In this document: piece by piece, positions 1 through 19,094 of the stretch
Numbering within the stretch: position 1 is the first letter of the stretch
Layout of the letters: the number at the start of each line of letters is the position of its first letter
NCBI GenBank assembly: GCA_963977445.1
Contig: CAXBPH010000126.1
Coordinates: 1 to 19,094, forward strand
DNA from: an uncultured bacterium
GTDB taxonomy: Bacteria > Hydrogenedentota > Hydrogenedentia > Hydrogenedentales > JAEUWI01
Length of the DNA: 19,094 nt
Direction of reading: 5' to 3'
Made by a program: the position numbers and the translations under genes
The notes under the pieces: model-generated
What the model was told of the DNA's origin: nothing
Databases searched by the model: none
The model's input: the letters and a program-made list of their open reading frames with translations, nothing else

Positions 1-133
1 GTTCCCGTTGCAACACCATATGATCGCCGAAAATCGATGCGATGCCCAGCCTATCCTGAGCATTGGATAGGGGACTGCAGACGGCGACAAGGAACAGCAC
101 CAGGGCGATTGGGGTAGAACGCAACAAATACAT
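1..133 (-). CDS. 5' end of a secreted sialate O-acetylesterase-like (SGNH) protein, partial, runs off the window
   Basis: Not in the ORF track. Manual translation from ATG 133 (GGAG 7 nt upstream) gives MYLLRSTPIALVLFLVAVCSPLSNAQDRLGIASIFGDHMVLQRE: a signal peptide followed by the IFGDHMVLQR motif typical of the N-terminus of 9-O-acetylesterases. Confidence 0.8.
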   Translation of the reverse strand, partial: MYLLRSTPIALVLFLVAVCSPLSNAQDRLGIASIFGDHMVLQRE

Positions 134-262
134 AAGAAAGCTCCACAGGGTTTGGATAGTGCCGACAGTGTAACAAAGCACCGACACCATAGGGGAGCGT
201 GGTATGGCCACATATTTCATTTGAGTTGGTCCCGTAGAAAACTAAACGTAGACCCCAGGCGG

Positions 263-305
263 AAAAAAACAAAAAAACACCGAAAAGCAGATGCTTTCCG
301 GTGTT
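263..305 (-). terminator. Intrinsic terminator, probably the original tRNA-Val terminator now displaced beyond attR
   Basis: Inverted repeat AACACCGAAAAGC / GCTTTCCGGTGTT (276-288 / 293-305; one G-U pair on the - strand), with an A-rich run at 263-277 that is the U-tail on -. It lies 13 nt past the duplicated CCA end. Confidence 0.75.
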
Positions 306-315
306 CAATGGTTAT

Positions 316-363
316 AAATGGTGGGCGATACAAGAATCGAACTTGTGACCTCCACGATGTCAA
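316..363 (-). repeat. attR: 48-bp direct repeat, the duplicated 3' part of tRNA-Val
   Basis: AAATGGTGGGCGATACAAGAATCGAACTTGTGACCTCCACGATGTCAA is identical to 10864-10911. Confidence 0.97.
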
Positions 364-419
364 GCCGTATTTATAATAGAACAGTGCGACTATAACCGTA
401 TGGCATGCAACTACTTAGT

Positions 420-448
420 AAGTTAACACACTTTCTCTTCTATTGCAA
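420..448 (-). promoter_or_regulatory. Candidate sigma70 promoter pointing out of the island across attR
   Basis: On -: TTGCAA (448-443), 17 nt, TAACTT (425-420), with a TG extended -10. Confidence 0.4.
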
Positions 449-520
449 GTACCTTATTGCTTTCGGTTAATTTGTAGCGGTTTTCTTCGGTGTGGGGGTA
501 GTGTACCTGACGCTATACTT

Positions 521-1144
521 CTACCAGGCGCGTGATTCATCGCGCCTGATTTTCATTGCTTGACGTCGTCGCGTGTTACGGCCTGGGGAATCTATAGGAG
601 TATTCCCCATATGGTCTGAATGGGCCCACTTCATCGTGCTTGAACTTGTTGACGGCGGGCTGTCTAAAATTTCGACTTCGTCGGCCACTTCCCAAATACG
701 TTCGATAATCGTTTCGCGGTCTGTATTTGGATCAACCTGGTAGTAGGTCGCTAACTTCCGTAATTCTTGAATGGATATACGGTCTAAATCTACCCATTCA
801 TTTTCAGAAGGTAGATCGGGATTCTCTGACTCAGTCCCCGGGGCCTCTGTTGTTGGTAGAGGGCTGGGATTCCCTGACTCAACCTCTGGGACCTCTACTA
901 TCGGGAGAGTGCCGGGATTCCCTGACTCAACCTCTGGGGCCTCTGTTGTGGGTAGAGGGCTGGGATTCCCTGATTCAACCTCTGGGGTCTCTACGATCGA
1001 GAGGGGGCCAGAAGATTGACGCGCTTTGAACGCGTCCCTTCGACAACGATCATTGCAGTATCGCCGACGCCGGCCGGTTTCCGGCTGTTCGAGTGGATTC
1101 TCACAGAATTGACAGCGCCCTGGGGCTATTTTGGGTTCAATCAT
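521..1144 (-). CDS. 207-aa protein: N-terminal Cys4 Zn-finger-like motif, acidic Pro-rich 16-aa repeats, C-terminal HeH/Rho-N-like helical motif
   Basis: Start refined to ATG 1144 (AAGGGA upstream). Motifs: CQFC...GRRRRYCNDRCRR; (PEVESGNPSPLPTTEA)-like x4; LDRISIQELRKLATYYQVDPNTDRETIIERI. Confidence 0.7.
   Translation of the reverse strand: MIEPKIAPGRCQFCENPLEQPETGRRRRYCNDRCRRDAFKARQSSGPLSIVETPEVESGNPSPLPTTEAPEVESGNPGTLPIVEVPEVESGNPSPLPTTEAPGTESENPDLPSENEWVDLDRISIQELRKLATYYQVDPNTDRETIIERIWEVADEVEILDSPPSTSSSTMKWAHSDHMGNTPIDSPGRNTRRRQAMKIRRDESRAW
818..1009. repeat. Coding tandem repeat, 4 x 48 bp, in an ABAB (96-bp) higher-order pattern
   Basis: A GGGATTC(C/T)CTGA(C/T)TCA core starts at 818, 866, 914 and 962. 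Units alternate LPTTEA-type and L(P/S)IVE-type. Confidence 0.92.
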
Positions 1145-1223
1145 AGTTTCGTCCCTTATTTCTAGTTTCGTTTCGTCCCAAGTCGGTGCATGGGGGACTA
1201 ACAGTGCAAGAAGTAGTTGCAGT

Positions 1224-1265
1224 GCGTCGTCCGACCGAACCCTATGCCCCCCGCCCAGAGGACCC
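1224..1265 (-). other. Candidate lambda-like cos packaging site (cosQ plus cosN-like)
   Basis: - strand reads GGGTCCT (1265-1259), 23 nt ending GGGTTCG, then GTCGGACGACGC. Lambda reads GGGTCCT, 23 nt ending GGTTACG, then GGGCGGCGACCT. Confidence 0.5.
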
Positions 1266-1275
1266 ATCCATTTTT

Positions 1276-1341
1276 GGGCCTATTATTGGCCTGTTCATGC
1301 CCTGTTTCGTCCCTATTTTTGCCCTGTTTCAGGCCGATTCC
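1276..1341. repeat. Six degenerate tandem 11-bp units
   Basis: GGGCCTATTAT TGGCCTGTTCA TGCCCTGTTTC GTCCCTATTTT TGCCCTGTTTC AGGCCGATTCC. Confidence 0.8.
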
Positions 1342-1484
1342 AATCTGTGGGCCTGGAATCGCAATCGATAGGGTAGGCCAGATTCCGATAAATGTTACTA
1401 TGCGGAACGTTGCGTATCTCATAAGTATCCAAGCCACAATGCTTTGTGCGGTGTGTCGGGTAACTTAGGACAAAACGACCAACA

Positions 1485-1994
1485 TTAGACCGCTTGCGCT
1501 TCTCCATGAGCCTGCTGGTTCTTCGCCCTGTGGTGCAGGTACTTGAATTTGGAATCTATGGGTAGGTTGTCCTCAGCGAGTTCAATGACAGCCCGGTTCG
1601 TGGGCTTCACACCAAATGTATTATAGGCGTCCATTACTCGCCTGCAGCGAAAAGGTGTACTCTCGCCCAATAGGGAAGCCGACAATTCAGCGAGTTTTTC
1701 TTTCCTCTCCGCATCCGATGATGTGCTTTCACAAATAGCTTTCCAACCGTTTTCTAGGGCAACGCTGGCCCCTGGCTTCGATACGGTAGGCGGTACTATC
1801 GGCGAAATATTACGGGCGGGGCGGCTTCCTGAAAGGGAATCGTAGAGGTCGACCAGGTTGTCAATCTGATCCTGTGTAAGGCGCTCTCGATTAGTCCGGA
1901 AGTAGGTCATCACATCGGCACTATTTGAAAAGCGTGGAAAGCTCAATATCGGCTCGGCGTGTGGGTCTGGTTTATGCTCCTGAAAATGAAACAT
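1485..1994 (-). CDS. Hypothetical protein (169 aa) coupled to the rep gene
   Basis: ATG at 1994 overlaps the rep stop codon (TAATG), so the start is refined from 2066. No family recognised. Confidence 0.7.
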   Translation of the reverse strand: MFHFQEHKPDPHAEPILSFPRFSNSADVMTYFRTNRERLTQDQIDNLVDLYDSLSGSRPARNISPIVPPTVSKPGASVALENGWKAICESTSSDAERKEKLAELSASLLGESTPFRCRRVMDAYNTFGVKPTNRAVIELAEDNLPIDSKFKYLHHRAKNQQAHGEAQAV

Positions 1995-3028
1995 TACGAT
2001 ACAGCCCTCGATGACGTCGGCTTCGGTGGTAAGCTCTTTCCGTAAGGTGCAAGGAATTTTCCGCAAGCACTGGCGATGTATGCACCGGGTTTTTTGAGCC
2101 TCCCAAGATCCTTCGTCCGTCTTGTAGCGTCATCGCCACACTGTTCGGCATAGGTGATTGCTTCAGAAAGCCGATCAAGGCCTCCACAATCAACCATGAG
2201 GCCATAAACCGTTCTCCACCATGGTCGATAGCCTGGGGGGTCAGAGGATGCCTCTAGAAGCCGCTGAAATAGTTCTTTGTTGGCGTGTTCGCGTGGAATC
2301 GTGCCCGGTATGGCCAATACATCTGAAATTGAAACCGCCGATCCCGCCCCGCTATTCGAGTTCGGTGGAGTTGTGGCCACTCTCGGTGATCGGTTGCTTC
2401 TTCCCTGCCCCTGCGAACTCGGTTCGGTAGGGTGGGGTTCGGCATGGTTCGGTAGGGTAGGGTTCGGCTCGGCTCGGCTCGGCTCGGTAGGCGCGTTGGC
2501 GCGCGTCAACGCGCGTTCATTCTCTGGGTAGGGCGTTGACGCCCGAGTAGATAAACTTGAATGATTGTCAGTGGGAATGGCGGAAGGGGGAGGCGGATCG
2601 TTTGGGCATTGCTCTCGCTCAGCGACCATCCTTTTGAAGTCCCGTTCTATAGCGGGCCGGTCTTCTTTTCGTAATTTGGTCAATTTAGGGACGTTACCAC
2701 TTGCGAAGAAACGTCGCTCTTTCGCGAGTCGGTCATGTATGGAATCTTCGCAATGGTCTGACCAATCATGAACAACAATACGGTGTGAGCCGTGCTCATC
2801 AAGCCAACCGCGTTTTAACAGGACTTCGATCAGTTCATCAGGATCAGACTCATACCCGATTGATAGCGCTATTTCCTCGTTGGTAAACTTCCCCAGGTTG
2901 CCTTCAGGGGCGTTAAGGGCTGTGAAGTCCCATAAGTCTTGAAGTAGCCCCTTACCGGCGTATTTGGGAAGCTTGAGATCCCTCAGCATCAACAGAAATT
3001 TAGCTAATCCGTCTGTGCCTTTTTTCAT
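1994..3028 (-). CDS. Phage-type replication initiator / replisome-organiser-like protein (344 aa)
   Basis: N-terminal GLLQDLWDF..NAPEGNLGKFTNEEIA..IGY..DPDELIEVLL..GWLD....VVHDWSDH pattern seen in phage initiators, a central low-complexity linker encoded by DNA repeats (lambda O-like layout), and a small C-terminal domain. Confidence 0.7.
   Translation of the reverse strand: MKKGTDGLAKFLLMLRDLKLPKYAGKGLLQDLWDFTALNAPEGNLGKFTNEEIALSIGYESDPDELIEVLLKRGWLDEHGSHRIVVHDWSDHCEDSIHDRLAKERRFFASGNVPKLTKLRKEDRPAIERDFKRMVAEREQCPNDPPPPSAIPTDNHSSLSTRASTPYPENERALTRANAPTEPSRAEPNPTLPNHAEPHPTEPSSQGQGRSNRSPRVATTPPNSNSGAGSAVSISDVLAIPGTIPREHANKELFQRLLEASSDPPGYRPWWRTVYGLMVDCGGLDRLSEAITYAEQCGDDATRRTKDLGRLKKPGAYIASACGKFLAPYGKSLPPKPTSSRAVS
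2421..2544. repeat. Pentamer array and GC-rich palindromic motifs inside rep (candidate origin)
   Basis: 14 tandem GG(T/C)NN pentamers at 2421-2490, then GCGCGT at 10-bp spacing (2491, 2501, 2511) and GCGTTGRCGC or its complement at 2493, 2503 and 2533. Confidence 0.8.
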
Positions 3029-3057
3029 TTGAGTTTTTCCCTACCGCGTGCTACCAT
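3029..3057 (+). promoter_or_regulatory. Candidate antisense promoter overlapping the rep ribosome-binding region
   Basis: TTGAGT (3029-3034), 17 nt, TACCAT (3052-3057), with a TG extended -10. Confidence 0.55.
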
Positions 3058-3062
3058 GAGCA

Positions 3063-3120
3063 CACTACGTTTGAGTTTTGCCGCCCCAATTCTTCGAAGG
3101 CCTTGGGGTGGCGTTTTTTT
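3063..3120 (+). ncRNA. Candidate ~57-nt antisense RNA against the rep leader
   Basis: Lies between the promoter above and the hairpin GCCGCCCCAA / TTGGGGTGGC (3080-3089 / 3103-3112; the G-U pair works only on +) followed by T7 at 3114-3120. The 5' end is inferred. Confidence 0.5.
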
Positions 3121-4756
3121 AAAGTACTTCTACCGCATTCGCGCGCGCGCCGCCTGGTTGGGCTATAGCACCACCACCTGCCGTATTCTTCGCGATTTCC
3201 TTCAACAGCCGATGGATTTCTGGATCAGCGTTTGAAGACGTAGAAGAAGACGGCGCTTGTGAAGCATTGGCCGTTCCGCCCAAGCTGCTCCGATAGTTTG
3301 AATATTCGTTCTGAGTCATCAAGTGAGGCGGCATCTGGCGATTTCTTACCTCTTCAAGGGTTGTCCCAACATTGAAGGGGCCCGCCAAGATATCAGCAGG
3401 GCTAAACGACGCCCCCCGTTCAGCTCGGGCCATATCGGCGTCTCTCTTCTCAATCCATTTTTGCCGCATCTGGGCGCGAAACATTTCCCCATCCGTCTGA
3501 CTGGCAACAATATCCCGGCCTTCTTCGGCAAAACTTGGGCTAAGTACACCCAACACCTTCCCGCCAAAATCCCCCAGCGGACCAGCCTTGCCTCCAGTAG
3601 ATACAGCGACGTTCGCCGCCCCGAGATTCGCCCGTTTAATCATTTTCGCGTAGAATGATTCTGAAACCACATCATCGGCCAACATGGGCGCATTCTCGAT
3701 AGTGGACTGAATTGCCGTCATGTCACGTGCAAAAAAATGGGCAGGATCTGATAGTCGAGTACGAAGCTTTTCTAAGGCTGTATCGGTTTTCCCTGTAATC
3801 GACTCTAAGTGCTTCATGGATTGGGCAATATCGTCCACCGAATCGGCCATAATATTCGCAGACACAACCGATTCTTTACCGAAAACTTTGGCCATTTGCT
3901 TTCCATTGGTTTCAAAAAGCGTGTCCAACTGCCGAAGCTTATCGATATACGTTCCAGTTAAGGTGATGCCCTTCTCCTGGGCTTCCTGCATGATCAGGAA
4001 GACGTTTCGCATGCCCGTGAAAACCTTCTCAACGGAACCTGCCTTCTTTGTCGCCCCGATGATTGATCCTAAGACTTCATCCATATTTAAGCCCGTCACC
4101 TGGCCGGCAGAAAAGAGCTCCGGGGCGCGTGTGGCCAGGTCTTCAAAGCGGAGTGAGGCTTGCTCTTGGGTATACATTAGTTTGTTTTGTAACTGATTGA
4201 CGTTCGTCACCTCTTTTCCATAAATCTGATAGGCCTTCGTCATCAGGTTTTGCGCGGTCACCAGGTCGCCACCTGTCACCTCAGCGAGCTCGAGAGTCTC
4301 TTTCTTTAAGTCTCCGATTTCCGCAGCGGTCAAATTGCCCGTGTTCGATTTCAAGTCAAATAGGAAACCTGAAATATCCTTCACCCCCGCGCCAAGAGAA
4401 ATAGCCGTGGAGGTGATTTCACGGCGTAAGCCTTGTAGGTTCCCAGCGTTATCTCCAAGGGAAGAAAGGGGCGTCAGAGCCTTTTCAAGCTCCACGCGCT
4501 TCGAAACGAATTGATCTGCCCCTTGGTTGAGACTAGAGAAAACGGTTCCCAAACCTTGAAAACCCGCGTAGCCCGCGATGCTCAAACCTATCTTTTTTCC
4601 CATTTTTTGGAATGATGTACCCAACATGTCTGACTGACGGGAGAGTGCCTTCATATCACTGAGTTGGGCTTTATAGATTTCCTTCACAATGCCACGAGCA
4701 GCCGTAGTATTCCCTGTCGTGAATTCCATTTTTACTTCGGTATCGCCTTTACCCAT
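3119..4756 (-). CDS. Phage tail tape-measure protein (545 aa)
   Basis: Start refined to ATG 4756 (GGAAGG upstream; TAATG overlap with the previous stop). Ala/Gly-rich helical protein with a TP901-type core: LELAEVTGGDLVTAQNLMTKAYQIYG...LRFEDLA...AGQVTGLNMDEVLGSI...FTGMRNVFL. Confidence 0.85.
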   Translation of the reverse strand: MGKGDTEVKMEFTTGNTTAARGIVKEIYKAQLSDMKALSRQSDMLGTSFQKMGKKIGLSIAGYAGFQGLGTVFSSLNQGADQFVSKRVELEKALTPLSSLGDNAGNLQGLRREITSTAISLGAGVKDISGFLFDLKSNTGNLTAAEIGDLKKETLELAEVTGGDLVTAQNLMTKAYQIYGKEVTNVNQLQNKLMYTQEQASLRFEDLATRAPELFSAGQVTGLNMDEVLGSIIGATKKAGSVEKVFTGMRNVFLIMQEAQEKGITLTGTYIDKLRQLDTLFETNGKQMAKVFGKESVVSANIMADSVDDIAQSMKHLESITGKTDTALEKLRTRLSDPAHFFARDMTAIQSTIENAPMLADDVVSESFYAKMIKRANLGAANVAVSTGGKAGPLGDFGGKVLGVLSPSFAEEGRDIVASQTDGEMFRAQMRQKWIEKRDADMARAERGASFSPADILAGPFNVGTTLEEVRNRQMPPHLMTQNEYSNYRSSLGGTANASQAPSSSTSSNADPEIHRLLKEIAKNTAGGGAIAQPGGARANAVEVL

Positions 4757-4977
4757 TATTCGGTTTCCTTCCAAACTTGCGCGATGAATTTACCGAGTCC
4801 AAAACGATGACGGCCGTTCCTGCAGCTCTTGCAAAATTGGTTTACCTGGTCGATTTTCGAGCTCAAAAGGATCAAGATTCTTTGTATGCTTAGAAGCCAA
4901 CTCAGCGGAATCATGAAAGTAACCCGGTCACCAATAGGGAGGCCCCTCGAGGCGTTCCAGCGTTGAATGAGGCCCAT
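4756..4977 (-). CDS. Small hypothetical protein (73 aa) directly upstream of the tape measure
   Basis: ATG 4977 lies 1 nt after the DUF1580-like stop, and its TAA overlaps the tape-measure ATG, so it fills the gap exactly. Confidence 0.55.
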   Translation of the reverse strand: MGLIQRWNASRGLPIGDRVTFMIPLSWLLSIQRILILLSSKIDQVNQFCKSCRNGRHRFGLGKFIAQVWKETE

Positions 4978-4978
4978 A

Positions 4979-5311
4979 TCACATACCCAAATCTTGAAGT
5001 TTACGGTGGGCGGTTTCGGCGGCTTCAGTTCGTTGTCGGTCGGTCCGTGGCACAGGTAATTGGATGGGATTTCTGGAAGAACTTCGCAGCCTGAAATAGG
5101 CGGCGTCGGCGGCTTTGAGTTCGTCAAAAAAATCGTTTACATCTTTGTCAGCAACAAGAATTCGCCGCCCGCAACGAATATGTTTCAAGTGAATTCGGTC
5201 ACCTGATTTGACTTGGAGGCCTTCCCGACACCAACGCCATAAGGATTGTGGCGATGTTTTGACAGGGATATCGCGGGCAACTTGGGCTAACGTTCTATAT
5301 TCTTCGATCAT
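4979..5311 (-). CDS. DUF1580-like winged-HTH protein (excisionase/AlpA-like)
   Basis: TLAQVARDIP..TSPQSLWRWCREGL......IHLKHIRCGRRILV..KDVNDFF and a C-terminal RQRTEAAETAHRKLQDLG helix; AGGAG RBS. Confidence 0.75.
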   Translation of the reverse strand: MIEEYRTLAQVARDIPVKTSPQSLWRWCREGLQVKSGDRIHLKHIRCGRRILVADKDVNDFFDELKAADAAYFRLRSSSRNPIQLPVPRTDRQRTEAAETAHRKLQDLGM

Positions 5312-5369
5312 AAGTAATACTCCTAGTGGTTAAATAATTCGCTTCGATTGAATCATCACATTGTTTTCC

Positions 5370-5407
5370 AAAATGGCCCCCGCCGCGCCCAATGATGCGC
5401 GGCGGGG
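5370..5407 (-). terminator. GC-rich hairpin after the capsid gene (terminator or mRNA stabiliser)
   Basis: Perfect 11-bp stem CCCCGCCGCGC / GCGCGGCGGGG (5378-5388 / 5397-5407); only a short U-run on -. Confidence 0.55.
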
Positions 5408-5435
5408 TAGGGGCACCAACTTATAGGCTTAAAGC

Positions 5436-6542
5436 CTACTGCCCGAAGCTTCCCCACACCGCGCGGGGATCCAGGCGGGTACCGCCAAAAACGTGTTTAA
5501 CCTTCCAAGTGAGCACATCGGTCTGAATGCGTTTGATATCGCGGGCATCTGGGGCGCTTACCTGGGGAGCGTCGTAGCCCACCAAGGTCCCAAACTCACC
5601 GGCTGGAATATTGGCGGGGTCGGTGAACAGTGACCAGCACGTCGAACCAATGGTGCCAGATGTCGAAAGGACAGGGATCCAAGGATTAACCAGAAGTTTG
5701 ATTCCGAGATCCGACAGAACATTCTTTGTCCCGTGCGATTCTGCGACACCTGGGCCACTTCCAGACCCATCAACCACATGGTTAAGACTGATCGAGTTCA
5801 GCAATTGCATTGCCTTGATCATGAGCCCAGGTCCCACCATCAGGAATTTCGGCATGGAAATGATCGGGTCACCTTCGGTGTCGGTGTAACCAAGCATTTG
5901 TCCTACTGCTGTGGCCAAGTTATCTATCGTCAGAGGTAGGCTACTGGGCCCACTTGGTTGCGCACTATAAAAGGCATCAATTGGGCCACCAGCATCGAAA
6001 AACAAAGAGGTCATGAAGGCCTCCTCACTCCGCAGCGCGCCTCTGACCATACGTTCTGGAAGCGTATTAAAAACCCCTACCGGGTCATTGGTGATGGATT
6101 CCTCGGTGGCCTCAAAAAGCGCCCCGTGCTTACCCACAAAATAACGTTCGGTCTGTTCTTGCGACACGGTTATCTGTGGATATTCGCCATTCTCTTTGAC
6201 GAGCGGCAAGGTCGATTCAGCGCCTTCGAAGCGAGTCGCTTCGACGGAATTATAGTTCGGGATATTTTTGCGGGTGCGCACCACCGACTTCATCACTGAA
6301 GACGAATGGCGATAGAGGGTCTGCATTTGGCGCGCTGCGACATCGGCGATTAATACAGAGGCACTGCCTGTCGTAGTGGCGAATTGCCGAATTCTATCGG
6401 CTCGGCGCGCGGGGTCTCCGCAATCGCCCCATAAGACGTTGCTTGTCGCGGTCAGTTCGGCTTCAGAATGACATCGGCTTCGGCGGGAATCTTCCAGCGC
6501 CCAACCTTGGGAAAGATCAATTATAGTGGGTTCGTTTCTCAA
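5436..6542 (-). CDS. Major capsid protein, Mu gpT-like (HK97 fold), 368 aa
   Basis: VKENGEYP; KHGALFEATEESITND.VGVF..LP..M.RGA.RSEE; PKFLMVGPGL..KA.QLLNS; WSLFTDP; GTLVGYDAPQV; DVLTWKVKHVFGG..LDPR. Confidence 0.88.
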   Translation of the reverse strand: MRNEPTIIDLSQGWALEDSRRSRCHSEAELTATSNVLWGDCGDPARRADRIRQFATTTGSASVLIADVAARQMQTLYRHSSSVMKSVVRTRKNIPNYNSVEATRFEGAESTLPLVKENGEYPQITVSQEQTERYFVGKHGALFEATEESITNDPVGVFNTLPERMVRGALRSEEAFMTSLFFDAGGPIDAFYSAQPSGPSSLPLTIDNLATAVGQMLGYTDTEGDPIISMPKFLMVGPGLMIKAMQLLNSISLNHVVDGSGSGPGVAESHGTKNVLSDLGIKLLVNPWIPVLSTSGTIGSTCWSLFTDPANIPAGEFGTLVGYDAPQVSAPDARDIKRIQTDVLTWKVKHVFGGTRLDPRAVWGSFGQ

Positions 6543-6553
6543 GTAGAGATCTC

Positions 6554-6982
6554 CTAGAGGGTCAAAAGTTTGATGGGTATGTTGGCGGCGGTGGCAGAGC
6601 CCGACAATGCCGCCAGGGCAATTCCATATGGTGTATGGCCAGTGGTCGCATCGAGGGAGATAACACCGGTTGAGTCGTCAATATAGAGGGTTGCACCCAT
6701 GACGACGTTCGCGGTCGAATCATCATCACTTGCCACGACGGGTAGGGTGAAAATTCCGCAAGTTTGGATTACACAATCCGCGCCCACACCGCTTGGTGGA
6801 GTAACACAAATCCCTGTGAAACCACCAGCGACGACGACGGGATCGTAGATTTCAACCGGCGAATTGGGCGCGGTCAACGCGGATTCAGGGACCGTGATTA
6901 ATGACCCGCCCTGGCTCGGGGCTGGACTGTGTTCATAACCAGCCGCAAGGCCGGTCGGGTACATGGTTTTGGGGTATCCCAT
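6554..6982 (-). CDS. DUF2190-like capsid decoration/cement protein
   Basis: PVVVAG..TGICVT...GADCVIQTCGIFTLP...VMGATLYIDD...TT...PYGIALAA.....IPIKL; lies between the protease and capsid genes. ATG 6982 chosen for AGGAG spacing; TTG 6991 is possible. Confidence 0.78.
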   Translation of the reverse strand: MGYPKTMYPTGLAAGYEHSPAPSQGGSLITVPESALTAPNSPVEIYDPVVVAGGFTGICVTPPSGVGADCVIQTCGIFTLPVVASDDDSTANVVMGATLYIDDSTGVISLDATTGHTPYGIALAALSGSATAANIPIKLLTL

Positions 6983-6987
6983 TTTTT

Positions 6988-8001
6988 TCAATCTCCTGTG
7001 TGGGCGGCTTCTTCCGCCATTTTTTGGGCCTGTTCTTCGCTGTAGCCCTGGCTCAAGAATCGACGAAGAAATGATTCTTTCAAAGTCTCGCCGCCCTGGC
7101 TAAACTCGCCGCCCATGGGTTCCACGTTCTTAATATCAATCGCCGCCGATGTGGCCTCCAGCAATTCCATCTGGTGAAGCTTGTTGATACGTTCAAATTC
7201 TTTGTCGGATCGCTCGATCACTTGTTCAAGAAAATTCACCACCTGGCAACCACTAGCGATGGCCTCCAAAGCAACTTCTTGCAAATGAGCTTTACCACGA
7301 GAAAACTTGACAATATAAGCAACGCGATCCTTTTCGGTGGCGGGATCGGCGGGTTCAAGTTCGGATGTATTGGCCATCCCAAGGAGTTTTGCTTGGTGGC
7401 TCAGGACGCCCTGTGCGTGGGTGACGAATCCAGGATCTGTCAGCGCCTTTTTAAGGTCGACCATCGTTCTCGAATCGAGATTGACCCCTTTGGGGAGTTC
7501 ACCAAAAAGACCATCAGTAGCGGCTGGATCGTCAACAATATCGACCGCGTGCAAAGCATCAACACGACATAGGCGATATGAGACTTTATCTTCATCTTCA
7601 ACTCTTTCGGATTCCACGGTAGAGATGGAGACTGAAGCGCCCAGTAGACCCGGGTCAGACTTAGCGACGGACAAGATATGGTCTTTCGCGGTTTTCGGTG
7701 CCGCATCGGACCAGTGCAAATCGGCTACTACGACATCACCCGAACGGCGAAAGTCCTTAAATCGCCCCAGTGCGGTTCCAAACCCAGGCGAACAAATGTT
7801 CGGGTGATTGGCGCGGCATTTCACACCCTGGGGTGAAGCGTTGCCCAGGTCAATGACCTGGTCAAGGGTGGTTTCATCGATCATCAGATCGTGACCCCGC
7901 GCCTTGCCCATCGCGATAACGTGGACACCCTTCAAAACATCTATGTCACCGGTGATGACGGTGCCTTTAAGGGCCGGTGTTTCCAGGGTAAGTTCAGCCA
8001 T
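6988..8001 (-). CDS. Prohead maturation protease with a C-terminal scaffold-like region (337 aa)
   Basis: GVHVIAMGKARGHDLMIDETTL; GVKCRANHP (candidate catalytic His); LGRFKDFRR.GDVVVADLH; LGASVS (candidate catalytic Ser); LHAVDIVDDPAA; acidic helical C-terminal half; position before the decoration and capsid genes. Confidence 0.78.
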   Translation of the reverse strand: MAELTLETPALKGTVITGDIDVLKGVHVIAMGKARGHDLMIDETTLDQVIDLGNASPQGVKCRANHPNICSPGFGTALGRFKDFRRSGDVVVADLHWSDAAPKTAKDHILSVAKSDPGLLGASVSISTVESERVEDEDKVSYRLCRVDALHAVDIVDDPAATDGLFGELPKGVNLDSRTMVDLKKALTDPGFVTHAQGVLSHQAKLLGMANTSELEPADPATEKDRVAYIVKFSRGKAHLQEVALEAIASGCQVVNFLEQVIERSDKEFERINKLHQMELLEATSAAIDIKNVEPMGGEFSQGGETLKESFLRRFLSQGYSEEQAQKMAEEAAHTGD

Positions 8002-8698
8002 CAGTCAGGGCCTTAAGAGCCTGCGCGGCGATTTTGCGTTCTTCTTTCGACAGGTACAGATCGCCAGATAATTCATTGAGGCGTTCAAGATCATTGTTTT
8101 TGATGGCTTGATTCAGGTAGCGCCGATGCGAAGCGATAGTTTGTGTGATGGCATCGGGGCGGCTGGTAAAGGGAGGGAGGGGGCAGAGACGGTATCCAAT
8201 AGCATCCCAAAAGTCAATCCAACCCTTCGGGCCACAAGTTGAGCCTAGGGCAAACAGAGCTTGATCCAAAAGGTCCAGTTCTTGAGAATTCACAGCTTGA
8301 AGATTGTCCATAAATTCAGTGGATGTTTCTTTGATTACCCAAGTGTCAACCCAATCAATAATTGCCGCATAAACCTCGTGGCGACGAATATTAGTTAGGA
8401 TATGGGGCTGAATGGGTTTGGTCCCTGCTTCAATCCCAATTAATGTGGCCCTGTGACACCCAAGTATTACCGCGAAACCATCTTGGGTGTATCCCATTGC
8501 TTGACGCAATAGTTTGACCCGCAATGCTACGTGCGCTAATGAGTGTTTGAGTTTGTCGTGGATGGAGAACTTAACCCCATCATCCCCCTCTATCGGGGAA
8601 GTTTTCTTGGGTCGTGGAACGTTCATAGAGTCCAGTTTGCAGAACCCCTTGTACCACAATTCGGGATTAGGTGGGCAGAGTAGATATTCTATTCTCAA
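7994..8698 (-). CDS. XRE-family HTH regulator with an unknown C-terminal domain (234 aa)
   Basis: RVKLLRQAMGYTQDGFAVILGCHRATLIGIEAGTKPI; overlaps the protease start by 8 nt. The start codon is uncertain. Confidence 0.75.
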   Translation of the reverse strand: MRIEYLLCPPNPELWYKGFCKLDSMNVPRPKKTSPIEGDDGVKFSIHDKLKHSLAHVALRVKLLRQAMGYTQDGFAVILGCHRATLIGIEAGTKPIQPHILTNIRRHEVYAAIIDWVDTWVIKETSTEFMDNLQAVNSQELDLLDQALFALGSTCGPKGWIDFWDAIGYRLCPLPPFTSRPDAITQTIASHRRYLNQAIKNNDLERLNELSGDLYLSKEERKIAAQALKALTDG

Positions 8699-8784
8699 GT
8701 TCTATTCTCCAGTTGTGAGTTTTGGAATGTTTCTAAATGTCGTTTAGAAGACACATCCAGGTGGCGTTTCTGAGTTATGACTGG

Positions 8785-8813
8785 AGTGTATCACGAATGT
8801 AGATAACGTACAA
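8785..8813 (-). promoter_or_regulatory. Candidate sigma70 promoter of the xre-head operon
   Basis: On -: TTGTAC (8813-8808), 17 nt, TACACT (8790-8785), with a TG extended -10. Confidence 0.6.
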
Positions 8814-8875
8814 GAGCAGGAAACATCACATTTAGTGCAAGAAATATCATATTTCAGGGCTATTGGGTGTTTTCG

Positions 8876-8917
8876 AAACAAAAAAAGGACAGATCCAATC
8901 TATAAGAGGATCTGTCC
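8876..8917 (-). terminator. Intrinsic terminator insulating the xre-head operon from upstream transcription
   Basis: Perfect 10-bp stem GGACAGATCC / GGATCTGTCC (8887-8896 / 8908-8917) with an A-rich run at 8876-8886 (U-tail on -). Confidence 0.7.
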
Positions 8918-9137
8918 CGTAGCGGTGCGTGGGAACTATGGCAATCGTTTCCCTGAAGTATCAGGAAGTGTGGTGTGTGTTCTATAGTGTCCGATTGAAC
9001 ATTCGAGTATTGAGTTAGAAATTCCATAATCATCCCTAATCTATTAGGAATGCAACTGGCAATCAGGTATGTAGTCCCCTTGGTTTTCGACTATAATAGG
9101 GGATACGGCTCTCTGCATCACGTTGCATTCGAGTCCA

Positions 9138-9180
9138 GGTCCCCCACGGTGTTGGCGCACTGTGGGGGACCGTCTTTTTT
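9138..9180 (+). terminator. + strand intrinsic terminator, the end of a candidate small RNA
   Basis: 14-bp stem GGTCCCCCACGGTG / CACTGTGGGGGACC (G-U pair on +) followed by GTCTTTTTT; no U-tail on -. Confidence 0.65.
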
Positions 9181-9562
9181 AGGCGGTCTGGGTGCCACCT
9201 ACCCCGAAGAACCTGGCAAATACTTGGGCCAGGGCATCTTCAGAGGGAGCTGGTGGGAGTGATTCTTCTAATATCGATGACGATAACCGTTCGTCCATCA
9301 GTTCCATTGGGGATTTGCCGGCCAAGTCTTCACCTTTCGTGTATATCTTGCTCCAGAAGTGGTGAACTGTAGAGCCGTTGGGCAGTATGTCGAGAGATAG
9401 GATCACGTCATCAAGATCGCAATGACCAGAAAATAGGGCCCCTGAAGGGTAATTGATGGTGTATTGGAAACTTCTATTGTGTCCCATGAAGATATTCCTT
9501 CTGTTCGGGTTTCCGACTCCGCTAGGAGAAGTCGATACAAAATCCGGTGCCCCAGTGGCCAC
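9179..9562 (-). CDS. Hypothetical protein (up to 127 aa) downstream of the integrase
   Basis: Fills the space after int on the same strand. No family recognised; the start may be the internal Met (MGHNRSF). Confidence 0.55.
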   Translation of the reverse strand: MATGAPDFVSTSPSGVGNPNRRNIFMGHNRSFQYTINYPSGALFSGHCDLDDVILSLDILPNGSTVHHFWSKIYTKGEDLAGKSPMELMDERLSSSILEESLPPAPSEDALAQVFARFFGVGGTQTA

Positions 9563-9590
9563 GGTCTATGGTTTTACTCACGTATCCTAA

Positions 9591-10751
9591 TTATCCGAGC
9601 TCTTGGGCTATTTGTATGGCTAACTCGGTATTCTTTTCGGCGTAGAGCTCGGTGGTGTTGATTCGGCTATGCCCCAGCGCAACGGAGGCTTCGATACCGG
9701 AAATCTTGCGCACTTCGGTGGCGTGGTTGTGACGTAGGCGATGGGGGTGCCAACGGGGCACCTTGGCGGCGTCACATGCGCGGCGGACTGCTCGAGCGTA
9801 TGAATCCTTGTCGTAATGGTCGCGGACTACGCGGGCGGTTTGGCGGGTATCGGCCTTTTGATTTGGGCGGCGATGGGTTCGGGCTTGGGACTTTTGTTCT
9901 GTGATGGCGTCCCGGGGACTAAACAGGTAACTGGAAATGGGTCTATCATTCAGAAAGGGCCGGATCACCTCTTGGGCTTTCGGCCCCATATAGAGGGTCC
10001 GTGTCTTTCCGTGATGAGCCGTCTTGTGTCTGCCCAGGTGGACTATCCATATCGCTTGCTCCGTGTTGATATCAATAGGACGTAAAAACACTACTTCAGA
10101 GCTTCGGGCACCCGTCAATAGTTGGAGTTGAATCAATGCCCATATTTGGCGGGATACATGATCCTTAATAGCGTGTACGTGGTCCAGGGGCACAGGTAGC
10201 ACCCTTTTGGGCTCTTTCGCTTGCGACCGCCCCGCTCGAAGCCCTTCGACCGTGGACAATGCCTGGTATACAGCGGGGCCGATCAACTCCTCAGAGACCG
10301 CCCAACGGAAGATCTTTTTCACTTCCCCTGTATAGTCGTTGATAGTCTTCCTGGCTAACCCTCGATTGATCCATGTCTCTCGAAGTGCTTTCAGGGATAG
10401 GGGGGAGAAGTCAGCCGCTTCGATATCGCCGTAAATTTTGCGCACATCGGCAATTACGAGCTTTACCCGGTCCAGAGATCGGGCCGCGTTGCCCTCTGGA
10501 GTTCTGTACCACTGTTCGGCGTGGTTCCAATAGCGGGCAAGAACTTCCACCACCAAAACCCCATCATCCTGGCGAAGGGGTAGGGCCCGACCAGAAGCAA
10601 GCCATTCGGACAAAGTCCGGTCATACTTCATTTGGGCAGAAGATGTGCCATACTTGCCCAAATAGACACGTTTTCCGGAAAGATTTACATAGGCTTGCCC
10701 GCTGGCCTTGTGTAATCGGATGGTGGGTATGTTTTTTTTGCTAAAAAGCAT
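9591..10751 (-). CDS. int: Tyrosine recombinase/integrase (386 aa)
   Basis: Catalytic set R (TGARSSE), K (HKT), H-x-x-R (HRLRH), H (LGH), Y (TELYA); N-terminal arm-binding-type region HKASGQAYVNLSGKRVYLGKYG; adjacent to the att/tRNA. Confidence 0.96.
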   Translation of the reverse strand: MLFSKKNIPTIRLHKASGQAYVNLSGKRVYLGKYGTSSAQMKYDRTLSEWLASGRALPLRQDDGVLVVEVLARYWNHAEQWYRTPEGNAARSLDRVKLVIADVRKIYGDIEAADFSPLSLKALRETWINRGLARKTINDYTGEVKKIFRWAVSEELIGPAVYQALSTVEGLRAGRSQAKEPKRVLPVPLDHVHAIKDHVSRQIWALIQLQLLTGARSSEVVFLRPIDINTEQAIWIVHLGRHKTAHHGKTRTLYMGPKAQEVIRPFLNDRPISSYLFSPRDAITEQKSQARTHRRPNQKADTRQTARVVRDHYDKDSYARAVRRACDAAKVPRWHPHRLRHNHATEVRKISGIEASVALGHSRINTTELYAEKNTELAIQIAQELG

Positions 10752-10753
10752 AA

Positions 10754-10820
10754 AGGCGGTGCGACTCCAAGGGTGATCCGGGTATGTACCCGGAATTGTC
10801 CTTTTTGTGTCGCACCGCCT
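10754..10820. promoter_or_regulatory. Long nested inverted repeat abutting the int start codon
   Basis: AGGCGGTGCGAC / GTCGCACCGCCT (10754-10765 / 10809-10820) enclosing TCCGGGTA / TACCCGGA (10777-10784 / 10787-10794). Confidence 0.7.
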
Positions 10821-10863
10821 ATTAGCGGGAAACCAATCTAAGTGATTGATTCGACTTGGTTTA

Positions 10864-10911
10864 AAATGGTGGGCGATACAAGAATCGAACTTGTGACCTC
10901 CACGATGTCAA
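10864..10911 (-). repeat. attL: 48-bp direct repeat covering the tRNA-Val 3' part
   Basis: Identical to 316-363. Confidence 0.97.
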
Positions 10912-10943
10912 CGTGGCGCTCTAACCAACTGAGCTAACCGCCC
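10867..10943 (-). tRNA. tRNA-Val (GAC)
   Basis: GGGCGGTTAGCTCAGTTGGTTAGAGCGCCACGTTGACATCGTGGAGGTCACAAGTTCGATTCTTGTATCGCCCACCA: full cloverleaf, anticodon GAC, encoded CCA. Confidence 0.98.
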
Positions 10944-11016
10944 TTAAATTTTTCGGGGAACTGAATGTCTCAGTCACGCCCTTCCCAATCAGGCTTACGC
11001 CTCAATCGGGAGCCGA

Positions 11017-11046
11017 ATAGTAGCAAAACAGCCGGGGCTGTGTCAA
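11017..11046 (-). promoter_or_regulatory. tRNA promoter
   Basis: On -: TTGACA (11046-11041), 18 nt, TACTAT (11022-11017), TG extension, GC-rich discriminator. Confidence 0.7.
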
Positions 11047-11051
11047 CGGTA

Positions 11052-11810
11052 TTACCCCTTGTTTGCTACCAAATCAAAGGTAATGCGTACTTCGTCTTTT
11101 ACCAGGTCATTGCCCCAACCCGTGTCGGTCATGCCCCAGTCACTGCGCAGCAGTGCGAAGTCAGCGGTGGTCTTCAGGGTGTCGCCATCTATTTCGATGG
11201 TGGCGGGGAAGGTGATGTTGCTGGTAACGCCACGGACGAGAAGCTCGCCGGCGACGTCGTAGCCTTCATCGGTCTTCGTAACAGACTTGGAGGTGAACGT
11301 CGCACCAGGGAATTCTTTGGTGTTGAACCAATTCACGGTCTGGAGGTTTTCGGTCAACATGGAAGCCGTGGTGAAGAGGGAGGTCATGTCGAAATTGATC
11401 GTGATCTGGGACGTCTCGATGTTGCCATCGGTGACGACAACGGAGCCGCTGAAATCACCCCAGCTACCCTGCTGGTTGCCGGTTATCTTGTAGCCGGTGA
11501 AACTGAGCGTGCTGTCGTCATTGGGCTCAATAACGTAGGTTACCGGACCGGCGACGGCAGGGGCTGCCTCAGGGGCGGGTGTCACTTCAGGAGCGGGGGT
11601 AGCGGCAGGCGCTTCTTCTTTCGGCATTTCTTCGGCAGGCACGGCTTCTACGGCCGGGGCCGCGTCGACGGGTGCAGCTTCTTCTTTAGCAGGCGCAGCT
11701 TCGCTCTTCACAACTTTAAGTTCTTCAGGCGGGGCGGTTTCGCTGCAACCGGGAAGGATGGCGAGCATGGCGACGAGGGTCAGCGCGGTGATTGTGCTCA
11801 TGTATTTCAT
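11052..11810 (-). CDS. YceI-family lipoprotein with a Pro/Ala/Glu-rich linker
   Basis: Start refined to ATG 11810 (GGAG RBS). Lipobox LPGC; STLSFTG; LTENLQTVNWFNTKEFPGATFTS; GELLVRGVT; LLRSDWGM; VKDEVRITFDL. Confidence 0.88.
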   Translation of the reverse strand: MKYMSTITALTLVAMLAILPGCSETAPPEELKVVKSEAAPAKEEAAPVDAAPAVEAVPAEEMPKEEAPAATPAPEVTPAPEAAPAVAGPVTYVIEPNDDSTLSFTGYKITGNQQGSWGDFSGSVVVTDGNIETSQITINFDMTSLFTTASMLTENLQTVNWFNTKEFPGATFTSKSVTKTDEGYDVAGELLVRGVTSNITFPATIEIDGDTLKTTADFALLRSDWGMTDTGWGNDLVKDEVRITFDLVANKG

Positions 11811-11930
11811 ATCGATTCTCCGTTCCAAGACACACGAGGTGTGTCTGAGGTGTGATGTGATGTTTGGGGGTTGCTATTAATTCGCGACCAGAATCCGGGA
11901 GCCGAATGCGTGGGTGCGAAAGCTCTGGAA

Positions 11931-11966
11931 GCCTTCACCGGGCCAAGAGGGCGGCCCGGTGAAGGC
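11931..11966. repeat. Perfect 14-bp inverted repeat after the oxidoreductase gene
   Basis: GCCTTCACCGGGCC / GGCCCGGTGAAGGC with no U-tail; an mRNA-stabilising or REP-like hairpin. Confidence 0.6.
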
Positions 11967-11982
11967 GCATATAGAAATGATA

Positions 11983-13545
11983 CTAGGCTTTAGCGGGCTC
12001 TTCCATGGGAAGGTCCATAGCCTGGACGTCTTTATCGTAGTCAATGGCACTGGGCGTTTCGAAGTCGAACTCGGACCATGCGGGATCGATTTCCACGACA
12101 CCACCGGTTTTCGAAGCGATGCGGGCCGAAACCGACACGATCGTTGCGTCAAGGCCAACCATTTCGTTCGTGCGGGGCTTCACGCCACTCTTCACACACT
12201 CGGCGAAGGCATTGAACTGGTGCACGTCGGCCGTGGTTTCGGAACCAACCGCAGCAAAGAGCTGGGCACCATCGACAGCGGAGTTACCCAATTTACGGCT
12301 GAGACCGGAGCTGATCTTGTAGGCTTCCCGTTCGGCCTTGGACATTTCCTTGGTTTCTTCGGCGAAGGCGTCGAGGATGGCCTGCTTTTCAGCTTTCTCT
12401 TCATCAGAGAGGGGCGTTGCCCATGGTTCCTGGGTAAACCAGCAACCGTCGGCTTCGGTCAAATCTATAGCGGCTTTGTCGCCCATGAAGGTTTCACCCG
12501 CACCGCGTTTCGCATTCGCGAGGATGCTGGAGTAGAAGCAACGAACCGTGTAAGGCTTGTTGATCTTATTGAAGTCCTGATACTCGTTCCGGCCGTCGAT
12601 GTTGATGAAGGTACCTTCCTTGCGGCTGATATCATAGTCATACATGACGGAGATGTTGTCGGCAACCGTACGGCCGTCGCGCCAGTAATCCGTACCGGCC
12701 GTGCAATACACACGGGAGGGCAGGGTGCCCGCAAACCAGTTGGCAATGTCCACCGAGTGGGTAAGCAGTTCGGTGAAGAGACCGCCGGAAGTCTCTTCAT
12801 AGAGACGCCAGTTGAGATGGTGGTCCAGATCGGTTTTGATGAACTGTTTTTCCATGTCATTGTAGACATAGTCGGTGTCAATTACACGACGACCAGCCGC
12901 ATTACGGTGCCACTGCATTTCCATGTGGTTGATACGGCCGAGCCAGTTTTCTTCTTTGAAACGCTTCATGGCCAGGTTGTAATTGGGGTTGTAGCGGCGC
13001 TGGTGGCCCACTTGCACAAAAAGGCCCTTCTCATTGGCCTTCTTGACGATGTCCCGTGCATGCTCAATCTCAAAACACATGGTCTTTTCGCAGAAGACGT
13101 AAAGACCCTGGTCGAGGGCATACATGGTGGGTTCGTAGTGCTGGGTAAGGCCCGTGGCGATAATTACCGCGTCGAGCTCTTCCTTTTCAATCATTTCTTT
13201 GTAGTCGTAGTAGGCCGTCGGCTTGGTGACGGCTTTCAGCTTGGCCATCTGCTCGGGAGTCGGCTTGCCGCCTTCGAGGGTGACCTGGGCATTGGCGAGC
13301 CAGCCGCGAAGGGCGCCGCCCTTCTGGTGGGGCTCGTAGACGTCGGCCACGGCCACTACGTCAATCTGGTCTGCACCCCAGATACCATCACCCAGGTGGA
13401 AGTTACCCTGACCACCGGTACCGATACAACCAACGCGTACCTTTTCGTTTTGTGCGTAAGACAACGGGTTATACCCCGTTGCAATCGCTACACCAGCGGT
13501 AGCACCCGCCGCCTTCATGAAATTACGACGCGTAACTTCGTTCAT
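11983..13545 (-). CDS. Tat-exported Gfo/Idh/MocA-family oxidoreductase (520 aa)
   Basis: TRRNFMK twin-arginine motif; RVGCIGTGGQG Rossmann motif; VFCEKTM; QVGHQRRY; NWRLY..TSGGLFTELLTHSVDIANW. Confidence 0.92.
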   Translation of the reverse strand: MNEVTRRNFMKAAGATAGVAIATGYNPLSYAQNEKVRVGCIGTGGQGNFHLGDGIWGADQIDVVAVADVYEPHQKGGALRGWLANAQVTLEGGKPTPEQMAKLKAVTKPTAYYDYKEMIEKEELDAVIIATGLTQHYEPTMYALDQGLYVFCEKTMCFEIEHARDIVKKANEKGLFVQVGHQRRYNPNYNLAMKRFKEENWLGRINHMEMQWHRNAAGRRVIDTDYVYNDMEKQFIKTDLDHHLNWRLYEETSGGLFTELLTHSVDIANWFAGTLPSRVYCTAGTDYWRDGRTVADNISVMYDYDISRKEGTFINIDGRNEYQDFNKINKPYTVRCFYSSILANAKRGAGETFMGDKAAIDLTEADGCWFTQEPWATPLSDEEKAEKQAILDAFAEETKEMSKAEREAYKISSGLSRKLGNSAVDGAQLFAAVGSETTADVHQFNAFAECVKSGVKPRTNEMVGLDATIVSVSARIASKTGGVVEIDPAWSEFDFETPSAIDYDKDVQAMDLPMEEPAKA

Positions 13546-14059
13546 GACTTCTCCTTTTCAATGCGAGACTGATCTTCGCAACGGTTTGGGTTGGCCCGCG
13601 AGTTGGCCCAGTCTTCGGGGGAGTTCGGCGGGCGGACCGGGCGTGCTGCCGCGGCCGCTTACTGCAATATCTGTTGAAACAAACAATCCCGAGCATTGAG
13701 GCCTCGTCTGCCTAAGCAGGTGATGCCTCAAGTCTCGATCATCTGAAATCTGATGGAGGTCAAGAGGGCAAAGAACTGCGACTCTAGCTTTACGTCATTT
13801 TGTAAACTCCAACATCTCAATTATAGGGCGCGAAAGGCGGCCCTGTCCAGTTCTTCTAACGGTACGTAAACAGACCTTTTCCAAGCCCGGGAGGATTATT
13901 CGCCCTTCGTATCCATCGTTATAACGATTGGGCAAGGATCTTGACAGTTTATGGCCGATATTTCCCCGCGCATTAAGAAAAATCGCAAAATACCCACCGA
14001 ATCGCCGCAGCAATTCGATGGGTACATGGTTTGCTCTGTTTTGGAACGTCTGTCCGGAG

Positions 14060-14599
14060 TTACTGTACCGTTGCCTTCGAGAATTCGCAACGACGGTTCT
14101 TGGCCCAGGCGGATTCACTGCTGCCGGAATCGGCAGGGGCTTCTTCGCCGAAGCTGATCGTCATAATCCGATCGCCAGAGACGCCCAAGGTGCGAAGGTG
14201 GTCCCGCACGCTCTGCGCACGACGCTCACCGAGGGCCAGATTATATTCCTGCGTGCCCCGCTCGTCACAATGGCCCTCAATCTGAACGATGGCCGTCGGG
14301 TCTGTCTTCAGCAATTCTGCAGCAGCCTGCGCATCCGTCAGGGCAGCGCTATTCAGGGCGGAACTGTCAAAAGCGAAGTAAATGGGGTTAAGATTGCTCA
14401 CTTTTTCAAAGAAAAGCTTGCTGGGGTCGATCTCTGGAAGACCATCCCGGTCCTGAGGTTCACTCACGGGGGTGGTGTCTTCGGCGAGGGGGTCCACATC
14501 ACCTTTTCCGTGCTTACAGCCGGTCAAAGAGAGGGTAGCGAGGAGCAAGCAGACTGCAGCGAGCTGAATGTTCTTAAATGGTGCACTATTGGTCTTCAT
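14060..14599 (-). CDS. pal: Peptidoglycan-associated lipoprotein (OmpA-like domain)
   Basis: Start refined to ATG 14599 (GGAG RBS). Lipobox LTGC; IYFAFDSS; IEGHCDERGTQEYNLALGERRA; ISFGEE; WAKNRRCEF. Confidence 0.92.
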   Translation of the reverse strand: MKTNSAPFKNIQLAAVCLLLATLSLTGCKHGKGDVDPLAEDTTPVSEPQDRDGLPEIDPSKLFFEKVSNLNPIYFAFDSSALNSAALTDAQAAAELLKTDPTAIVQIEGHCDERGTQEYNLALGERRAQSVRDHLRTLGVSGDRIMTISFGEEAPADSGSSESAWAKNRRCEFSKATVQ

Positions 14600-15148
14600 T
14601 AGGGGTTTCTCCGTTCCGATAACTATTATTGAGGTCGCTTCAAAGTTGGACCTCCGCACGCATATATATCTTATTTCGATGAATAGTTCCAACTATTTTT
14701 TATGCTTCAGAATAAAATGGACAAAACCGGACGTGTCAGCCGACGGAATCGCGGGTTTTCTCCACAATTTCCTGCTCCCTCCCCAGGGGGCGTCTCACAG
14801 GTCCCACAAGTCTTTTACCCTGCCACGCCCGCCGCTGCGCCCGACCACTTCATGAATCCCCGTCGTGTAAATTTCTTCATGCAATTCCCCTTTTTCGAAC
14901 GTGGTGTCCCTTTAAATCAACTATAACGTTCGAGATGGGGGATTGGCAGCGGGACTGTCATCTTTCCCGCCCCAGGCGGGAAAGGGACTGTACCGGCAGT
15001 ACGACACGGCGTCGAGTCAACGCCAGTCTCTATCGTTCCCACTGAAAAAGCAGTCCCGGTGTCGCGGGGCGCCTTCTTCGGGGGTACAGGCTCCCGCCTC
15101 AGGCGCGTCTTCGACCCTCGATTCTTGCCACGTAACTGAGAAACGGCA

Positions 15149-16906
15149 TTACCGTACGAGTACAACGCCGTCCAACAGGTCCAGTTTTTGTCCCGCGAGG
15201 GTGCGGATGTCGTCACTACCTGAACTTGCGCCAAAATCTGCCAGAAATTTCGTCAGTGCGTCTCGAACAAGCGTTACGGTGCCCATGTCGGGCAGTTCTC
15301 GCGTAGGGAGATAGCTCACGGCGGCTTCGCGAATGTTTGCCGCGGGGTGCTGGAGGCATTCGGTCATGAGGTCTATAACACGGTGGTAGTAAACGGGGAC
15401 TTCGCCTTGAAGTCCCCTCGCTCCGGGATAGTGAACCGTGATGGCATGGGAAAGGGCTTCGACATGAAGGGGGGTGAGGCGGTCAGGGTTGTCGTGCAGG
15501 GTGTGTTCGACCAGATTGATTGCCGCGGGTGTGGTGTTTTCCCATTGATTGGCCCGTGCCGACGCAAAATGAGGATGGACAATCTGGAAAATAAGGCTGC
15601 GTTCTCCATCATCGAAGAGTTGTTCCATCAACGGTGCGACGAGAGAAGGATAGGGCCAGAGGCGACGCAAAGCCAGTCCCTTGAACGCGTTTGCGTGCGA
15701 AGTGCCTGGCGGTATTTCCTCATTGAGGAACTGTTGGAAACTGGGAATGCGTCTCAGCTTGGTCGCGAGTTCTTTGCTCAGCCGATCCAGGATGGCGATG
15801 TAGTTTGCGTCTGTTAGGGTGTGGTGGGCGAAGTCGGGAAAATACATGTCCGCAGGGTGTACGCGCAGGCCCTCTGGGGATTCGTAAAGCCGCACGGGCA
15901 CGCCCCACTGGCGAACGTCGAAGATGGGGGCGTCCGGAGGCAGTCCGAGGCCCGCGAAGCTAAAGTCCCCGTCGTCGGAAGGCGAATTGAATTCGGTATC
16001 CAGATGCACTTCGAGCTTCTCGGGCCAGAATTGCACCTCATATTCCATGTCGTGAGAAAAGTGGCGTTCTGTGAGTTCCACTTTCTGCAAGGCCCACATG
16101 TTCTCGATATCCCTGGCCGGCGTATAGCTTGCCTGCCAGGTATCACCGGTGAATGTCTCAATTTTGCCATCTATCGTATTCGTTTTTACGCTGATTGCTT
16201 TGACGAGGGCATAATTCATTTCGGGAGCGAAATAGAACTCCCGCCGGACTTCTTCCTGCCGCATCTTTTCATCACCGGTTTGTTCATGTAACCCGACCAG
16301 GATGCACGGGATTCCACCGACCAACACACGTTCAATGGTCGGTTGAATGTTGCGCTTCAAGAAGTCGGAGATACAAACGATGGGGTCCATTTGGCGGGGG
16401 TGGTACAAGGCGTCGATGTCGAACCAACGGGCCGTGTGAGAAATTTCCGCGTCTTCGGTGCGGGGTGCTGTCTGCAGGTAGCCTCGGGGATCAGCCGTTT
16501 CATAAATACGGGTGACCTCCTCGTCGTAGGAGATGTTTACATCGCTGATCCATGGGTGGGGTGGAAGGCCGGTACGGGGCGTGTGGAGACGCTCGAAACG
16601 ATGCTGCGAGCCCCGTTGCTTCCACGAGACGGAAATCATATCATCCCCTTCCCAACGGATGTTTTCGGCGTCGGAAGGGAGGCTGTTCCCGCTGGGTTGT
16701 TTCCACTGGACTGCCGGGCTTCCGTGCAAATGGCGCATGGTACAGTGGCCCTGCGAATTCTCCAATTGCTGGTCGCGCGCCTCGTTCGCAGTCCGGACAC
16801 GGCTGAGTATGGTGTCAATATCTGGCAGTTCTGTCGCGGGACAAGCGAGAAAGGAATTGGCTATGACGATGACCGACAATACCATTCCCCTGAGCAGACA
16901 TATCAA
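15149..16906 (-). CDS. Secreted hypothetical protein (585 aa) with a helical, HEAT-like C-terminus
   Basis: Long ORF; hydrophobic N-terminal signal-like segment; CLQHPAANIREAAVSYL resembles a HEAT repeat. Confidence 0.65.
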   Translation of the reverse strand: MICLLRGMVLSVIVIANSFLACPATELPDIDTILSRVRTANEARDQQLENSQGHCTMRHLHGSPAVQWKQPSGNSLPSDAENIRWEGDDMISVSWKQRGSQHRFERLHTPRTGLPPHPWISDVNISYDEEVTRIYETADPRGYLQTAPRTEDAEISHTARWFDIDALYHPRQMDPIVCISDFLKRNIQPTIERVLVGGIPCILVGLHEQTGDEKMRQEEVRREFYFAPEMNYALVKAISVKTNTIDGKIETFTGDTWQASYTPARDIENMWALQKVELTERHFSHDMEYEVQFWPEKLEVHLDTEFNSPSDDGDFSFAGLGLPPDAPIFDVRQWGVPVRLYESPEGLRVHPADMYFPDFAHHTLTDANYIAILDRLSKELATKLRRIPSFQQFLNEEIPPGTSHANAFKGLALRRLWPYPSLVAPLMEQLFDDGERSLIFQIVHPHFASARANQWENTTPAAINLVEHTLHDNPDRLTPLHVEALSHAITVHYPGARGLQGEVPVYYHRVIDLMTECLQHPAANIREAAVSYLPTRELPDMGTVTLVRDALTKFLADFGASSGSDDIRTLAGQKLDLLDGVVLVR

Positions 16907-17020
16907 ATTCCCATCCTCCGTGCGTGAACCGTTTCTGCTTATCTAACGTTTGGAAGGTGAGCCTTGTTCGATCTAATTGCTCCGGACTTACAAAAAGGAT
17001 ACAGCAGACGGCACTACGGG

Positions 17021-19093
17021 CTATGCGTCGGGAAAATTAAACCGGACGGCCTTGGGCTGGCCGTCTACCAACCCAACCTTGACGGCTTTCACATCCTGGT
17101 GGGTCGTGCAAAAGCTGCGCACTTCATCTTCACCCATAATGAGGAAGGTCGTGCTCAGCGCATCGGCCTGGGCACCCGTGGGGCAGATGCTCATGGCACC
17201 GAGGGTCTCATCCACGGCACCACCGGTGCGGGGGTCGTAGATGTGGGAGAAACGCTGCCCTTCTACTTCGAAAGAGCGCCCTTCGCCGGAGGAGGTGGAA
17301 AAAGCCTCGTCCTTGATGACCACCCGGTCGACGAAATCTTCCGCCACGTCGTATTTCTTGTCGATGATGACGTTCCAGCCGGGGGTGCCTGACGGGGCTC
17401 CAATGGCAACAAAGGTGCTGTCACCGCCGCTGAGGAGCGCACATTCGATGTCGTTTCCTTTGAGGACTTGCGCCGCCACGTCGAGGGCATAGCCTTTGCC
17501 TATGCCACCGAAGTCGAGGCGCAAGCCCGGCTTGGTATAGAAAACAGTCCGTGCGTCAAAATCGATTTGGACCTTGTCGAGTCCCACCCGCTCGAGGGTC
17601 GCCGTGATTTCTTCTTGCGTGGGGATTCGGCCCTGTTTCTTATAGACCCCCCACAGGTCGAGGAGGGGACCGACGGTGACGTCAAAAATTCCCCCCGTGT
17701 CGTCATAGGCCTGTTTGGAGACCTTCAACAGGCCCATCACATCGGGATGGACCTTGACCGGGGCCGTGGCGGCCTCCCGGTTTAATTTGGCGGTGAAACT
17801 GTCGACGCGCCACGTGCTGATGCGCCGTTCGAGCTGTTCGATGCGATCCAGCGCGGCCAAGCCGATTTCGGTCAGCCGCGTCCGGTTATACGCCCCCGTA
17901 GGGGCGTATAACGTGATTTCAAAACGGGTACCCATGAGATCACGGGTCACTATTTGCTGCTCGGCAGTGGATAGTGCGCTCTCCGCAGCATGGGTCGGGG
18001 GAAAAAGGAGGCTCGCCGTGGCGTCTTCGGCCTTCTCATCCTCCGCCGGTACGGCCGCAGGCTCAGCCGAACTCCCCAGATTTTTCTGGAGGTCCGCCCA
18101 GTTTTTCTGTAAACCAAAGAATCCGGCAACGCTCATGATGAGCACAGCCGCAATCAGGGTGACGTTCCAGAAAATACGTGCCGCACCTTCGGGACGTCCC
18201 TCACCCATATACTTCTTCGAGTTCAAGAGGATGATGAAGCCAATCACCGCAATGGGCATGAGGGGGGCGGCCAGGCTGGAGGCCGTCACGGCGGCATACC
18301 ACGGGAAAGGAATCAGCACGCCGATGATACCAACGGCAGGGAGGAGGGAGAACCAGAATTTGGCCTTGCCCTGATATTCGAAGCCGAAGAGTTCGCAGCC
18401 GATGAAGCCGCTGGCCAGCATGTGGGTGATGATGGTGGAGATACCAATGGCAAACATGCCCAGCCCGATAAGCAGGAGGGACAAGGTGGAACCGAGGGTC
18501 TGATCCAGGACCGGCAGGATCTCTCGAATATCCTTGACCGCTTCCGGAGCCAGTTGTCCGGGGTCCGGGCCGATGGTGTTGGCTACGGCAATCATCATGA
18601 AGGCCGTGGCGAAGAGAAAGGGAACCACCATGCCGGAAAGCAGGTCGAAATAGGCCAATTCCCGGTGTTCCTTGCCCCAATTCTTGTTGAGCAGGGAATA
18701 GGGGTAGAGGAAAACCATATTGATACCGACGGCCGCCGCAATACCACCGACGACGGGCTTAATCGCCGACTCGGGGAATCCGAATTCCATGACATGCTGG
18801 AAAAAGCTGATACCCGTCAGGCCAAGGATGAGTTCCTTGAAATTAATGCCCGTGGAGATGGCAACGACGGCAAAGGCCGCCACGATGCCCCAAACGAGAA
18901 GTTTTACCAGGGTCTCGTAAATTTTGAGTCCCTTGGCACCCGTGCTGTAGAGGTAACAGACAAAGCCTGCCCCCGCCAGGACGACGAGCCCGATGAAGCC
19001 CCGTCCGTAGTTGCCGCTGAGGTCGATACCCACCCCATTGGCCAGTTCCACGGCCCCATTGGCGGTAAGGGAATATTGGGGGATATGCCATAG
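17021..19093 (-). CDS. Fusion of an NRAMP/MntH-like membrane transporter and an ApbE FAD:protein FMN transferase; 5' partial
   Basis: The frame stays open to the window edge (LWHIPQYSLTANGAV...). Multi-TM domain with AAAVGINMVFLYPYSLL and FAIGISTIITHML; then ApbE motifs MGT, FDVTVGPLLDLWG, LDFGGIGKGYALD, SHIYDPRTG, ADALST. Confidence 0.85.
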   Translation of the reverse strand, partial: LWHIPQYSLTANGAVELANGVGIDLSGNYGRGFIGLVVLAGAGFVCYLYSTGAKGLKIYETLVKLLVWGIVAAFAVVAISTGINFKELILGLTGISFFQHVMEFGFPESAIKPVVGGIAAAVGINMVFLYPYSLLNKNWGKEHRELAYFDLLSGMVVPFLFATAFMMIAVANTIGPDPGQLAPEAVKDIREILPVLDQTLGSTLSLLLIGLGMFAIGISTIITHMLASGFIGCELFGFEYQGKAKFWFSLLPAVGIIGVLIPFPWYAAVTASSLAAPLMPIAVIGFIILLNSKKYMGEGRPEGAARIFWNVTLIAAVLIMSVAGFFGLQKNWADLQKNLGSSAEPAAVPAEDEKAEDATASLLFPPTHAAESALSTAEQQIVTRDLMGTRFEITLYAPTGAYNRTRLTEIGLAALDRIEQLERRISTWRVDSFTAKLNREAATAPVKVHPDVMGLLKVSKQAYDDTGGIFDVTVGPLLDLWGVYKKQGRIPTQEEITATLERVGLDKVQIDFDARTVFYTKPGLRLDFGGIGKGYALDVAAQVLKGNDIECALLSGGDSTFVAIGAPSGTPGWNVIIDKKYDVAEDFVDRVVIKDEAFSTSSGEGRSFEVEGQRFSHIYDPRTGGAVDETLGAMSICPTGAQADALSTTFLIMGEDEVRSFCTTHQDVKAVKVGLVDGQPKAVRFNFPDA

Positions 19094-19094
19094 G

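Follow-up and report, generated by a model that had tools for sequence, protein, structure and literature searches.

The PLEs of Vibrio cholerae remodel the capsid of ICP1 and are not known to make their own. In the published description, the tail genes listed as their own are those for the tape measure protein (TMP), TAC and the baseplate hub BhuB, with no capsid protein gene named, and the PLE TMP has been reported to enter virions, to replace the helper TMP in chimeric tails, to set tail length and to be required for transduction (Mathur, Boyd et al., Nature 2026, PMC12987554). Putative tmp genes have also been reported in some cf-PICIs (PMC12987554, Extended Data Fig. 10 legend). These are integrative elements with integrase, regulators and replication genes, which make their own capsid protein and protease and take tails from a helper. 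Their 11 core components are described as including TerL, a head-tail adaptor and a connector, and portal, TerS and HNH genes are also given for them (PMC10085698, PMC10690885); the PICI and cfPICI models of SatelliteFinder forbid tail profiles (PMC10085698). P4 and the classical PICIs/SaPIs, islands of ~10-15 kb integrated at a tRNA gene or att site, encode an integrase, regulators and replication functions, and need the virion machine of a helper. They are described as redirecting the helper capsid protein (Sid/Psu or Cpm-type), often with TerS, and as encoding no major capsid protein (MCP), cement protein or TMP (PMC10690885, PMC10085698). Another example is that of the Extracellular Prophage-Inducing Particles (EPIPs) of Mycolicibacterium (bioRxiv, December 2025, PMC12822802; record OR387110, Alyssa1), satellites of ~11 kb with small heads and altered tails, which carry their own scaffold, MCP and TMP genes and lack portal, large terminase (TerL) and tail tube. 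In OR387110 the MCP gene (7458-8282) is immediately followed by the TMP gene (8355-10310). Finally, 'twilight-zone' mini HK97-fold genomes of <11.6 kb have been described from metagenomes. They encode an integrase, a Rep-type protein and regulators together with a scaffold and an HK97-fold MCP, lack terminase, portal and tail structure genes, and occasionally have a single tail gene, e.g., TMP; a satellite lifestyle is one hypothesis offered for them (Aguilar et al., Nat Commun 2026, PMC13669383). Their dominant group, from the human gut, is reported to average 8.75 kb and to have an MCP with encapsulin-type Pfam domains and initiators of the RepA type (PMC13669383).

The element described here lies in a window of 19,094 nucleotides (the whole stretch of DNA analysed) and is a discrete 10.5-kb insertion at the 3' end of a tRNA-Val gene. 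It measures 10,548 bp and is bounded by 55-nt direct repeats (309-363 and 10857-10911; 96% identical, spacing 10,548). The first-pass annotation had called it a complete att-bounded element of co-oriented genes, and this holds: the same core recurs at other loci, in two further Hydrogenedentota genomes (L001 and L002), the minus strand is the coding strand of all element genes, and junctions overlap or abut at 7994-8001, 6988-6991 and 4756-4774. The element combines integrase, replication initiator and regulator genes of its own with head-shell genes and one tail-class gene, as follows.

309..363, no strand: attL-side direct repeat, 55 nt, a displaced partial copy of the tRNA-Val 3' end
521..1267, minus strand: zinc-ribbon protein, 248 aa as listed; its repeats are acidic and its C-terminus has a conserved helical motif
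1485..2066, minus strand: ORF of 193 aa, no function assigned, weakly homologous to an ORF in the corresponding place of L002
1994..3028, minus strand: replication initiator/replisome organiser-like protein, 344 aa (phrog_9474, 1.2e-13; phrog_13246)
3119..4774, minus strand: tape-measure-domain protein, 551 aa (PF10145, 1.3e-9)
4756..4977, minus strand: conserved small ORF of 73 aa that starts at an ATG within a 123-aa frame
4979..5311, minus strand: small HTH protein, 110 aa (HTH_17, E 0.021; phrog_66, excisionase/regulator, 1e-3)
5378..5407, minus strand: perfect 11-bp GC hairpin, an inverted repeat of 100% complementarity directly 3' of the capsid gene stop
5436..6542, minus strand: HK97-type major capsid protein, 368 aa (PF25209, 1.1e-31)
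6554..6991, minus strand: head cement/decoration protein, 145 aa (PF09956, 3.9e-10; phrog_122, head decoration)
6988..8001, minus strand: predicted prohead protease of 337 aa whose C-terminal half is helical and scaffold-like (AF2/Foldseek)
7994..8698, minus strand: XRE-type HTH protein, 234 aa (HTH_3, 2.3e-4), its stop overlapping the protease start
9179..9562, minus strand: ORF of 127 aa, no function assigned, absent from L001 and L002
9591..10751, minus strand: tyrosine integrase, 386 aa (PF00589, 1e-14; phrog_1, 2.9e-36)
10857..10911, no strand: attR-side direct repeat inside tRNA-Val, covering the 3' 45 nt of the tRNA
10867..10943, minus strand: tRNA-Val(gac), the integration target (ARAGORN; Rfam RF00005, 70.3 bits)

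The head-shell kit is complete, comprising a protease with a scaffold-like tail, an HK97-type capsid protein and a cement protein. The 337-aa protein has no Pfam match, and its AF2 model (pLDDT 85.4) is matched by Foldseek to the T4 gp21 prohead protease (5jbl, E 2.2e-4, prob 1.0) and also to herpesvirus assemblins, which are proteases. Its protease domain spans about residues 20-160; across 60 sequences H66 and S123 do not vary and H37 hardly does, and among the 3046 relatives recovered by a profile search 11 of the 22 sampled were fused to a PF25209 capsid. The predicted role as a prohead protease with a scaffold-like tail is thus confirmed by the modelled fold. The capsid protein matches Phage_capsid_4 and Mu-like gpT in Pfam and the capsid half of NF045541 (2.6e-29), and has homologues at 61-69% identity; the hairpin after its gene is a possible attenuator or terminator. 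Encapsulins are HK97-fold shells that have no portal, and clades mixing viruses and encapsulins have been reported (PMC13669383), in line with an encapsulin-like nanocompartment operon on an integrative element, whose shell would hold cargo and not DNA. This is barely credible here, however, as the Pfam scan of the capsid protein gave the two phage matches and no encapsulin domain, prohead protease, cement protein and tape-measure-domain gene are virion features, and a cargo enzyme is absent.

The tail-class gene encodes a 551-aa protein that scores 38.6 bits against PF10145 (gathering cutoff 33.2) and matches the TMP PHROGs 991, 28 and 167 (down to 3.6e-7), as well as TIGR01760 (8e-5, under the cutoff of that model). 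Its orthologues in L001 and L002 are 38-44% identical, and PF10145 is present in all 19 relatives, of 500-667 aa; tblastn against 50,697 phage records gave no match. Directly upstream of the TMP-like gene lies a small ORF (62-73 aa) in three of three elements; the 73-aa copy in the window abuts the HTH stop, overlaps the TMP start, and has no family (PHROGs, PADLOC) or PDB match. No tail assembly chaperone is recognisable adjoining the TMP-like gene. Judging from its domain, the 551-aa protein may act as a tail ruler, and the PLE TMP, as described, provides an experimentally supported model for it (PMC12987554).

With regard to the remaining genes, the assignments of the first-pass annotation (int, xre, protease/scaffold, decoration, Mu gpT-like capsid, tape measure and rep) are borne out by domain, PHROGs or fold matches. 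The integrase is 58% identical to that of L002, and the replication initiator from 44% (tblastn) to 50% (global). The XRE-type HTH protein keeps its position in L001 and L002 at merely 24-26% identity. Foldseek, which had been proposed for the ORFs, recovered the protease fold described above, whereas for this protein (AF2 pLDDT 60) it returned XRE HTH matches exclusively, none at E<=1e-3; an Atlas search led to HTH_3 clusters. It is likely a regulator, with a TerS-like role being possible. For the small HTH protein, 34% identical to its L002 match, HTH_17 and phrog_66 point weakly to the AlpA/Xis-like protein first proposed, at best, whereas the 'DUF1580' label was not reproduced. The 127-aa ORF has no match in Pfam, PHROGs, NCBIfam or PADLOC and no tblastn match in L001 or L002; the 193-aa ORF aligns with L002 14414-15025 at 22% identity and has no family match in the same four collections. 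The zinc-ribbon protein is conserved in L001 and L002 with C-x2-C...C-x3-C, the conserved part starting at about residue 42, and matches phrog_2308 (unknown function, 3.2e-5); tandem repeats of 48 nt occupy 817-1008 of its gene.

The first-pass annotation had recognised no large terminase, portal, connector, tail tube, baseplate or lysis gene, and the scan of 54 ORFs for packaging, tail and lysis families agrees: none of these matched in 13 of 13 main ORFs (Pfam, PHROGs, NCBIfam), and 0 of 41 further ORFs (at least 50 aa, both strands) had any PHROGs match. The 30 ORFs of L001 and L002 gave no terminase, portal, connector or tube match, with the same outcome in Pfam. The largest ORF lacking assignment has at most 248 aa. 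Since the ORFs of 127, 193 and 248 aa and the C-terminal part of the XRE-type HTH protein are without family assignment, 'no TerS' is here absence of evidence. The scans reveal no helper either, and in its gene set the element is like the portal-less mini genomes, which have genes for integrase, Rep, MCP and scaffold. In the survey of these genomes tail genes are reported in 23 of 536, a single one in 20 of those 23, and autonomous portal-less packaging has been raised for them as an alternative (PMC13669383). An autonomous mini HK97-fold virus that packages without terminase and portal, with the TMP-like protein as delivery device, is very unlikely, however. The Reps match replisome-organiser, DnaD/O-like and DnaC-like families and not rolling-circle HUH initiators, so that Rep-driven packaging of ssDNA, the proposed route, falls away; replication modules of the theta/replisome-organiser type fit concatemer packaging by terminase. 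Moreover, capsid, protease and cement are ordinary tailed-phage head genes with distant relatives that adjoin portal and TerL, the capsid protein shows no encapsulin domain in Pfam, and the element has no lysis genes.

Synteny at about 10 kb, which the first-pass annotation had proposed to look for, is seen in L002, a colinear element of 10,105 bp at tRNA-Pro with perfect 54-nt repeats 10,105 bp apart. L001 has the same core (XRE-protease-cement-MCP-small ORF-TMP), but in place of the modules of the window its integrase is of the P4 type and its replication genes are DnaD/O-like and DnaC-like. This recurrence in two other genomes means that the arrangement is not due to chance. Across the three loci compared at the DNA level (window, L001 and L002), protein identity is 24-67% and reading frames are intact. 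For five genes (protease, cement, MCP, TMP and rep), pS is 0.62-0.90 versus a pN of 0.27-0.45, with synonymous sites saturated, and dN/dS is 0.13-0.31, hence not near 1, in the 5 of 17 pairs with finite dS. From these values, the reduced core is under purifying selection in all three elements. Capsid relatives at 30-34% identity (L003, L004, L008 and L009) lie inside ordinary full-prophage modules; in L003 the order is TerL-portal-MuF-...-cement-MCP, then connectors, tube and a 939-aa TMP. In such prophages TMP has 939-1060 aa, and the 551-aa protein aligns with the N-terminal PF10145 part only of one of them, as might be expected of a decaying prophage in which some head genes and a shortened tape-measure gene happened to survive. 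This origin is extremely unlikely: the close homologues L001 and L002 are equally reduced and share the core despite their divergence, non-synonymous divergence is well under the saturated synonymous one, precise att repeats flank two elements at different tRNAs, integrase and replication modules are swapped as units, and all 19 TMP-like relatives stay within their narrow length range. The deletion or decay reading is largely refuted by the conserved core, purifying selection, att repeats and module exchange. The place of the distant capsid relatives in ordinary prophage modules indicates that the reduced set is derived and stable, and the 10.1-10.5 kb of both att-bounded copies suggests a packaging size constraint.

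The element fits neither P4/PICIs nor cf-PICIs, as first proposed: portal, TerL, TerS, adaptors and HNH, or any other packaging or connector gene, were not found (Pfam, PHROGs, NCBIfam), Sid/Psu or Cpm-type families gave no match (Pfam, PHROGs), and a tail-class gene is present. It likewise falls outside the PLE family definition and, set against PLEs by description, has no recognisable TAC or hub. Unlike the twilight-zone genomes, which are described as DTR contigs (PMC13669383), it is integrated with att sites, and its core includes a PF25209/Mu gpT-like MCP without encapsulin domain, protease, cement and a conserved TMP. No counterpart is recognisable in the element for the small terminase, head-to-tail adaptor and stopper of the EPIPs. 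Their integrase is of the serine type, whereas the element has a tyrosine recombinase, prohead protease, cement protein and replication initiator and resides in another host phylum; tblastn of 13 window proteins gave no match to EPIPs below E 0.019. The observation behind the proposed new satellite type is confirmed. Its novelty holds in part, as EPIPs are alike yet show no detectable homology, and the conclusion 'therefore new type' does not follow: EPIPs, the TMP of PLEs, tmp genes of cf-PICIs and portal-less mini HK97 genomes precede it, and the main ingredients of the proposed lifestyle are already described.

The best explanation, in which we place moderate confidence, is that of a phage satellite which integrates, depends on a helper and forms its own capsids, a mini element whose family has so far been seen in the uncultured phylum Hydrogenedentota. 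Satellite factors acting against helper assembly have been documented, e.g., Rta against the ICP1 TMP (PMC12987554), as has PICI-encoded tail assembly interference (PMC11364771), and a packaging specificity gene was not recognised (Pfam, PHROGs, NCBIfam). It is thus conceivable, albeit unlikely, that a mobilisable island poisons the infecting phage with decoy capsid protein, protease and tape measure, transfer in its own capsid being secondary or absent. However, a co-conserved set of protease-scaffold, cement and capsid with catalytic residues kept exceeds the needs of a decoy, PADLOC (16 proteins) gave no defence match except one HTH, and the constant size speaks for packaging. The helper phage, the particle, the excised form and the packaging site of such a satellite are so far predicted ones. 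Once a helper siphovirus infects or is induced, the element would excise, replicate as double-stranded DNA and express its co-oriented morphogenetic operon. Its capsid protein and a helper portal, which would need to fit that protein and the scaffold, would build a small shell sized for ~10 kb, filled by the helper terminase through a shared cos/pac site or an unrecognised specificity factor of the element; both helper dependence and capsid size are what we infer for it. Its tape measure would combine with helper tail parts, and the chimeric tail would have a length specific to the element (551 aa would correspond to roughly 60-85 nm) and maybe distinct entry properties. The family is small and conserved, and so far known from Hydrogenedentota.

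The element lies between two direct repeats, the right one of which overlaps a tRNA-Val gene, as is typical of elements that have integrated at the 3' end of a tRNA. The flanks are chromosomal, with a YceI-like protein, a TAT-signal GFO/IDH/MocA oxidoreductase, an OmpA-family protein, and an Nramp–ApbE fusion encoded on the right side. The fusion gene (17021–19093, minus strand, open at the window end) joins an Nramp-like transporter domain (residues 12–298) and an ApbE flavin-transferase domain (387–671) in one reading frame. Within the element, all credible genes are co-directional on the minus strand, several of their junctions overlap or abut, and the assigned genes occupy about 89% of the length, by arithmetic on the coordinates.

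Features of the element and its attachment site (window coordinates)
309–363 and 10857–10911: direct repeats of 55 nt, 96% identical, spacing 10,548 bp
521–1267, minus: zinc-ribbon protein (C-x2-C...C-x3-C, acidic repeats, conserved helical motif; PHROGs of unknown function only)
1485–2066, minus: unknown ORF
1994–3028, minus: replication initiator (phrog_9474, 1.2e-13)
3119–4774, minus: tape-measure-domain protein, 551 aa (PF10145, 38.6 bits against a cutoff of 33.2; tape measure PHROGs to 3.6e-7)
4756–4977, minus: small conserved ORF that immediately precedes the tape-measure-like gene (73 aa when started at an ATG inside the listed frame of 123 aa)
4979–5311, minus: weak HTH protein, 110 aa
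5436–6542, minus: capsid protein (PF25209, 1.1e-31)
6554–6991, minus: cement protein (PF09956, 3.9e-10)
6988–8001, minus: protease/scaffold-like protein, 337 aa (no Pfam match; assigned by fold)
7994–8698, minus: XRE-type HTH protein, 234 aa (HTH only)
9179–9562, minus: unconserved ORF, 127 aa
9591–10751, minus: tyrosine integrase (PF00589, 1e-14; phrog_1, 2.9e-36)
10867–10943: tRNA-Val(gac), its 3' 45 nt covered by the right repeat

The element is integrative and self-replicating. A strong GC-rich hairpin of 14–15 bp followed by a T run (plus strand, window 9138–9171) is found past the end of the 127-aa ORF, within the 480-nt gap before the XRE-like gene. Promoter and terminator scans gave 6 hits versus 9.4 and 16 versus 12.9 expected from shuffling, respectively, and were rated at or below expectation; PADLOC detected no defence system in it.

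The capsid protein matches the Pfam families Phage_capsid_4 and Mu-like_gpT, together with a chance-level match to PolC_DP2_N. Its lack of any encapsulin-type Pfam domain speaks against a nanocompartment (encapsulin), an explanation that is hardly credible and was rejected. For the 337-aa protein, a profile built from three orthologues retrieved 3046 relatives among 1.84 billion representatives, matching mainly over the first 170–205 residues, and 11 of 22 sampled relatives were long fusion proteins with a PF25209 capsid domain as their C-terminal half. In the AlphaFold2 model (60 sequences, mean pLDDT 85.4), the N-terminal domain was matched by Foldseek to the T4 gp21 prohead protease (5jbl; E 2.2e-4, probability 1.0, TM 0.50 on the target), with herpesvirus assemblins next. 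H66 and S123 are invariant and H37 is nearly invariant in the 60 sequences, and we infer that they are the conserved His/Ser catalytic residues of an assemblin-like fold; residues 177–335 are helical. Because of this fold match, the invariant H66 and S123, and the helical segment, the protein is read as a prohead protease whose tail is scaffold-like; it is not a portal. By tblastn against phage records, the protease domain gave weak partial matches only, in 24 Bacteroidales phage records, and PDB sequence searches with the protease/scaffold, tape-measure-like, and small-ORF profiles returned nothing below E 0.3.

Packaging, connector, and tail genes have been sought in the whole element. None of the 13 main ORFs matched a large terminase (TerL), portal, or adaptor/connector-type family in Pfam, PHROGs, or NCBIfam, and a PHROG search with the 41 other ORFs that reach 50 aa, both strands included, had no match. 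Since the longest unassigned ORF has 248 aa, the element has no room for a hidden portal or large terminase of the conventional kind. Terminase, portal, connector, and tail tube families were likewise without a match among the 30 ORFs of two related elements from Hydrogenedentota MAGs (L001 and L002). What the element carries is a complete set of head-shell genes and a single tail-class gene; no gene for packaging, head completion, tail structure, or lysis can be recognised in it. The first-pass annotation had proposed just this combination, its own capsid and tape measure and no packaging motor, portal, or tail parts, and had guessed at a protease/scaffold; the ORF searches bear out the former, and the gp21 match and helical C-terminal part the latter.

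Directly upstream of the protease gene, and overlapping its start, lies the XRE-like gene, which was for this reason examined as a hidden small terminase (TerS). No support for such a role has so far emerged: the profile search gave only the three orthologues, the Atlas search gave HTH_3 clusters, and the AlphaFold2 model (pLDDT 60, poor outside the HTH) had only XRE HTH matches in Foldseek, none at E ≤ 1e-3. The gene has kept its position and is 24–26% identical to its L001 and L002 counterparts, versus 41–67% for the neighbouring structural genes, a divergence that would suit a protein recognising specific DNA sequences or sensing a helper. Two other genes of obscure role are conserved in all three elements. 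One is the small ORF upstream of the tape-measure-like gene (62–73 aa), for which no family or PDB/structure match was found. The other is the zinc-ribbon gene, for which an Atlas search with the L002 copy was uninformative (best score 0.75). In the window, this gene contains three to four tandem 48-nt repeats (817–1008) encoding acidic, proline-rich units (PEVESGNP...); the homologue in L001 contains repeats of its own, 12 nt long (L001 7649–7732), and the L002 copy has none, so the repeat tract is variable. At or upstream of the zinc-ribbon ORF start, GTTTCGTCCC occurs in three exact copies (window 1146–1155, 1170–1179, and 1304–1313), and longer imperfect repeats (1135–1161/1293–1319 and 1290–1333) occupy the same region. 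These repeats are iteron-like and could represent a candidate origin or packaging site.

The element belongs to a family. In a set of 5.8 billion proteins, the capsid protein has six close relatives only, at 61–69% identity. The closest of them (P0002, a metagenomic homologue, 69%) is encoded on a contig of 10,681 nt, near the 10,548 bp of the element, and this contig may be an excised or packaged copy. Two further close homologues, P0004 and P0029, are each assigned to a contig of 8,967 nt, possibly one and the same. A scan of species-representative genomes with the capsid protein gave nine loci, two of them close and both in Hydrogenedentota MAGs. In L002, perfect 54-nt direct repeats lie 10,105 bp apart, the left copy in a tRNA-Pro(tgg) gene, with host genes on both sides, and the gene order is identical to that of the window from the integrase through the zinc-ribbon protein. 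L001 has in common with the window the zinc-ribbon protein, XRE, protease, cement, capsid, small ORF, and a tape-measure-domain protein of 574 aa; it differs in its P4-type integrase and in a replication module made of a RusA-like protein, a DnaD/O-like initiator, and a DnaC-like loader. It is bracketed by host genes roughly 12 kb apart, and a search for its att site found none, the longest words common to both ends being 11 nt. Other satellite families likewise keep their morphogenetic core constant while the integrase and replication modules are swapped.

A prophage remnant was considered as another explanation. The more distant capsid relatives (30–34% identity) lie in ordinary prophage modules, as judged by Pfam at six of the seven distant loci (L006 being left out). 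In L003 (Alkalicoccus), the order is TerL, portal, MuF, a 449-aa protein, cement, capsid, about seven connector/tube/chaperone ORFs, a 939-aa tape measure, and Dit. Parts of such a module are present in L004, L008, and L009, and L005 and L007 had too few Pfam matches for a judgement. In L005 (Dactylosporangium fulvum), an 867-aa ORF upstream of the capsid gene (5025–7628) combines a 2'-5' RNA ligase-like and an ADP-ribosyltransferase exoenzyme domain (PF03496, 2.7e-18) and may be a head-associated toxin-domain protein, and in L007 (Nannocystaceae) a tRNA-Met gene (8712–8784) is found about 120 bp downstream of the capsid match end. Against a remnant, the reduced core is conserved in three elements whose orthologues are 24–67% identical, and pS is saturated (0.62–0.90) versus a lower pN (0.27–0.45) for protease, cement, capsid, tape measure, and Rep. 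The first-pass annotation had named as fatal to its claim close homologues in full prophages only and a dN/dS near 1; instead, L001 and L002 are equally reduced and dN/dS is 0.13–0.31 in the 5 of 17 pairs with finite dS. A stable, reduced lineage is therefore favoured, and the remnant has been rejected as very unlikely.

Tape measure proteins (TMPs) lie in the tail lumen, set tail length, and are partnered by a frameshifted chaperone gene encoded upstream. The PF10145 domain of the 551-aa protein is retained in the orthologues of L001 (39.3 bits) and L002 (42.5 bits), which also match several TMP PHROGs; the TIGR01760 score of the window protein is below the cutoff of that family. This family has 19 members, all of 500–667 aa and all with PF10145. 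By tblastn, the protein had no match in phage records, and no tail assembly chaperone (TAC) or baseplate hub is recognisable in the element by Pfam or PHROGs. The available text of PMC12987554 quotes 95 residues for 10–15 nm; by extrapolation, a tail ruled by the 551-aa protein would measure some 60–85 nm.

As regards replication, the phrog_9474 initiator is not a primase, and the modules of the window, L001, and L002 are replisome-organiser or O/P-like and not rolling-circle, as would suit a terminase acting on double-stranded concatemers. Both terminal parts of the initiator, N and C, are conserved between the window and L002, and its low-complexity middle contains tandem repeats (a 25-nt unit twice at window 2421–2470; a CCGATA-type run at L002 14086–14130).

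P4-like satellites are defined by the Sid, Psu, and Delta capsid-redirection genes and the P4 alpha primase, and no ORF of the element has a Pfam or PHROG match of these types. PICIs and SaPIs have five core components, among them a capsid-morphogenesis gene and TerS, and their detection model, in the part of PMC10085698 that sets it out, forbids tail and cf-PICI components; the element has no TerS or cpm-type match, and carries its own capsid protein and a TMP of the forbidden class. The cf-PICIs have, in the sections available, 11 core components including TerL, head-tail adaptor, and connector, with tail profiles again forbidden (PMC10085698, PMC10690885). With them the element has in common an integrase, a regulator, and a replication module (PF00589, HTH proteins, phrog_9474), as well as a capsid protein and a prohead protease (the latter by fold); it differs in lacking any match to the packaging and connector genes among its 54 ORFs and in breaking the no-tail-gene rule of that model (PMC10085698, same section) with a PF10145 domain above the gathering score. 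VEIMEs are described in the accessible part of PMC9618062 as encoding no capsid genes.

The reference elements of the PLEs have a serine recombinase according to the same part of PMC9618062. In the available text of PMC12987554 (Nature 2026), every PLE has genes for a TMP and a chaperone, the TMP is present in virions, PLE tails are about 10 nm shorter, and tmp deletion lowers transduction by 96–99.9%; the legend of its Extended Data Fig. 10 adds putative tmp genes in PLE-like elements and a sampling of cf-PICIs. Compared by description only, the element has a tyrosine recombinase and a TMP-domain gene without a TAC or hub match. A literature search for satellite tape measures in chimeric tails returned the PLE work and a meeting report only, and a separate one for capsid-related satellites of Hydrogenedentota found no paper. 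The EPIPs are 11-kb Mycolicibacterium satellites with TerS, adaptor, stopper, serine integrase, scaffold, capsid protein, and TMP, and with no portal or TerL (PMC12822802, bioRxiv December 2025). The likeness includes scaffold, capsid protein, TMP, and a size of about 11 kb, and the capsid and TMP genes are adjacent in the EPIP Alyssa1 and nearly so in the element; the element differs in having no recognisable TerS, adaptor, or stopper and a tyrosine instead of a serine integrase. By tblastn of the 13 element proteins against Alyssa1 (OR387110), nothing was significant (best E 0.019).

Finally, a survey has described 4730 putatively complete viral genomes below 11.6 kb, 536 of them with HK97-fold capsid proteins (PMC13669383, Nat Commun 2026; here and below from the available portion of that article). 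Its dominant group (76 genomes, mean 8.75 kb) has integrase, RepA, capsid protein, and scaffold and no terminase, portal, or tail genes, with one ORF annotated as tape measure; tail genes occur in 23 of the 536 genomes, just one in 20 of the 23, and the authors propose a satellite lifestyle or non-canonical packaging (PMC13669383). The element resembles these Twilight-zone genomes (Aguilar et al.) in size (10,548 bp), HK97-fold capsid protein, and absence of a portal, terminase, or tail-structure gene; its TMP is an exception to their gene set, as in a minority of them (PMC13669383), and the encapsulin-type Pfam domains of the dominant group's capsid protein are missing from its own. A self-sufficient, portal-less HK97-fold mini virus of an uncultured phylum, its small shell filled without terminase and the TMP-like protein serving as a transient delivery tube, is very improbable; if true, it would be the first virus of the tailed-phage lineage to dispense with the portal–terminase machine.

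The family is real and conserved, and is assigned to no described family by homology or defining features, PLEs and Twilight-zone genomes being compared from their descriptions. The first-pass annotation was right to place it outside P4, PICIs, and cf-PICIs, given the absent defining genes and the forbidden-class TMP; its claim of a new type is supported only in part, since the EPIP, PLE, and Twilight-zone reports fill much of the gap it had claimed. A small satellite with its own shell and tail ruler and no portal or motor is already described in the EPIPs. What sets the element apart is the joint presence of protease, cement protein, capsid, and tape measure with neither TerS nor connectors recognisable, its integration between defined att sites, and its host phylum.

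On balance, the reading somewhat favoured is a helper-dependent capsid-forming satellite. The element would excise and replicate when a helper siphovirus is active; its capsid protein, protease-scaffold, and cement protein would form small shells on a helper portal, which the helper terminase would fill via a common cos or pac site or an unrecognised specificity factor; and the filled heads would be joined to tails of helper parts around the element's own tape measure. An interference-first island is improbable. The value of the finding is limited by an uncultured host and by an element known so far from its genes. If the satellite model is true, this would be the leanest capsid-forming design so far, supplying only shell and tail ruler and leaving portal, motor, connectors, tube, tip, and lysis to the helper, and it would mean that helper portals can nucleate a foreign capsid protein. 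Control of tail length by a satellite, so far shown in Vibrio PLEs only, would have a second, independent origin in a distant phylum, based on unrelated genes, at least some of the many portal-less mini HK97 genomes of metagenomes would gain a concrete integrated, att-bounded form, and the element would provide the first mobile-element biology for Hydrogenedentota.

Follow-up and report, generated by a model that had tools for sequence, protein, structure and literature searches.

A candidate helper-dependent satellite with its own capsid module and tape measure in an uncultured bacterium

Genes and boundaries of the element

The window, i.e. the whole stretch of 19,094 nucleotides that was analysed, contains an integrated element delimited by two 55-nt direct repeats (309-363 and 10857-10911; 96% identical, spacing 10,548), the second of which overlaps the 3′ end of a tRNA-Val(GAC) gene (10867-10943, minus strand). 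This insertion site is unoccupied in all six relatives examined, and in five of the six the sequence corresponding to 267-363 of the window is contiguous with the whole tRNA, which bears out the claim of an earlier note on this DNA that a complete, att-bounded element of 10.5 kb is present. The genes had also been described as co-oriented, uninterrupted and overlapping or nearly abutting, and this holds as well: every one lies on the minus strand, internal stops are absent, and among the gaps between neighbouring genes are −8, −4, 11, 1 and −1 nt. Several of the starts lie further downstream than those of the longest reading frames (tape measure 4756, Zn/SAP gene 1144, 169-aa ORF 1994). The GC content is 51.2% in the element and 56.4% in the genome; an Rfam scan returned tRNAs only, and promoter and terminator counts are at chance level.

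Table 1. Features of the element, in order of position in the window
Feature	Position	Strand	Evidence
Distal att repeat, copy of tRNA-Val 3′ end	309..363	.	direct-repeat comparison
207-aa protein: four-cysteine zinc finger, 16-aa repeats, SAP-like domain (Zn/SAP protein)	521..1144	-	kept in 3/3 elements
Lambda-type cos-like site	1224..1265	-	phage-trained cos matrix and simulations
169-aa ORF, no assigned function, not conserved; start overlaps rep stop	1485..1994	-	frame outscores other frames
Replication initiator/replisome organiser (rep)	1994..3028	-	phrog_9474 1.2e-13
Tail tape-measure protein, 545 aa	3119..4756	-	PF10145 1.3e-9
Conserved 60-73-aa ORF coupled to tape-measure start (pre-TMP ORF)	4756..4977	-	in 3/3 elements
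Excisionase/AlpA-like HTH	4979..5311	-	phrog_66 0.001
Major capsid protein, Phage_capsid_4 family	5436..6542	-	PF25209 1e-31
Capsid decoration (cement) protein	6554..6991	-	PF09956 3.9e-10, phrog_122
Prohead protease with C-terminal scaffold-like region	6988..8001	-	invariant H66/S123/D157; phrog_15531 on G065 copy
XRE-type HTH protein, probable regulator, overlaps protease start	7994..8626	-	HTH_3 2e-4
127-aa ORF, no assigned function, not conserved	9179..9562	-	frame outscores other frames
Tyrosine integrase	9591..10751	-	PF00589 1e-14, phrog_1 3e-36
Second att repeat 10857-10911 within intact tRNA-Val(GAC) 10867-10943	10857..10943	-	repeat and tRNA calls

The earlier labels of the integrase, the XRE-type protein, the xis-like HTH and rep agree with their profile matches (Table 1), and a tyrosine integrase, of two types, and the XRE-type protein occur in all three elements compared below. 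The XRE gene possibly starts as far upstream as 8698; its product was considered as a cryptic TerS and rejected, since Foldseek, VIA-align and the atlas matched XRE/HTH_3 regulators only (best Z 8.0 over 63 residues, with a model of pLDDT 63 whose C-terminal part is barely covered). The xis-like HTH scores 0.02 against HTH_17, has no Phage_AlpA match among the library profiles, and has homologues that adjoin other integrases of the same genome; DUF1580, the domain to which the earlier note had assigned it, scored on the copy of genome G064 only (4e-4). Within rep lie short repeats (2421-2470), possibly the origin, and its product shares 35.5% identity, across 183 aa, with that of the rep gene in the G079 prophage; the replication module of the G065 element consists of an O-like initiator and a DnaC-like loader, and library profiles found no primase among the ORFs of the element, window and G065 copies included. 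The 127-aa ORF has no family match in Pfam/PHROG-type library or PADLOC searches, and the 169-aa ORF has neither a family match nor an alignment to the ORF at the same place in G064.

Head module and tape measure

The window copy of the protease has no library match; the G065 copy matches phrog_15531, "head maturation protease" (1.7e-6), and the residues H66, S123 and D157, which we take to be the prohead-protease triad, are invariant in the three copies. The decoration protein matches PF09956, and both proteins agree with the protease/scaffold and decoration labels given earlier. A portal precedes the relatives of the protease in 97 of 104 rows of viral loci. The major capsid protein had been called Mu gpT-like, of which the capsid assignment stands (PF25209 1e-31) and the gpT assignment is weak (PF10124, only 0.004); library profiles of encapsulin families do not match it, and a structure prediction with a mean pLDDT of 38 was set aside as a basis. 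It belongs to a clade of seven sequences (support 100/100, stem length 1.06), in which none of the three members with known context comes from a full phage.

The tape-measure label is likewise confirmed: PF10145 scores above its cut-off in all three elements, the family alignment has a conserved C-terminal PGG-x-N motif, and a homologue (E 8e-54) lies within the tube-chaperone-TMP operon of the G119 prophage fragment. That prophage found no support as a helper, its tape measure being a long branch outside the clade, and no tape-measure match was obtained in GenBank phages or plasmids. The pre-TMP ORF occupies the position expected for a tail chaperone; library profiles, chaperone profiles and profiles from related phages revealed no homology, and its identification as a gpT-like chaperone found no support (hhalign probability 0.2%, atlas matches under 0.9). 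The 5′ extensions of the pre-TMP and Zn/SAP ORFs, whose scores do not exceed those of other frames, were rejected as coding.

The cos-like site and the gene behind it

A lambda-type cos-like site (1265-1224), top-ranked in the genome, had been omitted from the earlier parts list. It is composed of the heptamer GGGTCCT (1265-1259), a 23-nt G-rich spacer and a cosN-like 12-mer (1235-1224); the same heptamer stands 23 nt before the right end of lambda, and 23 of 27 phage loci have it upstream of their TerL gene. With a matrix trained only on sites of related phages and built after the resemblance had been seen, the site ranks first of 1,388 candidates in the genome (10.4 vs 2.5 for the runner-up), and none of 4,208 simulated sequences reaches its score. 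The sites of the G064 and G065 elements score 7.8 and −3.9, values that 6 of 4,089 and 152 of 3,858 simulations reach, respectively, and an nhmmer search was not significant (E about 4). A site of the same type is found 91 bp before terS in the G079 prophage, the one with the related rep. Two pattern searches were discarded: the exact pattern retrieved 17 stretches from IMG/VR, of which 15 are copies of one coding-like sequence, two are unrelated and none is near a terminase, and the degenerate pattern, run on 135 genomes, matched only G000 (the genome of the window) and G065 but neither G064 nor G079, while its reversed control matched four genomes. A 79-aa ORF across the site, whose frame scores no better than others, was rejected as a gene. 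The site is likely to be a DNA-packaging signal.

The Zn/SAP gene follows the site, where terS or rpp would be, its start being bp 92 of the putative cohesive end. The SAP match (PF02037, 4.9e-5) is on the G064 copy, and only seven homologues of the protein were found. From the Rpp/TerS position we infer that it is a candidate packaging-redirection factor.

Missing phage parts and related elements

As the earlier note had stated, no ORF is recognisable as large terminase, portal, connector, tube, baseplate or lysis protein, either by library profiles or by profiles from related phages. The 23 related-phage profiles for terminase, portal, neck and tail, eight of them single-sequence, gave no match at E<=0.01 when the three elements were searched in all six frames; they do match same-phylum prophages (portal 1e-58, TerS 1.6e-14, tube 1e-27). 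Terminase, portal, tail tube and lysis genes are absent between the att repeats in all three elements. The four window ORFs left without assignment measure 73-207 aa, as against 417-659 aa for TerL and portal proteins, and the pre-TMP ORF is the only conserved one left for a head-tail adaptor or connector. A resident helper was not detected in G000 by any of the terminase or portal families tried, and PF05136 and PF04860 portals were absent from G000, G064 and G065 (draft genomes, 93-95% complete).

The search for the same synteny that had been proposed earlier succeeded: the core recurs in G064 and G065 at other att sites. Three of the nine genomes of the genus carry the element. The three complete, att-bounded elements (10,548, 10,105 and about 11,130 nt) occupy three different att sites with two integrase types and two replication modules, and have in common the HTH protein, protease-scaffold, decoration protein, capsid, small ORF, tape measure and Zn/SAP protein. 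Head and tape-measure proteins are 38-69% identical between these three members with known context, which the comparison covers; pS exceeds pN in all 24 gene pairs, no frame is broken, and dN/dS is 0.06-0.50 in the 12 pairs with computable dS, the other 12 being saturated. The earlier note had named a refuting case, namely close homologues confined to full prophages together with dN/dS near 1. This case was not observed: the two complete close relatives are just as reduced. No further members were found in IMG/VR by tape-measure queries or a single capsid query, alignments of capsid and protease yielded distant relatives only, none with this layout, and four alignments gave nothing significant among solved structures.

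Comparison with known satellites

The terminase, portal, tail tube and lysis genes of an autonomous temperate phage are missing. P4-like satellites carry Sid, Psu, Delta and an alpha primase-helicase, for which no element ORF has a Pfam or PHROG match. An own capsid gene is present in 21 of 29 reference Gram-negative PICIs (PMC10111431), and EcCICFT073, which lacks terS, carries genes for capsid and head decoration as well as cos (PMC6092414). With the Gram-negative cos-type PICIs (EcCICFT073, PmCI172, fis/HE-PICIs) the element shares a size of 10-11 kb, integrase, unidirectional genes, a putative AlpA/xis-like HTH, its own replicon, capsid and decoration genes, and a cosQ-cosN-like site followed by a gene of DNA-binding type (cos-rpp in the PICIs), with neither TerL nor portal. 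It differs from them in its protease-scaffold and tape measure, in a rep of the phage replisome-organiser type rather than a primase, in a Zn/SAP protein rather than a winged-helix Rpp after cos, and in phylum. Under the SatelliteFinder definition of PICIs (PMC10085698), integrase and capsid morphogenesis gene are present; a phrog_9474 initiator stands in place of the primase-replicase module; for the alpA, merR or stl regulator there are matches to phrog_66 (0.001), HTH_17 (0.02) and HTH_3 (2e-4); for the small terminase or Rpp there is no TerS match and the Zn/SAP gene holds the post-cos position; and the tape measure (PF10145) conflicts with the ban on tail genes, whose 80 forbidden profiles were taken by description.

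Tape measures are encoded by PLEs and some cf-PICIs (PMC12987554) and by EPIPs (preprint PMC12822802), all published as tape-measure satellites in 2025-26. The EPIPs of Mycolicibacterium aichiense (PMC12822802), compared by description, share a scaffold, major capsid and tape measure within about 11 kb and the lack of tail or lysis genes, although the same text that lists a major capsid in the EPIP inventory also says that capsid proteins are lacking. No counterpart of their TerS, head-tail adaptor and stopper was found in the element by library or related-phage profiles, and their integrase is of the serine type, that of all three elements of the tyrosine type; the element has a protease, decoration protein and lambda-type cos-like site. 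EPIPs also induce a helper prophage resident in the host, and in G000 the terminase and portal families tried gave no match. Like the element, the PLEs of Vibrio cholerae encode a tape measure next to a small gene, and their hybrid tails have been shown by experiment (PMC12987554). PLEs differ in modifying the capsids of ICP1 and in using the tail of a myovirus; the small ORF of the element has no homology to the chaperone profiles tried, and the host lineage differs. The cf-PICIs share an own capsid and prohead protease, in some cases with putative tape measures (PMC12987554, Extended Data Fig. 10 legend), but carry TerS, TerL, portal, head-tail adaptor and connector (PMC10085698), none of which was found in the element (adaptor and connector by library or local profiles). 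Portal-less HK97 "twilight" mini-genomes of 5-11.6 kb, for which a satellite lifestyle has been proposed, share integrase, capsid and scaffold and the absence of terminase, portal and connector (PMC13669383); they have encapsulin-like capsids, stem from gut samples and mostly have no tail gene, whereas tape measure, decoration protein and cos-like site are core in the element.

The element falls outside each family tested. The earlier claim that it fits no described logic is too strong, since PICIs, EPIPs, PLEs and cf-PICIs share its capsid or its tape measure; with capsid/decoration/cos PICIs and tape-measure satellites already published, the element is less novel than first claimed.

Interpretation

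With a probability of about two in three, the element is a helper-dependent satellite that would build hybrid particles from its own shell and tape measure and the terminase, portal and tail of a helper, as read from its gene content. The same reduced layout in both complete relatives and the purifying selection support the satellite reading. In its favour we also count that the three elements share the same core with the same gaps and that cos-like site and Zn/SAP gene have been relocated together in G065; against it are counted the uneven cos evidence across the three elements and the absence of a GpA terminase from the nine genomes of the genus. In the proposed mechanism, infection by a lambda-type siphovirus (GpA terminase) would trigger excision and replication of the element, whose scaffold and capsid would form, around the helper portal, a small shell with room for 10-11 kb. 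The large terminase of the helper would cut at the cos of the element, to which the Zn/SAP protein, in the role of Rpp, would probably direct it, and tube, tip and neck proteins of the helper would assemble on the element's tape measure, as in PLEs.

A further point against this reading is that shell and cos lead to separate phage groups: the nearest capsid relatives are found in phages that have a different portal type (phrog_10963) and no comparable cos score. It is tentatively conceivable, though we consider it rather doubtful, that the element represents a distinct satellite family, in which a complete shell of the element sits on a foreign helper portal, a hybrid tail is built on the own tape measure, a Zn/SAP protein unrelated to TerS/Rpp recruits the helper terminase to cos, and the shell lineage differs from the cos/portal lineage.

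An unlikely alternative keeps the satellite but turns its capsid module and tape measure mainly into interference factors or decoys, the DNA moving by means of cos in the helper's normal heads and tails, perhaps as concatemers. It draws on EcCICFT073, which can do without its capsid and decoration genes and whose DNA goes into heads of full size (PMC6092414, PMC10111431), a case that also counts against the hybrid-particle reading, and on the length of the tape measure (545 aa), which matches those of same-phylum prophages (481, 549 and 550 aa) and implies no change of size. That head shell and tail ruler set the virion dimensions, as the earlier note proposed, is a conjecture. However, a decoy has no obvious need for a conserved protease triad, scaffold and cement together, all three elements stay at 10-11 kb as if bound to small heads, and in PLEs the tape measure becomes part of the virion and is required for transfer (PMC12987554). 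A portal-less shell system or host-serving island (an encapsulin-like compartment or a host-kept anti-phage decoy) that dispenses with helper packaging is improbable: HK97 mini-genomes that lack portal and tail but have integrase and scaffold are described, one of them with a tape-measure ORF (PMC13669383), but transfer in tailed particles is favoured by the cos-like site, by the tape measure and by the variety of att sites, no encapsulin match was obtained for the capsid, only a minority of the genus carries the element, and PADLOC returned one generic HTH match and one marginal BrxB match, nothing more.

That the elements are decaying deletion remnants of ordinary prophages is very improbable and already largely refuted, because all three are intact, 10.1-11.1 kb long and under purifying selection. 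Each gene family does have relatives in full phages, the selection could predate a deletion, and a frameshifted capsid fragment adjoining a tRNA-Leu repeat in G067 indicates that such elements do decay; yet the same deletions would have been needed three times, at different sites and in elements with proteins 38-69% identical, leaving coupled junctions and no broken gene, and the capsid clade has a long stem and no full-phage member in known context.

Significance

Capsid and portal normally originate from the same phage and co-evolve, and with a full shell module and a cos-like site but no portal, the element allows a direct test of whether the shell of a satellite can work with a portal from another phage. 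The Zn/SAP protein is a candidate for a new class of terminase-redirecting proteins, and the element provides, besides Vibrio, another system in which to study why satellites retain tape measures of their own. Such elements have probably been filed as defective prophages, because satellite finders treat tail genes as forbidden. The finding would also add a phylum that is poorly studied and largely uncultured to those with satellites, and, if the shell lineage indeed differs from that of cos and portal, the coupling between shell and portal would be far looser than assumed.

Boundaries and gene content

The window is an entire contig of a 7.1-Mb draft genome (G000), in which the element is bounded by direct repeats duplicating the 3′ end of a tRNA gene, with a GC content of 51.2% inside the repeats against 56.4% for the whole genome. 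All its genes lie on the minus strand, in the order integrase, ORF127, XRE-type HTH, protease-scaffold, decoration protein, capsid, xis-like HTH, a 73-aa ORF, tape measure, rep, ORF169 and a Zn-finger/SAP (Zn/SAP) protein, so that the complete, att-bounded and co-oriented element proposed in the earlier note is confirmed. Among seven loci taken from the eight other genomes of the genus, six have tRNA-Val(GAC) next to the YceI-side flank seen in the window; in five of these six the tRNA runs straight into sequence that matches window 267-363, and in the sixth no element gene adjoins. The seventh holds a paralogous tRNA.

Features of the window
Feature	Position (strand)	Description
Direct repeats	309-363, 10857-10911	55 nt; 3′ end of tRNA-Val(GAC)
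Zn/SAP gene	521..1144 (-)	207 aa
Tandem repeat	817-1008	4 copies of 48 nt; 16-aa acidic, proline-rich linker of the Zn/SAP protein
cos-like site	1265-1224 (-)	GGGTCCT, 23-nt spacer, 12-mer (1235-1224)
Inverted repeat	2307-2348, 7339-7380	42 nt, 90% complementary; links rep linker with protease-gene linker; no counterpart in self-comparisons of G064 or G065
Tape measure	3119..4756 (-)	545 aa
Capsid	5436..6542 (-)	
Decoration protein	6554..6991 (-)	
Protease-scaffold	6988..8001 (-)	
Host flank	11052-19051	YceI-like lipoprotein; Tat-exported GFO/IDH/MocA oxidoreductase; OmpA/Pal protein; 585-aa protein of no known kind; Nramp-like transporter and ApbE flavin transferase in one frame

The same genome holds four more tRNA-integrated islands, L167 to L170 (on contigs C136, C108, C56 and C288, respectively), with related integrases (38-50%), and a fifth related integrase on contig C93. 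Two of the four combine xis-like HTH and primase genes, lack any virion gene and get no cos score; these are minimal satellite-like islands.

A family of elements

Capsid, tape-measure and protease queries matched 6/133, 4/135 and 5/135 genomes (class or phylum), respectively, and only G000, G064 and G065 were matched by all three. The G064 element (10,105 nt, 54-nt repeats, at tRNA-Pro) has the same gene order, while that of G065 (~11,130 nt) carries an integrase of a different type (Arm domain) and an upstream O-like plus DnaC-like replication module, and, from a 17-nt boundary repeat with one mismatch, appears to have entered one of the eight copies of a host repeat in that genome. Common to the three are HTH, protease, decoration, capsid, small ORF, tape measure and Zn/SAP gene; the window element is real, intact and conserved.

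Protein searches suggest further members, with six additional capsids (61-69% identity), 17 tape measures that align to the profile over the greater part of its length and mostly have a PGG-x-N motif at the end, and a tight group of proteases. Longest contigs of the same size, namely 8,967 for one capsid and one tape measure, 11,518 for one protease and one tape measure, and 7,982 for one protease and one Zn/SAP protein, hint that these relatives share contigs. The family capsids form a clade of 7/43 rows (support 100/100, stem 1.06), and the tape measures a weaker one (20/40 rows, 86/93) in a tree that took in 36 of 150 listed proteins. A sister group of proteases (P0184-P0192, 368-385 aa) has a longer scaffold and a different C-terminus; the longest contig of one is the same size as that of a family tape measure, which points to a subfamily whose capsid is of another type. 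G067, another genome of the genus and a complete one, has a 3-kb island at tRNA-Leu (L013, 10485-13507), flanked by 92-nt repeats. The island starts with a frameshifted 3′ fragment of the element's capsid gene (~60% identity), and is either a decayed fourth member or a captured piece.

Packaging and tail functions

In searches with Pfam, PHROGs and NCBIfam no gene of the elements matched a terminase, portal, neck, tube, baseplate or lysis family, and 23 profiles built from phages with related proteases or capsids (8/23 single-sequence), which do find their genes in prophages of the phylum, gave a best E-value of only 0.021 against the six frames of the three elements. By these profiles no ORF is recognizable as large terminase, portal, connector, tail tube, baseplate or lysis gene, as the earlier note had observed. 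In a prophage fragment of G119, from the same phylum, a homologue of the tape measure sits after tube and chaperone-sized genes, by which the element's tape measure is genuine.

A cos-like site had been overlooked in the earlier description. The coding-strand heptamer GGGTCC(T/C), a putative cosQ, occurs exactly once per element, in non-coding DNA directly before the Zn/SAP gene, and in G065 site and gene are displaced together. In the lambda genome this heptamer stops 23 nt short of the right end, and in 23/27 related phage loci it lies ≤4.6 kb upstream of TerL, with 24 sites in 117.5 kb upstream versus 6 in 344 kb downstream. PMC4669245 describes cosQ as a conserved 7-bp termination site. 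The window 12-mer matches phage site L048 at 10/12 positions and the lambda cohesive end at 6/12. With a matrix for which 16 of the 20 distinct phage sites served as training set, in a test devised after the resemblance was noticed, the window site ranks first of 1,388 genome sites, its score being reached by 0/4,208 simulations, compared with 6/4,089 for G064 and 152/3,858 for G065; an nhmmer comparison was not significant. Since the site before terS in a G079 prophage of the phylum scores -3.8, as low as that of G065, low scores are compatible with real sites.

Counted from the 12-mer, the Zn/SAP gene starts at bp 92 in the window, 81 in G064 and 162 in G065, and TerS of the G079 prophage at bp 91; according to PMC9026076, N15 terS lies at bp 89 and a PICI rpp at bp 102. 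Because of this position and the restricted distribution of its homologues (seven proteins), the Zn/SAP protein may have a packaging role.

Relation to published satellites

The comparison set comprised the main text of PMC12822802 and parts of PMC12987554, PMC13669383, PMC10085698, PMC6092414, PMC9026076, PMC4669245, PMC10111431, PMC12409344 and 10.1101/2025.02.15.638363. In these portions, Gram-negative PICIs share the head-side logic of the element (capsid, decoration, cos, no portal), and tape measures are already known in PLEs, EPIPs and some cf-PICIs, and the earlier note's contrast with known satellite types is too strong. The combination of protease-scaffold, decoration, capsid, tape measure and cos without terminase or portal was not found described as a family in mainly open literature, whose supplements and figures (Extended Data Fig. 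10 gene maps, the EPIP supplement, mini-genome tables) may show the same layout. Nor did this search, with subscription literature mostly outside it, return a published description of satellites in this phylum.

Proposed model and alternatives

Distant relatives of element genes occur in full phages, the portal adjoining the protease in 97/104 viral loci rows (duplicates included; of the other seven, three have no upstream DNA and four, by eye, resemble full phages of other types), as a remnant would have it. That the element is a remnant is nevertheless unlikely: its homologues include reduced relatives, no frame is broken in the three elements, pS (0.58-0.90) exceeds pN (0.26-0.58) in 24/24 gene pairs, and dN/dS is 0.06-0.50 in 12 pairs, dS being saturated in the other 12. 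The reduced layout, intact frames and pS > pN support the earlier satellite reading, and the element is very probably a satellite of some kind. The main rival keeps the satellite and has capsid and tape measure act as decoys; we favor a hybrid-particle satellite, with a probability of roughly two in three.

Prophages of the expected helper type occur in G079 and G059 of the same phylum (tape measures 481-549 aa; capsid phrog_1005 in G079); as their protease family is different (phrog_53), the satellite shell would have to accept a foreign portal, the boldest, hypothetical step of the model. These prophages (L185-L188) have a GpA terminase, a lambda-type portal and a tail module of tube, chaperone and short tape measure with no PHROG match. 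G067 has two HK97-type portal genes (L197 and L198), belonging to resident prophages or cf-PICI-like elements. GpA terminases are present in 12/135 genomes of the phylum, but the genus has none, which makes an infecting phage the probable helper. The hybrid-particle satellite would integrate, excise and replicate by itself and build its own small shell, while terminase, portal, neck, tube, tip and lysis would be taken from a lambda-type siphovirus.

Follow-up and report, generated by a model that had tools for sequence, protein, structure and literature searches.

A conserved noncoding block with the lambda cosQ heptamer, a candidate cos-type packaging site of a tRNA-Val satellite-like element in Hydrogenedentota

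A conserved noncoding block of about 70-90 nt, built around the heptamer GGGTCCT, was identified on the minus strand of a 10.5-kb element integrated at a tRNA-Val gene of an uncultured marine bacterium from the phylum Hydrogenedentota. The same heptamer, known as cosQ, ends packaging in phage lambda. The block is conserved and spread among satellite-like elements of the phylum, and it is present upstream of Nu1-like and gpA genes in one prophage and, in part, on a second contig encoding gpA. Judged from these comparisons of sequence, the block is probably the cos-type packaging site of a tRNA-Val satellite, used by a helper phage with a Nu1/gpA-type terminase. The DNA under study, referred to below as the window, is one whole contig of 19,094 nucleotides, and the genomes compared with it are metagenome bins.

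Gene content of the tRNA-Val element

The element spans 10.55 kb between 55-bp direct repeats, and every one of its genes lies on the minus strand (Table 1). The gene order runs from the integrase through a 127-aa ORF, an HTH regulator, a 337-aa protein, the decoration protein, the major capsid protein, an excisionase-type HTH protein, a tape-measure-like protein, a replication-initiation-like protein and a 193-aa ORF to a 340-nt gap that holds the site, which is followed by a gene for a zinc-ribbon/SAP-like protein. Homologues of the replication-initiation-like protein were found in 22 of 133 genomes of the order. The tape-measure-like gene (PhageMin_Tail) is the sole tail gene; it is conserved, with 41-44% identity, in the related elements of genomes G003 and G006. 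None of the 12 ORFs scanned matched a family of the terminase large subunit, portal or tail proteins; the unassigned ORFs are all of 337 aa or less, none being big enough for a terminase or a portal. The family scans confirm the absence of a terminase, which a preliminary description of this DNA had asserted, and extend it to the portal. Since the element has neither, recognition of the block would have to fall to the terminase of a helper.

Features by which phage satellites are recognized are found together in this element: an integrase, att repeats at a specific site, a small size, a replication gene of its own and an incomplete set of virion genes. Satellite P4 and the cfPICIs are likewise integrative satellites of 10-12 kb, with their own rep gene and with head-related genes that alter or build a capsid, and they share a cos site with the helper. 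P4 has no capsid gene, and cfPICIs have the head module in full, portal, connectors and terS included, whereas the head genes of the window element are limited to the capsid, decoration and 337-aa proteins (the last a probable protease/scaffold), accompanied by the tape-measure-like gene, with no portal or terS. To our knowledge, a capsid gene set without portal or terS has been described for no class of satellites. The nearest phage relatives of the capsid protein are at most 32% identical to it and point to no helper lineage. Marine VEIMEs (PMC9618062) resemble the window element in being marine, small, integrase-bearing and phage-parasitising; in the available portion of that source they are reported to lack a major capsid gene and to be packaged as concatemers, with no cos site described there, whereas the window element has a capsid gene.

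Several other features of the window were observed. A 42-nt inverted repeat, 90% complementary, has its arms 5 kb apart, in the replication-initiation-like gene (2307-2348) and in the gene for the 337-aa protein (7339-7380); both arms are transcribed from the same strand, and the resulting RNAs could pair, and the repeat is absent from the G003 relative. From the integrase start to the att core, the window (10800-10857) and G003 (L018 11750-11847) are 76-78% identical, despite the different tRNAs used (Val and Pro), and this interval probably holds integrase arm sites or the int promoter. Outside the element, a host gene at 17021-19051 encodes an Nramp-like membrane domain fused to an ApbE flavin-transferase domain.

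Table 1. Features of the element and of the block region, in window coordinates
Feature	Position	Strand	Remarks
attL, 55-bp repeat of the 3' part of tRNA-Val	309..363	.	direct repeat
Zinc-ribbon + SAP-like DNA-binding protein gene	521..1144	-	true start ATG 1144; homologues in G003, G006, G005
Two exact GGGACGAAAC repeats (1146-1155 and 1170-1179)	1146..1179	-	between block and start codon
Conserved noncoding block, candidate cos region	1192..1281	-	about 70-90 nt
Proposed 12-nt cohesive end	1224..1235	-	6/12 to lambda; 11/12 identical in G003
GGGTCCT heptamer	1259..1265	-	identical to lambda cosQ; constant core of block
Third exact GGGACGAAAC repeat	1304..1313	-	inside 11-bp-phased repeat array 1272-1339 (families D1, D3)
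193-aa ORF	1485..2066	-	no family; the ORF in the corresponding place of G003 is not a homologue
Replication-initiation-like protein	1994..3028	-	phrog_9474 1.2e-13
Tape-measure-like or minor-tail-like protein	3119..4774	-	PF10145 1.3e-9; tape-measure PHROGs
Excisionase/AlpA-type HTH protein	4979..5311	-	phrog_66 0.001; HTH_17 0.021, below cut-off
Major capsid protein	5436..6542	-	PF25209 Phage_capsid_4 1.1e-31
Head decoration (cement) protein	6554..6991	-	PF09956 3.9e-10
337-aa protein, protease/scaffold position	6988..8001	-	no family; structure model pLDDT 43, unusable
HTH regulator	7994..8698	-	HTH_3 and HTH_31 below cut-offs; repressor PHROGs
Tyrosine integrase	9591..10751	-	PF00589 1e-14; phrog_1 2.9e-36
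attR (10857-10911) within tRNA-Val(GAC) (10867-10943)	10857..10943	-	direct repeat

The conserved block and its likeness to lambda cos

The flagged site is the upstream edge of the conserved block, in which an A-tract, the heptamer, a pyrimidine run, a G-run and then a part containing CGACGC follow one another; the heptamer, the A-tract 5-6 nt upstream of it and the G-run form the constant core. A syntenic element, bounded by 54-bp att repeats, lies at tRNA-Pro in G003, a genome of the same genus. Aligned globally, the two elements are 47% identical, and the best 60 nt (1192-1251) reach 82%; here an exact run of 18 nt, longer than any other in the alignment, occurs together with one of 13 nt. 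The ORF directly upstream of the block is non-homologous between the two elements, and the intergenic gap of G003 consists of the block and 36 nt on either side. In a search with window positions 1-3000, no second copy of the site was found in the same genome.

The longest ORF of the region begins with an ATG at 1267 and overlaps the heptamer; because the G003 and G006 homologues of the zinc-ribbon/SAP protein start at the position of ATG 1144, the site is noncoding. No coding signal was found in the block. A coding reading was considered and rejected: three frames are open in both elements, but the similarity ends at the block edges and is seen in two frames at once.

Direct reading of the minus strand gives GGGTCCT at 1265-1259, a 23-nt spacer at 1258-1236 and a 12-mer at 1235-1224, and lambda (NC_001416) shows the layout GGGTCCT, 23 nt and 12-nt left end; the letters and positions quoted in the preliminary description, as well as the lambda layout given there, are exact. 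In this register the window matches lambda at 7/7 positions of the heptamer, 10/23 of the spacer and 6/12 of the end. The warning given with the original observation, that a 7-mer can occur by chance, was well placed: GGGTCCT is found once in the window against 2.73 expected, and at least one copy was present in 188 of 200 shuffles. The 35 nt that follow the heptamer agree with lambda at 16 positions, against an average of 8.9 for the 35-mers of the window (fraction reaching 16, 0.0072), and the fraction reaching the end match of 6/12 is 0.069 in the window. Scored against shuffles, the likeness of the window to lambda beyond the heptamer is not above background, the score being reached by 273 of 300. 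It is the conservation of the heptamer and the block in related elements that lifts the observation above chance. With the cos regions of lambda and N15 (NC_001416; available parts of PMC4669245 and PMC9026076), the window shares an exact copy of cosQ, followed by G+C-rich DNA, by a CGAC core some 30 nt downstream and, at about 120 nt from the heptamer, by a gene whose product is a DNA-binding protein.

A more specific proposal, that the 12-mer is a cohesive end produced by a nick at 1236/1235, found no support in the comparison. In lambda-like phages, as given in the accessible part of PMC4669245, the cohesive end's left half (bp 1-6) is conserved and the right half varies freely, and CG dinucleotides flank both nicks. 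The window 12-mer agrees with lambda at 2/6 positions in the left, selected half and at 4/6 in the right. Its match therefore lies mainly in the half that is free to vary, and neither the proposed end nor the nick, which had been put forward purely by inference, is supported. At the nicks predicted in the register of the preliminary description, CG stands on the 5' side and AC on the 3' side, so that the 3' CG is missing, and no twofold symmetry at the proposed nick was seen by direct reading. A GGGCGG stretch lies 2 nt after the window heptamer, instead of 23, so that the true register may differ from the one proposed. The proposed end is not conserved in G006 or in the group of elements from G070 and G024.

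The zinc-ribbon/SAP gene stands at the position of terS or rpp, 121 nt after the heptamer. A SAP domain was detected in the G003 homologue of its product; the family comprises only 8 proteins, none of them named, and no name for the protein was obtained from a protein atlas, NCBIfam or the homologue search. Within the gene, three tandem 48-nt units (817-1008) encode an acidic, proline-rich repeat linker that is absent from the G003 homologue. The distance from the heptamer to the next start codon is 110 nt in G003, 106 nt in G005 and 120 nt in the G086 phage described below. In N15, terS starts at bp 89, and in PICI-C, rpp starts at bp 102 (PMC9026076, in the part available); with the lambda cosQ offset of 30 assumed for N15, arithmetic gives an N15 heptamer-terS distance of about 119 nt. 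In the register proposed originally, the zinc-ribbon/SAP start of the window falls at bp 92.

Around the block, GGGACGAAAC is present in three exact copies within 170 nt, and with up to two mismatches it occurs 19 times in the whole window, against 22.3 expected. Neither GGGACGAAAC nor the 11-bp-phased repeats are conserved in G003. In the same register, the two downstream copies correspond to bp 57-66 and 81-90; the R3 site occupies bp 50-65 in lambda, and the proposed R3 of PICIs bp 55-63 (PMC9026076, available part). The agreement is one of position and says nothing of binding: the downstream repeats stand where a cosB or operators might be expected, and operators would account for them just as well.

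Distribution of the block and its relation to gpA-type terminases

All 135 genomes of the phylum were scanned with a profile of 3 copies (R1) and then of 5 copies (R2), matching the window at 1189-1272 and 1214-1281, respectively. With R2, the block is recovered from G000, G003, G005, G006, G070 (3 copies) and G024 with E-values from 4e-14 to 1.5e-5; the further copies recovered by the profiles are located on contigs G005:C476, G070:C17, G070:C228, G070:C35 and G024:C60, and G030:C151 matches the block only at E 0.0115. All nine block copies lie in small elements with an integrase plus a Rep-like gene or a primase/helicase. A tRNA gene is found beside or within the element in seven of the nine, and none in the stretches fetched for G006:C291 and G030:C151. 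The elements use four kinds of replication module: Rep-like, O-like with DnaC-like, D5_N primase-helicase, and phrog_239 primase/helicase. In G006:C291, the capsid module and the zinc-ribbon/SAP gene of the window are combined with a different replication module, and this element carries GGGTCCT, the pyrimidine run and the G-run upstream of the zinc-ribbon/SAP gene. Some members of this satellite range are minimal (integrase, primase and site), and others have capsid genes without a portal. The expectation that the motif would be conserved in related elements was borne out, the heptamer being the core of the block in nine elements and exact in seven of them (GGGTCCC in G003 and AGGTACT in G070:C228).

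Early profile matches outside elements and weak R2 matches lie mostly inside long open frames and were treated as chance; three of these matches (G113:C195, G088:C112 and G089:C133) look like true copies. Two of the genomes concerned, G113 and G088, are also among those with gpA matches, that of G088 falling below the family cut-off. An exact-pattern scan with the 20 best-conserved specified bases of the block gave 0 matches in IMG/VR, where alignments of the rep and capsid proteins also yielded no related loci. In GTDB genomes, the same pattern returned only the G003 record and one unrelated match, and a metagenome scan returned 6 loci, 1 identical to the window and 5 in unrelated coding DNA. 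Contigs tend to break at or near the block: a TARA scaffold (L053) ends at window position 1176, and G036:C73 (L150) starts inside the block. These breaks are not evidence of physical ends, because a repeat common to several elements breaks assembly likewise.

Two of the elements have features of their own. The one on G070:C17 (L097 5890-11550) is a 5.6-kb element at tRNA-Val(GAC) with an integrase 34% identical to that of the window, and its genes encode an HTH_17 protein, a 329-aa winged-helix protein and a terS-like protein, followed by the block and a convergent SPP1-gp7/Mu-F-like head morphogenesis gene. Between the terS-like gene and the block that follows it are 176 nt. In phages, relatives of this gene occupy the left genome end as gene 1, and a small terminase is named in 3 of 12 matching records. 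As a tie between the block and that type of terminase, this gene was discarded: its 18 relatives in 11 genomes have no block nearby, and the type pairs with a non-gpA TerL in G064, so that the adjacency says little. The PHROG matched by L097 8132-8695, phrog_645, is labelled 'Rnase E'; its members here are gene 1 at the left end of Arthrobacter phages, several of them named small terminase, and in G064:C317 a relative adjoins a large terminase. It looks as if a wrong label had been propagated. On G024:C60 (L146), the block, an integrase gene and a primase/helicase gene lie between two tRNA-Leu(AAG) genes, at 7440-7524 and 14848-14932 and 7.4 kb apart; these two tRNA genes would be a target duplicated after integration.

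The packaging reading was accompanied by the expectation that the site would also be found just upstream of a terS-gpA pair in phages of the host lineage. Matches to gpA-type terminases occur in 12 of the 135 genomes of the phylum, 11 of them above the family cut-off. With filters off, the five-sequence profile R2 was run over the 12 gpA loci (36,139 bases), and its best match, on G086:C29 (E 0.022), comprises an A-tract, the exact heptamer, TCCC and a G-run. The motif lies 120 nt upstream, on the same strand, of a 209-aa ORF with a lambda-Nu1-like N-terminus (Phage_Nu1, E 0.047, below the cut-off), and this ORF overlaps the beginning of a 659-aa protein in which GpA_ATPase and GpA_nuclease domains were matched. 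The motif is surrounded by 30 kb of phage-sized genes on one strand, and a homologue of the window rep gene precedes it by 3.2 kb, an order also seen in the window. The G086 version is closer to lambda than that of the window, in that Nu1-like and gpA genes follow it and in that it resembles lambda cos beyond the heptamer (score reached by 4 of 300 shuffles); its gpA is at most 28% identical to enteric gpA proteins. The link to G086 is a 25-nt profile match of 10.7 bits to the only complete phage example, and it runs through the family profile, the pairwise likeness of the window block and the G086 site beyond the heptamer not being significant alone (score reached by 55 of 500 shuffles).

Another contig with gpA, G036:C73, opens immediately behind the heptamer position, in the part of the block that comes next (5 of 500 shuffles reach the similarity), and encodes a strong gpA at 684-2636. 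Among gpA loci with about 1,500 nt of upstream sequence, the motif is present in 1 of 5; another 4 loci have too little upstream sequence. In the genus of the window, no match to GpA_ATPase, TerL_ATPase or Terminase_6N was found in 5 genomes, including three with capsid-type elements, no gpA was found in 9 genomes, and no block copy was found outside elements. Window positions 1140-1480 had no match among 50,697 phage records (INPHARED), and an IMG/VR scan with the phage-type motif gave 0 matches. Two Firmicutes gpA phages do not have the exact heptamer upstream of terS (0 of 2), and the heptamer is therefore not universal for gpA systems. The helper-side site is thus seen as a motif match in G086 and a partial one in G036, and none was found within the genus. 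Packaging by a gpA-type helper through the site is favoured by the conserved core and these two gpA loci, whereas no gpA phage was found in the 9 genomes of the genus.

Alternative readings and biological meaning

Of the other readings, the one that survives best, though we regard it as unlikely, takes the block for a helper-responsive or host promoter, an operator or a leader of the zinc-ribbon/SAP gene (and, for G006, one serving the capsid operon). The block would then be a homologue of a late promoter that phages have upstream of terS, with the GGGACGAAAC repeats as operators of an autoregulator. Helper-activated late promoters are common to P4 and P2; in four elements the zinc-ribbon/SAP start follows the block at 50-120 nt, the exact GGGACGAAAC copy at 1146-1155 overlaps the ribosome-binding site, and in G006 the zinc-ribbon/SAP gene heads the capsid operon. 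However, no sigma-70-type promoter was matched in the window or in G003, and a terminator scan gave nothing relevant; exact runs of 18 and 13 nt exceed the needs of a promoter; and the motif occurs once per element and is not repeated at other operons. The block is not simply a promoter, because in G070:C17, G070:C35 and G024:C60 it lies between convergent genes, with no gene after it on its own strand.

The position of the block, which consistently follows the replication genes in their orientation, invites the suggestion that it is a replication origin or a loading site for the primosome or a host factor. PICI origins lie 3' of rep, and in the window the block adjoins three exact 10-mers and the 11-bp-phased repeats. 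Origins co-vary with their initiators, whereas this block goes with four unrelated initiator types; moreover, the iterons themselves are not conserved in G003, and the G086 prophage site adjoins terminase genes. Neither an origin nor a promoter fits easily with a block that accompanies four unrelated initiators and that in some elements has no gene after it, and an origin appears improbable.

The remaining two readings are improbable as well. A small regulatory or structured RNA (an immunity RNA, or a processing or termination signal) could draw on a hairpin-like stretch at 1194-1231 that keeps its pairs through two A-to-G changes giving G-U pairs, but none of the folds is better than shuffles (z-scores 0.47 to -1.25), 0 of 21 predicted pairs show a compensatory double change, Rfam gave no match at E up to 1 and conservation of the hairpin part does not extend to G006, G005 or the G070 group, so that the RNA reading was rejected as unsupported by fold, covariation and Rfam tests. 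Alternatively, the lambda likeness may be chance, the block being functional without any relation to cos and the G086 match arising by coincidence in G+C-rich DNA, as might be argued from a heptamer expected 2.7 times per window in a scan that reads very many windows, a G086 match of only 10.7 bits and a nil likeness of the window to lambda beyond the heptamer; against this, the heptamer fell in the conserved core of a block that makes up about 0.2% of the window (about 70-90 nt of 19,094 bases on two strands), the test at gpA loci, set beforehand in the preliminary description, matched the expected place, strand and distance, and a second gpA contig starts inside the block.

The preferred reading, a cos-type packaging site, can be compared with the cos-type PICIs (EcCICFT073-type, cos-rpp), as far as these are described in the available parts of PMC9026076 and PMC6739421. 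Like the window element, they are integrative and without a terminase, and they carry cosQ/cosN-like DNA just upstream of a gene for a small DNA-binding protein; they depend on a Nu1/gpA helper, to which the presumed helper of the window element is likened; and, within those parts of the sources, both are without the phage-type R3-I1-R2-R1 cosB. The cosQ/cosN of these PICIs is nearly identical to that of the helper, whereas the window has a motif-level match to a distant prophage only. The downstream protein is the winged-helix Rpp in the PICIs and combines a zinc ribbon with a SAP motif in the window. Unlike the cos-type PICIs, the window element encodes capsid, decoration and tape-measure-like proteins, and its host belongs to an uncultured phylum.

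If the block is a packaging site, the element would excise and replicate with its own initiator, and a capsid shell of its own would be formed from the capsid and decoration proteins with the probable protease/scaffold. A Nu1/gpA-type helper terminase would then recognize the block, cut the concatemer there and pack unit lengths, and the zinc-ribbon/SAP protein, together with the element-specific GGGACGAAAC repeats, may set the specificity of packaging. The helper, the cutting, the role of the zinc-ribbon/SAP protein and all nick positions are what we infer from this arrangement. A broader scenario, which we offer tentatively as a possibility, is that a Nu1/gpA cos architecture that includes the heptamer is common to Hydrogenedentota phages and has been captured by a population of tRNA-integrated satellites. 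In the capsid type of these satellites, the zinc-ribbon/SAP protein would bind the repeats (at about bp 57-90) and redirect the helper large terminase, as a non-homologous analogue of Rpp.

We know of no cultured member of the Hydrogenedentota and of no phages described for the phylum. If the packaging reading is true, it would provide the first handle on phage-satellite-helper systems in this phylum, and the zinc-ribbon/SAP protein would be a candidate for a new kind of packaging-redirection protein. It would also raise the question of whether the cosQ heptamer is an ancient recognition element of gpA or has arisen twice. A signature of 25-70 nt would then link the satellites to cos phages of the Nu1/gpA type as their kind of helper, and viromes could be screened for it.

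Follow-up and report, generated by a model that had tools for sequence, protein, structure and literature searches.

The window analysed here, a 19,094-nt stretch from the start of a contig of an uncultured member of the Hydrogenedentota, contains a 10.55-kb island at a tRNA-Val gene. The island is bounded by 55-nt direct repeats with 96% identity, 10,548 nt apart: the left attachment repeat (309-363) is a copy of the 3' part of tRNA-Val, and the right attachment repeat (10857-10911) overlaps tRNA-Val(gac) (10867-10943, minus strand). The island genes are all read from the minus strand, beginning at the right end with a tyrosine integrase (9591-10751; PF00589, 1e-14; phrog_1, 2.9e-36) and a 127-aa ORF of unknown function (9179-9562) that had no match in Pfam, PHROGs, NCBIfam or PADLOC. 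They are followed by an HTH regulator of the Xre type (7994-8698), which matched the phrog_2328 repressor family (2.7e-4) and, weakly and below the cut-off, HTH_3 and HTH_31, and which holds the same position in two related islands, L001 and L002.

A capsid module lies next. Its first gene encodes a 337-aa protein without a Pfam match (6988-8001), which we regard with moderate confidence as a prohead protease or scaffold protein. The evidence comes from the L002 orthologue, which is 44% identical and matched phrog_15531 (head maturation protease) at 1.7e-6, and from the atlas leads, which were Peptidase_S78/S77 clusters and the N-terminal part of protease-capsid fusions (TM 0.55). The second gene encodes a cement/decoration protein (6554-6991; PF09956 above cut-off, 3.9e-10; phrog_122, head decoration), and the third an HK97-fold major capsid protein (5436-6542; PF25209 Phage_capsid_4, 1.1e-31), which also matched the capsid part of the NF045541 protease/capsid fusions (2.6e-29). 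Just past the capsid stop codon, RNA folding gave an 11-bp G+C-rich hairpin of terminator- or attenuator-like form (5378-5407, minus strand). A simple terminator scan did not list this hairpin, and the sites returned by a simple promoter and terminator scan were no more numerous than in shuffled sequence. All three loci have a strong hairpin after the capsid gene, the one in L001 being followed by UUUU; such a structure would fit high expression of the capsid protein and low expression of the tape-measure protein (TMP) encoded further along.

Beyond the hairpin are a predicted small DNA-binding protein of the Xis/AlpA-like type (4979-5311), a conserved 73-aa ORF without a family match (4756-4977) and the TMP gene. 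The Xis/AlpA-like protein matched phrog_66 weakly (1e-3) and has an orthologue in L001 (34% identical, E 2e-22); a counterpart was not found in L002. The replication initiator (1994-3028; phrog_9474, 1.2e-13), 44% identical to its L001 counterpart, carries two 25-nt tandem repeats in its gene (2421-2470), and its end is overlapped by the start of a 193-aa ORF of unknown function that has no family match (1485-2066). The last gene encodes a Zn-ribbon protein with a SAP-like region (521-1267; phrog_2308, 3.2e-5) and contains 48-nt tandem repeats at 817-1008. It is common to all three islands, with BLASTP matches at 13421-13879 of L001 (5e-14) and 5706-6284 of L002 (1e-9), and the L001 counterpart gave a weak SAP domain match. 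When the 12 island ORFs were searched against Pfam, PHROGs and NCBIfam, no tail tube, tip, sheath, portal, terminase, connector or lysis family was recognised, which upholds the absence of tail tube, tip and sheath neighbours claimed in the preliminary description. Neither a small terminase nor a pac/cos signal was recognisable in the island, and PADLOC returned no defence model for it apart from the generic HTH.

The TMP gene is an open frame at 3119-4774 that would encode 551 aa from a TTG start; an ATG at 4756, placed behind an AAGGAA motif, gives a gene of 545 aa at 3119-4756. An intact 545-aa gene had been described here, and it is present with its ATG start, although its strand had to be amended to minus. 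By its length and its 26 full-length homologues the ORF is far beyond chance, and we therefore regard it as real. The translational coupling described earlier is also real, through a TAATG overlap with the end of the 73-codon upstream ORF, but it does not extend to the replication initiator gene, whose start (3028) lies 90 nt downstream. Counterparts of the small ORF stand immediately upstream of the TMP gene in both relatives, abutting it without a gap in L001 and overlapping it by 8 nt in L002. As a candidate chaperone of the TMP, the 73-aa protein gave in a predicted complex with it a score of 0.00 and a mark of 0.32, which speak neither for nor against binding. The gene had been called a lone one, and this is correct only with respect to tail genes, because the capsid module adjoins it upstream on the same strand.

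Several lines of evidence agree on the identity of the protein. PF10145 (PhageMin_Tail) matched residues 126-333 with 38.6 bits, above its cut-off of 33.2, and the PHROG TMP families phrog_991 and phrog_28 matched at about 4e-7; TIGR01760 gave 21.7 bits, under its cut-off of 28.8. Residues 54-361 align directly to the TMPs of the viral contigs L013, L016 and L018, with 32-33% identity over ~300 residues (E 6e-43 to 8e-42). These relatives lie in canonical modules. In L013, L014 and L016, the annotated viral contigs that reach upstream, the TMP gene comes after a tail assembly chaperone gene (phrog_344 in L013 and L016), and in L016 tail terminator and major tail genes precede it as well; in L018 the structural region around it contains portal, protease and capsid genes, and no chaperone gene was recognised in that annotated contig. 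In its AlphaFold model (mean pLDDT 66) the TMP is predicted to form 23 helices and to lack strands altogether, and the model gave 105 structure matches in BFVD at E<=1e-3; among the 50 listed, all named matches were TMPs, minor-tail or other phage tail proteins. Foldseek with the same model found no match in the PDB at E<=1e-3, and when the PDB was searched by sequence with the family profile, the matches did not rise above chance (E about 0.5). Profile and structure searches had been named beforehand as the results that might overturn the assignment, and both favour a TMP. Judged from its sequence, the protein is a true homologue of siphovirus-type TMPs.

Like canonical siphovirus TMPs of the TP901-1/PhageMin_Tail type, the island protein has the N-proximal core, is helical throughout and carries a Gly-rich segment ahead of the core. 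The nearest of these relatives are 637-732 aa long, whereas the island TMP is shorter (545 aa) and has a C-terminal third and terminal motifs specific to its own family. Canonical TMP genes sit between the chaperone (G/GT) and the distal tail/tip genes, but the island gene does not; none of the chaperone, tube, distal tail and tip families was recognised in the island, which leaves the assignment by homology unaffected. A family profile search retrieved 737 cluster representatives at E<=1e-3, 137 of them at E<=1e-30, and each of the 26 close homologues carries PF10145 and is of full length. By tblastn the TMP had no match among 50,697 GenBank phage records, so that the link to TMPs of cultured phages is transitive only, via P0036, which matched 102 records at about 1e-6. 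IMG/VR viral contigs and JGI metagenomes scanned with the family alignment yielded no relative.

The 33 island-type homologues are either 522-574 aa (14 proteins) or 639-706 aa (19 proteins) long, two classes set apart by a coiled-coil insert close to the N-terminus. A search for longer homologues (955-2725 aa) found none, which is weak evidence. Across about 30 island-type clusters the termini are strongly conserved, and the family-specific C-terminal ~185 residues end in the conserved motif PGG-x-R/K-x-N-x-E-E-x-L. Residues 56-75 form the Gly-rich segment, which is mildly hydrophobic, and no strong transmembrane segment was found in the protein, its maximum 19-residue hydropathy being 1.1. 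The TMP of L007 in G121 has a partial likeness to the island-type termini. The full pair of terminal motifs occurs in none of the four TMPs examined outside island loci (L013, L016, L018 and L007), so there is no evidence for mimicry of a helper TMP.

This combination of a canonical core and a different C-terminal third could also be expected of a dominant-negative decoy, a protein that would enter the tail assembly of a helper phage and lead it to dead-end tails, serving mainly as anti-phage interference. The absence of a chaperone or hub gene beside the TMP gene points the same way, and blocking of tail assembly is a documented defence strategy, as far as the accessible portions of the reports describe it (PMC11364771; PMC10884400; Rta). 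The other observations argue against a decoy. The gene is kept beside the island's own capsid genes in all three loci, and an element with heads of its own making cannot do without functional tails if it is to be transferred; two discrete length classes together with termini conserved in ~30 clusters are more easily explained by a ruler; and no PADLOC defence model matches the TMP. We consider the decoy unlikely, although the sequence does not by itself separate it from a ruler.

The company that the TMP gene keeps was clarified by the two other Hydrogenedentota genomes in which the cassette was found. In all three loci the order is HTH regulator, 337-348-aa protein, cement protein, capsid protein, small ORF and TMP, and the morphogenesis cassette proper is made up of five genes (protease/scaffold-like, cement, HK97 capsid, small conserved protein and TMP). 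L001 is bounded by perfect 54-nt repeats at tRNA-Pro, 10,105 nt apart (10.1 kb), and its TMP is only 44% identical to that of the window island, the two lying at different tRNA sites. L002 has another type of integrase and another replication module, and because the cassette recurs in this setting, the TMP gene travels with the capsid genes and not with the replication gene. The preliminary description had placed the TMP gene in an early or replication operon; this placement is not supported, because in L002 the replication genes are elsewhere and the TMP gene keeps its place after capsid genes and small ORF.

The same arrangement raises the question of a role on the capsid side, in which a helical protein derived from a TMP would act as a size-determining scaffold or internal pilot of the small head and play no part in tail length. 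Its position directly behind the capsid module, its travelling with that module and its family-specific C-terminal third are all in keeping with such a role, and capsid-size factors are common in satellites according to published abstracts. The homology, however, is to the TMP core and the N-terminal layout is like that of canonical TMPs, the island already has a protease/scaffold-like gene, and no structural match outside TMPs came up, PDB Foldseek giving nothing at E<=1e-3. A capsid-side role is in our view improbable.

The distribution is sporadic: 4 genomes, G000 among them, out of 135 for the phylum, and 3 out of 9 for the genus. The source assembly is 94% complete in 464 contigs; it contains no other TMP by PF10145, PF20155 or PF06791, and no portal (PF04860) or terminase (PF03354 or PF03237) was detected in it. 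Its sole other phage-like cluster, on contig C71, has portal, capsid and distal-tail-like proteins, and was rejected as helper or partner because its capsid, scaffold and decoration proteins lack BLASTP similarity to those of the island, and no helper was found in this assembly. Elsewhere in the phylum, the phage-like regions G088:C80 and G111:C323 have related capsid (32% identity) and cement proteins as well as chaperone and TMP genes, but nothing ties them to the island as helpers. The 811-aa TMP of G111:C323 was rejected as a relative, having neither shared termini nor BLASTP similarity to the island TMP.

Such regions would be in keeping with an island that is the residue of a once larger temperate siphophage, with the TMP a leftover that has no present function, and so would a capsid gene seen in G069 as a decayed fragment interrupted by a TGA in frame. 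The state of the islands themselves argues otherwise. Two of them, at different tRNA genes, have nearly equal sizes (10.5 and 10.1 kb) and intact repeats and gene sets while their TMPs have diverged to 44% identity; the close homologues are without exception full length with conserved termini; and the 811-aa TMP of the related phage is not similar to the island TMP. We assign a low probability to a decaying remnant.

The preliminary description had seen in this DNA the make-up of a phage satellite, and the integrase, the 55-nt repeats at tRNA-Val, the island's own initiator and the incomplete set of virion genes bear this out. The island is a small integrative element with its own replication and an incomplete virion, packaging and lysis set. 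Because capsid and TMP genes are present and other tail, portal and packaging genes are absent, it most likely depends on a helper, as a phage parasite whose particles would be built partly from those of the helper phage. Taking all the evidence together, we lean towards the reading that a genuine short siphovirus-type TMP is encoded by a ~10-kb, tRNA-integrating, helper-dependent satellite that brings a head shell and a tail ruler of its own.

A plausible course of events can be proposed for such a satellite. Infection by a helper siphophage, or induction of one, would lead the island to excise and to replicate by its own initiator. The island capsid proteins would form a small shell around portal and packaging parts of the helper, and the island TMP would enter the helper's tail assembly, resulting in chimeric tails of a length set by the satellite. 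At 0.15-0.16 nm per residue, 545 residues would give a predicted tail of ~80-87 nm, and the longer class of TMPs, at about 655 aa, one of 98-105 nm. Residues ~54-361, in the N-terminal two-thirds, retain the core shared with canonical TMPs, and the C-terminal ~185 residues may dock to a particular helper tail tip.

Integrative satellites that form their own small capsids and use helper tails are known as capsid-forming PICIs (cfPICIs), and they carry portal, terminase and head-tail connector genes. To our knowledge cfPICIs have no TMP. The island resembles them as an integrative satellite with its own capsid and differs in having a TMP, and the cfPICI set of portal, terminase and head-tail connectors was not detected in the window, L001 or L002.

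Mini twilight-zone HK97 genomes of 5-11.6 kb are a second point of comparison, and they have been described as having an HK97 capsid and no portal or tail apparatus, as far as the accessible sections of the report go (Aguilar et al., 2026; PMC13669383). Like the island, they are smaller than 11.6 kb and have an HK97 capsid with scaffold, integrase and replication genes and, in those sections, no portal or terminase. With 10.1-10.5 kb, a PF25209 capsid protein and a single tail gene, the island falls within their definition, the published set being made up of terminally repeated contigs and the island being integrated. The mini genomes are metagenome contigs that are circular or carry terminal repeats; the human gut is their main source, and most have capsid domains of encapsulin-like type, whereas the island is integrated in Hydrogenedentota and has a Phage_capsid_4 protein. 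Tail genes were reported in 23 of the 536 mini genomes, 20 of these 23 carrying no more than one (PMC13669383); a tail gene is thus occasional there, but the TMP is a conserved feature of the island family.

This size class, for which non-canonical packaging has been discussed in the same sections (Aguilar et al., 2026), brings up a self-sufficient HK97 mini-virus with neither tail nor portal, in which a packaged TMP-like protein would act as a conduit for DNA delivery across the envelope, as compared with the pilot protein H of phiX174. The Gly-rich, mildly hydrophobic residues 56-75 might suit such a conduit. If true, this would mean a new virion architecture within Duplodnaviria and would explain the TMP as the sole 'tail' gene kept by mini genomes. 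However, the replication genes across the islands are of initiator, DnaD-like and DnaC-like types and not a rolling-circle HUH Rep, no packaging function is recognisable in the island, and the TMP has no strong transmembrane segment. It is also established that a portal is needed by all known HK97-fold viruses, as the accessible text of the report likewise states (PMC13669383), and we hold a mini-virus to be very improbable. Read as a satellite with its own shell and ruler, the island suggests in concrete terms how the lone tail gene of a few published mini HK97 genomes can be understood.

Satellite TMPs and portal-less mini HK97 genomes are already published. Satellite-encoded tape measures were first demonstrated experimentally in 2025, in the PLEs of Vibrio cholerae, whose tail genes, in the accessible part of the report, are those for a TMP, a chaperone and a baseplate hub and which form shorter chimeric tails with ICP1; the PLE TMPs go into virions, and the tails are ~10 nm shorter (bioRxiv 10.1101/2025.01.29.635557). 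The preliminary description had mentioned this precedent, and as far as that part goes the report confirms it. The PLE is likewise an integrative satellite with its own TMP, one shorter than that of the phage. In contrast to its chaperone and hub, the island has only the 73-aa ORF without a family match beside the TMP gene, and while the PLE is described as using the helper's capsid protein, the island has genes for capsid, cement and protease-like proteins of its own. The helper ICP1 has a contractile tail, whereas the relatives of the island TMP belong to siphovirus-type modules; the comparison here is by gene content.

Satellite tape measures have also been reported in EPIPs (Extracellular Prophage-Inducing Particles) of Mycolicibacterium aichiense, which have capsid, scaffold and TMP genes and tail lengths unlike those of the helper (PMC12822802). 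In gene content, as given in the accessible part of that report, EPIPs are like the island in combining a major capsid protein, scaffold and TMP with no tail-tube or lysis genes. Their integrase is of the serine type and is accompanied by a small terminase, a head-to-tail adaptor and a stopper. The island, which adds a cement protein and belongs to another host phylum, has a tyrosine recombinase as its integrase, and no counterpart of the other three was recognised in it. It brings the pattern of satellite TMPs to an uncultured phylum, and in a lean form, with its own head shell and tail ruler and without chaperone, hub, portal or terminase. In the TMP family of ~30 sequence clusters defined here the termini are both conserved and distinctive, and the lengths form two discrete classes; these termini and lengths provide testable handles on how the tail machinery of a helper chooses a foreign TMP.

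The tape-measure protein (TMP) gene lies on the minus strand of the window, which is one entire contig (C126) from a 7.1-Mb Hydrogenedentota assembly (94% complete, 464 contigs), within an open frame spanning 3119–4774. With the ATG at position 4756 as its start, which has AAGGAA in front of it, the product is 545 aa long (3119–4756). PF10145 (PhageMin_Tail) matched residues 126–333 of this product with 38.6 bits, above the curated cut-off of 33.2, and PHROG tape-measure families matched at about 4e-7; the score of NCBIfam TIGR01760 was under its cut-off. These results agree with the intact 545-aa TMP gene of the preliminary description. When the TMP family alignment was searched against 1.84 billion cluster representatives, 737 proteins were found at E<=1e-3, and 137 at E<=1e-30. 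PF10145 was present in 32 of 33 scanned representatives, with no other domain (E<=1e-4) save one weak TMP_3 match, and one representative had no domain match.

Alignment of 26 more distant family members led to the retrieval of seven IMG/VR viral contigs, of which four were annotated (L013, L014, L016 and L018). A tail assembly chaperone gene (phrog_344) precedes the TMP gene in L013, L014 and L016, the three whose record extends upstream of it, and in L016 tail terminator and major tail genes precede it as well. In L018, portal, protease and capsid genes share a structural region with the TMP gene, and no chaperone was recognised there. Residues 54–361 of the island TMP aligned with the TMPs of L013, L016 and L018 over ~300 residues (32–33% identity, E 6e-43 to 8e-42), and its C-terminal ~185 residues had no counterpart in them. 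The AlphaFold model of the TMP was all-helical, with 105 BFVD matches at E<=1e-3; among the 50 matches listed, all named hits were TMP, minor-tail or other phage tail proteins. HMM and structure searches thus upheld the identification, and from its sequence the protein is almost certainly a TMP homologue. The gene is confirmed as real and its naming as correct; the mechanism proposed for it below is plausible.

The island is bracketed by 55-nt direct repeats (309–363 and 10857–10911, 96% identical, bracketing 10,548 nt), the right copy lying inside tRNA-Val(gac). The minus strand carries all of its genes, in the order tyrosine integrase, 127-aa ORF, Xre-type HTH protein, 337-aa protein, cement protein (PF09956), HK97-type capsid protein (PF25209), Xis/AlpA-like protein, 73-aa ORF (4756–4977), TMP (PF10145), replication initiator (phrog_9474), 193-aa ORF and Zn-ribbon protein with a SAP-like region. 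A scan of the 12 island ORFs with Pfam, PHROGs and NCBIfam found no tail tube, sheath, tip, portal or terminase family, as the preliminary description had stated for tail tube, sheath and tip. The TMP gene is therefore alone in the sense that no tail genes surround it, but capsid genes lie directly upstream on the same minus strand. An element of this content might be read as a prophage remnant, or as an autonomous tail-less mini-virus; we consider it likely to be a satellite. The stop codon of the 73-codon ORF overlaps the TMP start (TAATG), and the replication initiator, the next gene downstream, starts 90 nt later, so the initiator is not coupled to the TMP. Accordingly, the translational coupling proposed earlier holds for the upstream ORF and not for rep.

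Repeats and a hairpin were also observed in the island. Three to four 48-nt tandem repeats (817–1008) inside the Zn-ribbon/SAP-like gene code for a unit of 16 residues rich in Pro, Glu and Ser; the related loci L001 and L002 have shorter orthologues, that of L002 with 12-nt repeats at this place. Two 25-nt tandem repeats (2421–2470) within the replication initiator gene may be iterons of a gene-embedded origin, comparable to lambda O, where the origin is embedded in the initiator gene. A 15-bp G+C-rich hairpin (9138–9171) lies directly past the stop codon of the 127-aa ORF on the minus strand, with a T run behind it on the plus strand; it may terminate transcription in both directions and so separate the integrase end from the regulator and capsid genes.

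A pattern scan of one genome per GTDB species revealed two relatives, both in Hydrogenedentota MAGs, and a TMP profile scan matched 4 of 135 genomes of the phylum, including that of the window, and 3 of 9 of the genus. L001, an island of 10.1 kb at tRNA-Pro, has perfect 54-nt repeats and shares its gene order with the window. L002 has a different integrase, which carries an arm-binding domain, and its replication module is also different (DnaD-like and IstB/DnaC-like) and placed upstream. The order HTH, 343-aa protein, cement, capsid, small ORF and TMP is retained in L002, with host genes shortly after. Because this order is kept with another integrase and replication module, the capsid-plus-TMP cassette is the conserved unit; adjacency to rep, stressed in the preliminary description, is absent from L002 and is not conserved. 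The 337-aa island protein probably combines a prohead protease with a scaffold portion: the orthologue in L002 matched a head-maturation-protease PHROG (1.7e-6), and protein-atlas results, as leads only, pointed to clusters of S78/S77 proteases and to N-terminal portions of protease-capsid fusion proteins. In all three loci the small ORF runs up to or into the TMP start, and a strong G+C-rich hairpin stands 3' of the capsid gene, which would fit much capsid protein and little TMP. A role of the TMP on the capsid side is a rival but unlikely explanation. In the closed genome G069, which belongs to this genus, a 65-residue fragment with an in-frame TGA (contig C1, 2473528–2473716; L024, L027) shares 56% identity with the capsid protein of the island and probably stems from a related island that has decayed; ORFs of this region had no BLASTP match to island proteins.

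In the first homologue search, 26 full-length relatives were obtained, 522–706 aa long and all with PF10145, which share the N-terminus M-x-K-G-D... and the extreme C-terminal motif P-G-G-x-R/K-x-N-x-E-E-x-L. Both motifs occurred in 28 of 169 proteins examined and at least one in 38; neither was found in the TMPs of L013, L016 and L018, and the TMP of genome G121 showed partial likeness alone, at both ends. This 550-aa protein (contig C192, 33–1685; L007; phrog_991, 2.5e-22) is distantly related to the island TMP family (E 6.8e-22), and the two ORFs upstream of it, on a contig of only 3.1 kb, had no family match. The 33 island-type TMPs form two length classes, 522–574 aa (14) and 639–706 aa (19), which differ by a charged coiled-coil insert past residue ~40. 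At 0.15–0.16 nm per residue, combining the figure of the preliminary description with the value quoted in bioRxiv 10.1101/2025.01.29.635557, the difference would correspond to about 17–19 nm of tail.

The reading best supported, towards which we lean slightly, is a helper-dependent satellite that would contribute both the head shell and the tail ruler itself, with a siphophage helper providing everything else. The retained core and N-terminus would let the TMP enter helper tail assembly, and the terminal motif, together with the C-terminal part specific to the family, would select the tail tip for docking. We give even chances to the TMP being a ruler in chimeric tails; sequence data do not distinguish this from a decoy, which we hold less likely.

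In the assembly of the window, no second TMP (PF10145, PF20155, PF06791), PF04860 portal, or PF03354 or PF03237 terminase was found, absence being weak evidence in 464 contigs. One other phage-like structural cluster was present (contig C71, about 7400–16100; L010, L011), with a Mu-type portal, a phrog_16951 protein, a virion protein, a Phage_capsid_4 capsid protein, a Dit-like protein and a 583-aa protein; it lacked a recognisable terminase, tail tube or TMP, and BLASTP showed no similarity to the island capsid genes. The cluster, flanked by host-like genes, may represent a remnant, a podovirus-like module or else a domesticated particle locus. In two other genomes of the phylum, siphophage-like regions (G088:C80, L025; G111:C323, L026) encode capsid and cement proteins ~32–33% identical to those of the island. 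Judged by gene order and size, G111:C323 would also encode a major-tail-like protein, a pair of chaperone-like proteins and a TMP-like protein of 811 aa, the last without BLASTP similarity to the island TMP. The last 30 residues of a 455-aa protease-like protein of G088 resemble the end of the 337-aa island protein (47% identity, E 8e-4). These regions may represent a source lineage of the capsid module; they do not identify a helper.

Several known systems bear comparison. PLE satellites, said in the preliminary description to use their own TMP in chimeric tails, do so: all PLEs encode a TMP and chaperone, and the PLE11 TMP (582 aa, vs 677 aa in ICP1) becomes part of satellite virions, which have tails shortened by about 10 nm; predicted tmp genes occur in other putative satellites too (bioRxiv 10.1101/2025.01.29.635557). 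Mycolicibacterium EPIPs carry capsid, scaffold and TMP genes together with small terminase, adaptor and stopper genes (PMC12822802). Aguilar et al. (2026) described HK97 genomes of <11.6 kb without portal or tail genes, with tail genes in 23 of 536 and just one such gene in 20 of these 23 (PMC13669383). VEIMEs are without capsid genes (PMC9618062). Our search of the literature on satellites with TMPs found no Hydrogenedentota element or capsid-plus-TMP cassette of this make-up, which is not proof of absence. Taken as a whole, the gene content of the island fits none of these families, but the island would work as they do. It belongs to a recently recognised kind of element rather than to a new category.
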